A model generated the notes under the pieces. It made no database searches, had not been told where the DNA came from, and saw nothing but the letters and a program-made list of their open reading frames with translations. From the sequence record NC_048173.1: a stretch of DNA of 64,000 nucleotides; one strand, written 5' to 3'. How positions within the stretch are numbered: the stretch's first letter is position 1; every line of letters begins with the position of its first letter. Shown piece after piece: positions 1 through 64,000 of the stretch. The position numbers were made by a program, and so were the translations under genes.

Positions 1-687
1 AGCGTACTGTTGGCGGCGGCTGCCAGTGTCACCGGTATCCCTAACGCCCTCCAGACACCGGCATGGCATAAGTTCATTCGTAACGGGAAAATCCTTTATC
101 TGCCCGACCAGATTATGGGTAGTACGGATTGGCGCTATTTGTATCAAGCCGGGTTCGTGTTCGGCGTCGATGCTAATGGCCCTCCCGGCGCAGTGCTCAC
201 CGGTGTAACCCCCACGAATCAGTTGCGTACGTTTGTCTTCAAAGGTAAAACGTATAAGATTCGTCTGCTGCGTGGGTGGAGTGATGGTCCGGAAACAGAT
301 ATCACCGCTTACAACGGCGCGGCCGCTAACCATGACAACATCGCGAATACCAAGGACAATGAGTTCAACGATTTAGTGTATGCGTTAAACATGTATACGC
401 CAAACAAGCAGCGCACGCCAAACTTCATTAACTTAGCGTGGGAAAAGTGGGTGGGTCAGCCTACCACAAACTGGAGTGATACTGCGAGTTTGAACGCATT
501 GATTGCGGCATATCGCATCACCTGTCAAGAACGTTGGCCTAATGGTAACGTGCTGTCTCGTGGGCAACGTGAGGTGACTTGGGGACCGAATGCCTCGCCC
601 CACACTCGCGCGCACGTCTCCAATGCTGCGGCCGCAGCCTACACCCAGTCGATGTACTGGTTGCCAGTTTTAGAACTTGTTGATTAA
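1..687 (+). CDS. Virion structural protein, paralog family A (5'-truncated by window edge)
   Basis: Frame is open from base 1. Shares WHKFIRNGKILYLPD, YQAGFVFGVD and C-terminal WLPVLELV motifs with the four downstream paralogs. Confidence 0.7.
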   Translation, partial: SVLLAAAASVTGIPNALQTPAWHKFIRNGKILYLPDQIMGSTDWRYLYQAGFVFGVDANGPPGAVLTGVTPTNQLRTFVFKGKTYKIRLLRGWSDGPETDITAYNGAAANHDNIANTKDNEFNDLVYALNMYTPNKQRTPNFINLAWEKWVGQPTTNWSDTASLNALIAAYRITCQERWPNGNVLSRGQREVTWGPNASPHTRAHVSNAAAAAYTQSMYWLPVLELVD

Positions 688-696
688 GGGATCAAA

Positions 697-1584
697 ATGG
701 GCATTAAATTAAATTGGGTAGACCAGTCTGTCCAGAACCTCGACGCGATTGAGATTTATCGTAGTACCTCGCCTATCGATTCAGACAACCCCGGCGCACC
801 GATTGCAACCTTACCGGGCACCGCGACGTCTTACGACGACACGACAGTAAAAAATAAAAACGTTTATTACTATCGCGTTGTCGCGAAGAAAGGAACCGAC
901 CGTAGCTGGGGACCAAACCAGTTCACTGGGTACTTTGCTGAAACCGGTCCGGGACGTCCCACACCATTGCGTGGCGATTGGAAAGCTGCGCTAATGGACA
1001 TTCTTGCCCCTGCAGATTTCATCACGAATGCTGCGTTGCGTGCGAAGGTGCCAGCTTTAGCCGCATTAACTGCAGGAGGAGAGCCCTCAGGCTGGTTTAA
1101 GATGTTTTGGAAAGGCAAAGTTTTCTTTGTGCCGAACGCAAACCTGATTACGGCGTCGTGGGGACAGGTGTACAATGCTGGGTTAGTGTACGGGGTTGAC
1201 GGTGTTGGTGACCGCCCGGCCGGTATTGGCGCGGGCACGGTGAATCAAAAAGTCACTGTGGACATCGGTGGCCGTCGTTACTTGATTCGTTGCCCGAAAC
1301 TTTCTTCGCTGCCCGAAACGTCTTTCGCCACCACACAGGCTGATACCCTCGGCTCCGAGTGGCGCGATACGATGGCACGTATGGTGCGAGAAACGGTAGA
1401 CCCACAACCGGGAAGTCTGACGCGACTGTATGATAATACGTCACTTCCCAACTTCTTCGGTTCCCACTACACGTCGGCTGGAAACATTATCATCCTGACG
1501 GGGACAAAACCTGAAAGCTACGCATCCATTGCAGGCGCAACTGCCGCCAGCGTTGGACTGGTATTAGAACTCATCATGCCGTAA
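697..1584 (+). CDS. Virion structural protein, family A (N-terminal FN3/Ig-like domain plus GPG domain)
   Basis: MGIKLNW..NLDAIEIYRS..PIATLPG..Y.D..YYYRV N-terminus is near-identical in pattern to 4126-5028. Ends VLELIMP. Confidence 0.75.
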   Translation: MGIKLNWVDQSVQNLDAIEIYRSTSPIDSDNPGAPIATLPGTATSYDDTTVKNKNVYYYRVVAKKGTDRSWGPNQFTGYFAETGPGRPTPLRGDWKAALMDILAPADFITNAALRAKVPALAALTAGGEPSGWFKMFWKGKVFFVPNANLITASWGQVYNAGLVYGVDGVGDRPAGIGAGTVNQKVTVDIGGRRYLIRCPKLSSLPETSFATTQADTLGSEWRDTMARMVRETVDPQPGSLTRLYDNTSLPNFFGSHYTSAGNIIILTGTKPESYASIAGATAASVGLVLELIMP

Positions 1585-1593
1585 GGAGGCCGT

Positions 1594-3123
1594 ATGGGAT
1601 TATACACACGTGGTTCGCTGGACTTATTGGGACAGCTTATCAAACGAGATAACCCCGGCTTCAAAGGCGAAATAAATAAGAGTACCGTGCTTGTATTAGG
1701 CGGTCCTTATACCTCTGGATTAGGCACAAGCGGGCGCAACACCCGCATTGTGTTGAATGGTAAGACAGGGTCTGGGGTGGTCGGTAAAAAAGAGTTTTTC
1801 TACGACCGCCTCAATATCGCCTCGATGTTCAACGGGATTACCGTTGTCTTCAAAGCCAATGGGCAATCAGCGACCGTGGCTGACTTGTTACCCGCCCTTA
1901 ACGAACAATACGGTTTAGGTTTAACAGCGGAAGATATCACCAACGGCTCTACAAAGCTCGGTACCGGCTATTCGCCGACACCGGTGACTCTGACTATCTC
2001 TTCAGCTTCTGTGGCGTACACAGGCTCCCTGAGCGTGATTTGGACACGTACCCCTGCAGGTGTATTCCCCGAGTCAGGCCCGGGCAGTAAAGTTATGCTC
2101 GTTGGCTCAATGAACGAAGGCTATTTTGGACTGGTTAGTGAAGCAGAGTTGTTTAATGCGCCTGCTATGCTTTCCAAGATAAACGAAGGGCAAGATGTGC
2201 CCAAAGGCACACTCTATCCTTCCCCGACTGTAAAACAGTGGTTCAAATTTGCCCGTGACGGAAAGATACTGTACATTGCAAACTATAACCACCTTACCAT
2301 CCCATGGCAAGACCTGTATGTTCGGGGTGCCGTTTATGAAACAGATATCCCCGAATCGGAACAGTACCCTCAGAACGGTGTGAAAGTTCCCCAACGTTTA
2401 GCCATGAAGAAAACCGAAAGTGGTCGCGATTGGTATTTGTCACCGTGCATGCCACGACTATCTTCCAGTTCACTGCTCGCGTTTACCACAGCAAACCCAA
2501 CCCCCGACCCCACCGGTGACGTTGCTAGGCTGTACAGCAAAGTTATTGCCGGTGGCGGTTATGCTACGGCGGAGTGGGACGTGCAGAGCGTCGACGGGAA
2601 CGGTTATTGGCAGTCTACTGTTAATATCGATAACACTAAGCAAGCGTTTGGCGCAAGCATGGTGGGTCTGCAGCAGAATGTCTACGATACGGTAACCTTC
2701 GTGGGCGGGTGGCGGCCGGTTCTCGAGTTAATTGACGTCTCTAAGGTGGTACTACCGTTAGAAGATTTCATAGGACAACAAAGCGGCACGTTACGCAAAC
2801 CGTTGTTCACCATCAGTCCGGATACCGGTGAAATATTGTTAATTGTTAGCGACATCGCATGGGAGATACAAGGTGCCTTAGATAAGCCCCTGATAAGTAT
2901 TACCCCATCGCCGTTTTTATCGCTTCATGAATTTGATTGGGCTCTTGCTACCGGCACGCAACTTCCCTTAGTAAATATCGCACCATTACCACCCGTCTCA
3001 ACCGAACAATACAACTGGCAAAAATTACTCCGCTCACCTGTTCTTCAAATTCATGCCGAATACAAGGAAGTAATTGCTGTTGATTTAAGTACCCTTAACG
3101 GTAATTTGGACGGCTTTAAATAA
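1594..3123 (+). CDS. Virion structural protein, chimeric (family B N-domain plus family A domain)
   Basis: TAAGGAGG RBS. N-terminal GRNTRIVL/GKKEFFYDRL motifs as in 5081-6181, central GPGSKVMLVGSMNEGYFG and WRPVLEL as in family A, C-terminal LDGFK. Confidence 0.75.
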   Translation: MGLYTRGSLDLLGQLIKRDNPGFKGEINKSTVLVLGGPYTSGLGTSGRNTRIVLNGKTGSGVVGKKEFFYDRLNIASMFNGITVVFKANGQSATVADLLPALNEQYGLGLTAEDITNGSTKLGTGYSPTPVTLTISSASVAYTGSLSVIWTRTPAGVFPESGPGSKVMLVGSMNEGYFGLVSEAELFNAPAMLSKINEGQDVPKGTLYPSPTVKQWFKFARDGKILYIANYNHLTIPWQDLYVRGAVYETDIPESEQYPQNGVKVPQRLAMKKTESGRDWYLSPCMPRLSSSSLLAFTTANPTPDPTGDVARLYSKVIAGGGYATAEWDVQSVDGNGYWQSTVNIDNTKQAFGASMVGLQQNVYDTVTFVGGWRPVLELIDVSKVVLPLEDFIGQQSGTLRKPLFTISPDTGEILLIVSDIAWEIQGALDKPLISITPSPFLSLHEFDWALATGTQLPLVNIAPLPPVSTEQYNWQKLLRSPVLQIHAEYKEVIAVDLSTLNGNLDGFK

Positions 3124-3135
3124 GAGGACTCCTAC

Positions 3136-4113
3136 ATGGCTTTAAAACTTAAATGGAAAAACCCCAACAAGGGGGCGACTACCATCGACATTTATCGCGG
3201 CAATACTGCCCAAGTTGACACGACCACCCCGCTTGTGACGTTATCCAACGGTGAAACCGAATGGGTTGACACCGGTGCGCTGTTCGGGAAGACGTATTAT
3301 TACGTGTGGGCGGTAAACACCACTAACGACCGTGTAGTCAGTCGACCTCAAAAAATTGAAGTGTCTGACCGTCGGGGTCCCGGGTCTAACTTGCTGTTAC
3401 AGGGTAATGAAAGTTACGGATACTACGGGGCTGTGCTGGCGGCGGACTTCATTAACAGCAACACTATTTTGTCGGCATTAAAGTCGCTTTCAAGCATCCC
3501 GTCAACTCTTGTCTACCCAACATGGCATAAGTTTACTCGCAACGGTAATATCTTGTTTGTACCTGACCAAGGTTTCGGCGATGTGGCTTGGAATGCGCTC
3601 TATACAGCGGGTGCCGTTTATGGCACTAACGACAACGGGCCAGAAGGCACGCCGCAAAACGTGAATCAACTTTGCACGTTTGAACTTAATGGTGATCTGT
3701 TTAAAATCCGGGTGCCTAAAGGTTACCCCGATGGGTTAACATGGGCGGGAACAACGGACACGTTGAATACCATGCCAGAAGCCGCCGGTAAGTATTCCGA
3801 ATACGAAGACCTTTTCTACCCGTTACTGCAACTTACCCCGCTGCGTAAACGTATGGTTACTGTCGCGGCCGTTAACGCTAACAGCGTCATTACCTCCCGT
3901 TACGGCACTGACGGCTCTGCCATTGGCGTATTGTGTCAAGAGGTACAGGGTAATAATAACTTACGTCGTGGTCAAAGCCCGTACAACTACGGGGCAGCCA
4001 CCCGCGGCACCGTAGAAACCTGTGCCGCTCGTGGGAAGACCCAAGCGTTGTGTTGGTGGCCAATTGTCGAATATATCGGTCGCGTTGGCGAAGTCGATTT
4101 GGCGCATTTATAA
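3136..4113 (+). CDS. Virion structural protein, family A
   Basis: MALKLKW..IDIYRG..Y.YVW, GPGSNLLLQGNESYGYYG, WHKFTRNGNILFVPD, WWPIVEY motifs. GAGGA RBS. Confidence 0.75.
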   Translation: MALKLKWKNPNKGATTIDIYRGNTAQVDTTTPLVTLSNGETEWVDTGALFGKTYYYVWAVNTTNDRVVSRPQKIEVSDRRGPGSNLLLQGNESYGYYGAVLAADFINSNTILSALKSLSSIPSTLVYPTWHKFTRNGNILFVPDQGFGDVAWNALYTAGAVYGTNDNGPEGTPQNVNQLCTFELNGDLFKIRVPKGYPDGLTWAGTTDTLNTMPEAAGKYSEYEDLFYPLLQLTPLRKRMVTVAAVNANSVITSRYGTDGSAIGVLCQEVQGNNNLRRGQSPYNYGAATRGTVETCAARGKTQALCWWPIVEYIGRVGEVDLAHL

Positions 4114-4125
4114 GGAGTTTAAATA

Positions 4126-5028
4126 ATGGGTATTCAATTAAACTGGGACAGCCAAACCGACCAGAACCTTGACGCTATCGAAATCTACCGCTCTGACAAA
4201 CCCATCGATGAAAACAATCCAGGTAGCCCGATTGCTACGCTTGCAGGCGATGCAGTAGGCTACAACGATACCAATGTGCGTGTCGGTAATACGTACTACT
4301 ACGTTATCGCGGTGGTAAAAGGCGGCAATCGCTCGTTTACGGCAAACCAAACGCAGGGTTATTATTCTAACCTTGGTCCGGGTGGGCAGGTAATCACCCG
4401 CGGCGACTGGGTACGCGGGTATTTCGGTGAAATGACCACAACTGAGTGGGTGACAGTTTTAGATGTTACCAACAAGATTAAAGACCAGCTGAAGTCTTTA
4501 ACAGGAATCACACTCAGGACAGATACGAATAACCTTTGGTACAAATTCGTGTACAAAGGGAAGATTCTGTTTATCCCTAGCGTGCAGATGATTACCAGCA
4601 CCAACTGGCAAAATGGGTATAATGCCGGGTTCATCTACGGAACAGATGACTTCGGCAAAACCCCAGACGGTGATGCAGGTAATGTCAACCAACGTGTGGT
4701 CATTGAACTTGGCGGGTATCAATTTATTGCGCGTGCTATTCGACTTTCGGATAAACCTACCACGCAGTATCTGACAGACCCGTTAGACTTTAACGACAGC
4801 GAATGGAAAGGAACGTATGCCCGCTTGCGAGCAGATGCGGCTGCGCTGACGGATGCAACTATCCAAACCCGTATCGGTGACCTCGGTTCGGTTGTCGGGA
4901 CAGGGTCGGCACATATGGCAGATACCACTAATCTTGCTACTGTGTCTAACTCCGCGCCAGAAACGTTAACCAAAGCAGTGAAGACTGCATCCATTAACTG
5001 GATGGTTGTGTTAGAACTGTTGCCGTAA
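4126..5028 (+). CDS. Virion structural protein, family A
   Basis: Closest paralog of 697-1584. TAAGGAG RBS. Ends WMVVLELLP. Confidence 0.75.
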   Translation: MGIQLNWDSQTDQNLDAIEIYRSDKPIDENNPGSPIATLAGDAVGYNDTNVRVGNTYYYVIAVVKGGNRSFTANQTQGYYSNLGPGGQVITRGDWVRGYFGEMTTTEWVTVLDVTNKIKDQLKSLTGITLRTDTNNLWYKFVYKGKILFIPSVQMITSTNWQNGYNAGFIYGTDDFGKTPDGDAGNVNQRVVIELGGYQFIARAIRLSDKPTTQYLTDPLDFNDSEWKGTYARLRADAAALTDATIQTRIGDLGSVVGTGSAHMADTTNLATVSNSAPETLTKAVKTASINWMVVLELLP

Positions 5029-5082
5029 AAAAAATAAGAGTAACTACTCTCCCTTTCGGGAGAGTAGTCTCTTTTCTTTTTT
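5028..5082. terminator. Bidirectional intrinsic terminator
   Basis: A-tract, ACTACTCTCCC-TTTC-GGGAGAGTAGT hairpin and T-tract between convergent genes. Confidence 0.85.
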
Positions 5083-5596
5083 AGACGAAACCGTCCAGCT
5101 CAGCGTTCTTCCACGCCAGTACATCTTTACCGGTATAAATGCGGAAGACGTAGCTCCCCTGCCACTTTAAATGATCGGGGCTAAAGGTCAATTTAATATC
5201 ACGGTATTCGTCCTGATTCTCATCCTGACGCAGTTCGGTACGTGCGATAGTGACTTCTTCCATTGTGACCGGATGGTTAGGAAGGGCCCGGTTCATCGTT
5301 GACAGCACCATGTCATCGCTGTCCCAGTTGTACTGGGCATCGTTAACGATACTGCTCGGCACGTCTTCCCCGTTCGGGTGAGTAAAGTTAAACCGGAAGA
5401 AGTGGTATTCTTTACTTCCTGTAAAATTAGGACTGTCTACTTTGGCAGTAATTACTAACGCGGTGTTGCGAGTATCGCCTTCGCCGGACGGGGCGTAATT
5501 CGTGGGGTTACCAAACTCAACATCAGATAAAGCTAAACCCAAGTCTGGGTTTTTGGCATTAATCATGCCAATGAACTCTTCCTGCAATGTAGCCAT
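5081..5596 (-). CDS. Small virion structural protein, family B
   Basis: GGAGG RBS. INAKNP, TRNTALVI, GSKEYHFFRF and C-terminal ELDGFV motifs are shared with 5654-6181. Confidence 0.7.
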   Translation of the reverse strand: MATLQEEFIGMINAKNPDLGLALSDVEFGNPTNYAPSGEGDTRNTALVITAKVDSPNFTGSKEYHFFRFNFTHPNGEDVPSSIVNDAQYNWDSDDMVLSTMNRALPNHPVTMEEVTIARTELRQDENQDEYRDIKLTFSPDHLKWQGSYVFRIYTGKDVLAWKNAELDGFV

Positions 5597-5611
5597 TTCG
5601 TACCTCCAAAG

Positions 5612-5639
5612 AAAAAATAAAGAGGGGCCAAAGCCCCTC
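5612..5639 (-). terminator. Intrinsic terminator
   Basis: GAGGGGC-TTTG-GCCCCTC followed by TTTATTTTTT on the minus strand. Confidence 0.75.
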
Positions 5640-5653
5640 CAGATTATTTACCC

Positions 5654-6181
5654 TTAAGCGGTAAAGCCGTCCAGTTCACCGTCAGTGGTGCTCAGGTCGG
5701 TTTTCACGATCTCTTCAGTTACCGTGTAGGTCGCGATCTGACCTTCATGGTACTTGATGTGGCCGGGGTTGATAGACACGCTGATAACTAGTGGGTCTTC
5801 ATCGGTGCCAGTACCGTCACGAGTGATAGACAGTTCAGCCAGGGTAAACGCGTCTTCCGCGCGACCTGCGGCAATCACGTCAGCGTTCAGGATAGCCAGC
5901 ACTTCTGCATCAGTATCCCAGTCAGCCAGATCTGCAGTTACCGCTTTCGGACCGACAACACCGGCAGACAGACGGATGTAGTGCAGTTCGACGTTACTGG
6001 TGAAGTGTTCACTTTCTGCTTTCGCAGTGATGGTCACTTTGGAGTCACGACCGCCAGTACCGCCATCCAGTGCGGTGGCGATGCTGAAGTCAACGTCAGC
6101 AACAGACAGTGCCTGTGCCAGACTTGGGTTTTTGGTGTTAAACAATTCTACCAGCTGCTGCTCGAAACTTTTAATGGCCAT
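5654..6181 (-). CDS. Small virion structural protein, family B (likely abundant)
   Basis: FNTKNP, GRDSKVTI, LHYIRL and C-terminal ELDGFTA motifs. Codon usage is skewed to CTG/AAC/TTC/ATC/CGT. Confidence 0.7.
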   Translation of the reverse strand: MAIKSFEQQLVELFNTKNPSLAQALSVADVDFSIATALDGGTGGRDSKVTITAKAESEHFTSNVELHYIRLSAGVVGPKAVTADLADWDTDAEVLAILNADVIAAGRAEDAFTLAELSITRDGTGTDEDPLVISVSINPGHIKYHEGQIATYTVTEEIVKTDLSTTDGELDGFTA

Positions 6182-6228
6182 GTTGCAATTCCCTCTGTTA
6201 ACAGTTGAGGTGACGGGGAGTCGTCATA

Positions 6229-6268
6229 AGAAAAAGACTAAACCGCTATCCCGACGAAAGGATAGCGG
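6229..6268 (-). terminator. Intrinsic terminator
   Basis: CCGCTATCC/GGATAGCGG stem followed by TTTAGTCTTTTTC on the minus strand. Confidence 0.7.
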
Positions 6269-6273
6269 CCAGA

Positions 6274-6798
6274 TTACAGGTTCGGAACGATTTTATTCCA
6301 TTCGATAGGGTGTTGTTTAATCACTGTTACCACACCACGAGTCGGTGACCAGACGGTTAAGTCCGGTTGGTTACGTACATCGAAATGGAACCAACTGATA
6401 TCGGTTTCGAGGAAGTGGATGAACGGGAATTCATTCGGGTTCTGCTGAATATACGCCCGTACAGCTTGCGGGGTGTAACTAACAAACGTTAAGTCCATCG
6501 CCCCGCCGTATTTGTGCATGCTGTCAGACGCCGCATAAAGCTCCAGAGCGCGTTCTTTATAATTGCCACCCTTTGGTTGCTCTTGATTAATAAAGAACTG
6601 TAGCGTGCGTACAGAGCGCTGTGTCATGCCTTTCGCAGGCGAGTTGACAATGATAGCGCCGAATTTGTTACGTAGCTGCTGTAAGGTGAGCATCACCAAC
6701 GGGTTAATGATGTACGCAGCGTTCTTACCCCGACGTTTGATGATGTCCGGCGGCATTAACTCTTCGAGTTTAAACTGGTTGGGGTTGGGCTGAAACAT
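6274..6798 (-). CDS. Peptidase M15-type Zn peptidoglycan peptidase
   Basis: Arg in RSVRT, S-x-H-x-x-G-x-A-x-D (SMHKYGGAMD) and WFHFDVR motifs supply the His/Asp/His zinc ligands of family M15A. Confidence 0.75.
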   Translation of the reverse strand: MFQPNPNQFKLEELMPPDIIKRRGKNAAYIINPLVMLTLQQLRNKFGAIIVNSPAKGMTQRSVRTLQFFINQEQPKGGNYKERALELYAASDSMHKYGGAMDLTFVSYTPQAVRAYIQQNPNEFPFIHFLETDISWFHFDVRNQPDLTVWSPTRGVVTVIKQHPIEWNKIVPNL

Positions 6799-7462
6799 TT
6801 GACTCTCCTGCGGTAGGGATAGGGTAGGTCAGAAATGCGCGTTTCACATTTAAGTAATGCACGTGCGCCTGTTGCGTGGTTCGTACCATGGTCATGTCCT
6901 GTGGTGGAATACCCACCGTTGGGAACTCACGGACGAACTCGTAGTTGGCGTTCATGTTAAACGTGTACGCGTTCGGTTTAAAGTAAATGCATCCTTTGTT
7001 GTTGTCGATAAACGACGTCAAGCCAAAATGCTTCACTGCCAAATAAAAGGACTGACGTGTAACCCAATTTACCCCGAGCGCTTTCATGGCATACAGGAAC
7101 ATGCGGTCAGCAAAGGTCTTGTCGATGAAGACGTTCAGTTTTCCTACGCCGTCGGAATGGTAGTTACCGATAATCGGAATCTTCTGGTAGAGCAGGTCGT
7201 GCAATGCGGCAGCAGGGCCGTAGTCGCCTTCCGGTTTAAACAAAAACTGGAGCTGTGTGGGTATTGATGCTAAATCGGTTACAAACCCTTTCGGGGCAAC
7301 CAAATATAAAGGCGTGTCGGCTTTTAACCCGGTTTCCTTTAAAATGACCTCGAGACGTGTCGGGTCGTCCTCAAACAGACCAGCTAAAGTAAAACCGAAG
7401 GTGTAGTCTTTCGTTAAGATAAACCACTGCTTATCAAAACGACAATACTCAAACTTATCCAT
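6770..7462 (-). CDS. DUF1353-like protein
   Basis: APKGFVTDLASIP, AAALHDLLY and ADRMFLYAM motifs typical of DUF1353. Confidence 0.75.
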   Translation of the reverse strand: MDKFEYCRFDKQWFILTKDYTFGFTLAGLFEDDPTRLEVILKETGLKADTPLYLVAPKGFVTDLASIPTQLQFLFKPEGDYGPAAALHDLLYQKIPIIGNYHSDGVGKLNVFIDKTFADRMFLYAMKALGVNWVTRQSFYLAVKHFGLTSFIDNNKGCIYFKPNAYTFNMNANYEFVREFPTVGIPPQDMTMVRTTQQAHVHYLNVKRAFLTYPIPTAGESNVSAQPQPV

Positions 7463-7493
7463 CTTGTTATCCTTCGTTTTACGTGGGGGTCAT

Positions 7494-7528
7494 AAAAAAA
7501 GAACAAAGGTGTGCCCCGAAGGGCACAC
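7494..7528 (-). terminator. Intrinsic terminator ending the peptide/radical SAM transcript
   Basis: GTGTGCCC-TTCG-GGGCACAC followed by CTTTGTTCTTTTTTT on the minus strand. Confidence 0.85.
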
Positions 7529-7530
7529 GC

Positions 7531-8187
7531 TTACAACTCAGCGATAAACTTCTCTTTCAAACCTTTGAGCGTCGTGTAATCACTTTTCTCAGCGGCAGTA
7601 CGAGCAGTCTGTTTAAAGTCGGTCATCTTTTCATGCAGCGCATTGGTACGCGCAACAATGGCTTCGTTCAACGCTTTCAAATCATCCAGCGTGAATTCGA
7701 ATTTCGCATTGTTGGTATCGACCCAGTAACCCGGATCTTGCTCTGTCGAAAGGTAACGACTAATCGCCGCCAGCGCCTTCTCATCGGTCTGGTAAACCCG
7801 GCCATTCAGTTCGAGTGGAGCGACCACTGCTTCACTGTACGCTTGGTTCACCCACGCAATGAGTTCGGTCAGTAACGCGACACACTTCCCGTGCGTCGAG
7901 ATACGCTCCGCCTGACGTTGAGCCAAATCAATCCCCAGCACATCACTGATAAAGGTGTGTGCAGACTTGAGCGTGAACTTAATCTCCAGTGGAGACAAGC
8001 CCTGCGCTTTCAGTTGGGTTGACAGCTCATCGTCTTTCATCCCATCCAGCAACCGGTAGTGTGCCAGACGAGACAACGACGGGTTCCAACGCGAGTCACT
8101 TAAATGCCCGTCCACAAACTGGCCGTGACGGTCAATCAGTTTCCCGCTGTTGAGGAAGCGATCTTTTATTTGGTCATTACTAAGCAT
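7531..8187 (-). CDS. DUF4376-like tail-fibre assembly-associated protein
   Basis: C-terminal half LNGRVYQTDEKALAAI..WVDTNNAKFEFTLDDLKALNEAI..KQTARTA matches the DUF4376 pattern from recall. Confidence 0.65.
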   Translation of the reverse strand: MLSNDQIKDRFLNSGKLIDRHGQFVDGHLSDSRWNPSLSRLAHYRLLDGMKDDELSTQLKAQGLSPLEIKFTLKSAHTFISDVLGIDLAQRQAERISTHGKCVALLTELIAWVNQAYSEAVVAPLELNGRVYQTDEKALAAISRYLSTEQDPGYWVDTNNAKFEFTLDDLKALNEAIVARTNALHEKMTDFKQTARTAAEKSDYTTLKGLKEKFIAEL

Positions 8188-8729
8188 TCAGTTTTCCCCA
8201 GGATGCCGACGTCTTTCAGCAGACCGTAGTCGAGGAACGAATAGTCCTTCGCCAAGTCATACTGCCAAACGAGGTTAGACACGCGCGATTCCACCGGCGT
8301 TTCTTCAGCAGTGTTGAACACCCCGATATGATCCCACAGCTCAAAGTAGTTGCACTGGTCTTTATTGTCGCGCACCACTTTGATTTTGTTATTCGGGAAC
8401 GACTGCGCCAAAGCAATCAGCGAGTCAACCTGCTTGTTACGCTTTGCACGGAACAGCACAGTCAACTTGCTCGGCGGGGTATCCAGCATACGCTGCTCTA
8501 AGCCGGCGTTACGCAGTTCAGCGTTCGCCAGTGAGTTATGGCCGTTCTCCACACAGTCCAGCTCAATGTGCACGTTCAGCGAGTGACGGATAACCAGCTT
8601 TTTCACTGTGTCGGTGTAGTTCTCTGCTTTACACAGGATGCTTACATCGAACAGCTTATGCTTCGTCAGAAAGGCATCCAGCAGCGTGGTATCAAGCCGA
8701 GTAAAATTGTGAATCATCAATGACTGCAT
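8166..8729 (-). CDS. Hypothetical protein of the radical SAM locus (187 aa)
   Basis: Start moved from the ORF-track 8879 to ATG 8729, which has an AGGA upstream and less overlap with the rSAM gene. No family recognised. Confidence 0.6.
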   Translation of the reverse strand: MQSLMIHNFTRLDTTLLDAFLTKHKLFDVSILCKAENYTDTVKKLVIRHSLNVHIELDCVENGHNSLANAELRNAGLEQRMLDTPPSKLTVLFRAKRNKQVDSLIALAQSFPNNKIKVVRDNKDQCNYFELWDHIGVFNTAEETPVESRVSNLVWQYDLAKDYSFLDYGLLKDVGILGKTECLVMTK

Positions 8730-10038
8730 TAGGCTTTTCCTGTTTTGCATGAACGTGTGGTTGAACAGCCTCTGGTTTCGCGCCAGAGAGTTTCGGAAGT
8801 TTGTTTTCCTGCGAGGCTTTAACACGGCACTCGTAGCAGTTGCACGACAACGGTTTGAACTGGTCACCGTAAGTACCAAAGCGACGTTCCCACCATTGGG
8901 CAGTTAACAGCTTAGCGGTGGTCCAGCCGCACTGACGACGCTCAGAGTGATACTGCTTACGCGCATCTTCTTCGCCATCGCCATTCTCGTACGCCGCGGC
9001 TACGCAGGACGCACAGATGTGTTTGGCCGGGCAACCCAGACAGGCATCAGGATACGACTGCCATTGGGTCTGGACTTCGTTCAGCAGCTTGCCGCCGTCG
9101 GTGTTGACAATCTCGCGACCCACGAGTTTCGCAATTGCCTGACGGGTGGTGACGGTAGACATGAAGCGGTTACAACCGTAGATGTTACGGTCAAAGCCGA
9201 GACAGGTCATGTGAACCGTGGTACCACAGTGCGGTTTCAGACGTTCAGGGTCGTAACGAATCTGATCGTTATGCTGTAACATCTCACGCCATTCCGGAGC
9301 CCACATGTTATCGATGTTCATGCCGCGTGGGGTGATGTGGCCCATCTCAGCAGTCGGGTCTAAGTGCAGACCTTTACCAATCCAGTATTCCAGCACTTCA
9401 ATCATCTGGTTAGAGATGCCGAGCGCCATATCACGTGGAATGATATCTTCGAAAATCATGTTACCGTAAATGGTACCACCGCCAGACTGGTCAATCAGCG
9501 ACTTCATGGACGCCGCGTAGTGCTTCAGCGTGTCATGGGTAAAGGTCGCTTTAATCCCGAGGTCGTTGATTTTCATCGACTTCAGGTAATGATACCCTTC
9601 CAGCGCTTTCTCGTAGGAACCTTTACGAGAGGTGGTGAAGATACGGTGACGGTCGTGGGTTTCCGGCAGACCATCGATTGACACGCCGATAGACAGTTTC
9701 GGATACCAGCGCTCAATGATTGAACGGTTTAACGGCTTATCAAAAAGCGTTCCGTTCGTGGAGATGGAGAACATGTACGGGCGGTTATCACGCGCCGCTA
9801 ACATCTCTGCAGTTTCGAAGGCCGCAATCAGCAGCTTCGGTTGCAGGAACGGTTCCCCACCGATAATGTCGATAATCGCGCCGCCTACATTCGGCTTGCC
9901 GCGGTCACGGTCAAAACAGGCGTGGATGAAGTCAACCACGTCATCTACACGGTTGTTACGCGGGAACTTGCGCTCGTAGCAATAATCGCAATCGAGGTTA
10001 CACGACAAGTTCGTAACAATCTGATACGTTACGTCCAT
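8692..10038 (-). CDS. Radical SAM/SPASM peptide maturase (Cxxx-repeat target type)
   Basis: CNLDCDYC, IIGGEPFL, STNGTL and SIDG..HDRHR core. SPASM Cys set CGTT..NIYGC..CLGCPAKHICASC..C. GAGGGG RBS. Confidence 0.9.
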   Translation of the reverse strand: MDVTYQIVTNLSCNLDCDYCYERKFPRNNRVDDVVDFIHACFDRDRGKPNVGGAIIDIIGGEPFLQPKLLIAAFETAEMLAARDNRPYMFSISTNGTLFDKPLNRSIIERWYPKLSIGVSIDGLPETHDRHRIFTTSRKGSYEKALEGYHYLKSMKINDLGIKATFTHDTLKHYAASMKSLIDQSGGGTIYGNMIFEDIIPRDMALGISNQMIEVLEYWIGKGLHLDPTAEMGHITPRGMNIDNMWAPEWREMLQHNDQIRYDPERLKPHCGTTVHMTCLGFDRNIYGCNRFMSTVTTRQAIAKLVGREIVNTDGGKLLNEVQTQWQSYPDACLGCPAKHICASCVAAAYENGDGEEDARKQYHSERRQCGWTTAKLLTAQWWERRFGTYGDQFKPLSCNCYECRVKASQENKLPKLSGAKPEAVQPHVHAKQEKPNAVIDDSQFYSA

Positions 10039-10051
10039 TACAACATCCCCC

Positions 10052-10927
10052 TCAGGACTGTGGCAAATTTAGGTAGGTGTGTAGATACTTGTAAGCCTCT
10101 ACACCGATGATTTGGGCCATGGCATTACAGCCTGAGTTAACGTAGAAGTCCACGTTCTCATTGTGCTTAATGTCACCGTTTGGTTCTACCAGTTTCAGCT
10201 GACCGCAAGCGTTACAGTTGGTGTGGTCGAAGAACTTCTCCAGACGGAACACCGTGTTGATACCGTTAACGCTGTTGAGATGCTGCATCTGTTCTTCAAT
10301 ACGCTTGTAGCCGTAAATGAAGTTCAGTACGTGGTCCTGATTGAGAGCTTTGTGCATCAGTTTGTCAAACGTCAGGGTCATAGCACCCACACGTAAGTGA
10401 TGCAGAGCAGCATGCAAACGCATGGTGTCTTCAAACCAGCGCGGCTTGCTAACGTGTTCGCGGGTCAGTACACCCCACGTAACCACATTGTCCAGCGCGT
10501 GCATGACTTCAAACGCTTCGTGCGCCCCTTCTTCCACAAACGCCATCAGACTGCGCTCGCCACCTTCGAAATGGTCGATGGAGACGATGATGCGGTCAAA
10601 CGTTTTCAGGAAGTCGAGTTGCGAGAGTTTGAGTTTTCGGCCGTTGGTAAACAGCAGGTGTTTTGCGGAAGGCACTTGCTCACGTGCTTCGCCTACAAAG
10701 TCAACTAACTTCTGGTAGGCCAATAACGGTTCGCCGCCCGTCCACAGGAATTCCTCTACTTGAGGATTTTCTTTTATAATGTCCACCATTGCCTCTTTGT
10801 GTTTTGTTTTCGAAACATCACCCTTGGCCATGTGAGCTGCCCCTCCACAGAAGGAGCAGTTCAGGTTGCACTTAGACGTCAGGGCAATGTCAATCATGGT
10901 AGCAGACGACTTAGGGGTATCGTGCAT
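10052..10927 (-). CDS. Second radical SAM protein (short, Twitch-like C-terminus)
   Basis: CNLNCSFC, WTGGEPLL, FTNG and VSID motifs. C-terminal CNAC..EPNGD..C. Start uncertain (10927 or 10897; the track start 10993 overlaps the upstream gene). Confidence 0.85.
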   Translation of the reverse strand: MHDTPKSSATMIDIALTSKCNLNCSFCGGAAHMAKGDVSKTKHKEAMVDIIKENPQVEEFLWTGGEPLLAYQKLVDFVGEAREQVPSAKHLLFTNGRKLKLSQLDFLKTFDRIIVSIDHFEGGERSLMAFVEEGAHEAFEVMHALDNVVTWGVLTREHVSKPRWFEDTMRLHAALHHLRVGAMTLTFDKLMHKALNQDHVLNFIYGYKRIEEQMQHLNSVNGINTVFRLEKFFDHTNCNACGQLKLVEPNGDIKHNENVDFYVNSGCNAMAQIIGVEAYKYLHTYLNLPQS

Positions 10928-11849
10928 CAGGGTTTTTGTTCCACAGATTTTCCATGAACGCGAATAACGGGTCGGAGACACGAACGTCTTCACCCGGGAC
11001 GATCAGTTTCGGGTCATGGTACGCTTTAAGAATAGCATCCAGCACCTTGTTGCGGTCGTTCAAACGCAGCAGCTCATCCACCGTCACAGTCTGACGGGTA
11101 AAGGAACTGACGGCATTCATCTCTTCGGCCGACAGCAGACCCGCTTCATTGACTTTACCGACCAAGAAGGTCAGTACACGATGTAAGTCAGCGGTAGTGT
11201 TAGGTTGCTCACCGTACTCATACTGCAACAGATAGTTGGTCCACGGCTTACGAATGCGTTTGGTAATCTCATGCGCATCGGTAATTGCGGTCCACTTCAT
11301 ATCACGGTGGTCCCATGTAAATTTATAGGAATACGCGAGCAGGTCGGCCAGACAGTCGATGCCTAACTCTTCGTACCCTTCAACCGGATAGTAACGCTCG
11401 AGGTTGAAATAACCCTCGTCAACGGTACCTTCTTCAACCAGCGTATAATAGAACGGGAACGAAGACGGGTATTCCCAGTTCCACTGACGCTGAATCATCG
11501 GCTTCATGCCGTGTTCTTTGAACGAAGCAAACACCATCTCCAGCGGCATGGAATAGTTCAGCACCGCATCCGTGAAGTAATACTTTTCGTTGACGAGCTT
11601 ACCGACGTATTCGGTTGTGCCATCGAGGTTGTACAGAATCTTAATCCGCAAACCATCCGGCGTGGTAAACTCTTCACGCACTTCTGCGTGATTTAAAATA
11701 TCACGCGGTCGCAGACGAGGGAATTCACCAGGGTTCATGCAAATCAAACGCAGGCGGTCATTCACGTGGTCGTTTACCGCGTCGGGCAGCCCAAGGTGTA
11801 TTGGGTAGTTAAAGTTGGTACGAAACGCCAAGTGTTCATTATTCTTCAC
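10911..11849 (-). CDS. Hypothetical protein of the radical SAM locus (312 aa)
   Basis: GTG start 10 nt after the peptide stop, preceded by TAAGGAG. Aromatic/acidic composition, no family recognised. Confidence 0.8.
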   Translation of the reverse strand: MKNNEHLAFRTNFNYPIHLGLPDAVNDHVNDRLRLICMNPGEFPRLRPRDILNHAEVREEFTTPDGLRIKILYNLDGTTEYVGKLVNEKYYFTDAVLNYSMPLEMVFASFKEHGMKPMIQRQWNWEYPSSFPFYYTLVEEGTVDEGYFNLERYYPVEGYEELGIDCLADLLAYSYKFTWDHRDMKWTAITDAHEITKRIRKPWTNYLLQYEYGEQPNTTADLHRVLTFLVGKVNEAGLLSAEEMNAVSSFTRQTVTVDELLRLNDRNKVLDAILKAYHDPKLIVPGEDVRVSDPLFAFMENLWNKNPDARYP

Positions 11850-11859
11850 GGATAGCTCC

Positions 11860-12069
11860 TTACGATGGCCACGTTACCGCTTTAGCGCCACCTGATGCTG
11901 ACCAGCTGCAGCTGCCGTTACAACGGTAGGCCCCAGCCGGAATATTGTTTAAACGGTTCGCGTTATTCACCGTCCCCCGCGTGGCGATATAGTTATTCGC
12001 AGACGCGGTCGTGATGTACCCTTCGAGACGGGCGATTTGTTGCGCAACCTCGTTCAGTGAAACAGCCAT
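11860..12069 (-). CDS. Short MAVSLN-leader peptide (2 Cys; truncated-core paralog)
   Basis: TAAGGAG RBS. 49-aa leader homologous to the two long peptides, then CNGSCSWSASGGAKAVTWPS. Confidence 0.85.
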   Translation of the reverse strand: MAVSLNEVAQQIARLEGYITTASANNYIATRGTVNNANRLNNIPAGAYRCNGSCSWSASGGAKAVTWPS

Positions 12070-12078
12070 AGCGACTCC

Positions 12079-12477
12079 TTACGGTCCTGAGCAACCAGAG
12101 CATCCCGTACAAGACGACGAACAGCTACCAGAGCAGCCGCCTGAACAGCCTCCCGAACAACTTGTAGAGCACGTACCGGAACAGGTTCCCGTACAGTTAC
12201 CCGAACAACCCCCAGCACAACCACCCGTACAGTTAGACGAGCACGAACCGCCACACGTCCCTGAACAAGTGCCTGTACAACCGCCAGAACATGCAGACCC
12301 GCATGACCAGCTACAAGTGCCGCCACAATGGTAATGGTTGGCGTCTTGACCGGCTAATCGGTCGACGTTGTTTGAAGTTTTACCGCCGATGTACGCTTGA
12401 ACCCCTGCTTCTGTTTTCAGTGCAGCGGATTCAATGTTGCTCATCTGGTTCTTTACTGCATTAAGTGATACAGCCAT
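12079..12477 (-). CDS. Cxxx-repeat Cys/Gly/Ser-rich peptide (putative radical SAM substrate) 2
   Basis: TAAGGAG RBS. 50-aa leader plus 82-aa core with 21 Cys (18 consecutive Cxxx units, then CTG-CSG-CSGP). Confidence 0.9.
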   Translation of the reverse strand: MAVSLNAVKNQMSNIESAALKTEAGVQAYIGGKTSNNVDRLAGQDANHYHCGGTCSWSCGSACSGGCTGTCSGTCGGSCSSNCTGGCAGGCSGNCTGTCSGTCSTSCSGGCSGGCSGSCSSSCTGCSGCSGP

Positions 12478-12488
12478 GGTCGCTCTCC

Positions 12489-12875
12489 TTACATCGGACC
12501 GGAACAGGCAGAACAGCCCGTACAGGAACTAGAACAAGAGCCAGAGCACCCGTGACCACATCCGCCAGAGCACGATGAGGAACAAGCACTACCACAACCA
12601 CCCACGCAGGTGCCGGTACAGGTCCCAGAGCAACTGCCTGAACACGTACCAGAACAACCACCGGAACAGTTACCGGAACAACTCGAGCAACCATAGGAGC
12701 ACCCAGACGAACATGTCCAGCTACAGCTACCGTTACAGCGAATGTCCCCGGGTGACATGCCACCCAGATTGTTTGCGTTAAATGCTTTGGTTGCAACCTG
12801 ATTGTCCACAGAAGGTCCTGTGGCCAAAGACAGTCTCGCAATTCGCGCATTAACGTCATTAAGTGAAACGGCCAT
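12489..12875 (-). CDS. Cxxx-repeat Cys/Gly/Ser-rich peptide (putative radical SAM substrate) 1
   Basis: AAAGGAAG RBS. 46-aa leader plus 82-aa core with 21 Cys, ending CSGSCSSSCTGCSACSGPM. Confidence 0.9.
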   Translation of the reverse strand: MAVSLNDVNARIARLSLATGPSVDNQVATKAFNANNLGGMSPGDIRCNGSCSWTCSSGCSYGCSSCSGNCSGGCSGTCSGSCSGTCTGTCVGGCGSACSSSCSGGCGHGCSGSCSSSCTGCSACSGPM

Positions 12876-12929
12876 ATGCTTCCTTTAACGGGCGAACTCG
12901 CATAGAGTAACGCCCTGACGTTATAAGAG

Positions 12930-14129
12930 TTATCTGGTACCTGCAGCCGACTGGAGGTCGTCGCGGGTAGTGAGGCTGTTGTTAACGTGAACAGCCGCTT
13001 GCACCACGCCACCGGTGTTTTTGTTGAGGTACTGGTCGTGTGGGTTAGCTGCAGACTGGTGCGCCGCCAAGGCCGCATTCGTGTTAGCCAATGCCTGTTC
13101 CAGAGCCGCGATGCGATTTTCGAGCCCTTGGTTCGAGTTAGCCATGTTCGCAATCTGCTGTTTCAGGTTACTGATTTCCTGATTAGCGGCCGCCAGTCCC
13201 TGATTAAGGGTACCGAGCTGTTGCGAGAGCAGACCGACCTGCGTTTCCAGCACCAGAATCTCATCCATCAGCTCAGCGATTTGCAGCTGGGTCTTCTGGT
13301 AGTTCTGGTCAACGGTGTTAAGCTGGGTGTTCCACGTGCCAATTGAGCTAACCAGTGCGGCAATCTGCTGCGTTAAGTTAGTGTCGGTTGCGCCCAGTGT
13401 GCCGATATCTTGCAGGACAGCGTTAATGCTACTCTGTACTGTTTGAATCTGTGCCCGGACTTCAGCGGTGGAGTACACATCCAACTGACCACGGGTCAGG
13501 TTGTGAACGTTACCTTCGGCCGTACGGTGCTCTTCTAATGCCGACAGCATCTCTTGACGATACGCTTTAAGCATGTTTTGAATCTGCACCATTTCAGCGG
13601 AAGCGCCGATACGGATAGCATCGTTCAGCTTAGACAGCAGCGTAACAATATATTCAAAACCGAAGAAGTCACCCATGTCGCGGAAGGCAGGTGCGCCCGC
13701 AAACTCATCCGGCACGTCACGCAGTTCAGCGAAGTTAATCGTCGGGTCATCTAAGTTCAGCGTATTGATACACTGAATGATGTTGTCCACGTTCGCGGCA
13801 TACGGGCCACCGACAATCTGAGCCGATGCCGTAATGTCTGCCGGGACTGACGATTTGGTAATGACAATGGCTGTGGCAATCTCACGTCCGCCGGCCTGTT
13901 TGGTCAGGGACGGGTGGAGCAGAATCACTTCGTAGTTGGTACCCCGAACGAGTGGCTGATTAGGCGCATTCACCGGAGCCATTCGAAGCGTATCAACAAA
14001 GAACGGACCTGTCGGGAAAGCAAACGCTCGGTTAACAGTACCGGTACCGAGTTTAATCGGATGCGATACAGCATTACTGAGGTTGGTTCCGAACAGGTCC
14101 AATGGGTATTGCATTGCTACCTTACTCAT
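12930..14129 (-). CDS. Coiled-coil tail-fibre-like virion protein
   Basis: N-terminal YPLDLFGTNLSN domain is shared with the three giant fibre genes. Long heptad region. HRTAEGNVH and HQSAANPHDQYL fibre motifs. Confidence 0.7.
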   Translation of the reverse strand: MSKVAMQYPLDLFGTNLSNAVSHPIKLGTGTVNRAFAFPTGPFFVDTLRMAPVNAPNQPLVRGTNYEVILLHPSLTKQAGGREIATAIVITKSSVPADITASAQIVGGPYAANVDNIIQCINTLNLDDPTINFAELRDVPDEFAGAPAFRDMGDFFGFEYIVTLLSKLNDAIRIGASAEMVQIQNMLKAYRQEMLSALEEHRTAEGNVHNLTRGQLDVYSTAEVRAQIQTVQSSINAVLQDIGTLGATDTNLTQQIAALVSSIGTWNTQLNTVDQNYQKTQLQIAELMDEILVLETQVGLLSQQLGTLNQGLAAANQEISNLKQQIANMANSNQGLENRIAALEQALANTNAALAAHQSAANPHDQYLNKNTGGVVQAAVHVNNSLTTRDDLQSAAGTR

Positions 14130-14156
14130 CGGAAAAACTCCTTGTGGTGAGTAAAG

Positions 14157-14180
14157 AGTGGGGAGCCGAAACTCCCCACT
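14157..14180. terminator. Strong hairpin (weak or bidirectional terminator, or RNA stability element)
   Basis: AGTGGGGAG-CCGAAA-CTCCCCACT. Followed by CTTTAC on the minus strand and TTATTT on the plus strand. Confidence 0.55.
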
Positions 14181-14184
14181 TTAT

Positions 14185-17100
14185 TTACACGCTCAGGGTG
14201 GAATCATGAATCATAACATCAAGGACAGTTGCCGTTGTTGCATCAAAATAGATGTCAACGTACTTGCCGCCCGCGAATGCACGTTCTTCCGTCCAGAACA
14301 TAACCGGAGCTTTCGCCCCGCCCGATTGACGCATTGCCAGAATATAATCTTTCCCCGTAGGGACGGCGATGGTCTGGCCGCCCACTGCATTAGTACCAGT
14401 TAGCGTGGTTGGACTTGCAGGATTAGGTATCTTCACGCCCGTCATTGCAGCATTGGATACCGCGAGTTTTGTCGTACCGTCTTGCACCAGCTCGAACGCA
14501 ATATAGCACGGCGAGTTACCCGGGGCTTCATTAACAACGAAGGCCAGCGCGTTAGGCTGATTTAACAGCGCACCAGTCAGATTCAACGTAGCGTTACCCG
14601 ACAACGTTCCTTTAGAAACGCCGTTAAGGTATACATCCGCTGAATCATCTACTTGCACATTCAACACCAACGATGTTGATGTTGGTGTAAACGTGGTTTT
14701 CGTTGCCCAAGCGGTTCCGGCTGCCAGTTTACTCTCTGGGATGAGGGTAATTGCTGGTGAAGCCAGTGGTGGGCTATAGGCGCTAGCACGTGTCCCAACA
14801 TTCGGCCAAAGTTTCTCGGCATAGTTGGTCAGTAACATCCACGGCGCGGGGGACGCAGGGAAAGACAGGCGCTGGACTGTGTCGAAGTTACCGCCTAACT
14901 GGTTTGCTGTTTCCAGCGCTGCAGCAGTACCGTAAGACTTCGTTAAATCCGCACCCGGACGAGTGATGTTCCAGAATCGTGTAGCATTCTGAGACGTGGC
15001 CCCGTACCCAAAGCGACAACTGCGTGCAAAGGTCGGTGCTGCTGTCACCAAGTCCACTTCCGCGTATTTATACGTGGCTGTGTTTCTCAGCTGACTTAAC
15101 GTTAACCCTTTCTTCGCCGCAATGATGGCTCGGATATTGTCATCGCGTACACCGGTGGTCGGCAGTAGTGCATGTTCTACCGCGATATACAGCATGTTAC
15201 CGCGACGTTCAGCATACACGTGCGCATACCACTTACTCCATGCCAGCAAGTCCGTGGTATCCGCATCCAACGTGGCGATTAACTTAGATGACGCCTGACG
15301 GTAGTTCTCTTTGAGCTGAATCAGACCAGACAGGTTAACGTGCGACTCAATTGAGTTGCCGATAGCCAGACATAACGTCTTCTCGACGTTTGCCGTGGTG
15401 TCTTCCTTCTTCAGCGCAGCAAGCACTACTGCAACCCCGTCGTTGTCACCGTCGTTGGACGTGATAACCGTGTTGAACACATAGTCACCCACCAATTCAT
15501 CCGAGATAAAGCCCACGAACGTTGCGGTGTTTAACGTACATTCAACGACGTCGTCGGCTGCCACGTATTTCCATGCTGCCAGTTCGGAGTCATTCGCCGG
15601 CTGGTCTGCAGTGGAGTTGTTGTGGCTGAAACGGTACCAGCTGTTATAGATGTCTGCGAACGATGGGAAGGCAAACGAGTCTACCGTCCCCAAGTTTTCC
15701 ATGTTCGAGTACAACGTATCTGGCGCAGCCGCACTTGGCAGGTAGTTGTGTGCATAGCGGTTGTCAGCATGACTCAACAGTGCACCTACACGGCCCAGAC
15801 GTTTCACACGGCTGATTTTCGCTTCGGTAATCGCGTTGCTGGATGTTGTTGCATAACCGATATACAACCGGGAGTCAGTATCAGCAAGTTTCGTTTTCGA
15901 GACCAGATACTCCGCCGCTCCAGACGCGTTTAACTGCACATGGAAATAGAGCGTAGCATTCTGGTAGTCCGTAGGGAATAGCGTTTTGAAATCGAACGTC
16001 GCCGCAGGGACAAGGTGGTCTTCCATCTTCGCAAAGAACGGAACCGCTTGCGTGATGTACAGAATCATCCCTTCTGCGACTTGCGGGCCAAAGAGAATTG
16101 TGGGGCGACCACCGGTTTCAAACGCAATACCTTTCCCGCTGTAAACCGTCCCCCCTAGATAAACTCCGAGCATTACAAAACCAATTTTTGCGATCTCATC
16201 CGTTTCCTGAAGATACACATAATCGATTTCATTATTAGACGGGTTAAACGAAATACGCGTGCCTGTCCATGTTGTCAAATCTTGAGAGATTTTCAACAGG
16301 TAACTCAAGTCGGTACTAGAGCTACTGGTATTCACACGACATAGCGTTCTTGTCCTTAATAACCAGCCGTCGGCACGCTTAATCAAACGCATCTGACTCA
16401 TCTCTGCCAAATCATTGAGCGTGACCGCAGACACCCTGAATTTCTCTTCCTTCCACACCTCGACACCACTGATCATCGACAGAGAAATAATTCCATTGTC
16501 AAACGTCATCGGGATACGGTAGAAATAAGTGCTGTTATCAAACCCACCGGCCGTAGCGTTCGGAGTCAGAATACAAGTTTGCAGCACGCAGAGGTTTTGT
16601 CCTCCGAAGTCAAAGATACTCAGCCAAGCGATACGCAGCGTAGGATCAATAGCCAACCAGCCCGGAATTTTCGCGTCTAAGAAGTTTTCAATAGCTGACC
16701 ACTGCTCAGCACTGATAGCAACCCTCTCGTTGGTGATGACGGTGGTGCCTGCAATATTTCGATACGCACGACTTTCTGCCTTTCTAAACGAAGCACCGTT
16801 GAGATAGGATTGGCTACCGTTATAGACTTGTCCCAGGCGACAAATCGCTTCGTAGTCATTTTGCGACACGGTCTCACGATCATTAGACGGCCCCCAACCC
16901 GTATAATCCGGCACACCGTAGGTAGTGTCCGTGTCGTACGCGATGCTCATACACGACCCGGTGCTACGTTGACGAAGAAGCATTTTCTTGGCAGTGCCGC
17001 CCAAAGCCGCCATCCCGCGCATTCTAAGAATGTACGGCGAAGCGTATGGACCAAGCACATTCACACTGTTTCCAATTAAGTTGGTCCAATCGGCATTCCA

Positions 17101-19869
17101 GTGCGCGCTTTCAAACGCGTCAGTATTTGGTAAGCGGAAACGCACCAAAAAGTCTTCTGCATCTGAGTTGCCGATACCGGTGACCCTATCCCCCTGAACG
17201 AACAGGCACATAGTGTACCCGTAGAAAAGATTGTTCGAGGTTTGACCGTATTTCCCTTTCGGGAAGGTCAACCCGGTTTCATCAACACACAACGGGAAGA
17301 AATCGTCGTCGAGCGTGGCCGTTTTCGCGGAGAGATCGATAACATAAGACACCGTCCACTGAGGATCGCTATTTCGAATACCCTGCGCCTGCAACGAAGA
17401 ACGGGCATGCAAACGAACACGAATTTTATTGCCTTTTGCTGCAGCATAAATGTTTCTGCGGCTAAAGCTGATCATATTACGCGAAGTCCATTTCGCGGCC
17501 CCTTCTGGTGTGATGTACCAAAAGTTTGTCGTGTTAGGGTCAGTGGAGTTGGTACCATACGTTGAAAAACGCGCAGCATCACCCGCGGGGTACTTCCCAG
17601 TTAGCGGCACTTTGGACATCAGCAGGTCGGAAGTTTTCCCGACTAGACTTTCATCCAACGTCCAAATACAGGTATAAAAGTCTTGGGGGACCAAGTACAT
17701 TTTAAGCAGGCACACTTTCCCCTCGGTTAACACCAACCGGTCTTCATTGGTGTTAAAGTACGAAGGGGTAATTGGGTCGACTGTTCCGCCATTAAGCGCT
17801 TCCAAGGTCACGCGCGAGACACGGGTGTGTTTCGCCATGTTCATGGTACCGTCAAACATAACCAAATAGTATTTGTCATCGGTCCCTTGGAAAATACCGC
17901 ATTCATCACCAATGACAGTGACCGTTTTGAACTTCACGTTCGGGGCGATAGCTTTTAGCCCCACGGGCACATACTCTACGGTGGTTGGAATCGGATTGGA
18001 AACTGCGCCTGTTTCACTCACATCCGCTGTCCAATACAACACCATCTCGGAGCCGGCATACCCGCTCGTGGCATTACGAAGCACATAGAACTTACCGTTC
18101 TCTTCCCGACCGATGTTTGCCCGAAGTGCGGCTTCCATTTGTTGAGACGAGCCGTCGTAACGACCGGCGGTTGGGATAGGCAGGAAGCCACTGTCTCCGT
18201 AATACGTACCGCTGGCCACCCACGACGGTAACAGGTTGTTGGCTTTGTCTTCCGCCCCATCGATATCCAGCTTTAACTGATAACCGAGTTTAGAGACTGC
18301 CGCCCGTTGAGTCGTGTAGTCGATACCTGCCGCCAAATACGCCAACCCCGACAGAATAGGTGAGGCGGTTGGGACATTCTGCAAGTCTGCGGCGACGTGG
18401 GTGTGGACTTTCAGCGCCTTCGTGGTTAACTGGTCACGGAACACTTGTGTCACTGGCTTGTCAGCCGGTGCTGTGTTGTTGACCTTATCCAGACCAAACG
18501 ACAGTGCCGTCAGGTTAATGGTTTGGGTCGAACCGAAGGCTGCGTTGTTGATTTTGAAAGTCTCATCAACGTAGTTATTCAGTTTCAACAGCAGGTCGTT
18601 CACTCCCTTCTGTGACAGCGCGTAGTTCGGCGCAATAACCTCTACACTGTCTGTCAAACGGAACAGCCCTTCTACGGTATTCGTCGCAGCCGGGGTCTGA
18701 GCCGTCATGTTCAGTGGGGACTGCGTCGAGCCATTACCGCCCATCAACACCGTCGACGTGGACTTGAAGCTCGGTTGAGCATTCGAGTTCAGTGGGGCGT
18801 AAAGGTACAGGTTAATGGACTCTGGGGTAATCAAGAAAGCGCCGTTATAAATCGGACGGACATCTTTCGCCCCAGCAGCATTACCTTTGGAAGGTACGAA
18901 CAGCTCATCATAACCTGCACGGGAGGACACGCCTACCCCACGCTGGTTGTTGTCACTGTCTGCCGCCAGTTCAATGACCGCTTCTGTACCGGTCAACAGG
19001 ATTTTGCCCGCGGTGAACCGCAGGGCAGACTTCCCGTCTTGCGTGGCGTACATCAGCTCATCGTTATTGATAGCACGGAACCGTCCAAAGACTTGGCCCA
19101 TGGTATCTTCGAGCAGCCCATCCACGATACGCTGTGAGATTTTGTGCTCGACCATAATCGCCACTAACTCAGCGAGCGTCTTACTGAACGCTTTCACTGC
19201 GTTGGTTGCGGCATCCCCTGCCGCTAACGCCCCGATTTGTGCCGGGGTGTATTTGTGCTGATGAGGTGTTCTATGGTGCTGTAACAGTTTATCCGCATAC
19301 AGCTTTTGGGCTGCACGAGACAAAGCGGTTAAGGCGGCATTAATCTCAGTGTCGAGTTGACCAGCCTTCGCTTCAATCTTCAGACGGATACCATCAATCG
19401 ACTTCGCCACCTCATCACGCTGTAGCGCTTCGGCAAGCGTTGCGGGTGGGTCAATTGGGTCAATGGTAATTGGGTAGCGCATCAACGATTTCCAGTCGAT
19501 GTTGCGCGGTTCGGTCAGTTCAGGATTAACTAAGAAGATGCCAATGTCCGATTCAGGAACCGAATAAGACGAACCGAGAACCTGAGCTTTGTAGGTAATC
19601 TCGGTTTTGGTCAGTAGCATTATCCCGCCGAAAAGCTGAGCGTTTGCAGCGTGGGCACCCTCTGAGTAATACAACGCGAGGTAGTAATCAATACCTTCAA
19701 ATAACAGATTCCCCGCTGTGTCCTTAACCTCTAAGCCGTTACGAAAGAAGGGCGCCTCGGGAGGCACCACTAAATTGAAACGGTTAGGATAAGTGGACGA
19801 CTTGAGGGAACCTTCCGCGATGTTATCAGGGCTTTCGCCCGTCAAATCTTCGGGATAATGTTTTCTCAT
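14185..19869 (-). CDS. Giant tail-fibre/baseplate-fibre protein (1894 aa)
   Basis: YPEDLTG N-domain. HHRTPHQH, LDKVNNTAPADKPV and HTHVAADL fibre motifs. Beta-rich C-terminal domains. Confidence 0.75.
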   Translation of the reverse strand: MRKHYPEDLTGESPDNIAEGSLKSSTYPNRFNLVVPPEAPFFRNGLEVKDTAGNLLFEGIDYYLALYYSEGAHAANAQLFGGIMLLTKTEITYKAQVLGSSYSVPESDIGIFLVNPELTEPRNIDWKSLMRYPITIDPIDPPATLAEALQRDEVAKSIDGIRLKIEAKAGQLDTEINAALTALSRAAQKLYADKLLQHHRTPHQHKYTPAQIGALAAGDAATNAVKAFSKTLAELVAIMVEHKISQRIVDGLLEDTMGQVFGRFRAINNDELMYATQDGKSALRFTAGKILLTGTEAVIELAADSDNNQRGVGVSSRAGYDELFVPSKGNAAGAKDVRPIYNGAFLITPESINLYLYAPLNSNAQPSFKSTSTVLMGGNGSTQSPLNMTAQTPAATNTVEGLFRLTDSVEVIAPNYALSQKGVNDLLLKLNNYVDETFKINNAAFGSTQTINLTALSFGLDKVNNTAPADKPVTQVFRDQLTTKALKVHTHVAADLQNVPTASPILSGLAYLAAGIDYTTQRAAVSKLGYQLKLDIDGAEDKANNLLPSWVASGTYYGDSGFLPIPTAGRYDGSSQQMEAALRANIGREENGKFYVLRNATSGYAGSEMVLYWTADVSETGAVSNPIPTTVEYVPVGLKAIAPNVKFKTVTVIGDECGIFQGTDDKYYLVMFDGTMNMAKHTRVSRVTLEALNGGTVDPITPSYFNTNEDRLVLTEGKVCLLKMYLVPQDFYTCIWTLDESLVGKTSDLLMSKVPLTGKYPAGDAARFSTYGTNSTDPNTTNFWYITPEGAAKWTSRNMISFSRRNIYAAAKGNKIRVRLHARSSLQAQGIRNSDPQWTVSYVIDLSAKTATLDDDFFPLCVDETGLTFPKGKYGQTSNNLFYGYTMCLFVQGDRVTGIGNSDAEDFLVRFRLPNTDAFESAHWNADWTNLIGNSVNVLGPYASPYILRMRGMAALGGTAKKMLLRQRSTGSCMSIAYDTDTTYGVPDYTGWGPSNDRETVSQNDYEAICRLGQVYNGSQSYLNGASFRKAESRAYRNIAGTTVITNERVAISAEQWSAIENFLDAKIPGWLAIDPTLRIAWLSIFDFGGQNLCVLQTCILTPNATAGGFDNSTYFYRIPMTFDNGIISLSMISGVEVWKEEKFRVSAVTLNDLAEMSQMRLIKRADGWLLRTRTLCRVNTSSSSTDLSYLLKISQDLTTWTGTRISFNPSNNEIDYVYLQETDEIAKIGFVMLGVYLGGTVYSGKGIAFETGGRPTILFGPQVAEGMILYITQAVPFFAKMEDHLVPAATFDFKTLFPTDYQNATLYFHVQLNASGAAEYLVSKTKLADTDSRLYIGYATTSSNAITEAKISRVKRLGRVGALLSHADNRYAHNYLPSAAAPDTLYSNMENLGTVDSFAFPSFADIYNSWYRFSHNNSTADQPANDSELAAWKYVAADDVVECTLNTATFVGFISDELVGDYVFNTVITSNDGDNDGVAVVLAALKKEDTTANVEKTLCLAIGNSIESHVNLSGLIQLKENYRQASSKLIATLDADTTDLLAWSKWYAHVYAERRGNMLYIAVEHALLPTTGVRDDNIRAIIAAKKGLTLSQLRNTATYKYAEVDLVTAAPTFARSCRFGYGATSQNATRFWNITRPGADLTKSYGTAAALETANQLGGNFDTVQRLSFPASPAPWMLLTNYAEKLWPNVGTRASAYSPPLASPAITLIPESKLAAGTAWATKTTFTPTSTSLVLNVQVDDSADVYLNGVSKGTLSGNATLNLTGALLNQPNALAFVVNEAPGNSPCYIAFELVQDGTTKLAVSNAAMTGVKIPNPASPTTLTGTNAVGGQTIAVPTGKDYILAMRQSGGAKAPVMFWTEERAFAGGKYVDIYFDATTATVLDVMIHDSTLSV

Positions 19870-19872
19870 TAC

Positions 19873-22800
19873 TTATTCCTTTTCAAGATTTAGCTGCGTA
19901 ACCACGAAGTCCCAGTTACGCTGGGTCAGGTTCCATGGGTTCTGCATTGCAATCATTGGGATTTTACCGAACTCGTAAGCATACCAATTCGCCACGTTTG
20001 TTTCGAGCGTCTTGGTCGTGTTGTCGTTGTACGTGATGGTAAACTTCGCTTTCACGAAACACGTTAAAGCGCCTGCCGTTGGTTCAGTGGTTACGGTGAA
20101 GTAACCTTTAAAGTTAGCACTCGGCACATAATTGATAGTTGCTGTAGCGTTACCCACCGCACCCGCTTGGTTGGACTTAGCAACCTGTAGACCATCTACC
20201 CACGCGCTTAGTACACCCTGTCCCGCGAGATTCACGGACACAGTTTTGGCGTTGGTCAATAGTCCCGGCTCGATATGCGTTGCGGCATAACCCCGACGAT
20301 TAAGGTTTGCCAATCCGATAGCAGTCCCCGCATCAGTTCCCGGGTTCAGGAAATCATCCGTCAGTACCGGTGTTACCCCAAACGTTGACTCACGCGAACC
20401 CGTCGTCCACAGCCCGTGAGGAACCGCGTACGAGGCAGTGTCGCGTAAAATGTTCGTCGTCTCTTCGGTGAGTATCACCTGTGTGGCAATATCCACGTCC
20501 GCCATCTCTGTACCTAAGAAGAACCCAACACGACCACGTTGGAGTCCGTTCTTTTTCGCCGCATACGCCGACAGCTCAGAGCCACGGATATACGACTTAA
20601 TAAGGCCAGTGTGGTAGTTCAGACGCGTCAGGTATTCCGTTGGGATACTGCAATCAAAGATAGAACCCATGATGCGGTAGCCCAGTTTGCTTGAAGAGGC
20701 GTAACCGACGTACGGCCCTTCAAAGAAACGCGAAATGTCCTGTTCGAACACCAAGGTGCAGAAACGGTGAACCTCAACGCGAGTGTCGTCGTCCACTACC
20801 CCGATAAGGATATTAAGACGCTTTTCTGCCGGGATATAACGGTAGCGTGTAGCCAGTACCCGCGGTTTCTTAATACTCGTACCGTCGACGTGGGTCGGGA
20901 AGTTAAAGCTTGCTGCTACTTCAACATCTTCAGCGCGTACAAATGGGACGAGGTTAGTCCGTGGGATTTCAACATACGGCAACGCAACCGGCTGCGGGGT
21001 CACTTCATTAACGAACGCAATCGATGCCTGTGCTTTCGCCGCGATATCAATCGCAAACAAAGACAGTACCTCGTGCTTACCGTTAACGGGGGCGGCAACA
21101 AACTCGAGAATCCCCGACTCGTTCGACATGAAGGAACCGTCGTAGGTGACTTGTCGTTTTGCCTGCGGGTTGGCCATGTTCTTCCAACGATAAGGAGACT
21201 GACCCTTCACCCCAACCCACACCCGTAGCCCACCTGCCGCGGCAGCGCCTTCTGCTACCACGAGAGTACCTTGCGTACGCAACGCCATTCCCGCCGTGTT
21301 AGAGAACATTGCCACGCTCGGGGTCGAGGTCACTGACTTATCGGCCACACCGTACGGCTCAGTAATCTCCAAACCGGGCACTTTCACATCAGCAGGACTG
21401 TAGTCGCTCGCTGTCGTGTCAATACCGCCGTGGGCGCGCTGGTCAGCAATATGCTCTTGCAGCTCACGGAACTGACCGAAGTCAATCACTTGGTTAAACT
21501 GAATCGGGCCACCTGAGGTAATCACTGCGGTAGCGTTCGTGTCAACGTAACCCAGATACAACATCTCAGTGTTCAGCGAGTCACTCGGTACCGGTGCACC
21601 CACCGCTTGGAATTTACCCAAGGTAACGTTTCCGTAAATAAAGAAACGCATGTTGGCAGTAGGCAGGTTGTTGGCGATGGTGCCGACCTTGGTAGCCGCC
21701 GAACTGTTGTACACAGGTGTAGCGCCGTCCATGACATCGAAGGCAATCGACGCTGGCTTAGTGGTGTCTTCGCACAACGACAGAATAGCAATCGCATGCA
21801 CACCCGGCAGTAACTCGATTTCCACATTCGGATCGGTCGCTGCTTCAATAACCGGGTTTTCATCCACCCAGATAGACACTTTACCCGCAGACCGTACGCG
21901 GATTTTGATAATGTCATCCGTAAAGCGCAAACGCACCTTCGCTGCCAGTCGCACGTTAGCCCCGCCCAAACGGTTATTCGCCGTAGAAACAGCAACCGCT
22001 TGTGGCAATGGGTTAGCCGGCTGGGTGTTATGCACCACACCCGCATTCCAGTTGTTCTCGATACCGCACGCGGTGTAATACCACGTCCCGCTCGGCACCG
22101 CCGCAAGGTTAACCACCCCGTCAAACGTCCCTTCCGCTGAGTCAAGGGCACGAGCCACGAAATAACGGTACGCCGTGGTCGGCGTCAGGTTCCAGCCCGA
22201 TACGTTAAAGGTGACCGACTCCACCGTCGTGAACTCTAAGGTGTCTTTGTACATCACACCGAAGAAACGTTTGTTGATATCCGCCAAACGGTCGTTCAAC
22301 GCTTTAAGTACCGCGGGGGCAACCGCCTGACCGTCTTCCACTTCAGAAAGCTGGGAGGCAATCTTCACGGTACCGTACGCCATGCGGGTGGCTTGCCCAA
22401 TCTGCAGCATTGACCAGTCGTGCTTGTGGTCTTTGGCTACTAAGGCATCCGTACGCGCCTTCTGCGGCGTTGAGAGCGGTTTATTCAAGTCAGCAGTGTT
22501 ATCTACCGAACCCAAGTTTAAATCGCCCTTATCGAGGGTAATGCCGGCACCGGACATCGGCTTGTTGTTAATCAACAGCGTCTTCGGCACCATGTCATTA
22601 AAACCGTCGTTGTACGGCTTACCGGAGGCGGGCGTGGCCGCTACGCCATCAGCCACTGCACCCGGGCCTGTTACGAGTTTTACCTTTCCCGGGAGCGCTT
22701 TGGTGGCTTTCGGGATGTTCAGGTCAGCTTCAAGCGGTGCAGACGGTGTACCTTTCCCTTTGAACGTCATGTTCGTTGAGGAGATATTAATCTGCACGTT

Positions 22801-23895
22801 CTCAGGGTCGCCGTTAACGTCCTTCGACTGATACTTCTTCACCGTACGGCCAGTCAGTAAAGCCACACCGTTTAAGGTGAGCTTATCAACGCCCAATGCT
22901 GTACCGTTGGTGGTAACCCGCAGGGTGTTCGTCCCACAGACATACTCAACGTATTTCGCGCCTGACAAGTCCGTCCCTGCCGCTGCCACAATACCACCTT
23001 GTGTAATCAGCTGAATCTTCGCAGCCGACAGAATCAGTTTGGTGGTGTTGGTGCTATCAGCAATAACGGTGGCTCCGTCCGCAAACTGGAAGGTGCCTTT
23101 AACGTTCTTCGACAGATAGCGGTGGAGGTACAGTTGGATATCCGCATCGGACAAACCCTGTGAGCGAATGTTTTCAATCAGCTCGCGCAGGTTTTTCCCG
23201 TAGGCCAGAAACGTATCCGGAACTTCCAACCCGACCGGGTGCGCGTTAAGCTGGGTCGGGGTGACACTGTGCGGGTCAGTTGCCGCAATGTGCGCCGGGT
23301 AGTTAAACGCTTCGATATCCGTGAACAGTTGGTTCGCCTGTCGCGTTAATGCTTGCAAGTCCGTTTTCAGGTCTTGCACATCGGCATCAACAGCAGCCGC
23401 CACATCATCCACAGCAGATGCGGTGTACTGTTTGTTTTTGGCATCGGCCCAACTGGTATAGCTGGGCTTTTGTGGGAACAGCGCAGGCACCCCATTCAGC
23501 GAACGGTAGCTGGCCGAACGGGGGTTGTTAATGTACTTAATCAGGTAGTCCAGAATCTCTGTCAGCGGGTCGTAGAAATCACCCCCCAACAGATTTCCGT
23601 TGAACACGAGATTACCACTGATTTCAGGATTAATGAACTGGACACCGCAGTAGACCGGTGGTGCATCTGTAGCCAATGAAGCCTTCAGTGCCGACAGCTC
23701 ATAAACGTATTCGTAGTCGGAGCCTTCGTCCAACGGGGTGGTGCTATTCCCGTTGAAGATTTGTAACGCCCCGAAGAACGGGGCATGGCTTAACATGATA
23801 ACACGGTCGGTGTTCTCATTGGACTCGAGAATACGCTCCTCAGTGAAGACGTTAGTAGTCGCCTTCCCTGTCGGGTCGTACGGATATCTAGTCAT
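19873..23895 (-). CDS. Giant tail-fibre-like protein (1340 aa)
   Basis: YPYDPTG N-domain. HIAATDPH, LGSVDNTADLNKPLS and HKHDWS motifs. Paralog of its neighbours. Confidence 0.75.
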   Translation of the reverse strand: MTRYPYDPTGKATTNVFTEERILESNENTDRVIMLSHAPFFGALQIFNGNSTTPLDEGSDYEYVYELSALKASLATDAPPVYCGVQFINPEISGNLVFNGNLLGGDFYDPLTEILDYLIKYINNPRSASYRSLNGVPALFPQKPSYTSWADAKNKQYTASAVDDVAAAVDADVQDLKTDLQALTRQANQLFTDIEAFNYPAHIAATDPHSVTPTQLNAHPVGLEVPDTFLAYGKNLRELIENIRSQGLSDADIQLYLHRYLSKNVKGTFQFADGATVIADSTNTTKLILSAAKIQLITQGGIVAAAGTDLSGAKYVEYVCGTNTLRVTTNGTALGVDKLTLNGVALLTGRTVKKYQSKDVNGDPENVQINISSTNMTFKGKGTPSAPLEADLNIPKATKALPGKVKLVTGPGAVADGVAATPASGKPYNDGFNDMVPKTLLINNKPMSGAGITLDKGDLNLGSVDNTADLNKPLSTPQKARTDALVAKDHKHDWSMLQIGQATRMAYGTVKIASQLSEVEDGQAVAPAVLKALNDRLADINKRFFGVMYKDTLEFTTVESVTFNVSGWNLTPTTAYRYFVARALDSAEGTFDGVVNLAAVPSGTWYYTACGIENNWNAGVVHNTQPANPLPQAVAVSTANNRLGGANVRLAAKVRLRFTDDIIKIRVRSAGKVSIWVDENPVIEAATDPNVEIELLPGVHAIAILSLCEDTTKPASIAFDVMDGATPVYNSSAATKVGTIANNLPTANMRFFIYGNVTLGKFQAVGAPVPSDSLNTEMLYLGYVDTNATAVITSGGPIQFNQVIDFGQFRELQEHIADQRAHGGIDTTASDYSPADVKVPGLEITEPYGVADKSVTSTPSVAMFSNTAGMALRTQGTLVVAEGAAAAGGLRVWVGVKGQSPYRWKNMANPQAKRQVTYDGSFMSNESGILEFVAAPVNGKHEVLSLFAIDIAAKAQASIAFVNEVTPQPVALPYVEIPRTNLVPFVRAEDVEVAASFNFPTHVDGTSIKKPRVLATRYRYIPAEKRLNILIGVVDDDTRVEVHRFCTLVFEQDISRFFEGPYVGYASSSKLGYRIMGSIFDCSIPTEYLTRLNYHTGLIKSYIRGSELSAYAAKKNGLQRGRVGFFLGTEMADVDIATQVILTEETTNILRDTASYAVPHGLWTTGSRESTFGVTPVLTDDFLNPGTDAGTAIGLANLNRRGYAATHIEPGLLTNAKTVSVNLAGQGVLSAWVDGLQVAKSNQAGAVGNATATINYVPSANFKGYFTVTTEPTAGALTCFVKAKFTITYNDNTTKTLETNVANWYAYEFGKIPMIAMQNPWNLTQRNWDFVVTQLNLEKE

Positions 23896-23905
23896 TACGA
23901 ATCCT

Positions 23906-26900
23906 TTATTTCGTCGAGCGTACCATCAGCATTGCATACGCTTTTTTGTTTGAGTAGTAAGAACAGTTTTCTGGTAAGTAAGTGATGCCGCGTGAATCCG
24001 CTGTCAAGAAGGCGGGTTGTCCTACCTCTGTTTGGATTTGTGCCTGCGTCAGCGTTGCCGAGGACAAGTCCCCGCGGGCAACACGCACTTTAGACAATGG
24101 GGAGACGTTATCAATTAACGACCCCAGCGTACTGTACATACCCGCAGGGTTAACCGTAGGGTGTGTCTGGAACGTATAAGTGCTTTTCGACTTATACAGA
24201 CCCAATACACCAACCATCGCGCCACCCAAGAAGAAATCGGTAGCAATGCCTTTCGCACGCATTAACGGCTCCAGTTGGGTCGTTTTACTTTGACCTAAGC
24301 TGTTGCTAACAACCACCGTCATAGCGTCGAAGTCGATAACAAACTTTTCCGTTACCGCATCTAAGCTGCTGACCGCACCGGGCTGAACCGTAAAGACGTT
24401 CCCGACACGAGTGATGACTATTGGCTTAACGACTAATTGAGAAAGCTTCTGGGTCGCAGACCGCGCAGTAACACCCGGAATGATAATCTGCGAACTCTTA
24501 CCTGCATCGATAACGACTGCATGGATAGTAGGCTGCCCAGAATCAGTTACCCAACCCCCCGCATCGGGGTTAGCAATGATGGAGAGGGTATGTTCCTCCG
24601 TTTTCACTTGTCGATAAGACAGCAACCAACCTAACCACCCGCCGTTGTCAGCGGTGGTATCAGTCGCAACCGTACCCCTCAAGGTATAACCCGCCTGCTT
24701 CTGAGAATGCACCAGACCGATAGCGTTGACCTGTCCAGCGCCATAATTGGTGAGCATCAAGGTTTGACCGGCCTGCGTCCACGTTGCGGTATTAAAGACA
24801 CTCTGCCAATCTCGGAGACCGTTAGTGAACCCGACTTTGTAGTTGCCGACAGCAGCAGGGATATTCCGAATACTGGACAGCCCCACGCTGTCTTTATCCA
24901 CCGTGGTCACGTTATGCGCATTTGGGTTATCCACATGTTCAGTGAACTCGCGGAAGCCACCTAAACGGGTAACGTTGTTAATGACCGCACGAACAATCGA
25001 GTCACCGTCCGTTACCACGGTGCCGATTTCGGTCAAGGTATCGTTTTCCTGACGGCGGGTCCCACTGATGGAGTACACTGCTGTACCGTCCGCTACCGCA
25101 TCAACGTATACGTAGAACGTTTTATTAGTATACGCACCCGGGAACAGGTCGACCAAGTTGTAAGACTTCGCCGCCACGGTACGTTTGCCACCGCAGTAGT
25201 AAGAGCTGGCAGGCAGGGAGACCATGTAGTCTTCAGTCTCCACGCCTTCAATCAGCCCGGTACCGGAATTGCCATAACGCAGGATGTTGATGACTGCCGG
25301 AGACAAGGTATCACTCGACTCGGTATCAACCGCATCCAACCGTGCAGACTGCGCCAATACTTCACGCCCGTCCAATGCAATAGTGGCATCGTTTTCAAGT
25401 CCGCCCAGTTTCACCAAGCCTTTGACCGTGGTCGTGGCATTGACAATACCGAACATGCTCGCGGGGTGGGTGTGGTTAGGGTCGTTTTCGTAGTCGGCAA
25501 TCAACGTTTCCATTGCGGTCGACATCGGCATCAACATGTCAGAGATATCCACCACTTCTGACAGTCCGTACATGGACTTGGACAGGGTGATAGAACCGGC
25601 GAGTTTAACACCGTTGATGTTCGCCGTGCCCTTCAACAGTTTACCGGTGAAGTTTGCGGCAAGCTTCGTAATCAGCGCCGGTGTAGCGGCCAGTGCAGAG
25701 CTGGTGCCGAAATCATCAGTTACCATACGCATGGCCAACGCACTTAAGTCAGCCGCCGACGGTTCTTTCCACGTGGCCACAAACGGACTGGAGCCAATGC
25801 CCTTACCGGTTAAGGTAATAGTCGCCGTACTGACACCCACGAACCCTGCAGCCGCAGCGCCCCCTTGAGGGATATACGGACCGACAGTATCGTGCGTTAA
25901 CAGCTTAGAACCGTTCCACGTTAAACCACGACCGTCGTTATACAGTCGCAGCACACCGGTACCCGCTTTGATATCAATGTACTGCGCAGCAGTGACAGAG
26001 ATGTTATCATTACGAGCAATCAGCCACGACTGCAGCTTATCGAACTTCGACAGGATGCGAATGTTGGAGGCATCAGAACCTTGCGTATGTTGGGTCAGAC
26101 CTTCGACGCCGACAATGGTTCCGCGCAGTAAACGCGCAGTGGTCTCACGACGCACTTTGGTGGCGAGGTTAGCCGCGGTAGGAGCCAGTCCATTGACGTA
26201 CGTGGTTAACTGGGGCAGCGTACGGTTATAGATACGCACCGCATCCGCAGAGATACCGTTACGCACCAACGCTTTAATCCAGCCAGCCTCTTCGTTGTGC
26301 GGGTTGTCCTTACGCAGGATATGCTCACGTGCCGGAGACTGGTCGAAGCTCTCGCGCAACAGTTTATACCAAACGGTTAACAGACCTTTGATATCCTCCG
26401 TAATGCCGGCTGTGAAACCTGGGCACTGAAGGATTTGCATATACCCAGTATTACGGAATTGCAGGGTGGTACGCAGGTCAGTCGTTCCTGCCAATCGTGC
26501 GGCGACGTTATATTGCGCGTACGTGTTGGCAATCGCTGCCGGTGGGTTGTTGTGTTCCACCTTCATTTTACCCAACACGCCCGTATCGTTGCTAATCTGC
26601 ACTTCTACGGATTGGTTAGGTTCTGAACGGGCAATGCGGATACGGAACGGTTTGGCAAAGTTAGCGGCGGGGAACGCGACAGTGGCGATATCGTAATACT
26701 GCCATGCACTCGAAACCGACACCATTAACTGAAGGCGGAAAGCACCATTGATGTGTCGCAGCCCAATACAGACAAACGGAACAGCCCAGCTATTGTCGAC
26801 TAAGCTGTTGAATGCTTCTTTTGTCACGTCCGTGTTCAATGCCGCTTTCGGCAGGTAATACTCAGCCTCGAAAACATAGTTCTCAAGGGCCGCGGCTTTC

Positions 26901-27535
26901 CCATTGCCAAAATCAAAGCGCCAAATGGTGTCCAGTGCAAAGTTGTGACGGCCTGTGGCGGCATCAAAGGTAACACGGGCTGCGCTATAGTCAGACGGTG
27001 GGTTGGCAGAGACGCTCGTTAATAACGGGTCTTTCTGGGGCTGCTTGTATTTCAGACCGTCGGCTAATACACCAAGGGCATCCATCAGCTCGCGCTCACC
27101 GCACCAGTTATCCCAGTCAAACTGAACATCGACCGGTGGGAAATACGGGTCACCTACAACGTCTTCCCAATACTTATCGGTGAAGACGGTGTTCCCGGCA
27201 ATAAAAGCAGTTTTTTGTGCTGCCGTAGCAGCATTGATTCCTACGGGATGGTAGGTCACTGTTAATGCACGAGAAACGGTATCGTCAATGACTAAAATCG
27301 CACCGTGAATACGACGGGCAGTACGCAGCACCCCGGTGGCATACGGCAACACTTTATAGTAGTGTACCTGCTCTTGGAGTTCCTTCGTACCATCGAAAAG
27401 CTTGAACTCAAGGTCGGTGTAGAACGGACCGTGGGTTGGGAAAATAAGTCGCGGGCCAGTAGCGGGCAGAGTTTGTGCTTCTTTTGTCTGCACGTTTTCC
27501 GCTACAGTCCCATGTGGATCAAACACGACAGACAT
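23906..27535 (-). CDS. Giant tail-fibre-like protein (1209 aa)
   Basis: FDPHGT N-domain. HILRKDNPH, HTHPAS and HVDNPNAH motifs. AAGGAG RBS. Confidence 0.75.
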   Translation of the reverse strand: MSVVFDPHGTVAENVQTKEAQTLPATGPRLIFPTHGPFYTDLEFKLFDGTKELQEQVHYYKVLPYATGVLRTARRIHGAILVIDDTVSRALTVTYHPVGINAATAAQKTAFIAGNTVFTDKYWEDVVGDPYFPPVDVQFDWDNWCGERELMDALGVLADGLKYKQPQKDPLLTSVSANPPSDYSAARVTFDAATGRHNFALDTIWRFDFGNGKAAALENYVFEAEYYLPKAALNTDVTKEAFNSLVDNSWAVPFVCIGLRHINGAFRLQLMVSVSSAWQYYDIATVAFPAANFAKPFRIRIARSEPNQSVEVQISNDTGVLGKMKVEHNNPPAAIANTYAQYNVAARLAGTTDLRTTLQFRNTGYMQILQCPGFTAGITEDIKGLLTVWYKLLRESFDQSPAREHILRKDNPHNEEAGWIKALVRNGISADAVRIYNRTLPQLTTYVNGLAPTAANLATKVRRETTARLLRGTIVGVEGLTQHTQGSDASNIRILSKFDKLQSWLIARNDNISVTAAQYIDIKAGTGVLRLYNDGRGLTWNGSKLLTHDTVGPYIPQGGAAAAGFVGVSTATITLTGKGIGSSPFVATWKEPSAADLSALAMRMVTDDFGTSSALAATPALITKLAANFTGKLLKGTANINGVKLAGSITLSKSMYGLSEVVDISDMLMPMSTAMETLIADYENDPNHTHPASMFGIVNATTTVKGLVKLGGLENDATIALDGREVLAQSARLDAVDTESSDTLSPAVINILRYGNSGTGLIEGVETEDYMVSLPASSYYCGGKRTVAAKSYNLVDLFPGAYTNKTFYVYVDAVADGTAVYSISGTRRQENDTLTEIGTVVTDGDSIVRAVINNVTRLGGFREFTEHVDNPNAHNVTTVDKDSVGLSSIRNIPAAVGNYKVGFTNGLRDWQSVFNTATWTQAGQTLMLTNYGAGQVNAIGLVHSQKQAGYTLRGTVATDTTADNGGWLGWLLSYRQVKTEEHTLSIIANPDAGGWVTDSGQPTIHAVVIDAGKSSQIIIPGVTARSATQKLSQLVVKPIVITRVGNVFTVQPGAVSSLDAVTEKFVIDFDAMTVVVSNSLGQSKTTQLEPLMRAKGIATDFFLGGAMVGVLGLYKSKSTYTFQTHPTVNPAGMYSTLGSLIDNVSPLSKVRVARGDLSSATLTQAQIQTEVGQPAFLTADSRGITYLPENCSYYSNKKAYAMLMVRSTK

Positions 27536-27604
27536 GGATTACTCCTTTGTAAACTGGGCCACCGAGGGTCATATTATGACCTTTCTTCTAACGAGGAACC
27601 CCTG

Positions 27605-28852
27605 ATGGAAGCGATTTATCAAGTGCGGTCTGACAACGCTTTCGGCTATAATCGCAGTACCCGCATTTGGGAAAATGTTGATATCACGCTGCCGATTAAG
27701 ACGTTGCTCGACCAGTATCATGAAATTGAAGTCGGGATTACTGACTTTAAATCAGACCCCTTTACTTTTTTTACCCAATTGCATTTGTCTGCACTCAGTA
27801 ATTTCACTGGTAACCTTCAGGCGTGGTTTACCTCGAAAGCCGGTATTGCACTGACGACATTGAAAGCCGGTTTCCCCACGCTGGAGTTCAATCACGCCTA
27901 CTACCAGTCCCTGTTCTGGGATATCGGTATCAAAACTCATATCTGCCCGCCGGGCACGCACTTCACGCAGGACTTCGCACTGGATGACGCGACGGATGTC
28001 GTTATTGAAGTGGAGAAGGAAAGCTCTGAACTCTACAACAACTACGCTCTGTACAACATTGATGGTTACTGGGTACCGCACGTCTATGACGATGCGGGTG
28101 TTCGTCTTACCGCGGCCGGAAAAATTGTGAAACGCAGCGGACGGGTGTCAGTTGGCTGCCTGGTGATGAAACATATCGCCAAAGTCAAGACCATACCGAT
28201 TACAGACGATATGTTATTCCGTGTTGACAGTTCACTGGAATGGACGTCTAACCTGCTTCTGAAGGTCGGCACGGGACTGACAGGCAAAACCGTCGGGTTG
28301 GTGATTGGTGGCGTCCTGCGTTGGCTGAAGCCCTCTCAGATACTGTCTGACACCACTGCTACCGTATCGCTGTCCAATCTTAACCTGTTAAAGCAGCTTC
28401 TGATGTCCGATACGCATTACGACTGGGATGCGTTGGGGCTGGGTGACTTCGCTTCACCTTCATCAGTTGCCAAACTACGGAACACCGAAACCCTGCGGGC
28501 GTTACTGAAACACGAGTCCTCCTTCTTGGTGACCGTCGATACCCCGTATCTGGAAATCAGTGAAGACTACGTGAACCACACGGCAAACGTCGGTATCTTC
28601 TATTACGCCGATAAAGACGGTGACAAAACCCTGGGCGTGTTGACCAACGACTTGGGCAAGTGCATTGACTACTGGCCTATCTGGGAAGAAGGGGAATGGA
28701 CGCTGAACACCAATGAACTGTCCAGTCCGAACTATGTCGCCTTCACCTCGAAGTGGCAAGGACACCATGCAGTCAACGATGCACAACGTCACACCGACCC
28801 GTGGAGTAAACCGATGACCAAGATGTCGCAGTTTCGATCCAGAAAAAAATAA
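27605..28852 (+). CDS. Putative virion structural protein (415 aa)
   Basis: Start moved to ATG 27605 (GAGGA RBS), removing the overlap with the divergent fibre gene. Structural role inferred from context. Confidence 0.65.
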   Translation: MEAIYQVRSDNAFGYNRSTRIWENVDITLPIKTLLDQYHEIEVGITDFKSDPFTFFTQLHLSALSNFTGNLQAWFTSKAGIALTTLKAGFPTLEFNHAYYQSLFWDIGIKTHICPPGTHFTQDFALDDATDVVIEVEKESSELYNNYALYNIDGYWVPHVYDDAGVRLTAAGKIVKRSGRVSVGCLVMKHIAKVKTIPITDDMLFRVDSSLEWTSNLLLKVGTGLTGKTVGLVIGGVLRWLKPSQILSDTTATVSLSNLNLLKQLLMSDTHYDWDALGLGDFASPSSVAKLRNTETLRALLKHESSFLVTVDTPYLEISEDYVNHTANVGIFYYADKDGDKTLGVLTNDLGKCIDYWPIWEEGEWTLNTNELSSPNYVAFTSKWQGHHAVNDAQRHTDPWSKPMTKMSQFRSRKK

Positions 28853-28895
28853 GAGTAACTACTCTCCCATCGGGAGAGTAGTGCTTTCTTTTTTT
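28843..28895. terminator. Bidirectional intrinsic terminator (near copy of 5028-5068)
   Basis: A-tract, ACTACTCTCCC-ATC-GGGAGAGTAGT hairpin and T-tract between convergent genes. Confidence 0.85.
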
Positions 28896-29100
28896 ACGCG
28901 TCTGCTTTGTACACAGTTGCGTTGCCGAACATTTTGTTGTCACCGCCAGCGGCAGTAATAACGATAGCGTCGCCGCCCAGCTCGGCTGCTTTCGCTTCCA
29001 GTGCTTTCTCGACGTCATTCAGAGTAGCTTTACCAGAAACAGACACGGTGCCGATTTCAGAGTAGCCAGCCGGTACAGAACCTTTTGCGAACTGTTGCAT
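28894..29100 (-). CDS. DUF1471 (YdgH/BhsA/McbA)-like small protein without signal peptide
   Basis: GAGGA RBS, ATG 29100. IGTVSVSG..TL.D.E.AL..KA.E.G....IT.A.G.NK..G.A.VYK follows the DUF1471 pattern. Confidence 0.7.
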   Translation of the reverse strand: MQQFAKGSVPAGYSEIGTVSVSGKATLNDVEKALEAKAAELGGDAIVITAAGGDNKMFGNATVYKADA

Positions 29101-29415
29101 AACATCATCCTCAGTTGTGGGTGAACGACAAGACACAATGCCTTTCGCTCTATGTGCATACTAAGGCAAACAAAAAATTAGAATTCCCCCTAGACGAGGT
29201 TGGCGCGAATCATTTATCGGCCGAAACAAGTCGTAGGGGGTATTCATTCTTTTGGTTCGCATCGGCAATCGCAATCGCGTATCGAATCCACAGGCACGCA
29301 TGCCAGTAATGGGCTAATCAAAGCCTCTGTAAGTTTCAAATTGTGGGCACTACTATTTGCACTGATTAAACAGTTCATGTTGCATATAATAGTAACCAAT
29401 GTTGTTATTGGATTT

Positions 29416-30324
29416 TTACTTCGGTGTAGAGACGTCTTTACCGTCACCTTGCTCGGTGTGAACGTGTAGCGTAAAGGTAATACCGTTGATGATAGCCTCG
29501 GTAACCGTGAAGGTGCCTTTACCGTAACCCTTACCGTTGTAAGTGAAGTCTTTGCCAACAAGTTTGTTACCGGTCGACTCATGCATCGGCGTATCATGCG
29601 TCACTTTGGTCTTGGCTACCGTGGTTGCGGTGTCGCATTCCACTAACCACTCTTTCGTCTTCCAGTGAATCTTATCTTTCGCCCAACCGTAGACCTCATC
29701 ACGGAACATGTGCATCTTGGTACCGAATGAGTTCTCTGAACCGATATCCCCTTCTTCCGACGCCATCCAGATTTTGTTTCCTGCATCGTCCATGATAACC
29801 ACTTTGGACTCTTCAGTGTCAATCTGCAAGTCGTAGCCAAACTTCTCCCCGTTCATCTTGGAGGTGTGCAGGGTGATATGTTTGTCTTCAGGCGAGAACG
29901 CCATCCAATAGGCGTTGGCCAAGTTATTGACCATCCCGCCGTTCGGGTCAGCACCAAAGGCAAAGACAACGTGCTCTAAACGTTTCACGTTCATGCAGTT
30001 CATGTCTTCCCAGTAATAGATATCCGTCTCACCTAAACGGCGCAGGTGAACTTGGTCACCTTTCTTGACGTCCGGTGAAGTCACCCGGTTACTGTTAAGA
30101 TGCAGCCACGTCGCGTCAATGGTTTTACCCATGGTGACCTTCAGGTTGTCCTGGGCACCCTTCGCGTTCTTGTAGCTCATCTCAATTTCAGCTTCTTTGG
30201 TATCGATAGTTGTCGCGTTGGCGAAGTTAACCTCGATTGGGATGACCTTGATGACGTCCGTACCCCGAGCTTTATCTTCCGCAACGATACCGTAGCTGTA
30301 GGGCTTCAGTTGTGAAATTTCCAT
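29416..30324 (-). CDS. Baseplate central spike (gpV/gp5-like)
   Basis: N-terminal OB-fold-like region, beta-repeat middle and C-terminal LHVHTEQGDG..STP apex HxH motif. GAGG RBS. Confidence 0.7.
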   Translation of the reverse strand: MEISQLKPYSYGIVAEDKARGTDVIKVIPIEVNFANATTIDTKEAEIEMSYKNAKGAQDNLKVTMGKTIDATWLHLNSNRVTSPDVKKGDQVHLRRLGETDIYYWEDMNCMNVKRLEHVVFAFGADPNGGMVNNLANAYWMAFSPEDKHITLHTSKMNGEKFGYDLQIDTEESKVVIMDDAGNKIWMASEEGDIGSENSFGTKMHMFRDEVYGWAKDKIHWKTKEWLVECDTATTVAKTKVTHDTPMHESTGNKLVGKDFTYNGKGYGKGTFTVTEAIINGITFTLHVHTEQGDGKDVSTPK

Positions 30325-30518
30325 TAGTCACCTCGTTGTACGTTACATAGTAAATCTTTTCTCTTATTTTTTACGTTACGACCCTAGGTTATAGAGGGAT
30401 ACGTGAAAGACGGTTTCTGGGGAGAGGGGGCTTTTAATACACGGAGCGTAGCGACATCCTTGTTCTTAATGTTTTCATCTAGCCTTCCTCCTTATCCGTC
30501 TTTTTCTAATGAATTTAT

Positions 30519-30546
30519 TTTCAGATATATATTACCTACGTGATAA
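30519..30546 (+). promoter_or_regulatory. Putative phage early promoter
   Basis: TTTCAGATATATATTAC..TGATAA. Contains TATATTAC (30528-30535), the phiKZ early-promoter motif as recalled. Confidence 0.65.
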
Positions 30547-30623
30547 GGACCATGTGTTCTTTAACTCCCCGCTTTCCTTTAGTGAATTGACCGGGGCTCT
30601 GAGACTACTGTGAGGATTTAAAC

Positions 30624-31694
30624 ATGCGCAATGAAAAACTGGTACGTGGTATTGAAACTCTGCTGAATCGTTTAGCCGACAAACAAGTCGACTTCGAGGA
30701 CTTCGGCAAAGAACTGGCAACCCTGTTGGCCGCCGTCGATAACCGTAACTGGGCTGTGGTGGAGGTGCCGACTATCTCCCAACTGAATTGGCTTGCCGAA
30801 TGGGCGAGCTCCAATCATGGGATTGATACTACCCAGTCGGGTACGGGGACTTCGTTACACTCCGCCTTACAGGGGGTGTCTGATGCTATCTACGCCCCGT
30901 ACGGTGACGGGAGACCAGAATGGTTTGCATTCTACACTGGCAAGAAACTGCTGGTTAAACAGGCCATCCGTGGGGAGACTCTGTACGCTGCGGTATTAGA
31001 GCAGCGAGAAACCACAGAACACGACAGCACCGGTGAAAAGGTAACGCTACCGGAAGGCCGCTTTAACGGCCATTTACTGGCGCTGCGTGACCGGGTGAAA
31101 GACAGCTACTCGGATTTGGCTACCCGCAGTGTGGTACGGGAAGCGTTGGTGCATGCGATTAATCGCAGTACCGGGATGCGGTGGAAACTGACAGAGGTGC
31201 AGTTGTCTGCGGGTGGGATGATTGAAGGCTTATTCGCCGCCACTTTCCCTTCAGATGATCTGTTACAAACCTTAGCGAAATATGTTCGCGACGGTGTGCA
31301 GGAGTTCTACAGCACAAAAATCACTGTAGTTCCGTCAATGAAAACTGGCATGGTCGGCATGGCGCGATGCATGGAAGTATGTTTGGAAGCACGCGACACA
31401 GATATGGTCTATCGCGTCAACGCGTTAATGACGCTGGACGATGTGGACATGTTCGACATGGTTGACAACACTCCTACACCGAGTTTGTCAGACCAACACA
31501 TTTTGGAATCGATTCCAGACTCAGGTGACCGGAGCCGTAATGAGCCGGTGTATCTGATGTCGGCGAAAGCCACACGCTCTTTATTAGACGGCCGTTTACT
31601 CGACCGTTCCCTTGACGACATTCGCCGTGTCGCAAAGCAGCAGGGGTGGAGCGATGTGCAAGCGTTTGGGCAGCAACTGCTGTTCTCATGCTAA
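30624..31694 (+). CDS. Hypothetical protein (356 aa)
   Basis: Long ORF with GAGGA RBS, first gene after the promoter. Confidence 0.8.
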   Translation: MRNEKLVRGIETLLNRLADKQVDFEDFGKELATLLAAVDNRNWAVVEVPTISQLNWLAEWASSNHGIDTTQSGTGTSLHSALQGVSDAIYAPYGDGRPEWFAFYTGKKLLVKQAIRGETLYAAVLEQRETTEHDSTGEKVTLPEGRFNGHLLALRDRVKDSYSDLATRSVVREALVHAINRSTGMRWKLTEVQLSAGGMIEGLFAATFPSDDLLQTLAKYVRDGVQEFYSTKITVVPSMKTGMVGMARCMEVCLEARDTDMVYRVNALMTLDDVDMFDMVDNTPTPSLSDQHILESIPDSGDRSRNEPVYLMSAKATRSLLDGRLLDRSLDDIRRVAKQQGWSDVQAFGQQLLFSC

Positions 31695-31711
31695 AACTAT
31701 AAGCAGTAGGA

Positions 31712-31739
31712 TTGGGGTGTCACAGACACCCCAACTTTT
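31712..31739 (+). terminator. Intrinsic terminator
   Basis: TTGGGGTGTC-ACA-GACACCCCAA followed by CTTTT. Confidence 0.65.
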
Positions 31740-31767
31740 AAATTCGTTGCCTTAAGAGGTACCAAGT

Positions 31768-32055
31768 ATGTTTGACTTTATTAATAAACTGATTATCGCC
31801 GCGTCGCTGTCCAATAAGGAATCTACAGCTTACCTCCGTGCAAACACTGAACTCGGACGTTGGTTGTTTCGCCGTGATAATCGTATCGATTTAGATAAAG
31901 TTCAACGTTTAGTCAATGAAGACTACGACGTTCGGTTTATTACCCGCCACCCTGAATCCCACGTGGCGTTGCGTGATGCTAACACTAAAACCGGCGACGT
32001 TGTCGTTATCAAACATAACGGGACGGAGTTCGAATACGAATACCGCCTCGAATAA
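31768..32055 (+). CDS. Hypothetical protein (95 aa)
   Basis: AGAGG RBS, co-oriented with neighbours. Confidence 0.7.
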   Translation: MFDFINKLIIAASLSNKESTAYLRANTELGRWLFRRDNRIDLDKVQRLVNEDYDVRFITRHPESHVALRDANTKTGDVVVIKHNGTEFEYEYRLE

Positions 32056-32082
32056 AATTTAATTTTAATCGGAGTGTGTAAG

Positions 32083-32652
32083 ATGAATCATAAGCTGAAC
32101 TTTAGTCGTTCTCTGGCGGTGCGTACCACTGTCGAGGATTATTCTGCTACGGAGCTGTGCGCTTTAATGAAGTCTATTGAAGTTAGTAACTCTGCAAGAG
32201 TAGTGGCCCTTAATGGCACACGTGAAATGCTGGAAGCCGTCTTAAACACTCCGCAACTAAACTACTATCTGCGTTGTAACTATAAGGCAGTGATCGATGC
32301 TGTTGAAATGGGACGCTGTAGCTTTAAACAATGGGACGCTCCTGCCCGTGCAACTGTGGTGGTGACTGATCATCCTCAAGGCGCACGTGTAAGCATTCTG
32401 GGCACCGAGATGTCGGTGGTTGTTCCAGATGGTTTTGTGGAGAAGTATACTGTGGAGCAAAACAGTGTGGACGGAGTCTTCTTGGACTCTGACCGCTTTG
32501 ATTTTGTCTTCGCCTTCCCTGCGGCTGTTTCTTGCTACCACCCACTTATCAAAATGTTGCGCGAAGCATCACAGCACCTCGAGTGTATTGACAGCTTCCG
32601 TTCTATAGACACGTTAGGACAAACGGAGAGCGCTCTGCGTCTATTTGCCTAA
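32083..32652 (+). CDS. Hypothetical protein
   Basis: GGAG RBS before ATG 32083. Confidence 0.7.
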   Translation: MNHKLNFSRSLAVRTTVEDYSATELCALMKSIEVSNSARVVALNGTREMLEAVLNTPQLNYYLRCNYKAVIDAVEMGRCSFKQWDAPARATVVVTDHPQGARVSILGTEMSVVVPDGFVEKYTVEQNSVDGVFLDSDRFDFVFAFPAAVSCYHPLIKMLREASQHLECIDSFRSIDTLGQTESALRLFA

Positions 32653-32677
32653 CCTCGGCACCATCTGAGGAGTAATT

Positions 32678-33190
32678 ATGTTTAACCTTACCCGTATGAA
32701 CAAAGTATCCCCTGCACAATTAGCGGCCATGGCGTCCACGCTGTGCCAGATGCAGGATTTAGAGCTGCGTATCTTAAACGGTACCGGCAGTATTGAGAAG
32801 GCAGCCCGCCAAATCAATATCCGTCTGTACACCGCAGCGCAACGAAGTGGTGCATTCCACAAATCGTTGTTTGCATTACCGATGGTTACCGCGTACAGCG
32901 ACAATCACGGTTTGCCGTTCAATCGGGACTTCCCCCTGCAGTTGAACCTGTGTCAGTACGTGGCGTACAAACCGCTGTTCGGGGATGTGCGTATCCGTAA
33001 CTTACAAACCGGTGAAGAGTTTGTTACCTCTAACCGGGGGATTCCGCTCATGGAGAAGTTTGGGGATATTCTGGTGTTCAACGGGGCAAGGGTCCTGAAC
33101 AACACTCCGTACGAAGACATTACTGGCACTTACTACCCAGCCAATCCCGTTAAAGAAGTTGAAGAAGACGACGAACTGGTAATGGGTTAA
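32678..33190 (+). CDS. Hypothetical protein (170 aa)
   Basis: GAGGAG RBS. Confidence 0.75.
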   Translation: MFNLTRMNKVSPAQLAAMASTLCQMQDLELRILNGTGSIEKAARQINIRLYTAAQRSGAFHKSLFALPMVTAYSDNHGLPFNRDFPLQLNLCQYVAYKPLFGDVRIRNLQTGEEFVTSNRGIPLMEKFGDILVFNGARVLNNTPYEDITGTYYPANPVKEVEEDDELVMG

Positions 33191-33221
33191 ACGTGCCCAA
33201 CGTTAGGTTCAAGGTGAACCG

Positions 33222-33252
33222 GGAGGACAGGGAACTGTCCTCCTCTTTTTTT
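33222..33252 (+). terminator. Intrinsic terminator
   Basis: GGAGGACAG-GGAA-CTGTCCTCC followed by TCTTTTTTT. Confidence 0.85.
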
Positions 33253-33279
33253 CTAATCCTAAAAAACTGTGGAGCAATC

Positions 33280-34116
33280 ATGTCTGGTAATAATTTAGGT
33301 ATACACGATGTTTTTGGTATGCACGCTTTTGCACGTTCATCTGGCTATGATGACCAGCGTCAGCGGATGGTTGCAAAGGCAATGGGGTCTTTAATTATAT
33401 CTGTGTTGTCTGACCCGAGCTTGCCTTTGGGTCAGTCAGTGAAAACCAGCGGGAACGGTAAAGTTGAAATACTCACTAGTGCCGAGCTGGAGTATTTCCT
33501 CATGACCAAAGAAACCGAACCTGCCGAATATTTCAAGCGTCTTTTCCAGCACAAAGAAATGCCGGCTTATGTACTGACGGAAAGTCGGCTGGAGCGCGGT
33601 CCTGCACCTGCTACGATGTTAGCCGCGTACACAGAGGTGTATAAAAAGACCCTTATCGTTTCTATTGTAGGGATGGCGGGTAAAACATTCCACTGTGCCG
33701 AAGACGACATGTGTACGGAAGAAGAATTTAGTGAGCTTTTAACCTGTATCATGTTCTTTGGCCCAGCTGCGAAACTCAGAACCATCCCACGTAAAGCATA
33801 CAAGGTTTTACGTGAACTGATGATCGAGCCGATGGCGCACTTTGAACCACGTCTTGATAATCTACTGGACGTGATTAACACAGCACGCGCTGACATTGAC
33901 CACAAAGTTGGTTTTGCGGGCCGCGCCAAATTATTAAGCGCGCCACTGGTACTGGCAATTGCGTCTCTCAACGATGTTACTAAACGCCGCGACCTGATAT
34001 CTTGGATTGCGGCTGAGGCTACTCGTGACCGTGCTGCGTTTTTCGCAGCCTGTGAACTTTTAAATGTTAGTATCAAGTGCGGCGATGGTGAGTTGACGGT
34101 GACGTACAAAGATTAA
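33280..34116 (+). CDS. Hypothetical protein (278 aa)
   Basis: GGAG RBS before ATG 33280. The track start 33193 would run through a terminator. Confidence 0.7.
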   Translation: MSGNNLGIHDVFGMHAFARSSGYDDQRQRMVAKAMGSLIISVLSDPSLPLGQSVKTSGNGKVEILTSAELEYFLMTKETEPAEYFKRLFQHKEMPAYVLTESRLERGPAPATMLAAYTEVYKKTLIVSIVGMAGKTFHCAEDDMCTEEEFSELLTCIMFFGPAAKLRTIPRKAYKVLRELMIEPMAHFEPRLDNLLDVINTARADIDHKVGFAGRAKLLSAPLVLAIASLNDVTKRRDLISWIAAEATRDRAAFFAACELLNVSIKCGDGELTVTYKD

Positions 34117-34123
34117 AAGAATC

Positions 34124-34147
34124 GGGTCTTCGGACCCTTTCTTTTTT
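34124..34147 (+). terminator. Intrinsic terminator
   Basis: GGGTC-TTCG-GACCC followed by TTTCTTTTTT. Confidence 0.75.
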
Positions 34148-34200
34148 TGTCTTTTTTACGCCAGAGACCTAAAGTATAGGATAACTTATCGGTACTAAAA

Positions 34201-36711
34201 ATGTTCAAAGTAAACCGTATTAAGCTTAAAGGGTTCACGGGAATGGCGCTGCACGACGTTGCAGAATTCGACTTCTCGATTAAAACTCCTATCACTATTA
34301 TTCTCGGCGGGAACGGAAGCGGCAAGACCAGTTTACTCTCTGTCTATTTTCCGGTCTGTCCTCCAAAGGAAGATTTAAAAGACGGCGGGTCGTACACCAA
34401 CTATTGCCAGATGGATGACGTACGCTATAAATGCTACGTTAAACGTACGGGCGGTACGCTACATTGCTCCATCACGAACCTCGAGACTAACGAGGAAATC
34501 GTTTCTAAGGTCAACCCGAAAGTTTATAACGCGAACATCGAAGACCTGTTCGGCTTAACTAAAGAGCGTAAAGACCTGCTGAACGGCGAGAGCATCCTGA
34601 CTCGTGCAGGCACCTCACAACGTCGTCAGTGGTTCACCATGCTGTCGACTTCCAACCTGACCTATGCGTTGGGTTTCTATACGCGTCTTCGTAAACACCT
34701 GACTGCGCTCGGTAATCAGGCGGATTATGTTCGTGGTAAGATTGCTGAAACCAAAGTCCGCGTTGTGGAAGACGAGACGGAGCGTTTGCAATTAGAAGAG
34801 CGCTTAAAAGTGCTCGAAGCTGAAATCAGTAAGTTGGCTGCATCGTTAGCAATCACCCCTGCAACCGACCCGAATGTCGATGAGAATTATATTCGTCATC
34901 TATTAGCGCAGTGTGCAGAAGTCAGTAAGTTTGTCGTCGGCGGTCAAGCGATTCCCGTGCAGGATGATATTGACAGTGCGCAGTTAACCATTCAGAACTT
35001 GAATGCCTCTATTCAGTCGTGGGGTGCGGTGTATACCGAACGTAACAAAGCCCTGTCTGCACTGATGGACGAAGAAGCGCGTCAACAGTATCTGATGCGT
35101 AACCACTCTGGACTGAAAGAGCAACTGGCGCAGTTAACCGCGACGGTACAGCAGTACGAAGCGCGGGGCTACCTGTTTAAGTCGCTGTTTGATGTACAGC
35201 TTACGGTCGATGAATTGAAATCAGCGAACGACGCGGCTCGTGACTTTGCACATACGCTGCAGACCAATGTGGATGCACTGACTACCCGTGAAACGATTCG
35301 CTCTATTCAGGAGTCGTTGATTCCGATTGAGAACCGGATTACGGAACTGGCAGGTAAAGTGGTGACATTAGAACGCTTGCTGGCAGAAGACCAAGCGATG
35401 CTGCAGCACATTCGTGACACTGACGAAGTGAGTTGTCCAAACTGCTCACACACCTTTAAGCCGGGTGTGGGTAAGTTAACGGAAACTGATTTGCAACAGC
35501 GTATTCTCACGGGTACGAATCACATCACCGTTCACACGACCGAAATTAATGGCCAACGTCGTGAACAGACTGCGCTGTTAGACGAAATGAAACGTCTGCA
35601 AGCCATCCGTGAAATCGTCATGACCTATTCGCGTGACCGCGTGCTGTCAATTCTCTTTAAGAAGCTGACGGAGGAAGGGGCGTTTCGTGAGAACCGTTCG
35701 AAGTTCGGCGGGATTGTTACGGCGTTCTTTGATGAAGTCACCGAAGCGACGCATTATCTGCGGGAGAAACTCCAGCTGGAGAAGACTCGTGAAGAGTGGG
35801 CAGAGATTGCACGGGCGCAGGGCAACGTTGACACCACACTGGAAGCACGTCTGGCTGTACAACGCGATGCGGTAAATGAAGCACTGCAAGCCAAGTACAA
35901 TGTCGAAGGCTCTCTCAAGCACGCACAGGCACATCTCGACAGTCTGCTACGTACCAAAGCAGCAGTAGAGAATTTCAAAGTGTTGGAAGGGCGTTTAGAA
36001 TCAGCAATGCGTCTGTATTCAAACAACCTTGCGGTCAAAGAAGTCGAGAACTTCCGTGACATGCGCTGGGACCAGTATTCCGTTGCCCGTGAACGCTACC
36101 GTTTAATGCAACAGGAGCTGGACAAACTCGCGGAACTTGAGAAAGAGCTGGAGCGGTTATTAAAGCACCAACACACTGCCAAGTTAATGGTCACCAGTTT
36201 CTCTCCGGAGAAAGGGGTATTGCGTCGTCACTTCTTTAACTCGATTGCGCGCGTCACCGAGATGATGTCCAGTTACATTGAACACGTCTGGGCGTACCCA
36301 ATGCAGGTGTTGCCGTGTGACATGTCAGAAGGGGATTTGGACTACCGTTTCCCGTATCGCCTGAAAGACAACCCAGAGCCAGTGTTCGATATCTGCAAAG
36401 GGTCGGCGGCGCAGCGGGATATCTTTGACCTGACCTTCCGTTTAACAGCGTACCGTTGTTTGGGTCTGAAGCAGTATCCGTTACTGTTAGACGAACCGGG
36501 TGCCACCTTCGATGAGGCACACCGTAACGAACTGGTTGACTTCTTGAAGATGCTGTTAAACTCCGATGAGTTCTCACAAATCATCGTGATTTCTCACAAC
36601 TCGGAAGTTCACTCGAAACTCGTAGGTGCAGATTACTGCGTACTGGAATCGGAAGGGATTACCCCTCCACCGGTTTATAATCAGAACGTGAAAATAACTT
36701 ATACCGATTAA
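34201..36711 (+). CDS. sbcC: SbcC/Rad50-like SMC ATPase
   Basis: Walker A GGNGSGKT, long coiled coils around a CPNC zinc hook, Walker B LLLDEP, and IIVISH H-loop. Confidence 0.9.
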   Translation: MFKVNRIKLKGFTGMALHDVAEFDFSIKTPITIILGGNGSGKTSLLSVYFPVCPPKEDLKDGGSYTNYCQMDDVRYKCYVKRTGGTLHCSITNLETNEEIVSKVNPKVYNANIEDLFGLTKERKDLLNGESILTRAGTSQRRQWFTMLSTSNLTYALGFYTRLRKHLTALGNQADYVRGKIAETKVRVVEDETERLQLEERLKVLEAEISKLAASLAITPATDPNVDENYIRHLLAQCAEVSKFVVGGQAIPVQDDIDSAQLTIQNLNASIQSWGAVYTERNKALSALMDEEARQQYLMRNHSGLKEQLAQLTATVQQYEARGYLFKSLFDVQLTVDELKSANDAARDFAHTLQTNVDALTTRETIRSIQESLIPIENRITELAGKVVTLERLLAEDQAMLQHIRDTDEVSCPNCSHTFKPGVGKLTETDLQQRILTGTNHITVHTTEINGQRREQTALLDEMKRLQAIREIVMTYSRDRVLSILFKKLTEEGAFRENRSKFGGIVTAFFDEVTEATHYLREKLQLEKTREEWAEIARAQGNVDTTLEARLAVQRDAVNEALQAKYNVEGSLKHAQAHLDSLLRTKAAVENFKVLEGRLESAMRLYSNNLAVKEVENFRDMRWDQYSVARERYRLMQQELDKLAELEKELERLLKHQHTAKLMVTSFSPEKGVLRRHFFNSIARVTEMMSSYIEHVWAYPMQVLPCDMSEGDLDYRFPYRLKDNPEPVFDICKGSAAQRDIFDLTFRLTAYRCLGLKQYPLLLDEPGATFDEAHRNELVDFLKMLLNSDEFSQIIVISHNSEVHSKLVGADYCVLESEGITPPPVYNQNVKITYTD

Positions 36712-36720
36712 GGAGCTATC

Positions 36721-37059
36721 ATGGGTGGGGCCGTTGTCATCGTAACAACGGCTGCTGCTAACGCGGCAGCCAGTGCATCCATTGCAGCCAGTAATGCAGC
36801 CAATGCTGCTAACAACTTCAGCTACTCCGGTGCCGATGGGGACGTCGGGCTGGAAATGGTGTTTGTCATTTTGTTTATGCTGGTTCTCATTGGTGGCGGT
36901 GTGCGTGTTACTGACTCAAAATGGGAACGTGACTGGGCGCGGGGGCATGACCATGCAAAGTACGTGCACTTTCACAATCAGATGATTTTACGGGGCGTGT
37001 GCTTAGCCATTGCGTTGGGCATCATTGCTATTCTTGGCATTTTAACGGCGACACTATAA
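36721..37059 (+). CDS. Small membrane protein with Ala-rich N-terminus
   Basis: TAAGGAG RBS. Two hydrophobic segments. Confidence 0.7.
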   Translation: MGGAVVIVTTAAANAAASASIAASNAANAANNFSYSGADGDVGLEMVFVILFMLVLIGGGVRVTDSKWERDWARGHDHAKYVHFHNQMILRGVCLAIALGIIAILGILTATL

Positions 37060-37145
37060 TGAACATCATGACTCTGGTAGGGCGTGTGATTAAGGCAATT
37101 ATCCGTTCCATGTTCACACGGAAGAAAGAGCAACAAGAAAAATAA

Positions 37146-37173
37146 TTTCAGATATATATCATCTTCATGCTAA
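37146..37173 (+). promoter_or_regulatory. Putative phage early promoter
   Basis: 14-nt TTTCAGATATATAT identical to 30519-30532, then TGCTAA after the same 8-nt spacing. Confidence 0.6.
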
Positions 37174-37194
37174 TCAATCCATTTGGAGTTAATC

Positions 37195-37935
37195 ATGTAT
37201 CATTTTTTAAGACAGCTTGGAGATGAGCGTTCGCAGACAACCCGCGACAGTTGGCTGGACGAGTTTGATAAGTTCTACTTCCCCGTGCGGGAAAGAGGGG
37301 TAACCATCCAACGGACGTTTCGTACTTGGAACGGTATAGTCCCTCCGAACATCATGTGGCGTCTACGCGCTTTTGATGCGTTAGAAAAGTGGTGGGTTGA
37401 CTCCGGCTATGCTGATTGTCCTGTAGCAACATATACCCCAACGTGGGACGAGCATGTCTATCGGCAGGCGTATGAAGAGATGCAGTTCCATGCGCCGTTT
37501 GATACGGTGGCGTTCTTAGCTGCCATCGACGCCAAGACTGGGCGTGACCTGTTGATATTTAAAAGCATCGTTCTGCCTGAGTGGACACTCTCACCGTCGT
37601 ACAATTACGTTGATGAACCGTCCAAGCTTTATCGCGTGATGCGCGACATCTGGTACGGTCCTCGCGCACCGAACGTTCGTTTGGAATTCAGTGACTGTGC
37701 CATTCAATACGCGTGGCACCAGAACCACTATTTCCTGTACCAGCCTGAACCGGAGCTGTGGATGTGGATAGCCCATCATGCTAAACCGTCCTACGCTAAA
37801 GGCCGTTTGTATGCACTCAACGTCAAAAACGATCTGAGTGTATTAGAGGAGCGCTACTTGCATTCTCTGGTGAATATACAAGTCACTAAACCAAACGGGA
37901 AGAAGGAATTATGGAAGGCTGGAAAGCAGAGCTAA
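37195..37935 (+). CDS. Hypothetical protein (246 aa, aromatic-rich)
   Basis: GGAG RBS before ATG 37195. Confidence 0.75.
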   Translation: MYHFLRQLGDERSQTTRDSWLDEFDKFYFPVRERGVTIQRTFRTWNGIVPPNIMWRLRAFDALEKWWVDSGYADCPVATYTPTWDEHVYRQAYEEMQFHAPFDTVAFLAAIDAKTGRDLLIFKSIVLPEWTLSPSYNYVDEPSKLYRVMRDIWYGPRAPNVRLEFSDCAIQYAWHQNHYFLYQPEPELWMWIAHHAKPSYAKGRLYALNVKNDLSVLEERYLHSLVNIQVTKPNGKKELWKAGKQS

Positions 37936-38019
37936 TTGGCAGCGGGATATTTTTAGCTACATCGTTTTTATTTCTCTACATTATTCATCGTCGGGACAGG
38001 AAGTCCAGAAGGAGTTCGA

Positions 38020-38166
38020 ATGAAAAATCCTAAAATTATTTTTGGCGTCGTCATGCTGGGTCTGTTCCTCATGAAGCAGTGGTGGTTGTTCCTGCCGATG
38101 TTCGGTTTCTCACTGGGTTATTTAATGCGTGGGGAAATCGACCGGCAGGCGAGCAAGAAGTCGTGA
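38020..38166 (+). CDS. Small membrane protein (48 aa; below ORF-track cutoff)
   Basis: AAGGAG RBS. MKNPKIIFGVVMLGLFLMKQWWLFLPMFGFSLGYLMRGEIDRQASKKS. Confidence 0.6.
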   Translation: MKNPKIIFGVVMLGLFLMKQWWLFLPMFGFSLGYLMRGEIDRQASKKS

Positions 38167-38310
38167 ACCCGTTCTTTAAGCCGGTGGAGAATCCGGCTTT
38201 ACTTCTTGTAGCACATATCGTGCGTAAGACGACGTCGCAAAACTAAAGCGATGCGTAAAAAGTAATAATCCAAAAGACATATCTATCAAACATACCGTGG
38301 AGCATTCAAA

Positions 38311-39231
38311 ATGAACGAACAAAAGAAAGTAACTTTACCAGGCAGCATCTCTAACATCCCAACCACTAACTACGGCCGTGCTTACTCTATCGTGAGTACG
38401 TGGGCAGGCCATTACACCGCTGACGAGATGAAGCGTATGCTTATTGGTCGTGGCATTGACATTCGTGATATTGACGTTGAAGCCATGCATCGCATCTGCC
38501 GTGAGGGTCTGGCGGAGCTGACCACGTCTGCTGGAAGCGTCGAAATTACCTACGAGGATGGCACGAAGGAAAGCCGTTCTGCATCTGCTTCAATGATGCA
38601 ACCAAAAACTCCGGAAGAGCAGGAGAATGCGTGGATTGAACGCAAGCGCGGTTTGATTGTCGCCGCATTAGCTCGCCATCAGGGTAACACTGAGAAACTT
38701 GTCAGCATTGATAAGTTAACGCAACGTCTGTTTAGCAAAGACCGTACGGCTTCTCAGCGCATGATGGACATGCAAGAGCTTGCAGATTTGCTGGGCATTA
38801 ATACTCTCAACGAAGACCCGGCTTGGGACATGTTTAAAACCCAAGCGCTGGAGTCCGTTCCGGGCATGCATCGTCATATCCCTAACCGCCTTACGGGTGA
38901 AACCGAACTAGCACGTTTCTGTGATTACGAGAGAGGACGCTTGCCTCAATTCTCACTGGATAATGTTAAACTTGCCGACCTTGGCGTAGGTAAGTTGTTG
39001 GATGCTGATAGCCTGATGGCACCTCGCCCGATGAGTATTCATGCGAGCATTGCGGAAATGGGTAGCATTTTCCAGATGCCTAAACCGGCACCGGTGCGTC
39101 TCTCTCATCCGTACGACCATGTGTTCCGCACTTACAGCGATGATTACCTCCGGGAAAAAGCTATCAAACGTAAGGCGAAGCGTATTAAGAACCAGCGTCG
39201 TCGTCGCAACGCGAAAGCACGGAGAAAGTAA
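38311..39231 (+). CDS. Hypothetical protein with very basic C-terminal tail
   Basis: GGAG RBS. Ends KAIKRKAKRIKNQRRRRNAKARRK. Confidence 0.75.
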   Translation: MNEQKKVTLPGSISNIPTTNYGRAYSIVSTWAGHYTADEMKRMLIGRGIDIRDIDVEAMHRICREGLAELTTSAGSVEITYEDGTKESRSASASMMQPKTPEEQENAWIERKRGLIVAALARHQGNTEKLVSIDKLTQRLFSKDRTASQRMMDMQELADLLGINTLNEDPAWDMFKTQALESVPGMHRHIPNRLTGETELARFCDYERGRLPQFSLDNVKLADLGVGKLLDADSLMAPRPMSIHASIAEMGSIFQMPKPAPVRLSHPYDHVFRTYSDDYLREKAIKRKAKRIKNQRRRRNAKARRK

Positions 39232-39413
39232 TGGAAAAGGAATTTGTAATGCAGCCGGTACCGTTTATCTTGCGTCCACCGGTCGAGCCTGAGCAAACGG
39301 TATTGCGCTATCGCACAAAGACGACCATCGCGGGTAAAGACTATTTGCTCTACACGCCGGGCCCACAAGACGACACTTCCGAACTGGTCGAGGTGAAATT
39401 AGATGAATGCTGA
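39231..39413 (+). CDS. Hypothetical protein (60 aa)
   Basis: Stop/start overlap TAATG with the upstream gene. GGAG upstream. Confidence 0.6.
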   Translation: MEKEFVMQPVPFILRPPVEPEQTVLRYRTKTTIAGKDYLLYTPGPQDDTSELVEVKLDEC

Positions 39414-39603
39414 TGATTTGATTTTGTTCCAGAAGTTTCTCGGGGTGCTCTCTATCGGTGTCGCTCTGATTGTTGTCGTACTGGCAATCAAAGTCGGGAT
39501 TGATAAATACGTTGACCGCAATAACTATTTTGAAGAGGATGAGGAATCAAGTAATGACGATGACGTGGCACACGAAGCACGAACATTACCACACTCTAAA
39601 TAA
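39403..39603 (+). CDS. Small single-TM protein with acidic tail
   Basis: GAGG RBS. Hydrophobic segment followed by EEDEESSNDDD. Confidence 0.6.
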   Translation: MNADDLILFQKFLGVLSIGVALIVVVLAIKVGIDKYVDRNNYFEEDEESSNDDDVAHEARTLPHSK

Positions 39604-39871
39604 CGAGATTGCGGAATGGGCGAAAGTGAACGTAGGGCCAAACTGGGATTTGGAAACCACCTATACGTTCATCTGGTTTGATGGGGAAGAGCGTCTGTTC
39701 CGTGAAGATGTTCGTGAGAAAGTGATGTCGAAGATGGAAGGGCATCCGCCTATTCCAGAGAACCATCGCCGTCTTTACAACCTCTATCAAAACTACAATC
39801 ACAATCCGGTGAAGACGTACTTCACGTATATCGACGTACCGGCTGAAGACTGTTACGAGAAAGAGCGGTAA
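39554..39871 (+). CDS. Hypothetical protein
   Basis: GAGGA RBS before ATG 39554. Confidence 0.6.
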   Translation: MTMTWHTKHEHYHTLNNEIAEWAKVNVGPNWDLETTYTFIWFDGEERLFREDVREKVMSKMEGHPPIPENHRRLYNLYQNYNHNPVKTYFTYIDVPAEDCYEKER

Positions 39872-39873
39872 TC

Positions 39874-40371
39874 ATGCTATCATTAAAGTTTCTTCGCGAG
39901 TCGACTATCGACGGGGATTTGTTCAACGCACCGGAGACGTATAAAGTCGTTACGGTGAATCAAGTCGGGGCTATGGGTCGGGGCATAGCACTCTCTTGCA
40001 AAGAACGTTATCCCAATGTCTATCGGGAGTACCGTAAGGCATGTCGTGAGAAACTTTATTTCCCCGACGATGTCATGGTGTTCGAAGAGGAGAAGATTAT
40101 TCTCCTCGCCACTAAAGACGACTGGAAAGCCCCATCCACGGTTGAAATTATTACACGTGGGTTATATGGTTTGAGTCGTCAACTCCCGAACCTTAAAGCC
40201 TCCATTGCCATTCCGCCGTTAGGAATGGTTAATGGTTGGCTGAAGAAATCCCAGCGTGCTGAGATTTTTTCTTTGGTCGTTGAACTTTTCCACAAACAAG
40301 ACTGCAACGTGAGAGTGTACCTCCCGGACGTTTTGTATGAGGAGGTACGTGAGTTGTACCATTCCAAATAG
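39874..40371 (+). CDS. Macrodomain protein, DarG/TARG1-like
   Basis: GDLF, TVNQVGAMGRGIAL, YP..Y..Y..AC, ATKDDW and SIAIPPLG..NG.L motifs follow the DarG macrodomain pattern. Confidence 0.85.
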   Translation: MLSLKFLRESTIDGDLFNAPETYKVVTVNQVGAMGRGIALSCKERYPNVYREYRKACREKLYFPDDVMVFEEEKIILLATKDDWKAPSTVEIITRGLYGLSRQLPNLKASIAIPPLGMVNGWLKKSQRAEIFSLVVELFHKQDCNVRVYLPDVLYEEVRELYHSK

Positions 40372-40377
40372 GCATGG

Positions 40378-40400
40378 ATATATATTCTCATTGTGGCTAA
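40378..40400 (+). promoter_or_regulatory. Possible phage early promoter
   Basis: ATATATATTCT..TGGCTAA variant of the motif at 30525 and 37152. Confidence 0.4.
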
Positions 40401-40523
40401 TAGATTAGTCCGAGAACATCACTTTATTAATTTCCGCAGGAGGCAGACTTAGGAACACCACGCCATTGGGGTAGTAGCTTTACTACAAACCAGCGTCTAT
40501 CACTCTCACGAGGAACACGTTAA

Positions 40524-41381
40524 ATGAAACATTTATTTTTAGGCTTAGCAATCCTGCTGACAAGCCTGCCCGCATTAGCATCAACATCCACGAGCGCTTC
40601 ATGGGACCGCCATAAGCAGACGGTAGCCAAAGCAGCACACAAAGTTGGAGTATCACCCAAATTAGCCACCGCCATTGCCGGCCGTGAATCAGGCGGCAAC
40701 GCCAAGGCAAGAAATCCACACTCCTCGGCCTCGGGCCTGATGGGAGTCACGCGACCGACCGCTCGCACCATGCTGCGTAAATACGGTAAAGAGTTAGGAC
40801 TCTCCCGTAACGCGGATATCATGAACCCAAAGGTCAACGCGCTGTTAGGGACTGTCTATTTGAGAGAAGTCCGTCAGGAAATGAATCAACGCTTGGGTCG
40901 TCCAGCCCGGGACCACGAAGTGTATCTTGCATATCACTTTTCTCCCGCAAAAGCTGAACGCATTATTAAAGCGCGCCCTTCAAAACGCATGGTAGATATC
41001 TATCCCTCCGCAGCACGCGGTAACAAGGCATGGTATTACCACAAAGGCGGAAAGGCGAAGTCTGCCGCTGATGTAATTAGCATGGCACGAAACAAAGTCG
41101 GCAAAGAGTCGAAGTATGGTCACGAAGCTGTGTCAATAGCCGAGAATACACAGAAGGCTAAAGCCGCTCCTACAACGTTAGCGAGTATGGCTACCACCAC
41201 ACCGGTCTGCATGGCAGACGTGGTATCTGAGTCGTCTCAGCCTCGTGAACACCCTTTATTGGTGAAAGGTACGTTAGGCACAAGCGTGATGTCACGCTGC
41301 CGTGACACCTCCACCTTGGACCCGGAGTTTGATACTGCGATGGTGCGGTACTCCCTAAAAGAACAGTATTTGCGTTATTAA
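40524..41381 (+). CDS. Lytic transglycosylase (SLT family) with Sec signal peptide
   Basis: MKHLFLGLAILLTSLPALA signal. AIAGRESGG catalytic Glu, ASGLMG and YLAYHF motifs. Confidence 0.8.
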   Translation: MKHLFLGLAILLTSLPALASTSTSASWDRHKQTVAKAAHKVGVSPKLATAIAGRESGGNAKARNPHSSASGLMGVTRPTARTMLRKYGKELGLSRNADIMNPKVNALLGTVYLREVRQEMNQRLGRPARDHEVYLAYHFSPAKAERIIKARPSKRMVDIYPSAARGNKAWYYHKGGKAKSAADVISMARNKVGKESKYGHEAVSIAENTQKAKAAPTTLASMATTTPVCMADVVSESSQPREHPLLVKGTLGTSVMSRCRDTSTLDPEFDTAMVRYSLKEQYLRY

Positions 41382-41394
41382 TCAGGAGCAGACG

Positions 41395-41868
41395 GTGAAA
41401 CAGAAACAGCCGGCTTATTATCGCCCTATTGCGGAGGCACTACGCCTTACCGCGAATCAGGCAGTGAGTCAGACGTTGAAGAGTAACTTTGGCGTGAAGA
41501 GCACGTTTTATCGTGTGCATGATTGCCAGCATACGTTAGAGCATGCCTTAGAACGCCGTCATTTTGACTTTGACACAGCGTACGGATTGCTTTATCTGAT
41601 GGGTTATCGCCCATCGTTATTAGAAACGGCTGACGGTCATGCGTTGTTGCTGCTCCCGTCTACGACCTATAACCGAACCATCACACTGGAAATTGCGACT
41701 CAGGAAGCGAAAGTGTATCTGGCCAGAACACTGAAGCTCTCTGATGAAACGCTTTCTATTAAGAAGCAGTTGGCAGCTTTCGGCGACGGCCGTCAGATTC
41801 TGCGCGATACTTCACTTCCACGTGAGAAGTTCTTACTTGAGTACAAACGTTATGAAGACGCTGCTTGA
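41395..41868 (+). CDS. Hypothetical protein (157 aa)
   Basis: AGGAG RBS, GTG start. Confidence 0.7.
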   Translation: MKQKQPAYYRPIAEALRLTANQAVSQTLKSNFGVKSTFYRVHDCQHTLEHALERRHFDFDTAYGLLYLMGYRPSLLETADGHALLLLPSTTYNRTITLEIATQEAKVYLARTLKLSDETLSIKKQLAAFGDGRQILRDTSLPREKFLLEYKRYEDAA

Positions 41869-42361
41869 CCTGACCCGCTTTTACAACCAGCCAGACAGCA
41901 AGGAAGTGTTAGCGCTGACTATGCCGGTATTGGTCGAGGCGTGTCGTCTTGACGTCTCTGTGGAAACTGCACTCATCTCCTCAACCGCCATTACGGACTA
42001 CGATGTCGAAGCGTATCTAAATTCGCAACATATCGTCGTACCGTATAACATGCATGTGGTGATTGCGCCGGAACATCGGATGGTGTATCAAACGGCCACA
42101 CCGGTTCCGTTGTTTGGGGATGCCTTATCCTACGACCTGACAGCAGCAACCTTTTTCAAAACCGGCGTTGGTATGTCCTATCGCAAGTGGGCTCTTGCGG
42201 TGTGGGAAGACAACGCGGATGCGATTACGGTGCTCGCAGTCATGGACGAAGAACGGCTGGACCCTGAGGTGATTACTGTTACCAATGTTGAAGGGCGGAC
42301 GAACGCGTGCATCTTTACGCCAGAGATGTGTTACGTGCGAATCGACCCAAGCAAACAATAA
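41852..42361 (+). CDS. Hypothetical protein (169 aa)
   Basis: ATG 41852 overlaps the upstream gene end. The track extension to 41744 is unlikely. Confidence 0.6.
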   Translation: MKTLLDLTRFYNQPDSKEVLALTMPVLVEACRLDVSVETALISSTAITDYDVEAYLNSQHIVVPYNMHVVIAPEHRMVYQTATPVPLFGDALSYDLTAATFFKTGVGMSYRKWALAVWEDNADAITVLAVMDEERLDPEVITVTNVEGRTNACIFTPEMCYVRIDPSKQ

Positions 42362-42408
42362 AAAGGCACCCTACCCCCGTCGGGGGTAGGTCCTTAGTTT
42401 ATTTTTTT
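42358..42408. terminator. Bidirectional intrinsic terminator
   Basis: CCTACCCCC-GTC-GGGGGTAGG flanked by A- and T-tracts between convergent genes. Confidence 0.8.
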
Positions 42409-43018
42409 AGCCCTTACTTGCCGCAATTTTCATCAGCTCATCATTGAGCTTTTGCAAGTCGTCAGCACGCTTTTGTAAAGTCGCCACTTGTTCCTCCAGT
42501 GGCACCGCGTCACGAATGTTCTGTTTACGCTTACTTTCCATTTCCACGTGCTGGGCGTTGTCGACCTGACCTTCGTAGCGCATTGTGGAGATATACGGCG
42601 TAGGGATAATACCCAACTTACCCTGCAGGTAGTTTGTGAAGTCCCCAGTGAAGGCTTGCACATCTACATAGTCAGGCAGAAGGGCTAAGTCCACCACCAA
42701 CACATTCCGGTTGTACTTTAACCCGGTTAACCCCGGGTAGGAAGACAGGTACGTGTTCGGCACATAACGCACTTCACCGTCGTTTGCCTTGAACACCAGA
42801 ATCGATGCACTCGCCGCCGCATCAGCCTTATAATCGGCCTGAGTGATGTTATGAGGCGCATAGTACGTGTCGTATACCGGCTTATTGTTGCGTTCTAACT
42901 CCGGGAAGGTACGAATCGCGTCTAAGCGATAGATAACCCCTTGCGGTAATTCAAACGGCGAGAGACAGATAAATGTCCCTTCGCAGTTGATGGGGGGCGT
43001 TAGTGGTTTACGCGCCAT
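42407..43018 (-). CDS. Putative virion structural protein (203 aa)
   Basis: TAAGGAG RBS. Co-transcribed with 43028-44365. Structural role inferred from recalled phiKZ-like homology. Confidence 0.55.
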   Translation of the reverse strand: MARKPLTPPINCEGTFICLSPFELPQGVIYRLDAIRTFPELERNNKPVYDTYYAPHNITQADYKADAAASASILVFKANDGEVRYVPNTYLSSYPGLTGLKYNRNVLVVDLALLPDYVDVQAFTGDFTNYLQGKLGIIPTPYISTMRYEGQVDNAQHVEMESKRKQNIRDAVPLEEQVATLQKRADDLQKLNDELMKIAASKG

Positions 43019-43027
43019 TTATTCTCC

Positions 43028-44365
43028 TTAGACGACTTCAGGCCAGACCGAAGTGCGACTGAGCACACGGTATTCCACGTTCTCATGTTCGAAGACGTAG
43101 AAGGCCAGCTCTTTGTTGTTTTCATCAACAACCTTCACCACATCGGTGGTGCCGGCATACGGATGGTACTCTTCAGCTGCAATCAAAGCCTGAATGTACA
43201 GACGAATCCACTCGGTGGTGGGTTTCGATACGCGTGAGATTTCACTGGACGACGTAGAAATTAATGCGTAGTCCTTGATGGTCTCATGCAGTGTCTTTTT
43301 ATTGTCTGCGTTTTCAGGTCCGCTGATGCACACTGCACTCAGTGATTTGTACTGGGCAGGGACGAGACAAACATCGGTGGTTGGGAGTTTGTGCGGATTA
43401 TCTTCATCGATAGCCGCCGTAGACCATTCACCAAACGCGTCAATCGACTTCAGGATGAAATCGTATGGCAACATCGGGGAGTACAGTGAAGCGACATCTT
43501 CCATGTTTGGAATGCCGCGAATCTTCCACCCCGGAATAAAGGTAAAGCGTGTGGTCGAGAACAAATCTGGGAAGACTTTTGCCCAGTCCTTTCGGCTATA
43601 CCCCGACTGCGACAGAACCGCATCTTGATACGCTTCTTTGACGTAGGTCGGATTGCGACCCTGTGGGCCGTAAATGATACAGGTAAAGACAATATTCGGG
43701 ATAGTGGATTCACTGTCCTCACGGTCATGCCAGGTGTAGTAGTTTGTCTGGATGGCCGTATAGGGGAACTTGTTTGCCATCTCGTTCACTTTATCGTGAT
43801 GGTCAGGCAACGTCCACCCTGCTAATGCTTTTTCGACCACTGTCTTAACTGACTGGAAAGTGTCGATAGGATTCAACATCAAAATGACTTCGATGTCATA
43901 GCCACGGTAATCCTTGGCAAAATCTGCATCGGAGAACCAGAGACGGATTTCGTTCTCTTCCTGCCCTTCGAGCGTGTAGGCAATCCAACGTGGGAACCAG
44001 TTCCCCTTGCCTTCCACCATCGCGCCGGTAGAAACCTTAGAAATTTTGGATGAAAACTGTCCGACCAGCAGACGTTGGAACTCGACCTCGTCGTTTTTCA
44101 ACACGCCGTTAATCGCTTGTGAGTAGATCCACTGCGTAACTGTTAAAACGTTATCGGAGAACGACGACGGAACAGTAATGGCTACCTTATCTCGTTTCGA
44201 GGTGAAGGCAACCAGTTCCACCTGGGCGTTTGCTTTACTAAACCATTGTTTATCTTTAGCAAAGCTGGTAGCATACTCTGAGAGCTCCCCTACAGGAGCT
44301 GTAACACCGCCGGGTGTATTGTCTTTCAGCGGGCCAATATTGATGAACCCTTGTAAATCGTACAT
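43028..44365 (-). CDS. Putative virion structural protein (445 aa)
   Basis: MYDLQGF..L.DN..G..APVGELS N-terminus resembles a conserved phiKZ-like virion protein, from recall. Confidence 0.6.
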   Translation of the reverse strand: MYDLQGFINIGPLKDNTPGGVTAPVGELSEYATSFAKDKQWFSKANAQVELVAFTSKRDKVAITVPSSFSDNVLTVTQWIYSQAINGVLKNDEVEFQRLLVGQFSSKISKVSTGAMVEGKGNWFPRWIAYTLEGQEENEIRLWFSDADFAKDYRGYDIEVILMLNPIDTFQSVKTVVEKALAGWTLPDHHDKVNEMANKFPYTAIQTNYYTWHDREDSESTIPNIVFTCIIYGPQGRNPTYVKEAYQDAVLSQSGYSRKDWAKVFPDLFSTTRFTFIPGWKIRGIPNMEDVASLYSPMLPYDFILKSIDAFGEWSTAAIDEDNPHKLPTTDVCLVPAQYKSLSAVCISGPENADNKKTLHETIKDYALISTSSSEISRVSKPTTEWIRLYIQALIAAEEYHPYAGTTDVVKVVDENNKELAFYVFEHENVEYRVLSRTSVWPEVV

Positions 44366-44385
44366 ATAACTACTCCGAGGTAAAT

Positions 44386-44898
44386 ATGGTAGCGGGTATA
44401 ATTAAGCTCCTACCACTATTGACGTTTCTGCTGGAAGTATTCAAAACTGACGACGGGAAATTCACCGCGAAAGCTAAGGCGTTTTGTCTCGCCATGTTCG
44501 CAGTATTCAGTTTCGCTGCTTACGTTTCGTACGCATACGTTCAGCAGTTTCACGCTTTAGTGGAACTGAAAGCTCATCAGCAGTACCTGATAAAGTCCGA
44601 AGGTGAGGCAGTCGGTCGTGCTCTACGTTTAGAGAACAGGATAACCGAGTTGGAAAACAAACTCGATATCTGCCGCTCCCGGCCGCCATATGAAGGTGCG
44701 TCATTAAAGCAGCCACCTCCAAAAGCAGCAGACATTGTCCCTATCCCAGTCGTAACAAAACCCGCCCCGATTCCCAAACGTCCCATTCCTTTCACTCCCG
44801 ATGCTATCACTCACGTGACAGCTATCCCTCCTCGTGAGGATAAAGAGAAAGGAATTGCCGACCGCATGGATAAAATCACAAGGCACATTAATAATTAG
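44386..44898 (+). CDS. Putative inner-membrane spanin (Rz-like)
   Basis: N-terminal hydrophobic segments, coiled coil (RALRLENRITELENKL) and Pro-rich tail. Directly upstream of a lipoprotein. Confidence 0.55.
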   Translation: MVAGIIKLLPLLTFLLEVFKTDDGKFTAKAKAFCLAMFAVFSFAAYVSYAYVQQFHALVELKAHQQYLIKSEGEAVGRALRLENRITELENKLDICRSRPPYEGASLKQPPPKAADIVPIPVVTKPAPIPKRPIPFTPDAITHVTAIPPREDKEKGIADRMDKITRHINN

Positions 44899-44906
44899 AG
44901 GTTTGT

Positions 44907-45353
44907 ATGCCGTGGGTAATTTTGTTTTTAGCAATGGCAGTGTCAAGTTGTTCGCAGTTTGGTGGCCGTTATACGGGTCCAGTTCAACAGCTCAAGGATG
45001 GGCCGAACGTCTCGGAATACCAGACCAGCCAACGTAACGATGCCGCGTTGCGTGAATACGTCACCGCGGTTAATCTTTACGCCTTCTATGTCTTCAACTA
45101 CACCAAGTCCCTGAACGAGTATGCCGCCAGTCATGGGTGGAAAGCGCTACCCATGTCTCCACTGTGTGAGCAATACCAGATGCCCGGTTTGATGGACATC
45201 CCGGATTTCATGTTCCGGCGTGGGATTAAAACAGACGAAGAGGTAGACTTGGCACTAGCCGACTACATTCGTCGATTACGAGTACGCATGGAAGAAAATG
45301 CGCAGCGGGTTAACGATGCATTTGTTAAACACCGCGCTGCATGCATGTACTGA
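44907..45353 (+). CDS. Putative outer-membrane spanin lipoprotein (Rz1-like)
   Basis: MPWVILFLAMAVSSC lipobox (VSS-C). Small helical body. Confidence 0.55.
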   Translation: MPWVILFLAMAVSSCSQFGGRYTGPVQQLKDGPNVSEYQTSQRNDAALREYVTAVNLYAFYVFNYTKSLNEYAASHGWKALPMSPLCEQYQMPGLMDIPDFMFRRGIKTDEEVDLALADYIRRLRVRMEENAQRVNDAFVKHRAACMY

Positions 45354-45358
45354 AAAAT

Positions 45359-45395
45359 GGGGTCTGTCCTTCGGGGCAGTCCCTTTTACTTTTTT
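45359..45395 (+). terminator. Intrinsic terminator
   Basis: GGGGTCTGTCC-TTCG-GGGCAGTCCC followed by TTTTACTTTTTT. Confidence 0.75.
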
Positions 45396-45437
45396 ACGCT
45401 ATGACCTAATAGTGTGTATACAATAAGGAGACTGCCA

Positions 45438-46166
45438 ATGGCGATTTATATTCCCAAACTTCCGGTCATCATTCATGCTTTTGACTGCGAAACCAAAGCG
45501 TTACGTCCTAACGCCTACATCCTGAGCATGGGTGGTTCAACGTTTGATGTGGCAACGTTAACTATGTTGGGTTGCACCTACGTTGCGGTTGACCCGAATG
45601 ACCCTGAGGCAGATAAAATCTTCGAAACTGACTCGGGCACAGTAGCATGGTGGAACGGTGAAGGCAACCCGGACTATGCCCCAACCCCTGAGGCTAAGAA
45701 AGCGGCATGGGAAGGCACCACCAAAATTGACGTGGCGCTGAAAATCGTTGTCGAATACTTCGAGGGCTTTAAGAAGTTCGACTCGGTATTGGTTAGCCGT
45801 GGGCCAGAGTTTGACATGCCGATTGTCTGCAATGCGCTGGTTGCTTGTAACCAATTCCAAGGCATCTTCCGTAAGTTCTCAGCTTGTGAGTCTGACCGAA
45901 CTGTAGAACGCTTGATGCTGGCTTTCGGGATTGACATGGACGAGGCCGTAGAAGGTCATAACTGGTTGAAGAAAGGCGAATGGGTTGAGCATCACCCAAG
46001 CTTTGACTCGGCACGCAGTGCGTATCGTACGGCACGGGCTTATCATTTGGCACACATCGCCAAGAACTTCGGGTTTGATAAAATGCTGTTAGCGCACAAT
46101 GCGCTGCGTGCAGGGAACTATAACCCGGCCTTAGGATTCAAAGGGGAATTCAATGGAGCAGGCTGA
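45438..46166 (+). CDS. DEDDh 3'-5' exonuclease (Rv2179c/RNase T-like)
   Basis: FDCET Exo I, SRGPEFD Exo II and HHPSFDS Exo III motifs. TAAGGAG RBS. Confidence 0.75.
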   Translation: MAIYIPKLPVIIHAFDCETKALRPNAYILSMGGSTFDVATLTMLGCTYVAVDPNDPEADKIFETDSGTVAWWNGEGNPDYAPTPEAKKAAWEGTTKIDVALKIVVEYFEGFKKFDSVLVSRGPEFDMPIVCNALVACNQFQGIFRKFSACESDRTVERLMLAFGIDMDEAVEGHNWLKKGEWVEHHPSFDSARSAYRTARAYHLAHIAKNFGFDKMLLAHNALRAGNYNPALGFKGEFNGAG

Positions 46167-47694
46167 TTTAGCGGTTCTGTATACGGACGGTAGCCACTTC
46201 CCTGACCCGCTGGGGTCAGGTGCTGGCATCTTCGTGTACACCGTTGACAAAGTGGATGAAGGGTTTGCAAACGGGTACAGTTTCCCGGGCATTCCCGAAG
46301 CTATTACGTCGGAGGGGTTCGCACCGATGACGTTGTCTGACCCGAAACCCCTTTTACCAGAAGGACGGGTCAAGTTTTACGAAGCCGTTATTCCGGTACG
46401 CCCATCCTCAGCACAGGTTGGTGAACTGGTGGCGTTTATCGCCGCATTTGACCAGACCCCGTTTAAAGCGAAGAAGTACATTATCTACGCTGATTCCAAC
46501 TACATGATTAATACAGTCACGGACTGGATTTGGGGTTGGGAGCGGAAAGGTTGGTTGCGTGCTGACGGAACACCGTGTGCGAACCTCGACTTACTCAAAC
46601 GCATGATTGTCATTCTGCGTGCGATTAAAGAGCAGGGCATCACGTTGATTGTGCGTAAGATTAAAGCGCACAACGGACACTTCGGTAATGAAGCGGCTGA
46701 CCAGTTAGCCAAACAAGGTGCTGCAGCCTCTGCATTGACGAACGAACATAACTTCACCCCGTTCTGGCGTGAAGCGTATAACGACGTCGCCGATGAAGAG
46801 GACGTACCGGAAGTCTTCAACAAACCGGAACTGCCGGGCGGCGGAATGGATATCACCACCCTGCCGTCTATCATGTCGCACAAATGGCACTACCTGCTTT
46901 CCGAAGAAGAGATGCCGAGCTTTACCTTGGCGAACGGTGAGCGTTGGGAGTATGTGTTGTCTGGCCACCATGCCAAAGACAAGAACGATTTGGTGTTGGT
47001 TGGGAAGTTCCTGCCGGATGCCATGTTCTCCGTGACAATGCACAAAACCGCGCCAAAGAATTTGAAGTTCATCGTTGACGAACATGCGAAGCGTGCATGG
47101 GACGGTGTGCCGATGCTGAAACAGTTCCGTGCCATTACCATGGTGAACGGCGACTACCTCAAACGTAAGAAGTTTGTGGAAGCAGCGAAAGACGGCTTAC
47201 CAGTTGACCAGATGGAATTCAAGTCTGACGGTAACGCGTGGATGTTTGAAGACACCTGCATCAGCTACATGTTGCGACCTGCTCTGCTGTCGTACCGTGC
47301 GCTGGAGATTCGTGATGAACTGGCTGCAATGTTGAAAGACGTTGTGGAAGGGCATCCGAGCGTGGTGTTCAATGACATCACGTCGAACTTCTTTGACGAC
47401 GACCATAAACCGAAAAAGGATTACTACCGTAACGTTGACCGCAGCATTAAGTTGCCGGTGAGCTACCCGGGCAGTGATAAAACTATCGATGTGATTCTGT
47501 CACGGTCTATCGACATGCCGTCCCGTACTGAACTCAACCGCATCTATGAACCGGGCGGGCGATTCGGTATTGCGACGTGGCGTCGGGATACACATTTAAC
47601 GGTCTACGCTCTGGTGTATTTGGGCAAGGATTCACACGGCCTTTGGATGGGATACTACAGCGCTAAGCGTATCCTAACAACAGAACAAATTTAA
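46153..47694 (+). CDS. rnh: Ribonuclease HI with long C-terminal extension
   Basis: LYTDGS, AQVGELVA, YADSNY, W..KGW..N.DL and KAHNGHFGNEAADQLA motifs. Confidence 0.9.
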   Translation: MEQADLAVLYTDGSHFPDPLGSGAGIFVYTVDKVDEGFANGYSFPGIPEAITSEGFAPMTLSDPKPLLPEGRVKFYEAVIPVRPSSAQVGELVAFIAAFDQTPFKAKKYIIYADSNYMINTVTDWIWGWERKGWLRADGTPCANLDLLKRMIVILRAIKEQGITLIVRKIKAHNGHFGNEAADQLAKQGAAASALTNEHNFTPFWREAYNDVADEEDVPEVFNKPELPGGGMDITTLPSIMSHKWHYLLSEEEMPSFTLANGERWEYVLSGHHAKDKNDLVLVGKFLPDAMFSVTMHKTAPKNLKFIVDEHAKRAWDGVPMLKQFRAITMVNGDYLKRKKFVEAAKDGLPVDQMEFKSDGNAWMFEDTCISYMLRPALLSYRALEIRDELAAMLKDVVEGHPSVVFNDITSNFFDDDHKPKKDYYRNVDRSIKLPVSYPGSDKTIDVILSRSIDMPSRTELNRIYEPGGRFGIATWRRDTHLTVYALVYLGKDSHGLWMGYYSAKRILTTEQI

Positions 47695-47695
47695 A

Positions 47696-47716
47696 ATATA
47701 TGTTATCGCGTGATAC
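47696..47716 (+). promoter_or_regulatory. Putative phage promoter
   Basis: ATATATGTTATC..TGATAC. The 12-mer is identical to 54873-54884. Confidence 0.55.
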
Positions 47717-47735
47717 CATTTGAGGAGTAATAACA

Positions 47736-48512
47736 ATGCAAGTAGTAATGAGTTACGAGTTGTCGAAACTGAACGTTGCGTTTCGCAACCGCTTAATGAA
47801 ACACCTCATCACGCGATACTTTGAGGAAAACAAAATCCCCGATACGTGGGCCGAAGAAAAAGAAACGATTGTTGATGAGCTGGATATTCCGGCTCAGTTG
47901 ATTATTAGTCGTCTGTTTGGTGGCTGGTTAGATGCAGCCATTAACTGCGCGAACAGCGGTGACCCGGTCTTCACGCCAGAGTCGTTGGTGGAATACCCGC
48001 ACAACATCGACGACCTGTACGACATGTACGGCTTCGAAAGTGAGAAAGAATACCACCGCGATTTCTCTGGCTACATGGACCAGACCGCGTGGGAGTTTAT
48101 GACCCGTGCATCCGAGTTCCTTACTGAAGATGCGATGCTCGGCTCTATCCACAAATACCTTGTGGATATTGTGGTTGAGTTATACGGCACCATTGCTGCG
48201 TTGCGTACCGGCGGGTGTGTTGGCGTTTGGCACACCTTGGAACAATACGAGCAACAGGTCTGGATGGGTAGACCGGTTCTGTTTGCGATTTACCCGGAAG
48301 ACTACACGGTTCTGCACGAAGGACCGAAGCCAGAAGTGTTTGTTGGGTCTGAGCAGGCGAAAGCCACCACAGGTCAGGGCGAATACTTCTTCCTCTGGGG
48401 TGAGCATATGTTCACATTGTCGAAGATTGACGAGGTTCCTACCGGGTCGGTTATTCGTACTTGTGAATTGACCGACAATGCAGTTAACTGGATTGAAGGA
48501 AACTGTGAATGA
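47736..48512 (+). CDS. Hypothetical acidic protein (258 aa)
   Basis: GAGGAG RBS. Confidence 0.75.
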   Translation: MQVVMSYELSKLNVAFRNRLMKHLITRYFEENKIPDTWAEEKETIVDELDIPAQLIISRLFGGWLDAAINCANSGDPVFTPESLVEYPHNIDDLYDMYGFESEKEYHRDFSGYMDQTAWEFMTRASEFLTEDAMLGSIHKYLVDIVVELYGTIAALRTGGCVGVWHTLEQYEQQVWMGRPVLFAIYPEDYTVLHEGPKPEVFVGSEQAKATTGQGEYFFLWGEHMFTLSKIDEVPTGSVIRTCELTDNAVNWIEGNCE

Positions 48513-49315
48513 AGAAAGTCATCAGCGGTGTAATCACTTCGCTCAAAACGTCCATTCGTAATGAGTGGGATACGTGGTGGGAAAGTGAATTCAGCGTGGC
48601 GACGCCTGAGCATTACCGCCCTTACGTTGAAGGGGTGGGGCAGTTTGGCCAGTTAGGTATCGAGCAGGTTAAAAGCCTGCCGTACTGGACAATGGCTAAC
48701 GATGCAGTGCAGGAGTTTCAGATTCGGCTCTTTGAAGCGCTGTTTAAAGAGTATAACCTATCCGACACCTACGACCATTCGCACTTCATGCATGTACTGC
48801 TGGATGTGTTCGGTGAAACGTGGGATAACGACCTGCAAGCCCTGCTCGACAAAGTAGACACCCACGACTGGGAACACCGTGAAGGATGTGACACGTTCGT
48901 TAAGAACATGATTACCACCTTCATGGACCAGCTTGTGGAAATCATGACGTCCGAATGGTCAGAAGCTTTCTACTTCGGGTTCTTCGAAGAGATGGACGGC
49001 ATCAAGGAAAACTTGCCGGCGTTAGGGATTACGCCGCTGGTCGACCTCCGTGATTTCGCGGCTGACCCGCAGTGTCGTATCTGCATTATCGAAAGTGATG
49101 ACGTGTCCTACGAATCGATTAAGACGTGGGATGGCTCGCAGGAGGTCATCGAATGGCTCCGACAGGGGCTGGAAAATGCCCATCTGCAACGAGTCATCTG
49201 GCTGGTTAACGGTCAGGTGGAACTCGACATGGCACACCGTACGTTGAACACCGGTGACGTCGTTAAGAAATGTCTTTTAAAATTAGGAGCTAACCCAAGT
49301 GCAGTTAATCATTGA
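48509..49315 (+). CDS. Hypothetical acidic protein (268 aa)
   Basis: ATGA-type overlap with the upstream stop. Confidence 0.75.
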   Translation: MKKVISGVITSLKTSIRNEWDTWWESEFSVATPEHYRPYVEGVGQFGQLGIEQVKSLPYWTMANDAVQEFQIRLFEALFKEYNLSDTYDHSHFMHVLLDVFGETWDNDLQALLDKVDTHDWEHREGCDTFVKNMITTFMDQLVEIMTSEWSEAFYFGFFEEMDGIKENLPALGITPLVDLRDFAADPQCRICIIESDDVSYESIKTWDGSQEVIEWLRQGLENAHLQRVIWLVNGQVELDMAHRTLNTGDVVKKCLLKLGANPSAVNH

Positions 49316-49832
49316 TTTTCGTAACCACGATGTATCCGAGGCGCTGCGCAATCTCAGCAACGGCATGAAGACCAATGTTATGCTTCTGATTGAAGAAGCA
49401 TTGAGCATGTCGGAAATCAACCTGTCCGTATCGACGGGTAACGATCATGTGTTTATCAACAACGCTAATTTGGCTGACATTGTAGAGGATGTCATCACCC
49501 GCGAACTGCAGCGTATTTTCGGGCAGGCGGTAACCATTAACACCGGTAATTTCAGTGACGTGAGTGAGTTCCTTGAACTCTGTTCACAACGTTTCGGTGA
49601 AATCTTTAATCGACTGGTTACCGAAGCGCAAGCAACGGAGCTAACCGCGAAGATGTTGGTCGATGGTCAACCCGCGGGCAACTTCAAAGACACCTTAACC
49701 AATCTTATTCCTGCGGAAACGTGGGCGGGTATTGAGAAAGAGTTCGATGAAGGCCGTCAGCAAGCTCTCCGCATTATGCGTACTTCGCTGGAAAGTTTGA
49801 TGGCATCCCTTGAACCGGGGTCAGTCATGTAA
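49299..49832 (+). CDS. Hypothetical protein (177 aa)
   Basis: AGGAG RBS, GTG start. Confidence 0.7.
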   Translation: MQLIIDFRNHDVSEALRNLSNGMKTNVMLLIEEALSMSEINLSVSTGNDHVFINNANLADIVEDVITRELQRIFGQAVTINTGNFSDVSEFLELCSQRFGEIFNRLVTEAQATELTAKMLVDGQPAGNFKDTLTNLIPAETWAGIEKEFDEGRQQALRIMRTSLESLMASLEPGSVM

Positions 49833-49842
49833 GGAGTGGCGT

Positions 49843-50298
49843 ATGCAATACGTCTTCTCGTTATCGTACGACCAACTCTCGATTGCCCATCGGCGTGATC
49901 TCCGTAACGCTATTGCTCGGCTTCGTCGGGCGTTAGCATCGGGGATTGTGTTTTCGCATGGAAAGGGGAGTTGGCGAGGGTGTAGTAAAGCAGTGACTCA
50001 TCAAGCTGTGGGGGAAATTCAACCCCACTTAAAGAAAACACACACAGTTGAGATTAAGCGCGTGGGGACTGCGGAAGCGGTCTTCAAAATCCTTCGGGAT
50101 GCTGCAAACCTTGAAGTCGTATTGCCTGACAATATCCAGTTCGCTGAAAAGACCACGCGTGAACTCTCGCCTGAAGCGAAGGGTCGCATGCAGGGTGCTT
50201 GGCATTACTTCCGGGACACCATTAAGTGGATTACCGATGAAGAACTGCACGAGCAAGCGGAGCGAATATACGCTCAGTTGATTGCTAACAAAAAATAA
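49843..50298 (+). CDS. Hypothetical protein
   Basis: TAAGGAG RBS before ATG 49843. Confidence 0.7.
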   Translation: MQYVFSLSYDQLSIAHRRDLRNAIARLRRALASGIVFSHGKGSWRGCSKAVTHQAVGEIQPHLKKTHTVEIKRVGTAEAVFKILRDAANLEVVLPDNIQFAEKTTRELSPEAKGRMQGAWHYFRDTIKWITDEELHEQAERIYAQLIANKK

Positions 50299-50355
50299 GA
50301 AACTGCCTACTACCCGTGAGGGTAGTAGGTCGGTTTTATGCTTTATCTTTTTTTG
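50290..50355. terminator. Bidirectional intrinsic terminator
   Basis: CCTACTACCC-GTGA-GGGTAGTAGG with flanking A- and T-tracts between convergent genes. Confidence 0.8.
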
Positions 50356-51097
50356 CCAGCGTTTTAATCTGGTCGGTGGTACCGTTAATGCAGTTGGTCA
50401 TCTCGTCAATCTGACGCATGAACAGACCGAGCAACTGTACCCACGCATCACACATGTCCACGAGCTTCACCAGTTCTTTTGCAACGGTCGGGTTGACGTC
50501 TGCTTCACTGATGATTTCACACGAACCGGAAATGGACTCTACCAGATTCAGGGTGTCGTTACGTACGGATTTGCTGATGGAGTCACGCAGAATTTTTGCT
50601 CGGTGGAAGGTTGTTTCCAGCTCACCGGCGGAACGGTAGGTCTTTTCAAACGCACGTTGGTCGATGTTAGCAGCCACGTAGTTCTTAGACAGCTTACCAG
50701 TCAGGTCGTCTGGGTTGACGTTGGACAGTGGGTATTTAAAGCCCGACATGCGGAATGACACCGGCACGGTTAACATCGCAGGGGCGTTAGCCAGTCCTGC
50801 CAGTTCGTTATTGACGGGCTTCAGTACCCCATCAACAATCCCTTCCAGCACCTTCCACACATCTTCCAGTTGTTTGATGTGGTCGAACATGTACGCATTA
50901 AAACCCGGCGGGACTGGAACCTGCATGCCAAGGAAGTTGGCGTACTGCTCACGTTTAATCCATTTGCTAACTTCCTCGACATCGTTGTGGGTGGCCAGTA
51001 CGACGTCGTCTTTCGTGCCGCTGAAGAAACGCGGAACGATGGTGGTCACGTTACTGACCATGGTCGCCATTGCTGGCGCGATGTCACGGATATTCAT
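50336..51097 (-). CDS. Hypothetical protein, possibly structural (253 aa)
   Basis: AAGGA RBS. Helical composition, isolated minus-strand gene. Confidence 0.7.
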   Translation of the reverse strand: MNIRDIAPAMATMVSNVTTIVPRFFSGTKDDVVLATHNDVEEVSKWIKREQYANFLGMQVPVPPGFNAYMFDHIKQLEDVWKVLEGIVDGVLKPVNNELAGLANAPAMLTVPVSFRMSGFKYPLSNVNPDDLTGKLSKNYVAANIDQRAFEKTYRSAGELETTFHRAKILRDSISKSVRNDTLNLVESISGSCEIISEADVNPTVAKELVKLVDMCDAWVQLLGLFMRQIDEMTNCINGTTDQIKTLAKKDKA

Positions 51098-51200
51098 TAT
51101 AAATCCTTGTGGTTAAGGGTCCGAATCATACTAATGATACTTTTTACAACTCGACGATAAGATATGTATAACTAACCCACATTTCAAATGGAGCACTACG

Positions 51201-52679
51201 ATGGCTGGTCCGAAGAAGGCTACTCAAGGTGAGGCTATTCGCCCACGTTTTAATATCTGGACAATTTTTGACCATGCGCTGGGCGAGTACGTAAAGGGCG
51301 ATGACGGCCTGTGGTACCTCAACGGTGGCTTTGGGCACATCATGGGCTTCGCAGGGCGCGGTAACACCTTTAAGTCGTTCCTGCTTGATTACTGTATCAT
51401 GACCATCCTGCTGCGTTATCGTGCAGAGTGGGCATCGAAGTACGACACCGAAGTGTCTGCACAGCTCTCCCGTATGCAGACCGTGGTGCGTTGTGTCTGT
51501 ACAGCGAACGGCTGGGATTTCGATTACGCCGAGCACGCGGTTGAAGTGATGATGGAAAAAGGTTGCTTTAACATGCAATCTTCCGAACTGGTACCGGGCG
51601 AGCAGTGGTGGGCCGACTACATCCGTGATGAAGTTGAAGACCGCTACAAGCAATACATGGCCAGAAAGAACCTGCGTGAGACGCCGTTCCCTGACCCGAT
51701 TCGTAAAGAAAACAAAAAGATGCTCAACCCGTGGGCGTACGGTTGCGATTCTCTGTCTGAGTGGAAAACCTCGAAGATGGAAGATGCCCGTGATGACTCT
51801 AATGTGGGTGACTCTGAGCAGAACGCCTTAGCCGCGCAGGATGCCAAACAGAAGTCCGACATGATGGGTCGTTGGCCGAACGCGTTGGCTCGTGGTCATT
51901 TCTACATGGGCTTTGTGGTTCACATCACTGACAACATGCAGATGGGGCGTATTGAACCGGGCAAGAAGCTCGATGAGTTCAAAGGCAACATCAAGTTCGC
52001 TAACGTGCCGGGCCGTGCGGTAACCTTCCTCACCAACTCCCTGTTAGTAGCGACCCACTCCGGGGACTGTAAACAGCCAAGCAGCTTTAACTCCAAGACC
52101 GGGGTTGAAGAACCGATGTTCCCGTCCGCGGCACTGAAAGGGAAAAGTAGTTCCGTTAACGATCTGAAAATTATCCGTTACACTCAGTTCCGAGCCAAGT
52201 CAGGCCCAACCGGTGTGAAGATGGATATGATCTACTCGCAGGAGCTGGGCTTTATGCCGCACCTGTCGCTGTGGTATTACCTGAAAGAAACCCTGACCGG
52301 TGATTTTGGCTTTAACCGTTCAGGACATTTCTATGAGCTCCAACTCTTGCCGGGTGTGAAATTCGGTCGTACGACTATCTTTGACATGGCGTTAGAGAAC
52401 CGTCGTTTACAGCGTGCGTTAGAAATTACTGCAGGCTTAGCCTACATGCAGAACAACTGGTTCCGTCTGGAGCCGGAGTACCATATCACGCCACAAGAGC
52501 TTTACGACAAAGTGAAGGAAGCCGGGTACGACTGGGATGAAATCCTGGACAACACGGTAGAATATTGGCAGTTTAAAGACCAAGAGACAAAAACGTCCAA
52601 ACGTTGCGTCACTGTGAAGACGCTGTTAGACATGGCGTTGAAAGGTCTTAAGCCGAAGTTCCTCACTGCGAAAAAATAA
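51201..52679 (+). CDS. uvsX: RecA/UvsX-like recombinase
   Basis: Variant Walker A GFAGRGNTFKS, YDTE, Walker B-like GCDSLS and Q.RAKSG motifs. Position matches phiKZ-like gene order. Confidence 0.7.
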   Translation: MAGPKKATQGEAIRPRFNIWTIFDHALGEYVKGDDGLWYLNGGFGHIMGFAGRGNTFKSFLLDYCIMTILLRYRAEWASKYDTEVSAQLSRMQTVVRCVCTANGWDFDYAEHAVEVMMEKGCFNMQSSELVPGEQWWADYIRDEVEDRYKQYMARKNLRETPFPDPIRKENKKMLNPWAYGCDSLSEWKTSKMEDARDDSNVGDSEQNALAAQDAKQKSDMMGRWPNALARGHFYMGFVVHITDNMQMGRIEPGKKLDEFKGNIKFANVPGRAVTFLTNSLLVATHSGDCKQPSSFNSKTGVEEPMFPSAALKGKSSSVNDLKIIRYTQFRAKSGPTGVKMDMIYSQELGFMPHLSLWYYLKETLTGDFGFNRSGHFYELQLLPGVKFGRTTIFDMALENRRLQRALEITAGLAYMQNNWFRLEPEYHITPQELYDKVKEAGYDWDEILDNTVEYWQFKDQETKTSKRCVTVKTLLDMALKGLKPKFLTAKK

Positions 52680-52688
52680 CTTTTGGCC

Positions 52689-52710
52689 GGGTAGGGGGCA
52701 ACCCCTACCC
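52689..52710. other. GNRA-loop hairpin without U-tract
   Basis: GGGTAGGGG-GCAA-CCCCTACCC between co-oriented genes. Possible mRNA stability or processing element. Confidence 0.55.
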
Positions 52711-52725
52711 TAAAGGACTTTAAAC

Positions 52726-53037
52726 ATGCGTTATCAAGACGTGATAGTAGAGCGGTTGCGTCAAGGTCTTGCAGGCGTTGACCACAGCCTCGCTCAGGAA
52801 TTTGTTGATTGTTGTAGTCCACCGGCAACTACCCTGTATGAATTCTCTGACCGTGTGAACCAGCATTTCGCTGGGTTGTTAAAAGCACACGGCGTGAAGC
52901 CACAGGCAAAGGACTTCGAAGTGCCGGAGGACAATGACGCCATTCCGTACTGGGTGGAAGATTTGGAAAACCGTGTACACCCGGTATTAAAAGCTGCGCA
53001 GGGGAAGAAAGATGGCACTGAATCAACAGCTGCGTAG
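52726..53037 (+). CDS. Hypothetical protein (103 aa)
   Basis: AAGGA RBS. Confidence 0.7.
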   Translation: MRYQDVIVERLRQGLAGVDHSLAQEFVDCCSPPATTLYEFSDRVNQHFAGLLKAHGVKPQAKDFEVPEDNDAIPYWVEDLENRVHPVLKAAQGKKDGTESTAA

Positions 53038-53683
53038 AAAAGCCGAGGCGTATATCTATTCGGTGCTGGATGCGGTTGACCCGTCCGGTATCAATACGAA
53101 AATCGCCAAGGAATGTATTCCGGCTATGTCTGACGACAAGTTCGTTGAGATGGCAGGCTTAGGCATTCCGATTTATCAACCTGTCGGTGGTAAGACACAA
53201 ATCTCGTATCAGAACAACATCAAAGTGGCTGAGAAGATGGGGATACCCCTGTCTGAGAAATTGTGGCTGACTGAACCGAAAACCGGTATCACCACACTGA
53301 CCCGTCACCCTCATCTGGTATTGCTGCTGCCGATTCGTCGCCAGACGCAGATGCTGGAAAAGAAAATGTCGGTATCCAAGCACGATAAGATTCGTGATAA
53401 ACTCACCGGGCAGGTAACCGGGCCGTCAAAAGCCTCAGGGATTTCATTCCCGGAAGCCTACATTATCTATTCCGATAAACTCGATGAGTCGCTGCAGGAG
53501 TTTCTGCATGCGCGTGGCGGTAACGAAGCTGTTAACCGTTCTTTCTATCAGGCGTTACGCATGACCGGCCGTGGGCGTATCCATATTCCGGGGGCTGAGC
53601 GCACTTCTGCAAAATCCACCCGTACATGGGCTGCGTATTACACCGCCATGCACATTGGTAGTAACATAGGGAAACCGCAATGA
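53012..53683 (+). CDS. Split phage RNA polymerase, beta-subunit C-terminal part (phiKZ gp149-like, virion RNAP)
   Basis: QMLEKKMS..RDKLTGQVTG..ISFPEAYI..LQEFLHARGG aligns by eye with the bacterial beta C-terminus HMVDDKIHAR..LVTQQP..GEMEVWAL..LQEMLTVKSDD. Confidence 0.7.
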   Translation: MALNQQLRRKAEAYIYSVLDAVDPSGINTKIAKECIPAMSDDKFVEMAGLGIPIYQPVGGKTQISYQNNIKVAEKMGIPLSEKLWLTEPKTGITTLTRHPHLVLLLPIRRQTQMLEKKMSVSKHDKIRDKLTGQVTGPSKASGISFPEAYIIYSDKLDESLQEFLHARGGNEAVNRSFYQALRMTGRGRIHIPGAERTSAKSTRTWAAYYTAMHIGSNIGKPQ

Positions 53684-54402
53684 TATTCACGCGTCGGAGT
53701 TTGGTAGACATTAGTTGTTTGGTAGACGACCGTTTGGGACTGGTCGCCGTCCGTTATCCAGAGTTGCTGGAGAAGCTTGATGTGGATGCGTACCGTTTAC
53801 GCATTACAGAAGTGTGGGCCAAAATCATCGGTATCGATAATTTCGTGGAAGAGTATGCCACCCGAGATATCGAGGTACTGAAAGCATCCCTGCCGACGCA
53901 ATTTATCAAAGCGTTCCGCGAGCGTCTCGAAGAAGACCTGCTAGCCATTAAGTTGTCCGCCCCTATCGAGCGCCCAACCGTTACCATCAATCTGTATCCG
54001 TACAGTCATTTGAACGTGACTGAACGTAACGAATTCAAGCAAGTTTTCACGGAGCTGTTCCCGATGGTGCAGGTTAACGTGGTGTGTATTTCACTCGAAG
54101 ACCTGACGCCGGAATACTTGCGTTCCACGTGGGATGGGTGGTTCACCTATGACTTCTATCCGTGGATGAAAGCCAATGCGAAACGACTAGGTAATCGCAT
54201 TCCCCGCTTTGTGATTCATCGTCCCGGTATCCTCACTGATGAGTTGACGCCGGAAACGATTGAAGCCATTAAACGTGATAAGGCCGACCCGTTTACCGAG
54301 TCAAAAAAATTCCTTGCCGAGTACGTAGCTGTTGAAACGCTCAAAGCTGAGCTTTTCTGCCACGTACCCGGGTTGGACATTATGCCGAAACGTTCGATTT
54401 GA
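53680..54402 (+). CDS. Hypothetical protein (240 aa)
   Basis: ATGA overlap with the RNAP subunit gene. Confidence 0.75.
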   Translation: MIFTRRSLVDISCLVDDRLGLVAVRYPELLEKLDVDAYRLRITEVWAKIIGIDNFVEEYATRDIEVLKASLPTQFIKAFRERLEEDLLAIKLSAPIERPTVTINLYPYSHLNVTERNEFKQVFTELFPMVQVNVVCISLEDLTPEYLRSTWDGWFTYDFYPWMKANAKRLGNRIPRFVIHRPGILTDELTPETIEAIKRDKADPFTESKKFLAEYVAVETLKAELFCHVPGLDIMPKRSI

Positions 54403-54847
54403 TTTTGCTGAACTCGTTTTCCATGATTTGCTCTACGTCGATAGATTCACCGACCGCGGACAATTCGCCGTCAATGTGATTCGCCGCAGGGATATCTGGA
54501 ATCTCAGGGTGGTAATCGCCGGGGACATCAGCGGGCTCGTCATGGCGTTGGATTTTCGCGCCGAGACGTTCACCGAGAATTTGGTTAATGGCGTTGGCCA
54601 AATCGCCCACTTTGTCTGCCGACTTCTCTTGTGCCGCAATTCGCCGACGGTTCGTGATTTGCCCATCAATACCTGACAGCATTTTATTGAGACTGTTAAT
54701 CTCGTCTTTGTCTAATGAACTGGCAGGCTTGGACATAATGGCATCGGCAACGACGACACGTATACCCTGAGTATGGCGCTCAAGCGCAACATCGTCAGCA
54801 ACGTCACCTTCGAAGCTTTGATGCTTCAGCTTTATTTCCTCGCTCAT
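54380..54847 (-). CDS. Hypothetical acidic protein (155 aa)
   Basis: GAGG RBS before ATG 54847. Confidence 0.7.
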   Translation of the reverse strand: MSEEIKLKHQSFEGDVADDVALERHTQGIRVVVADAIMSKPASSLDKDEINSLNKMLSGIDGQITNRRRIAAQEKSADKVGDLANAINQILGERLGAKIQRHDEPADVPGDYHPEIPDIPAANHIDGELSAVGESIDVEQIMENEFSKIKSNVSA

Positions 54848-54872
54848 ACAGCACCTCTCTAAAAGGAAACGG

Positions 54873-54884
54873 ATATATGTTATC
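54873..54884 (+). promoter_or_regulatory. Putative phage promoter
   Basis: ATATATGTTATC, identical to 47696-47707, in a divergent intergenic gap. Confidence 0.5.
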
Positions 54885-54891
54885 AATGTGC

Positions 54892-55398
54892 ATGGGGTGG
54901 TTTAGAAAGCGTCTCTATAAACGTCGTAGAGAGCAGCTGCTAGCCACGTTTCATAATAACAGTAACAATCTATACCTGCACGTGATTACTGGCTTAGAAC
55001 TGCTTACAGAGCCGTTAGAATACAATTCTGAAAACTATGCCCCGTTGCCATTATTTGGCCGGATTGACAGCAGCGTTGCGGACTTCAATATTCTGCAGCA
55101 ACGGCTGGAATGGCACCTTGAAAACTTTGAACGTGTGATACGAGGAGGAGATTATCACCCTATCCCTGATGCGTTATCGCGTCAGAAAGATTTACCCCTG
55201 CCACGTTGGAAAGACCAGTTCTTTCAGACAACCTCTTCTGATATAGTCCGTCAGCAGCTGGCAGTTATTAGACAACTTCTGGTTACGTACGAAGCTGTGT
55301 ACTTCAATCGGCATAGTCGATCAGAAGAAGACGTGCTGTGGCGACAAACCCAACCCGTCTTACGAGAGTTAGAGATTATAGTGGAACACTTTCTCTAA
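54892..55398 (+). CDS. Hypothetical protein
   Basis: ATG 54892 (MGWFRKRLYK). Start uncertain. Confidence 0.65.
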   Translation: MGWFRKRLYKRRREQLLATFHNNSNNLYLHVITGLELLTEPLEYNSENYAPLPLFGRIDSSVADFNILQQRLEWHLENFERVIRGGDYHPIPDALSRQKDLPLPRWKDQFFQTTSSDIVRQQLAVIRQLLVTYEAVYFNRHSRSEEDVLWRQTQPVLRELEIIVEHFL

Positions 55399-55430
55399 CA
55401 ACACCGCCAACCTTGGAGCAAGGATGGAAA

Positions 55431-56252
55431 ATGGACGACTTACAAAACTCGATAGAAGCCGGGCCACCGCAAGACCCGCCTACAGGCCGATATCTACAGA
55501 AGTGTTTCTGGGATCTTAACGATACGTTAGTCATCACCCCAGCTATCTGGAAACGTCTCGTAAAGGAGTATGTGGAAGACGAGCGATTCGTCGGCAAGTC
55601 AACAGCGACTCCCGAAGAACGCATGTCTCGTCTCACCACCGCATTGAGTCGTGGTAGCATTAAGCACCTGCAACCTGATTTAACATGGAAGCGGTTTATT
55701 GAAGGCTTAGTGTTTCTCAAGATTCAGTCATTACGTGTCACGGCAACCGCGAAACGCGGAAACTGGGGCGAGTCAAAGACCGTCTCTGCAATCACCCGTC
55801 CGGAAACGGATCACCTGAGAGCAGTGAACAAAGAAGATGAAGAAGTCTCGACCGAATCGGTGGGACGGACGCTGAATCGGTTCTTTGACAACCCGGATAA
55901 AACCGCGACTCGGGTCATGGAACACATCTTACTGAAATTGTTCTGGCAGTTCATTGCTGCGTACAAGATTGATAGCCGTCGGTGGAAGGAGTTGTTAATC
56001 GCTTATGTGAACAACCCGAAAAACTGTCCGCAAATTAAATCGCGCCGTAACGATGCACGTCATAACCTTCAACAATCCATTCGTCGAACCAAGAAGTTAA
56101 CATGGCGCTTCTTCCTGAAAGCTCTGCAGGCTATTGATGTCCGCGAGTTGAAGATGGCGTTTCTCTTTACCACCGAAAGCGGGAAAGAGATTGAGTGTTA
56201 CTTCAAAATCGATTTGACGAAGCATACGTTTAAGAGTGGTAAAGATGAGTAA
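55431..56252 (+). CDS. Hypothetical protein with internal domain duplication
   Basis: AAGGA RBS. Two copies of L.K.FW..I....WK.L...YV..L.....LTW..F...L. Confidence 0.7.
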   Translation: MDDLQNSIEAGPPQDPPTGRYLQKCFWDLNDTLVITPAIWKRLVKEYVEDERFVGKSTATPEERMSRLTTALSRGSIKHLQPDLTWKRFIEGLVFLKIQSLRVTATAKRGNWGESKTVSAITRPETDHLRAVNKEDEEVSTESVGRTLNRFFDNPDKTATRVMEHILLKLFWQFIAAYKIDSRRWKELLIAYVNNPKNCPQIKSRRNDARHNLQQSIRRTKKLTWRFFLKALQAIDVRELKMAFLFTTESGKEIECYFKIDLTKHTFKSGKDE

Positions 56253-57447
56253 TACTGTTCAGCCTGACCCGCGGCTAGTACAGGCCATGACCGAACTGCA
56301 AGACTATCAGGACAAGCTCGGCGAACGTATTAAAGCCGCGTCTGTTCGTGGTGCCGGCAGCGGTACTGGCCCAACTACCCGACCCACCATCTTTGAAACT
56401 GACCCGAAAGGTTTACTGCCCGACTTAGACCCGCTGCTGCGCAAGGTAGCAACGCCGTTTGAGGGGATGGATAAACTCGGGGACAGCGTACTGAAGTATT
56501 TTGACCCCACTGGAAAGTTGGGGAGCTTTGCGAAGAAGGCGGTTAACGCTTTACCGAGCGAGTTAAAAGAGGCCGGTACCAAACTGGCCCGTGGCGACGT
56601 CGTCGACGCTGCAAAAGGTATTACGGGGCTTAACAACTTCCGCGATTTGAAAAGTCTGGTCACCACAAAAGACGGTTCCTTCGGTTTAGACTTCTCTTCA
56701 GTGAAAGGTCGCATCGAGAAATCGTTTGGACTGGGTGGTAATGGTTTAGGTGGACTCTCTCCGGACGTGCAGAACCTCATTGGCAAAGCCGCGAATGAAG
56801 TGATGGGCGAAGGGAGTATGGGGATGGTGTGGAATGAAGTCTTCACGGCGGTACAGGGAGCGGACTTTGCTTCTGTCTCCAGCGTGACGGACGTCATTAA
56901 CCGCATCGCGAAACAGTCTGACCTCTGGGATGTGTTTGACCTTAGCGGTGCTGCAGCATTGATTTACGGCTTGTCCGATAAGCTTATCGAGTGGGATGCC
57001 CCCGATATGCTGGACGATGTGCTCGATAAAATCAAAGATGTGAATGCGCAGAAAGCAATGCTCGATGAGCTGGCTATCCGTGCGTCGGCATCCGGTTCAT
57101 TGTCCTCGACGGAACATTACGTCAGTCGACTGGATGCGAACCGTAAAGCGGCCATTGCCGATTTGGTCATCACAAACATGATGCGCAGCGTCAGTTTCTG
57201 GGCCTCGGATTCTCGTGACACCTCGTATGCTGAATACGGGAGTCGTCTGAAGAAACTGTTTGATAGCCTCGATCCGAACTGGGATAAAGACCCCTACGAC
57301 AACACCGGGCACAGCTGCTATTACTTCACCCTGATGAACGATACGGCGTATCAGGCGTTCTTAACGACTGACAAACGTCCGTTCTGCGCCGTCTTCGGCA
57401 TCGTTCGTAGAGAAGATGTGGACACCATCATCTCTAACAACTTTTAG
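56245..57447 (+). CDS. Hypothetical protein (400 aa)
   Basis: Overlaps the upstream stop. Gly-rich N-terminal half and helical C-terminal half. Confidence 0.7.
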   Translation: MSNTVQPDPRLVQAMTELQDYQDKLGERIKAASVRGAGSGTGPTTRPTIFETDPKGLLPDLDPLLRKVATPFEGMDKLGDSVLKYFDPTGKLGSFAKKAVNALPSELKEAGTKLARGDVVDAAKGITGLNNFRDLKSLVTTKDGSFGLDFSSVKGRIEKSFGLGGNGLGGLSPDVQNLIGKAANEVMGEGSMGMVWNEVFTAVQGADFASVSSVTDVINRIAKQSDLWDVFDLSGAAALIYGLSDKLIEWDAPDMLDDVLDKIKDVNAQKAMLDELAIRASASGSLSSTEHYVSRLDANRKAAIADLVITNMMRSVSFWASDSRDTSYAEYGSRLKKLFDSLDPNWDKDPYDNTGHSCYYFTLMNDTAYQAFLTTDKRPFCAVFGIVRREDVDTIISNNF

Positions 57448-57458
57448 TGGGAACGAGT

Positions 57459-58475
57459 ATGACTACAATTGACCCGAAAGTAGTACCGTTAACACGCCTC
57501 GCAGGACTGTTGAGAGTGTTAACGCTGGGTACGCGCTACGACCAGTCTTGCCAAGGAGCCGGTAAAGAGAAAGTCATTGCCCGTATCAGACACGATATGC
57601 TGTTAGAGCAGGTGTTCCCGTCAAAGTTCGAAGTGGGGATGTCTGAGCTAATGCTACTCGAGATTTATAAAACGGGGAAATACGACGCGACGTACGGCGT
57701 GGCAATGGCGCAACGTAACGGTTTAAATATACCGAAGGCGAATGCCAATGACTACGACGTCACCAAATGCAGTGTGCGGTCACTGAGCCACCATCCCGGT
57801 CCTGTTCGTCACGACCGCGATACGGAATTCTTCATTCACATGCGCCGCATCGGTGCCGTGCCTATTACGGGTGAGAAAGATGACGGTACTGACGGGGTCA
57901 ACCATGTCAATATCTATTCGGACGGTCGCACCACAGTAGGTCGCCTGGCAAGTAATTTCAGTGAGGGTCCGTTTGACACACCCGACGGCACGTTCTTTAC
58001 GCTCGAAGGCTACTACCACTGGCTGCGCATTCGTGACTGGACACTGGCCACCAAATACGCTTTTAACATGGCAGATATGGAAGATACGTATCCGAGCCTA
58101 CGGAAATTGCGGACCGTAACCGGTACAGAAGCAATTCGCTTAGGGCGCATACTCAAGTCCAACATCTACGGCGGTACGAAATACCGCACGGGGCCGTTCT
58201 CGAAAGAGTCGCTGGAGCGTTTTCGTTGGGCGTTGGCCGGAAAGTTACACAAGCTGCGTTACAATAATGTGACACTGGGTAATTATTTGTCGATGATGGT
58301 GTATTGTGGTTTCACGTTGACGCACTATTACGTGTACAACGGTAAAGTGAAATACCCGGACTTCCGCGAATGGCTACCTAACTTATTGTCTGGCTTGTTG
58401 GAGCATATCGATCCCAATGATTCGGACTTCGATTTAGCCGCGCTACAAGCGAAAATAACTGAGGGTTCCGTATGA
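57459..58475 (+). CDS. Protein with C-terminal NADAR-like (T4 gp30.3-like) domain
   Basis: RLASNFSEGPFDTPDGTFFTLEGYYHW and TGTEAIRLGR match the SNF..F..DG..F...EG and G.AA...GR patterns of phage NADAR proteins. Confidence 0.55.
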   Translation: MTTIDPKVVPLTRLAGLLRVLTLGTRYDQSCQGAGKEKVIARIRHDMLLEQVFPSKFEVGMSELMLLEIYKTGKYDATYGVAMAQRNGLNIPKANANDYDVTKCSVRSLSHHPGPVRHDRDTEFFIHMRRIGAVPITGEKDDGTDGVNHVNIYSDGRTTVGRLASNFSEGPFDTPDGTFFTLEGYYHWLRIRDWTLATKYAFNMADMEDTYPSLRKLRTVTGTEAIRLGRILKSNIYGGTKYRTGPFSKESLERFRWALAGKLHKLRYNNVTLGNYLSMMVYCGFTLTHYYVYNGKVKYPDFREWLPNLLSGLLEHIDPNDSDFDLAALQAKITEGSV

Positions 58476-59140
58476 GTGGTTTCAGTCTGAATGCCCTGCT
58501 TCAAGGGCTGGACAAAGACAAGGAGTGGGGCCATCAACAGGCAGCTCAAGAATCAATCTCCACGGAGAAAGAGAAAGAGTATTGCATGTGGGTGAAGCCG
58601 ACGTCTGCGGGTTGGCAGTGGCTGGGTGAGCAGCAAAGCACCCCGACACTCGACATCCTGATGCCTATTGAAGGTGCTCGTCGTCGTTGCCGTATTCGTC
58701 CGGATGGGGCACAGCTGACGTACAAGCAACGGGTGAACAACGAAACTGTGGAAGAGAACAGCGATGTCGGTTTTGCGATGGCGTTGTCGTTCTATGCTGA
58801 CGGGTTTAACTCGCACCTGTTCCGCCGAATTCGTCTGGAAGCCAGTCCTGAACTGATGGGTCAAGGTGCAAAGCATTGGGACATCGATATTTTCCATATC
58901 GTACCCCAGCATCCTAACCTGCCGGACATTCAGGCGTTGAATGAGCTGTCTGACACTTTACGTCAAAGCACCGCGTACGGCGATTTAGTCAAAGTGGAGC
59001 TGGAGGTCGAGAAGTTCTTTACTGACAGTATCCGTGACCTGATTCCGTTTGAAGTGGAGGCAGTGTACTCCTCTCGTCCGAAAGACGAAGAGACGCAAGT
59101 GATGCTTGCCGATTACTGGGACAATGTCACCAGTATTTAA
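58472..59140 (+). CDS. CYTH-like (triphosphate tunnel) protein
   Basis: EKEKEY, RCRIR..LTYK..EE, WDIDIF and VELEVE motifs. The canonical ExExK lysine is replaced by Glu. Confidence 0.55.
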   Translation: MSGFSLNALLQGLDKDKEWGHQQAAQESISTEKEKEYCMWVKPTSAGWQWLGEQQSTPTLDILMPIEGARRRCRIRPDGAQLTYKQRVNNETVEENSDVGFAMALSFYADGFNSHLFRRIRLEASPELMGQGAKHWDIDIFHIVPQHPNLPDIQALNELSDTLRQSTAYGDLVKVELEVEKFFTDSIRDLIPFEVEAVYSSRPKDEETQVMLADYWDNVTSI

Positions 59141-59146
59141 TGAGCA

Positions 59147-59179
59147 CCCAACCCTTCGGGGTTGGGGCTTTCTATTTTT
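59147..59179 (+). terminator. Intrinsic terminator
   Basis: CCCAACCC-TTCG-GGGTTGGG followed by GCTTTCTATTTTT. Confidence 0.75.
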
Positions 59180-59194
59180 AACTGTGGAGTTTTC

Positions 59195-59566
59195 ATGAAG
59201 AAGATAAGTTGTAATAACCGTGCTGTGTTGGTTGACGGTAAGCCTCGCTATGCGCCAAACGTATTAGGGCAACTGCATTTCTTTGAAGGGATTACCGAGG
59301 CGGTGATTATCGCGCCCGATAACCCGGACAATTTACTCAGTCCACCGATGACAGATGCGAGCATCCAGCACGTCAGCTTTATCCGCATCACCGAAGGGGC
59401 ACGTCTGGCCCTGCTGAACGATGTGGAAGAACTCCCAACCAACTGGCGGGAATTAACCGTACTCATTCTCCACCGCCGCAAATACGACGGGGTGGTTATT
59501 GATGAACTCTTTCGTGTCGAGTCCCGTGACCCCGTTGCGGATGACGACGAAGATGAGGAAGAGTAA
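59195..59566 (+). CDS. Hypothetical protein with acidic tail
   Basis: GGAG RBS before ATG 59195. Confidence 0.7.
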   Translation: MKKISCNNRAVLVDGKPRYAPNVLGQLHFFEGITEAVIIAPDNPDNLLSPPMTDASIQHVSFIRITEGARLALLNDVEELPTNWRELTVLILHRRKYDGVVIDELFRVESRDPVADDDEDEEE

Positions 59567-59620
59567 TTTTTTAACGTCACACCCGTTAGTTATGTAAACC
59601 TTCCTGAGGTCCCAATTTAA

Positions 59621-59767
59621 ATGCGCAAAAAGTTCTGGCGGTCGGTTCTAACCTTATTAGTTCTCCTGTCGATTATCGGCTACGGGTGTACTCTTGTACA
59701 CTCGCTAATTTGGTCGGGTGTCGTACGAGCGTCTAACGTCAATTACTTCCGAGGATATGATGAATAA
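59621..59767 (+). CDS. Small membrane protein (48 aa; below ORF-track cutoff)
   Basis: GAGG upstream. MRKKFWRSVLTLLVLLSIIGYGCTLVHSLIWSGVVRASNVNYFRGYDE. Its stop overlaps the next start. Confidence 0.5.
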   Translation: MRKKFWRSVLTLLVLLSIIGYGCTLVHSLIWSGVVRASNVNYFRGYDE

Positions 59768-60218
59768 ATTCGATTTTACTGAAGACCACCGTTTGGTATT
59801 GAACGGGATGACCTCCGAACCGGTATCGGAAGAAATCGTCGCGATGTGTGAGCGTATCCGCCAGTTTGCGAAAGATCGCGAGTTCAAAATCATTCTGACC
59901 ACCAACCCCTTGGCCCCGTTGCCAAAAGAAGTGGACGATCAGATTCTGATGCCGATGTACGAGCCGTTGCCGTTGCGTGAAGCTGACTTTATCCTGACCA
60001 TGGGTAACCTCACCAATGATATTGACGGACATTACGGGTTAACGTGTGTGAAGTCGCGCGTCCCCTCGACTGAGAAGTGGGAAGTGCGTGCAGACGGGCG
60101 CGAAGTATTAACTGGCCGTGACCTCGTGCTGTCTTACATTCCGGGCGAGAACGAAGACCCGCGCACTTTCGTTACCTATTGGGGAGCCGGAGACAATGCC
60201 GAACAAACTGAAGATTGA
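59757..60218 (+). CDS. Hypothetical protein
   Basis: GAGGA RBS before ATG 59757/59760. Confidence 0.7.
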   Translation: MMNKFDFTEDHRLVLNGMTSEPVSEEIVAMCERIRQFAKDREFKIILTTNPLAPLPKEVDDQILMPMYEPLPLREADFILTMGNLTNDIDGHYGLTCVKSRVPSTEKWEVRADGREVLTGRDLVLSYIPGENEDPRTFVTYWGAGDNAEQTED

Positions 60219-60594
60219 AAACGACCAGATCGTTATCAATGACAAACCCATTGGTAATCTCGGCCTGGCCCGTTGGGTGCTGGACGAGTTAGGTAGCAAG
60301 TTCGAACACGACTTCTACTTGACAGTTATCGGCACCCCACCGACGAACGAGCACTGGAAAAACCGTCTGCCGGTGATGCGTCAAATCAACGAAGAACAAT
60401 TCGTGACGCTGTACAAAGCCGCCACTATCCGCGGGTGGATTACTGACCCGGAAGTGGCTGCGCACCTTGCTATGGTCGCGCAAAAGGCTGTCCCGTTTGC
60501 ACAGGGATCTGTTCCTGCCGGTGCAAACGATATGTTGTTGTGGGCTAACCACGACATTGAAAACAAAACCACAACCTATTTTATCGTTTATTAA
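60196..60594 (+). CDS. Hypothetical protein
   Basis: GGAG RBS before ATG 60196. Confidence 0.7.
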   Translation: MPNKLKIENDQIVINDKPIGNLGLARWVLDELGSKFEHDFYLTVIGTPPTNEHWKNRLPVMRQINEEQFVTLYKAATIRGWITDPEVAAHLAMVAQKAVPFAQGSVPAGANDMLLWANHDIENKTTTYFIVY

Positions 60595-60603
60595 GGAAGC
60601 GTC

Positions 60604-61035
60604 ATGGAGCAGTCAATGCTAAACACCCTCGAGTACAGCGACGAAGACCTGTACGTTAATAATCTGACCATCGTGCTGGACAAACTCGACCCTGAATACC
60701 TCACTGGTCTGATAAAGCGCTTCCCTGAACCGGTGGCGATTGTGCAGTTATCGCGTTTGGCCCAACTCCCTGTTGAAGGTGTGGTTGGTCAGCTTGAAGT
60801 GAAACCGATCGCCTCTTACGAAGCGTCCGGAATTGTGAACTCGTCCAGTGCTTATTCTCTGGTTGATGACCCATCAATCAAGAAAGTCGTCTGCAAAGAG
60901 CTCATCGGTTCCCCGCATGATATGGTGATGGCCGCACCACAGCCTCCTGCAGACTTTGATTACAAGAACGCGTTGTACATTGTCTTTACGGCGACAGACG
61001 CCGGAATCGAATACGCGTTAGCGTATTTTAAATAA
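60604..61035 (+). CDS. Hypothetical protein (143 aa)
   Basis: TAAGGA RBS. Confidence 0.75.
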   Translation: MEQSMLNTLEYSDEDLYVNNLTIVLDKLDPEYLTGLIKRFPEPVAIVQLSRLAQLPVEGVVGQLEVKPIASYEASGIVNSSSAYSLVDDPSIKKVVCKELIGSPHDMVMAAPQPPADFDYKNALYIVFTATDAGIEYALAYFK

Positions 61036-61092
61036 CACAGTGGTGTCTCTTCGGGGACACCGTTTTTAATTATTTTTCGTGAGGTATTCATC

Positions 61093-61476
61093 ATGTTGAA
61101 GAAACTCCTGGTCGTCATGTGTTTATCGCTGTTCAGTTTCTCTAGCCACGCGTTGGCGCTCTCGTTTAAAGAAGTGGCAAGTTGGCCTGAGCCCATGCGT
61201 CCGCAGTTTAAGACCGTCGTGGGAATGAACGACAACAAGGTTGCAATTCAGGCCGGTAGCTTTATGCTGATTCGCGCTTATGCTGGGGATGCTTGTCCTG
61301 CGGGGCAGTATTTCTTAGCGAACCTTGAACTGCGTACCGTCACCGCGGTGGAGATTGGCACCTGTGACGAAGAAGAACTTACCTTCGGCGTGAACAAAGC
61401 CAAAGGAACCACTACCAATAAATCGATTGATGTGTTTAGCCACGGTGACCTGGCTGCCCGCATCCCGGTCTATTGA
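61093..61476 (+). CDS. Secreted/periplasmic protein (127 aa)
   Basis: MLKKLLVVMCLSLFSFSSHA signal peptide. Two Cys in GDACPAG..IGTC. GAGG RBS. Confidence 0.75.
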   Translation: MLKKLLVVMCLSLFSFSSHALALSFKEVASWPEPMRPQFKTVVGMNDNKVAIQAGSFMLIRAYAGDACPAGQYFLANLELRTVTAVEIGTCDEEELTFGVNKAKGTTTNKSIDVFSHGDLAARIPVY

Positions 61477-61477
61477 T

Positions 61478-61524
61478 AAAAAAATAAAAGGTACACCCCC
61501 CATCGGGGGTGTATTCTTTTTTTT
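61478..61524. terminator. Bidirectional intrinsic terminator
   Basis: TACACCCCC-CATC-GGGGGTGTA flanked by A- and T-tracts between convergent genes. Confidence 0.85.
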
Positions 61525-61529
61525 GTTTC

Positions 61530-63716
61530 TTACAGTCGAGACGGGCCGCCCATGAACGCTGCCACGATACGGGCAGGTGGGGTGTCCATTACGGCGTTGG
61601 TGATGTTACTCACTGACGCAGCAGACTTCCAGCTCATCAGCCATTTGTTCCAGTTCATGTTCAGCATCTCAATCCCTTTGGTACGCTGATGTAATGACGC
61701 ACCACCCAACACCGCCATAAAGTCTGAGAACTTATTATCGTCATCAAACACGGACGGGTCGGTTACCAGCGGCATGTGCATTACACGAGACAGGTCTTTA
61801 ATGGTCACACTGATATCCACGCTCAACGGGATACCGTCTTTACGCCAACCCAAGTTACCTACCCCAAAGGTCATACTGACGTTGGTCACCATCGCGTTAC
61901 GGAAGGCAAAGCGGCCACGGGAATAACATTCAAGGTAGAACGGGTGGATGTACGACTGTTTACCGGTCGACAGCGGGCAGACCGCAGCAATCCAGAACGC
62001 AATCGGGACGATGATTTCTTGGAACACGTCCAAGTCATTACCTGACCATGCGCGTAATGGGATGTTGAGCGTTAAGTCATCGCCGGAAGTATCCGAGGAA
62101 TCCCACACTTCCGGGAAGTCGACCACCGACTGGCTGTAAAGCGCCGCCAGCCCGGTTAAGTGCAGCGTATCAAGTGCCCCACCTAACGCCGACTTCACCC
62201 CCTCAATTGCCCCATCGACAAAGTCCGCACCGGTTTTCCCGCCGGAGGTATTGACGTCGAGACTACGGGCTGCCGAGGTCATGCTGTTGACTTTACCCGA
62301 GATTTCCGGTTCTTTGGTGGAGTTCGACCAACTACGCTGTGTGGTATCACGTCCATCAATACGCCATGTAACCCACTGTGCGCCATCTTGCAGCTCAGAC
62401 AAGGCTTGGGTACCGATTTGTGTTTTGAGCTTGTTGACGGCCTCTGCAGCGCCATCTACGAAGCTACCAAACAGGTCGCCCATGGATTTCCCGCCGGTTT
62501 CGTCGGCATACTTCGAAATCTCTTCGTCGGTCAGGCCACCGGTCGCCAGTTTCTCGACGCCACTGGTGGTCATCACCGGTTCAGGAGCTGTACCATCTGC
62601 AGAAGGGGTCTGCTGCTGCGTATAGTTCTGCCGCAACTGGTTCAGTGTCCCTTCGGCTTCGGCGGCTTTCGCATCGTCAATCCCTAAATAGCCGGCATTG
62701 GACTTGTGATACAGTTCCAAATCGGCCAACGAGACTTCGTACTTCTGCGCTGACTCACGCACCTGTTGGGTATAACGGGCATTACGGTAGAAACGCTCCA
62801 GCTTAGCCTCGACGTCTTCCGTGTTGCTACCGTCATTGTAAATCTGCTCCAGCATGCTCGCCTGATAGTTCGCCAGTGTCTGGTAGCGGTTAATCATCTT
62901 GTAGATGTCAAACTCACCACTCGACTTCCAGATACCCGGTAACATCCCGTACAGGTCTTTACGGTCGTTGAAGTATTTGTTTTCTGGTTTGTCGATACCT
63001 TTCATCTGCGCTTGCTGACGTTTGTCATCGTACACGTTCCATTGACCTAATGACTGAATAGGAACAAGGCGACGATACAACAGCTGGGTGTTGACGATGT
63101 TCTGTACCGCACGCAAGTACAAGTGCATCGTGGGCCGTACGTAGTAATACTTCGACGACTGCTTGTTCAACACCATTTTGATGATGCGCGGGATAATCAG
63201 GATAGCGGCGAAAGCTACCGTTCCCGTGGCTGCCCAAATTGCTGCACCTGTCACCCACGAGGCGACGGTGCGAATGATACGGGTGTAATCACCGGTACGG
63301 GCCAAATATGCCAAGTTTGAATCGTACATGTTCGCAAAGAATGCCACGACTCCGAGGTACTTCGGCTTACCGTATCGACAGTGAACGTAGAAGGCGTTCT
63401 CCTCAATCGACTCCTGATAATAGGTGCCCATGGTGTACGAGCCGACTTCCGCTTGTGCCTGAATCTTCTCTTGTTGGTCGCCGCGTGAATAGTTAAGCGG
63501 GTTAGCAAAAAGGCCACCTACAGAAGGGTCAGCAAAGCGAGTAAACTGCGGTGGCGCATTGAGCGCTTGGTTACCACCCATGGTCGTATCAGATGATGCG
63601 AAGTACGCTGAACTGTACATGCGCAAGTTACGTAACCGGTTGTCCCCCATTTGCGGTGCCAACCCAAACACGGAACGCACCCAAGATTGGTCCGATAATC
63701 TTTCTGTGGTTGCCAT
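61530..63716 (-). CDS. Tail/baseplate structural protein (728 aa; phiKZ gp182-like by synteny)
   Basis: GGAG RBS. C-terminal LECYSRG..AMVTNVSMTFG..GW..DGIP..VDISVTIKDL resembles tube/hub-fold baseplate proteins. Confidence 0.6.
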   Translation of the reverse strand: MATTERLSDQSWVRSVFGLAPQMGDNRLRNLRMYSSAYFASSDTTMGGNQALNAPPQFTRFADPSVGGLFANPLNYSRGDQQEKIQAQAEVGSYTMGTYYQESIEENAFYVHCRYGKPKYLGVVAFFANMYDSNLAYLARTGDYTRIIRTVASWVTGAAIWAATGTVAFAAILIIPRIIKMVLNKQSSKYYYVRPTMHLYLRAVQNIVNTQLLYRRLVPIQSLGQWNVYDDKRQQAQMKGIDKPENKYFNDRKDLYGMLPGIWKSSGEFDIYKMINRYQTLANYQASMLEQIYNDGSNTEDVEAKLERFYRNARYTQQVRESAQKYEVSLADLELYHKSNAGYLGIDDAKAAEAEGTLNQLRQNYTQQQTPSADGTAPEPVMTTSGVEKLATGGLTDEEISKYADETGGKSMGDLFGSFVDGAAEAVNKLKTQIGTQALSELQDGAQWVTWRIDGRDTTQRSWSNSTKEPEISGKVNSMTSAARSLDVNTSGGKTGADFVDGAIEGVKSALGGALDTLHLTGLAALYSQSVVDFPEVWDSSDTSGDDLTLNIPLRAWSGNDLDVFQEIIVPIAFWIAAVCPLSTGKQSYIHPFYLECYSRGRFAFRNAMVTNVSMTFGVGNLGWRKDGIPLSVDISVTIKDLSRVMHMPLVTDPSVFDDDNKFSDFMAVLGGASLHQRTKGIEMLNMNWNKWLMSWKSAASVSNITNAVMDTPPARIVAAFMGGPSRL

Positions 63717-63730
63717 TTTAGACTCCAGTT

Positions 63731-63753
63731 AAAGGGGGAGGTTGCCCTCCCCC
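63731..63753 (-). terminator. GNRA hairpin / weak terminator
   Basis: GGGGGAGG-GCAA-CCTCCCCC followed by TTT on the minus strand. Confidence 0.5.
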
Positions 63754-63760
63754 ATGATTA

Positions 63761-64000
63761 CTACTGTGTGGTGATACGGTTTGTCGCGATGGTAGGTTCG
63801 CCATGCACAACTTTTGCGCCCGGTGCTGCAGACGGTTGCGCGCCTGCGGAACGGTCACCTGCCCCGCCCATAGACGCCCCACCGGTAACAGCCGTGGCAA
63901 TCGTAATCAGTTGCGTCAACATCTGACGCTGAACATTCAGAGACTGCTGCGGAATGGACAGTGAGTTGTCATTAACCGACGCCGGTGTCTCAGTTGGCGC
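63761..64000 (-). CDS. C-terminal end of a large tail protein (possible tape-measure/tail lysozyme; truncated by window edge)
   Basis: Open minus frame from 64000 to TAG 63761: APTETPASVNDNSLSIPQQSLNVQRQMLTQLITIATAVTGG..NRITTQ. Identity inferred only from composition and position. Confidence 0.5.
   Translation of the reverse strand, partial: APTETPASVNDNSLSIPQQSLNVQRQMLTQLITIATAVTGGASMGGAGDRSAGAQPSAAPGAKVVHGEPTIATNRITTQ

What the first reader, a model, noticed from the sequence alone, without database searches (positions are those of the whole stretch)
12079..12875. Twin precursors with exactly matched 82-aa, 21-Cys cores
Counted from the translations. Peptide 1 has a 46-aa leader and peptide 2 a 50-aa leader, yet both cores are 82 aa with 21 Cys. 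Both open with C-x-G-x-C-S-W-x-C and close with CSGSCSSSCTGCSxCSGP. Spacers are almost only G/S/T/A/N. Peptide 2 has 18 perfect Cxxx units; peptide 1 has one Cxx unit near its start. Conserved length and Cys number despite divergent internal sequence suggest a ruler-like structural constraint, such as co-assembly in register or a fixed-length rigid rod, rather than free repeat expansion.
Basis: partly seen in the sequence, partly recalled or inferred. Interest (0 to 1): 0.85.

Follow-up and report, generated by a model that had tools for sequence, protein, structure and literature searches.

The report
Radical-SAM-matured cysteine-repeat phage fibre proteins
A giant Erwinia phage encodes three small proteins, two of them with a cysteine at every fourth residue, next to two radical-SAM enzymes inside its tail-fibre genes; they are probably enzyme-cross-linked tail parts rather than antibiotic-like peptides, and nobody has studied them.

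Summary
The window is Erwinia phage Derbicus. On the minus strand, 12489-12875 (128 aa) and 12079-12477 (132 aa) each end in an 82-aa region with 21 Cys. RefSeq annotates wrong-frame ORFs over both. The set is followed by an orphan-fold protein, a short radical-SAM enzyme and a radical-SAM/SPASM enzyme.

The two peptides reach the cut-off of NCBIfam TIGR04114, the CXXX-repeat radical-SAM target family. The SPASM enzyme is a divergent relative of TIGR04115 and PapB, below both cut-offs.

The module lies in the tail/baseplate gene block. Homologous head-plus-CXXX regions are fused to true tail-fibre domains in other phages. I therefore read these as tail-fibre-type structural proteins cross-linked by radical-SAM enzymes, not secreted RiPPs. 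The chemistry is unknown.

The ruler idea is only partly supported. Among related jumbo phages the upstream peptide always has 21 Cys, but core lengths differ by 0-9 aa between the two peptides. Family-wide, Cys counts run from 8 to 95. The match is not a recent duplication.

Verdict: a new variant of a known but uncharacterised kind.

The parts
12489..12875 (-). pepA: 128-aa protein with a 46-aa fibre-like N-terminal part and an 82-aa CXXX-repeat region (21 Cys). Not annotated in this frame in RefSeq.
   Evidence: phrog_6085 at 4.5e-43. TIGR04114 at 20.0 bits, cut-off 20. Codon-position bias 20/11/65.
12079..12477 (-). pepB: 132-aa paralog with a 50-aa N-terminal part and an 82-aa CXXX-repeat region (21 Cys).
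   Evidence: phrog_6085 at 2.1e-40. TIGR04114 at 23.8 bits. Codon-position bias 11/11/74.
11860..12069 (-). pepC (RefSeq gp160): 69-aa third paralog. It has the same N-terminal part and head motif (CNGSCSW) and then a short tail (ASGGAKAVTWPS), with no repeats.
   Evidence: phrog_6085 at 2.4e-24, covering profile positions 1-67. A pepC of 68-69 aa was found in most of the 15 phage sets and in L007.
12711..12737 (-). Head motif of pepA (CNGSCSWTC).
   Evidence: The motif co-occurs with the gp159-like gene across loci: 18/1/2/57, Fisher p = 1.6e-14.
12301..12327 (-). Head motif of pepB (CGGTCSWSC).
11902..11922 (-). Head motif of pepC (CNGSCSW).
10911..11849 (-). gp159: 312-aa protein of unknown function (phrog_8030) that belongs to the module.
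   Evidence: phrog_8030 at 2e-148. AF2 model with pLDDT 85 and pTM 0.82. No PDB fold match, best E 0.42. In BFVD only its own ortholog matches. Present in all 'type I' loci. No relative found in 185,579 species genomes.
10052..10927 (-). gp158: short radical-SAM enzyme (291 aa as annotated) with a CNLNCSFC cluster motif and no full SPASM domain.
   Evidence: PF04055 at 43.1 bits and PF13353 at 37.9 bits. Best NCBIfam hit is HxsC at 49 bits, far below cut-off. Sequence.
8692..10038 (-). gp157: 448-aa radical-SAM/SPASM enzyme and the likely maturase of the CXXX regions.
   Evidence: PapB NF047865 at 113.2 bits and TIGR04115 at 111.5 bits, both below cut-off. C13/C17/C20 plus seven conserved C-terminal Cys. 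Best solved relative is 5wgg, E 8.3e-8. 89 of 91 loci with a relative also carry a CXXX ORF.
12930..14129 (-). gp163: 399-aa virion structural protein with a coiled coil, directly upstream.
   Evidence: phrog_2163 at 3.1e-99. Its SPN3US ortholog gp167 was found in virions but not in tailless particles (PMC5105663, Tables S1 and S4).
6770..8729 (-). Downstream neighbours kept in the jumbo-phage clade: gp156 (8166-8729), gp155 (7531-8187, weak tail-protein PHROG hits) and a tail assembly chaperone (6770-7462).

Best explanation
pepA, pepB and pepC are small tail-fibre-type structural proteins of phage Derbicus.

Each begins with about 46-50 residues that resemble a tail-fibre shaft repeat, followed by a conserved head motif (C-x-G-x-C-S-W). 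pepA and pepB continue into a positionally conserved run of about 21 C-[S/T]-G-x units. pepC stops after the head motif.

The four genes pepA, pepB, pepC and gp159 are joined by stop-codon/Shine-Dalgarno overlaps (TAAGGAG), which suggests co-expression.

In the reducing cytoplasm the SPASM radical-SAM enzyme gp157 most likely installs many Cys-derived cross-links along the CXXX run. Thioethers to neighbouring backbone or side-chain carbons are the likeliest product. This would turn a sequence with no predicted fold into a rigid stalk or tip that resists proteases and redox changes. The short radical-SAM enzyme gp158 and the orphan-fold protein gp159 probably act on, or recognise, the head motif.

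What is shown:
- The reading frame and its conservation.
- The family assignment of the peptides.
- The tight linkage between enzyme and substrate genes.
- The tail-module context.
- The fusions to fibre domains in other phages.

What is inferred:
- Incorporation into the virion.
- The cross-link chemistry.
- The division of labour between the enzymes.
- Any heteromeric A/B/C assembly.
For: 1. pepA and pepB reach the TIGR04114 cut-off. All three peptides hit phrog_6085.
2. gp157 has CxxxCxxC plus a seven-Cys SPASM pattern. Its nearest families are PapB and TIGR04115, and its nearest solved relative is 5wgg.
3. 89 of 91 loci that carry a gp157 relative also carry a CXXX-rich ORF. In cellular genomes the figure is 59 of 80.
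4. The same order (pepA, pepB, pepC, gp159-like, short rSAM, SPASM rSAM) occurs in four jumbo-phage genera and in an unrelated 76-kb phage contig.
5. Context. The module sits between a virion protein and a tail assembly chaperone. The SPN3US orthologs of the upstream genes (gp167-170) are tail-associated in virion mass spectrometry, while the two rSAMs and the gp159-like protein are absent from virions (PMC5105663).
6. Position in podoviruses. In T7-like contigs the module sits at the tail-fibre position, after a Phage_T7_tail protein. It lies beside a paralog that carries collagen-like G-X-Y repeats in place of CXXX.
7. Fusions. The head plus CXXX region is the C-terminus of proteins with PF12571 (138.8 bits) or with tail-fibre PHROGs.
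8. Leader positions 5-35 match the repeats of a 654-aa protein (P0095) that reads as a fibre protein; no family search was run on it. Some pepC-like proteins carry an added C-terminal region of about 75-140 residues.
9. No peptidase or exporter was detected among the ten flanking ORFs that were scanned.
10. The head motif co-occurs with the gp159-like gene (Fisher p = 1.6e-14).
Against: - None of the three proteins has been detected in a virion. The SPN3US proteomics could not have seen pepA or pepB, because they appear not to have been annotated and their cores have no tryptic sites.
- gp157 scores far below the TIGR04115 and PapB cut-offs.
- The cores contain no Asp or Glu, so the known PapB acceptor chemistry cannot apply as such (PMC12373016).
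- AlphaFold2 gives no structure for the core, with pLDDT 33-44.
- The motif/enzyme association is not corrected for phylogeny.
- Cellular family members with Tat signals are small secreted proteins, not fibres. The repeat may therefore serve different ends in different hosts.
Confidence: 0.55

Rival explanations
1. A classical RiPP. pepA and pepB are precursors whose leaders are cut off. The modified Cys-rich cores are released at lysis as bioactive peptides, for example antimicrobial or signalling molecules that benefit the phage or the lysing host.
For: - The layout (short ORFs followed by rSAM/SPASM genes) is that of RiPP clusters.
- The peptides belong to a family defined as radical-SAM targets.
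- Cellular relatives are small peptides with Tat signals placed next to TatC.
Against: - No peptidase or exporter among the ten flanking ORFs that were scanned.
- gp157 has no N-terminal leader-binding domain. Its rSAM core starts at residue 12, which aligns with residue 106 of 5wgg.
- The 'leader' is fused in-line in long tail-fibre proteins and resembles fibre repeats.
- The module lies inside tail gene blocks in unrelated phage types.
Confidence: 0.15
2. Metal-binding proteins. The CXXX runs bind Zn, Cu, Fe or Fe-S clusters, in the manner of metallothioneins. They either stiffen a fibre through metal-thiolate clusters or serve the neighbouring Fe-S enzymes.
For: - The cores are 25.6% Cys with small spacer residues.
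- Cellular relatives use the Tat pathway. From general knowledge, Tat exports folded or cofactor-loaded proteins.
- No fold is predicted for the apo chain.
Against: - The tight, family-wide linkage to a peptide-modifying SPASM enzyme clade is not explained by metal binding alone.
- Tat export is equally expected for a chain already cross-linked in the cytoplasm.
- No match to any metallothionein or other Pfam family.
Confidence: 0.12
3. A structural Cys-repeat domain held by disulfides or left unmodified. The two rSAM enzymes would carry out a different, local change, for example at the C-S-W head motif only, or at Ser or Gly residues.
For: - The head motif tracks the extra enzyme pair.
- pepC has the head motif but no repeats, yet is retained in the phage sets.
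- The cores lack the acidic acceptors used by PapB.
Against: - 'Type II' loci with only the SPASM enzyme still carry long CXXX runs and lack the C-S-W motif. The SPASM enzyme therefore tracks the repeats, not the head motif.
- Disulfides would not form in the cytoplasm where the phage assembles (general knowledge).
Confidence: 0.13
4. An artefact. The Cys-rich frames are non-coding by-products of a repetitive DNA stretch, and the annotated other-frame ORFs (gp161, gp162) are the real genes.
For: Several GenBank and RefSeq records annotate other frames or the other strand here.
Against: - Substitutions pile up at third codon positions of the Cys frame: 65 against 20 and 11, and 74 against 11 and 11.
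- The Cys-frame ORFs, their starts and their ribosome-binding sites are conserved in at least 15 phages. The annotated alternatives differ from record to record.
- HMM matches to two independent family libraries.
Confidence: 0.01

Closest known systems
CXXX-repeat radical-SAM target system (NCBIfam TIGR04114 / Pfam PF27846 peptides with the TIGR04115 maturase). It is defined by comparative genomics, and I found no experimental study of it.
   Same: - Runs of Cys at every fourth residue with small spacers.
- A SPASM radical-SAM gene next to the peptide genes.
- Often two or more peptide genes in tandem.
- pepA and pepB reach the TIGR04114 cut-off.
   Different: - gp157 scores 111.5 bits against a cut-off of 350. 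Cellular and many viral maturases score 367-617.
- The Derbicus module adds a second rSAM, an orphan-fold protein, a repeat-less third paralog and a C-S-W head motif in place of C-[S/T]-G-L-C.
- There is no Tat signal.
- It lies in a phage tail gene block.
PapB / freyrasin ranthipeptide system
   Same: - The best-scoring characterised maturase family for gp157 (113.2 bits).
- The substrate has several short Cys-containing repeats, each expected to give a small thioether ring.
   Different: - Below the family cut-off of 340 bits.
- PapB links Cys to an acidic residue or a C-terminal carboxylate and docks on a leader through an RRE domain (PMC12373016).
- The Derbicus cores have no Asp or Glu, and gp157 has no N-terminal RRE.
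CteB (PDB 5wgg), an rSAM/SPASM enzyme. From my own knowledge it is the thioether-forming maturase of a SCIFF-type peptide.
   Same: It is the only solved structure found by sequence, with E 8.3e-8 over the rSAM core. Both have auxiliary-cluster Cys patterns.
   Different: Only residues 12-172 align. gp157 lacks the first ~100 residues of CteB. The substrates differ, with 6 Cys in about 45 residues against 21 Cys in 82.
Collagen-like (G-X-Y) and other repeat stalks in phage tail fibres
   Same: - A low-complexity periodic segment of variable length between or after globular fibre domains.
- In contig L008 a paralog with the same N-terminal domain carries G-X-Y repeats where the other carries CXXX.
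   Different: The period is 4 with Cys rather than 3 with Gly. A dedicated enzyme set is also needed.
His-Xaa-Ser repeat system (HxsB/HxsC paired radical-SAM enzymes)
   Same: A repeat peptide with two adjacent rSAM genes. gp158's best NCBIfam hit is HxsC (49 bits), and gp157 also hits HxsB (54 bits).
   Different: The scores are far below the cut-offs of 268 and 370. The repeat chemistry is different.

Membership tests
CXXX-repeat radical-SAM target peptides (TIGR04114 / PF27846) | Score at or above the curated HMM cut-off (20 bits) | tested here: met
   pepB scores 23.8 bits and pepA 20.0 bits, which is exactly at the cut-off. pepC has no hit. PF27846 is not in the local Pfam copy, but it is recorded on many homologs.
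CXXX-repeat radical-SAM target peptides (TIGR04114 / PF27846) | Long run of Cys at every fourth residue | tested here: met
   17 and 18 Cxxx units in pepA and pepB. Spacer lengths across 108 family proteins are 3 (2572 cases), 2 (465) and 4 (16).
CXXX-repeat radical-SAM target peptides (TIGR04114 / PF27846) | Gene adjacent to a radical-SAM/SPASM maturase of the TIGR04115 clade | tested here: inconclusive
   Adjacency is met. The maturase is related to TIGR04115 but scores below its cut-off.
CXXX-repeat radical-SAM target peptides (TIGR04114 / PF27846) | N-terminal twin-arginine signal. This is a feature of the Bacteroidales members seen here, and may not be defining. | tested here: not met
   The Derbicus peptides have no RR motif. 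Many Bacteroidales loci do have a Tat signal.
TIGR04115 CXXX-repeat maturase (gp157) | Score at or above the curated cut-off (350 bits) | tested here: not met
   111.5 bits. Type II viral and cellular enzymes score 367-617 bits.
TIGR04115 CXXX-repeat maturase (gp157) | CxxxCxxC cluster motif plus C-terminal SPASM Cys pattern | tested here: met
   C13, C17 and C20, with C271, C289, C333, C336, C342, C345 and C370 invariant in the alignment.
PapB-type ranthipeptide system | Score at or above the NF047865 cut-off (340 bits) | tested here: not met
   113.2 bits.
PapB-type ranthipeptide system | Acidic acceptor (Asp or Glu) C-terminal to each donor Cys | tested here: not met
   Neither core contains D or E. 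The requirement is as described in PMC12373016.
PapB-type ranthipeptide system | N-terminal leader-binding (RRE) domain on the maturase | tested here: not met
   The gp157 rSAM core starts at residue 12, which aligns with residue 106 of 5wgg. No RRE-like fold was found in gp159 by Foldseek.
PapB-type ranthipeptide system | Thioether cross-links in the product | not testable with these tools
   This needs mass spectrometry or NMR of the modified protein.
Classical RiPP precursor (leader removed, core exported) | Leader peptidase and/or exporter encoded in the cluster | tested here: not met
   None was found among the ten ORFs scanned between 6770 and 14129 by Pfam (seven ORFs), NCBIfam or PHROGs. 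The three large upstream genes were not scanned.
Phage tail-fibre proteins | Homologous region found within proteins that carry recognised tail-fibre domains | tested here: met
   The L022 protein has PF12571 at 138.8 bits followed by a C-terminal CXXX run (no phrog_6085 match was listed among its top 25 hits). L023, L026 and P0069 have tail-fibre PHROGs with phrog_6085 at the C-terminus.
Phage tail-fibre proteins | Gene lies in the tail/baseplate morphogenesis block | tested here: met
   The SPN3US orthologs of the flanking genes are tail-associated. In T7-like contigs the module follows the Phage_T7_tail protein.
Phage tail-fibre proteins | Protein present in purified virions | not testable with these tools
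   Published SPN3US virion proteomics lists none of gp163-166. pepA and pepB appear not to have been annotated, so they could not have been scored.
His-Xaa-Ser paired radical-SAM system | HxsB and HxsC scores at or above their cut-offs (370 and 267.9 bits) | tested here: not met
   54 and 49.1 bits.

The most novel reading that the evidence does not exclude
Radical-SAM 'RiPP-type' chemistry is used here to build part of a virus particle. Under this reading pepA, pepB and pepC assemble through their fibre-like N-terminal parts, perhaps as a heterotrimer. They are locked at the C-S-W head motif by gp158 and gp159. The two 21-unit CXXX tails are then stitched by gp157 into a covalently cross-linked, register-matched rod or tip on the tail fibre or baseplate. 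This would be the first enzyme-installed thioether (or related) cross-linking of a phage structural protein. The same module is used by jumbo myoviruses and by T7-like podoviruses.
Probability: 0.35. Interest if true: 0.85.

Novelty: new variant of a known kind. Interest (0 to 1): 0.62.

Why it matters
If correct, this links two fields that have not met. One is radical-SAM peptide maturation, so far studied as natural-product biosynthesis. The other is virion assembly.

It would give a first functional setting for the CXXX-repeat family, which has only been defined by genomics and for which I found no paper. A scan of IMG/VR found 369 viral contigs encoding a relative of the maturase.

It would also define a new kind of covalently stabilised fibre element, and a new three-protein enzyme set that includes an orphan fold.

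On the practical side, the genes are mis-annotated in several reference phage genomes. Virion proteomics of these well-studied jumbo phages (SPN3US, CR5, PhiEaH2 relatives) has therefore been blind to them.

Tried and rejected
- Pfam gave no family for the peptides. PF27846 is missing from the local copy.
- Eight of the ten literature searches found nothing relevant. The terms covered the CXXX repeat, TIGR04114/04115, PF27846, jumbo phage plus radical SAM, ranthipeptide plus phage, radical SAM plus tail fiber plus thioether, EarlPhillipIV plus radical SAM, SPN3US plus radical SAM, and SPASM plus bacteriophage plus tail fibre. The two useful returns were the PapB paper and the SPN3US proteomics papers. 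A cyanophage paper that mentioned a phage rSAM maturase was unrelated.
- gp159: no PDB match by sequence, none by fold, and only its own ortholog in BFVD.
- AlphaFold2 of pepB gave no usable model, with pLDDT 46.
- The first attempts at locus searches and at structure prediction failed on input rules.
- No gp159 relative was found in the species-representative genomes.
- Recent duplication or gene conversion as the cause of the match is rejected, because codons are randomised between the paralogs.
- Co-evolution of the pepA and pepB C-terminal tails is left open. Within-phage tail identity is higher than cross-phage (0.66 against 0.47; naive permutation p = 0.0002). However, the commonest tail type is ancestral to both paralogs, and the test ignores phylogeny.
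- DNA-level tandem repeats are weak, at 73-75% matches. Slippage-driven length change is therefore not expected, which weakens length stability as evidence for selection.
- No promoter or terminator signal above chance was found around the genes.
Full report
**Identity of the window and the observation**

The stretch 10800-14200 is 100% identical to Erwinia phage Derbicus (NC_048173), a 224-kb jumbo phage. Its close relatives are EarlPhillipIV, pEa_SNUABM_38, Phobos and Cronobacter phage CR5.

On the minus strand there are two ORFs, 12489-12875 (pepA, 128 aa) and 12079-12477 (pepB, 132 aa).
- N-terminal parts of 46 and 50 aa, and cores of 82 and 82 aa with 21 Cys each.
- The opening motif C-x-G-x-C-S-W-x-C and the closing motif CSGSCSSSCTGCSxCSGP.
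- 18 Cxxx units in pepB, and one early Cxx unit in pepA.

The cores are 25.6% Cys, against 1.2% in the window's long ORFs, and contain no D, E, K or R.

Two qualifications apply. First, pepA's 82 residues include a terminal Met beyond the shared CSGP end, so the landmark-to-landmark lengths are 81 and 82. This is pepC (11860-12069, 69 aa). It has the same MAVSLN start and the same head motif, and it then ends.

**The reading frame**

RefSeq annotates other-frame ORFs over both peptides (gp161 and gp162). The Phobos and CR5 records annotate ORFs on the opposite strand. The Cys frame is nevertheless the real one:
- Against Phobos, differences by codon position are 20/11/65 for pepA, 11/11/74 for pepB and 8/7/37 for pepC.
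- Each gene has a strong ribosome-binding site. The junctions pepA-pepB, pepB-pepC and pepC-gp159 all read TAAGGAG, with the stop codon inside the Shine-Dalgarno sequence. This suggests coupled translation.

**What the genes are**

pepA and pepB reach the cut-off of NCBIfam TIGR04114, 'Cys-rich repeat-containing protein' (model name tSAM_targ_Cxxx), at 20.0 and 23.8 bits against a cut-off of 20. All three peptides match phrog_6085, which has no assigned function.

Downstream lie three genes:
- gp159 (phrog_8030, unknown function).
- gp158, a short radical-SAM enzyme.
- gp157, a 448-aa radical-SAM/SPASM enzyme.

The best families for gp157 are PapB (113 bits, cut-off 340) and TIGR04115, the CXXX-repeat maturase (111.5 bits, cut-off 350). 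It has the CxxxCxxC motif and seven conserved C-terminal Cys. Its only solved relative by sequence is 5wgg. The rSAM core begins at residue 12, so the enzyme has no N-terminal leader-binding domain.

**Linkage between enzyme and substrate**

A scan of IMG/VR found 369 viral contigs that encode a relative of gp157. In species-representative cellular genomes the nearest relatives are at most 31% identical and come mostly from Clostridia and Bacteroidales. There, 59 of 80 loci carry CXXX ORFs, and many of these have Tat signals.

The loci fall into two module types.
- **Type II** has the SPASM enzyme only. That enzyme passes the TIGR04115 cut-off at 367-617 bits. The substrates start with C-x-x-x-C-[S/T]-G-L-C.
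- **Type I**, which includes Derbicus, adds a gp159-like protein and a second rSAM (fused to the first in some podovirus contigs). Its SPASM enzyme falls below the cut-off at 111-178 bits. Its substrates start with the C-S-W head motif.

The head motif and the gp159-like gene co-occur in 18/1/2/57 dereplicated loci (Fisher p = 1.6e-14; not corrected for phylogeny). No gp159 relative was found in 185,579 species genomes. Its confident AlphaFold2 model (pLDDT 85) matches nothing in the PDB, and in BFVD it matches only its own ortholog.

**Why I read these as fibre parts rather than secreted RiPPs**

1. *Context in Derbicus.* The module lies between a virion structural protein (gp163) and a tail assembly chaperone. 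Further upstream are three very large ORFs (1894, 1340 and 1209 aa), annotated as virion structural proteins.
2. *Proteomics in a relative.* In SPN3US, the orthologs of gp163 and of the large upstream genes (gp167-170) are present in virions and missing from tailless particles. The two rSAMs (gp163, gp164) and the gp159-like protein (gp165) are not in virions (PMC5105663, Tables S1 and S4). That is the pattern expected of assembly enzymes.
3. *Position in podoviruses.* In T7-like contigs the module follows the Phage_T7_tail protein. It sits beside a paralog that has collagen-like G-X-Y repeats where the other has CXXX.
4. *Fusions.* The head-plus-CXXX region forms the C-terminus of proteins with the tail-collar fibre domain PF12571 (138.8 bits) or with tail-fibre PHROGs. 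In some proteins it lies between other domains.
5. *The 'leader'.* A profile of the N-terminal part plus head motif finds only 32 clusters among 1.84 billion representatives. These include pepC-like proteins with an added C-terminal region, and a 494-aa protein that ends in the module. Profile positions 5-35 also match, several times over, the repeats of a 654-aa protein that reads as a fibre protein, though no family search was run on it.
6. *Missing parts.* No peptidase or exporter was detected among the ten flanking ORFs that were scanned.

**Chemistry**

This is inferred, not shown. The nearest characterised enzymes make Cys thioethers. PapB, however, needs an acidic acceptor (PMC12373016) and the cores have none. 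The acceptors must therefore be Ser, Thr, Gly or backbone carbons, or else the reaction is a different one.

The unit consensus in the jumbo-phage clade is C-[S 63%, G 15%, T 13%]-[G 58%]-[G/S/T]. AlphaFold2 predicts no fold for the unmodified core. That fits a need for modification, a partner or a metal.

**The ruler idea**

Among 15 distinct jumbo-phage sets, pepA always has 21 Cys, although its length ranges from 78 to 84 aa. pepB has 20-23 Cys and 80-92 aa. In the Erskine- and SPN3US-like phages pepB has one 8-residue gap between Cys (for example CSGSASGTC). I read this as a Cys replaced by Ala, which leaves 21 unit slots. The Cys columns of pepA and pepB align one to one.

The paralogs are old. 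Their core DNA is 62% identical. The shared 18-aa tail is 17/18 identical in protein but 38/54 in DNA, and synonymous codons are randomised. Recent duplication and gene conversion are therefore excluded.

On the other side, exact equality of length is not conserved: 84/83, 83/92 and 78/82. A distant phage has 15 and 16 Cys. Family-wide counts run from 8 to 95, with co-resident paralogs as different as 13 against 40. Because the DNA repeats are weak, length stability is partly the default expectation.

My conclusion is that unit number is conserved within this clade, which is compatible with paired assembly. There is no general ruler.

**Verdict**

This is a real and well-conserved module, mis-annotated in reference genomes. 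It is a divergent, phage tail-associated variant of the known but uncharacterised CXXX-repeat radical-SAM target family. Its function is inferred from context and from domain fusions. The chemistry and the incorporation into virions remain to be tested.

Noticed in passing
window 12054-12326 and 12461-12859 (minus strand); also L002 6272-7093 and L003 6645-6857: Reference records annotate wrong-frame or wrong-strand ORFs over the Cys-repeat genes. These are Derbicus gp161 and gp162, Phobos gp167 and gp168, and CR5_157. pEa_SNUABM_38 annotates nothing there.
   Followed up: yes
window 11860-12069 (minus strand): A third paralog, pepC, keeps the N-terminal part and the C-S-W head motif but has no repeats. 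A pepC of 68-69 aa was found in most related phage sets. In other phages (P0086, P0090) pepC-like proteins carry an extra C-terminal region of about 75-140 residues.
   Followed up: partly
window 10911-11849 (minus strand): gp159 (phrog_8030) gives a confident AlphaFold2 model (pLDDT 85) with no match in the PDB, and in BFVD it matches only its own ortholog. It appears to be an orphan fold restricted to phage modules that have the C-S-W head motif.
   Followed up: partly
L008 7632-7988 and 8001-8621: In a T7-like metagenomic phage contig, two adjacent paralogs share an N-terminal domain. One continues with collagen-like G-X-Y repeats and the other with 30-Cys CXXX repeats. A fused double radical-SAM protein of 668 aa follows.
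   Followed up: partly
L013 3133-3959 and other jumbo-phage loci: The C-terminal ~20 residues of pepA and pepB are often more alike within one phage than between phages. In L013 they are identical over 20 aa, yet only 5 of the 20 codons are the same. This points to protein-level constraint or old exchange, not to recent gene conversion.
   Followed up: partly
window 11849-12492 (minus strand): The junctions pepA-pepB, pepB-pepC and pepC-gp159 all place the stop codon inside a TAAGGAG Shine-Dalgarno sequence, 6-8 nt before the next start codon. This suggests coupled translation of the four genes.
   Followed up: no
L031, L051, L097 and others: Some viral and cellular family members are very large: 79, 92 and 95 Cys in proteins of 420-480 aa. 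In a few proteins (L090, L034, L028) the CXXX run lies between or before other protein segments rather than at the C-terminus.
   Followed up: no
window 12930-14129 and 19873-23895 (minus strand): A profile built from gp163 (the 399-aa virion protein) also hits the 1340-aa protein encoded at 19873-23895 (E 6e-9). The small and large tail/baseplate proteins here therefore share a domain.
   Followed up: no

What the first reader, a model, noticed from the sequence alone, without database searches (positions are those of the whole stretch)
12930..14129. A 'tipless' tail-fibre protein immediately upstream of the Cys peptides
It has the same N-terminal YPxDxxG attachment domain as the three giant fibres, then a long coiled coil and an H..ANPHDQYL fibre motif. 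It stops about 30 aa later without any receptor-binding domain. Inference: the separately encoded Cys-rich peptides could supply the distal part, analogous to a separate adhesin capping a fibre.
Basis: partly seen in the sequence, partly recalled or inferred. Interest (0 to 1): 0.65.

Follow-up and report, generated by a model that had tools for sequence, protein, structure and literature searches.

The report
Short coiled-coil baseplate fibre without a tip
This gene of the giant Erwinia phage Derbicus encodes a conserved tail protein with a baseplate anchor, a rigid 20-nm coiled-coil stalk and no host-binding head; whether the cysteine-repeat mini-proteins encoded next to it form its missing tip is plausible but unproven.

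Summary
ORF 12930-14129(-) is Derbicus gp163 (399 aa). It has YPLDLFG at residues 8-14 and an N-terminal domain shared, at profile level, with the three giant neighbours gp164-166. An unbroken 19-heptad coiled coil spans 224-357. The motif HQSAANPHDQYL sits at 357-368, and only 31 residues follow.

It is the ortholog of SPN3US gp167, which published mass spectrometry places in the tail. Its N-terminal module is homologous to phiKZ gp131/133/134/135. A 2026 cryo-EM atlas puts those N-domains in six-membered fibre roots under gp130, and the Derbicus gp130 homolog lies next door. The family has a fixed length (395-399 aa, essentially no indels). Its last ~40 residues are the best conserved part.

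Circumstantial support:
- The first Cys gene starts about 55-70 bp downstream in every phage record where it was detected.
- gp159, a protein specific to the cluster, has nearly the same distribution among phages as gp163.
- Natural proteins exist that fuse an anchor, a coiled coil and the same Cys repeat.
- In RSF1-like phages the short fibre's C-end swaps together with a radical SAM/peptide cassette.

Other agents of this scan had already noted the Cys/radical SAM module on this same window.

The parts
13680..14129 (-). gp163 residues 1-150: gp131-type N-terminal anchor domain (YPLDLFG at 8-14)
   Evidence: BLASTP to phiKZ gp134 E=2e-11 and gp131 E=2e-7. Profile-level paralogy with gp164-166. 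AF2 gives a beta-rich domain at 20-105 with pLDDT 70-89.
13530..13679 (-). residues 151-200: amphipathic helix following the anchor domain; candidate contribution to a multi-helix fibre-root bundle
   Evidence: AF2/DSSP helices 154-174 and 179-203, at low pLDDT. This stretch aligns with phiKZ gp134. The phiKZ atlas describes six N-domains plus a six-helix bundle (PMC13250141). The assignment to a bundle is an inference.
13470..13529 (-). residues 201-220: first H-motif joint (H201, G206, N207, V208 and H209 invariant)
   Evidence: Invariant columns in A2. The same motif type occurs in phiKZ gp131/133/134/135 and in the shaft repeats of P0030 and P0031.
13062..13469 (-). residues 221-356: continuous coiled-coil stalk, 19 heptads, about 20 nm; fixed length across the family
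   Evidence: Register analysis: a = I/L/V and d = L/V/T, with conserved D249(a), Y277(a) and H357(d). Period 3.5. No indels in 21 orthologs. Best PDB profile hits are trimeric coiled coils: reovirus sigma-1 and P22 gp26.
12933..13061 (-). residues 357-399: conserved terminal joint (second H-motif, then YL-x-K-x-x-GG and a short strand-like tail); the protein ends here
   Evidence: Together with the N-domain, the best conserved region (61% mean pairwise identity against 39% for the coil). 68-79% identical in phages whose whole protein is about 46% identical. Among 50,697 phage records it was found only at the C-terminus of gp163 orthologs.
12489..12875 (-). Cys-repeat protein A (128 aa); starts 54 nt after the gp163 stop codon; candidate distal partner
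   Evidence: phrog_6085, E=4.5e-43. Orthologous trio in SPN3US, L006 and L007. The RefSeq gp162 annotation reads the wrong frame.
12079..12477 (-). Cys-repeat protein B (132 aa)
   Evidence: phrog_6085, E=2.1e-40. Alignments A3 and A4. RefSeq gp161 reads the wrong frame.
11860..12069 (-). Cys-repeat protein C, short form (69 aa, gp160)
   Evidence: phrog_6085, E=2.4e-24. A short third paralog is conserved in all four lineages examined.
10911..11849 (-). gp159 (312 aa, phrog_8030, unknown function); specific to this cluster, with nearly the same phage distribution as gp163
   Evidence: 62 phage records, all with at least 80% coverage, and the same host genera as the 64 full-length gp163 records.
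8692..10993 (-). two radical SAM enzymes (gp158 and gp157)
   Evidence: Pfam PF04055 at 6.7e-11 and 9.3e-12. The SPN3US ortholog gp163 is 'Non-virion' by mass spectrometry (PMC10052503 Table S2).
14185..27535 (-). three giant fibre paralogs gp164 (1894 aa), gp165 (1340 aa) and gp166 (1209 aa), sharing the anchor domain
   Evidence: The SPN3US orthologs gp168-170 are tail proteins (PMC5694885, PMC10052503).
27512..28852 (+). gp167, homolog of phiKZ gp130, the baseplate protein under which the phiKZ fibre roots sit
   Evidence: BLASTP E=2e-11 to phiKZ gp130. SPN3US gp171 is listed as the phiKZ ORF130 homolog, essential and tail-associated (PMC5105663).

Best explanation
gp163 is a structural tail protein. 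It is the short member of the four gp131-type fibre paralogs of this phage.

Residues 1-~200 (a beta-rich domain plus a helix) anchor it, together with the N-terminal modules of gp164-166, in a multi-subunit fibre root beneath gp167, the phiKZ gp130 homolog, at the rim of the baseplate. Residues 224-357 form an uninterrupted, length-constrained coiled-coil stalk of about 20 nm. It is homo-oligomeric, most likely trimeric. An invariant two-histidine motif sits at each end of the stalk.

The chain then ends in a 43-residue conserved joint and has no receptor-binding domain of its own. That joint either closes the stalk or docks a separately encoded partner. The adjacent Cys-repeat proteins are the leading candidate partner (about 0.3).

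Shown: sequence anatomy, paralogy, homology to the phiKZ modules, conservation pattern, and tail location of the SPN3US ortholog. Inferred: oligomeric state, co-assembly with the giant paralogs, possible metal binding by the histidines, and any partner.
For: - Identity of the window and annotation.
- Anatomy.
- Four and only four paralogs in the genome.
- Homology of residues 1-265 to phiKZ gp134 (2e-11), gp135 (1e-11), gp133 (5e-7) and gp131 (2e-7; 9e-7).
- gp167 is homologous to phiKZ gp130 (2e-11).
- The phiKZ atlas shows six gp131-like N-domains plus a six-helix bundle under gp130, and proposes gp131x3+gp133+gp134+gp135 (PMC13250141).
- No transposon insertions were recovered in phiKZ gp131-135 (bioRxiv 10.1101/2025.11.23.690004).
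- SPN3US gp167 gave 293 PSM in wild-type virions against 1.7 in tailless particles and is labelled Tail. Its PSM per kDa is about twice that of gp168 and gp169 (PMC10052503 Table S2). See also PMC5694885 Suppl. Table 1.
- The giant paralogs have no long coiled coil after the shared module, so the gp163 coil must pair with itself.
Against: - There is no structure or proteomics for Derbicus itself.
- The AF2 monomer model is poor (mean pLDDT 57), and Foldseek against the PDB found nothing.
- The phiKZ hexamer composition is itself only a 'candidate', from 4.4-4.6 A docking.
- The a=Ile/d=Leu core pattern is not diagnostic of a trimer.
- The roughly 2:1 PSM ratio fits 3:1:1:1 only loosely.
- Pairwise BLAST to the giant paralogs is weak.
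Confidence: 0.7

Rival explanations
1. Split fibre. The conserved C-terminal joint of the gp163 stalk docks the short N-terminal helices of the Cys-repeat proteins A, B and C, possibly as a heterotrimer. After radical SAM maturation these form the distal tip, so shaft and tip are encoded separately, like T4 gp36/gp37 or gp37/gp38.
For: - The first Cys gene starts about 55-70 bp after the gp163 stop in the phage records compared by coordinates, out of 32 in which the leader was detected. The same order holds in metagenomic lineages L006 and L007.
- gp159 and full-length gp163 have nearly the same distribution (62 against 64 records, same host genera).
- The C-terminal 40 aa are among the most conserved parts of gp163.
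- A profile search found 698 proteins. Many longer ones end in the same helix + NAxxLxG + Cxxx-repeat module. They include P0134 (anchor + long coiled coil + Cys tip) and P0066 and P0153, which hit PHROG tail-fibre families.
- In RSF1-like phages, L008 has a short-ended fibre plus small Cys/His peptides and three radical SAM genes. L009 has the same fibre ending in Peptidase_S74 and no radical SAM genes. The surrounding genes are 66-78% identical.
Against:
- None of the best 150 Cys-repeat proteins resembles gp163.
- All SPN3US-like phages are one clade with fixed synteny, so co-occurrence counts as a single event.
- The RSF1-type cluster is not demonstrably orthologous.
- The Cys proteins could instead mount on the giant fibres or elsewhere.
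Confidence: 0.3
2. Stand-alone strut or whisker. The last 43 residues are only a self-folding closure of the oligomer, acting like a foldon, and nothing docks on them. gp163 is a fixed-length spacer or brace in the fibre root. The Cys proteins belong elsewhere.
For: - The strict length constraint with no indels suggests a ruler or strut.
- Related short paralogs (RSF1 ORF067, P0030) also end in a short conserved C-terminal peptide without a distal domain.
- The conserved C-terminus is equally expected for a folding nucleus.
Against: - No sequence similarity to the T4 foldon or to any PDB chain.
- The final motif (NPH-x-QYL-x-K-x-x-GG) resembles internal joints that are followed by more fibre in paralogs such as gp165.
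- This model leaves the tight linkage to the Cys/radical SAM cassette unexplained.
Confidence: 0.35
3. Fibritin-like assembly helper. gp163 works like T4 wac, a coiled-coil protein that promotes attachment or retraction of the large fibres rather than contacting the host.
For: - The architecture is similar: anchor, coiled coil, short C-terminus.
- A weak PHROG hit to fibritin neck whisker (phrog_1056, E=0.0014).
- The SPN3US ortholog is more abundant per kDa than the giant fibres.
Against: - The PHROG hit is coiled-coil composition only.
- The N-terminal domain is of the baseplate gp131 type, not a neck protein.
- The ortholog is absent from tailless heads.
- No foldon similarity.
Confidence: 0.15

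Closest known systems
phiKZ gp133/gp134/gp135 (and gp131) fibre-root paralogs
   Same: Homologous N-terminal domain, helix and H-x-NPH joint. Four paralogs per genome. The genes lie next to, and diverge from, the gp130 homolog. Virion tail location.
   Different: The phiKZ short paralogs are about 460 aa with a roughly 180-aa C-terminal domain. gp163 replaces that domain with a 19-heptad coiled coil and a 43-aa end. In phiKZ there is one long and three short paralogs; here there are three giants and one short. phiKZ has no radical SAM/Cys cluster in the stretch examined.
Salmonella phage SPN3US gp167 (ortholog)
   Same: 46% identical over the full length, with the same length and synteny. Detected in virions and assigned to the tail by mass spectrometry.
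   Different: No function has been proposed for it in the papers read here. It was not included in 'paralog family C' with gp168-170.
T4 fibritin (wac)
   Same: An anchor domain, a long parallel coiled coil, and a very short C-terminal element instead of a binding domain.
   Different: Fibritin sits at the neck, has a segmented coiled coil, and ends in the foldon. No sequence similarity was found here, and the gp163 anchor is of a baseplate type.
End-to-end or capped fibres (T4 gp36-gp37; gp37 with the gp38 adhesin of T2-type phages)
   Same: The gene for a small distal component lies directly downstream of the shaft gene. The shaft itself lacks the final binding element.
   Different: No contact has been demonstrated.
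Reovirus sigma-1 and P22 gp26 trimeric coiled-coil fibres
   Same: Best PDB profile matches (2e-7 for sigma-1; 1.5e-4 for gp26) fall over the stalk region.
   Different: The similarity is in coiled-coil composition and periodicity only. It is not homology of the terminal domains.

Membership tests
phiKZ gp131-like N-terminal fibre-root family | N-terminal domain homologous to gp131-N/gp133-N/gp134-N/gp135-N | tested here: met
   BLASTP: gp134 2e-11 over residues 1-265, gp135 1e-11, gp133 5e-7, gp131 2e-7 to 9e-7. tblastn hits to PhiPA3 gp154 and 201phi2-1.
phiKZ gp131-like N-terminal fibre-root family | A helix after the domain that can join the helical bundle, followed by an H-x-N-P/V-H joint | tested here: met
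   DSSP helices 154-203 in the AF2 model, at low confidence. The H-motif at 201-209 is invariant and aligns with the gp134 and gp131 motifs.
phiKZ gp131-like N-terminal fibre-root family | Encoded in a paralog cluster beside the gp130 homolog | tested here: met
   gp163-166 lie in tandem on the minus strand, with gp167 divergent from them. gp167 against phiKZ gp130: E=2e-11.
phiKZ gp131-like N-terminal fibre-root family | Present in the virion tail/baseplate | not testable with these tools
   Shown only for the SPN3US ortholog gp167 in published mass spectrometry (Tail; PMC10052503 Table S2). No data exist for Derbicus.
phiKZ gp131-like N-terminal fibre-root family | Co-assembly of six N-domains from several paralogs into one root | not testable with these tools
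The phiKZ composition is itself only a candidate model.
T4 fibritin (wac) family | C-terminal foldon | tested here: not met
   phmmer of the last 46 aa against all PDB chains, which include many foldon fusions, gave no such hit.
T4 fibritin (wac) family | Attachment at the neck/collar | tested here: not met
   The anchor domain is the baseplate gp131 type. The ortholog is absent from tailless heads.
Split fibre with a separately encoded distal cap | Distal-component gene immediately downstream, co-inherited with the shaft | tested here: met
Split fibre with a separately encoded distal cap | Physical contact between the shaft C-terminus and the cap N-terminus | not testable with these tools
Split fibre with a separately encoded distal cap | The cap is present in the virion | not tested
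   In the SPN3US annotation the three Cys ORFs are missing or read in the wrong frame. If the mass-spectrometry searches used those annotated proteins, as is likely, published proteomes could not have detected them.

The most novel reading that the evidence does not exclude
gp163 is the shaft of a two-part fibre. Its tip would be a trimer, possibly a heterotrimer, of three separately encoded Cxxx-repeat mini-proteins that two phage radical SAM enzymes crosslink before or during docking onto the conserved gp163 C-terminal joint. That would be a virion adhesin built by RiPP-like chemistry. An analogous arrangement would have arisen in RSF1-like jumbo phages.
Probability: 0.25. Interest if true: 0.8.

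Novelty: new variant of a known kind. Interest (0 to 1): 0.5.

Why it matters
How SPN3US-like jumbo phages recognise their hosts is not understood, and their peripheral baseplate is unresolved. Assigning gp163/gp167 to the gp131-type fibre root gives this clade a concrete model: one short coiled-coil paralog plus three giants. That model can be tested against the new phiKZ map. If the stalk really carries the radical-SAM-matured Cys-repeat proteins, it would be the first fibre tip made by enzymatic peptide crosslinking. It would also explain why radical SAM genes sit inside the tail-fibre modules of several jumbo-phage lineages.

Tried and rejected
This gives no verdict on binding.
- The AF2 monomer of gp163 with 21 orthologs had mean pLDDT 57. 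Only the N-domain (20-105) and part of the coil were confident. Foldseek against the PDB gave no match with E<=0.001. The PDB copy reaches 8 April 2026, so any phiKZ atlas models released after that date would not be in it.
- The PDB profile search gave only coiled-coil matches.
- Foldon resemblance of the C-termini of gp163 and of RSF1 ORF067, which I recalled from memory, was not supported by phmmer against the PDB.
- phmmer of gp163 against the 150 best Cys-repeat proteins found no hit, so no literal gp163-Cys fusion was found.
- The ESM Atlas search on residues 340-399 scored at most 0.87. The nearest named clusters were phage-fibre segments at 0.77-0.79, which is chance level.
- Absence of SPN3US gp166 from virion proteomes was considered as evidence against the cap model. 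I rejected it because annotated gp166 is a wrong-frame ORF and the other two Cys ORFs are unannotated.
- A neck-whisker location is unlikely given the baseplate-type anchor and the tail assignment.

Full report
**Identity of the window.** The window matches Erwinia phage Derbicus at 100% identity (NC_048173, a 224-kb jumbo phage; window base 1 = record base 124001). The finding is gp163, annotated 'virion structural protein'. On the minus strand the gene order is:
- gp166, gp165, gp164: giants of 1209, 1340 and 1894 aa
- gp163
- three Cys-repeat ORFs
- gp159
- two radical SAM genes
- gp156
- a DUF4376 protein

The gene gp167 diverges upstream on the plus strand.

**Observation.**
- YPLDLFG lies at residues 8-14.
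- There is a first histidine motif at 201-209 and a second at 357-364, inside HQSAANPHDQYL. Only 31 residues follow.
- The N-terminal domain is shared with the giants at profile level. The giants hit the gp163 family profile phrog_2163 at 8e-31, 6e-27 and 3.5e-18. A whole-genome scan finds exactly these four places.
- Pairwise BLAST is weak: E=0.001 for gp164, and nothing significant for the others.
- Between residues 224 and 357 the 21 aligned orthologs keep one uninterrupted heptad register. Position a is I/L/V and position d is L/V/T, with three conserved odd core residues: D249, Y277 and H357. That is 19 heptads, or about 20 nm.
- The giants have no comparable coil after the shared module, so this coil must pair with copies of itself.
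- No Pfam, PHROG or PDB match indicates a distal domain.

**Family.** Full-length relatives are all 395-399 aa. The alignment has essentially no indels: one gapped column, plus differences of up to four residues at the extreme C-terminus. There are 64 phage records with at least 80% coverage, all in SPN3US-like jumbo phages of Erwinia, Salmonella, Cronobacter, Escherichia and Proteus. Conservation is uneven (mean pairwise identity):
- N-domain: 58%
- C-terminal 39 residues: 61%
- helix 151-200: 42%
- coil: 39%

The last 38 residues are 68-79% identical in phages whose whole protein is about 46% identical. Among 50,697 phage records this module occurs only at the C-terminus of these orthologs. 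A fixed length with a free-drifting coil sequence suggests a ruler-like stalk. A conserved end suggests a folding nucleus or an interface.

**What is known about relatives.** The SPN3US ortholog is gp167.
- It was detected in virions at 70% sequence coverage and was not labelled as a head protein (PMC5694885 Suppl. Table 1).
- It gave 293 PSM in wild-type virions against 1.7 in tailless particles and was assigned 'Tail' (PMC10052503 Table S2).
- Its PSM per kDa is about 20, against 8.5 for gp168 and 11.5 for gp169. That is roughly a two-fold molar excess.
- No function is proposed for it in the papers read here, and it was not counted in 'paralog family C' (gp168-170).

Residues 1-265 of gp163 align with the phiKZ paralogs, including the histidine joint: gp134 (2e-11), gp135 (1e-11), gp133 (5e-7) and gp131 (2e-7 to 9e-7). 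Derbicus gp167 is homologous to phiKZ gp130 (2e-11). This agrees with the published pairing of SPN3US gp171 with ORF130 (PMC5105663).

The 2026 phiKZ structural atlas (PMC13250141) shows twelve fibre roots beneath gp130. Each root has six gp131-like N-domains and a six-helix bundle. The proposed composition is gp131x3 + gp133 + gp134 + gp135. No transposon insertions were recovered in phiKZ gp131-135.

By analogy, the four Derbicus paralogs most likely co-assemble in such roots. One arrangement, gp163x3 plus one each of gp164-166, would fit the roughly 2:1 abundance loosely. This is an inference.

**Structure prediction.** The AF2 monomer model was weak (mean pLDDT 57). It gave a beta-rich domain at 20-105 (pLDDT 70-89), helices at 154-203 and 221-359, and a disordered end, as expected for a part that folds only in an oligomer. 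Foldseek against the PDB found nothing. The PDB profile search returned trimeric coiled-coil fibres (reovirus sigma-1, P22 gp26) through coil similarity only.

**The 'missing tip' hypothesis.** I could not run the decisive complex prediction. The indirect evidence is as follows.

1. *Synteny.* In the records compared by coordinates, the first Cys gene begins about 55-70 bp after the gp163 stop codon; the leader was detectable in 32 records. The same long-long-short trio follows gp163 in SPN3US and in two metagenomic lineages at about 44% identity. Each of the three paralogs has its own ortholog across lineages.

2. *Distribution.* gp159, the protein specific to this cluster, is found in 62 records with the same host genera as the 64 gp163 records, and at the same divergence. 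These phages form one clade, so this counts as a single evolutionary event.

3. *Natural fusions.* A profile of the Cys proteins found 698 proteins in 1.84 billion. Many are longer proteins that end in the same module: a short helix, then NAxxLxG...YYR, then the Cxxx repeat.
   - P0134 (475 aa) is a small N-domain, a long coiled coil and this tip.
   - P0066 and P0153 also match PHROG tail-fibre families.
- So the Cys module is a fibre tip elsewhere.
   - None of the 150 best hits resembles gp163 itself.

4. *A cassette swap in RSF1-like phages.* Loci L008 and L009 share a gp130 homolog (78% identity), a muramidase (66%) and the short fibre (68% over residues 1-500). L008's fibre ends in a short peptide. 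It is followed by small His- and Cys-repeat ORFs (one ends in CNCNCNCNC) and three radical SAM genes. L009's fibre ends in a Peptidase_S74 chaperone domain and has no radical SAM genes. RSF1 itself has the short-ended form and radical SAM genes. The fibre's C-end and the peptide/radical SAM cassette therefore travel together. However, that cassette is not demonstrably orthologous to the Derbicus one.

5. *Published proteomes are silent.* In SPN3US, annotated 'gp166' is a wrong-frame ORF and the other two Cys genes are unannotated.

**Counter-arguments.** A conserved end is equally expected for a self-closing cap. The Cys proteins might mount on the giants or elsewhere. The recalled likeness to the T4 foldon was not found by sequence search.

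**Further inference.** The closing motif (NPH-x-QYL-x-K-x-x-GG) resembles internal joints that are followed by more fibre, for example around residues 255-275 of gp165. This is why 'tipless' is a fair description. Each end of the coil carries two invariant histidines (H201/H209 and H357/H364). In a trimer that would give six ligands per site, reminiscent of the iron sites in the T4 gp37 tip.

**Verdict.** The protein is real and conserved, and its ortholog is a proven tail component. It belongs to the gp131-type fibre-root family but has a distinct architecture: coiled-coil stalk, terminal joint, no distal domain.

Noticed in passing
window 12054-12875 (-); L002 10269-11298 (+): Public annotations misread the Cys-repeat genes. 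Derbicus gp162 and gp161 are annotated in the wrong frame. SPN3US 'gp166' is a wrong-frame ORF, and the other two SPN3US Cys ORFs (130 aa and 68 aa) are not annotated. The correct frames are conserved in four lineages.
   Followed up: yes
L008 12035-12643 (+), metagenome-assembled RSF1-like phage: Downstream of the short fibre lie a 127-aa protein with HNHT and HGHS motifs and a 70-aa ORF ending in CNCNCNCNCNC. These are followed by a 304-aa protein and three radical SAM genes. This is a different Cys-repeat peptide type at the same genomic position.
   Followed up: partly
L003 12655-13215 (+), Ralstonia phage RSF1 ORF071: A 186-aa protein inside the RSF1 radical SAM cluster ends in a short Cxxx repeat (CHSSCHSSCHGS). 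A GIY-YIG nuclease gene and a cupin gene lie between the short fibre ORF067 and this cluster.
   Followed up: no
window 14185-27535 (-): The three giant paralogs share internal segments with each other: gp164 1287-1375 with gp166 787-875 at 37% identity, and gp165 167-512 with gp166 376-710. This raises the possibility that they form one hetero-oligomeric fibre rather than three separate homotrimers.
   Followed up: partly
window 6770-8879 (-): Downstream of the radical SAM genes lie gp156 and gp155, then an annotated tail assembly chaperone (gp154). The counterparts of gp155 in SPN3US, L006 and L007 carry DUF4376; gp155 itself was not scanned. The same order holds in those three loci, so the whole block looks like one fibre-assembly cassette.
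   Followed up: no
P0032-P0037 (1582-1803 aa, from the representative library): The strongest hits of the Cys-repeat profile are very large proteins with 7-11 separate Cys-repeat stretches. Their origin and nature were not examined.
   Followed up: no
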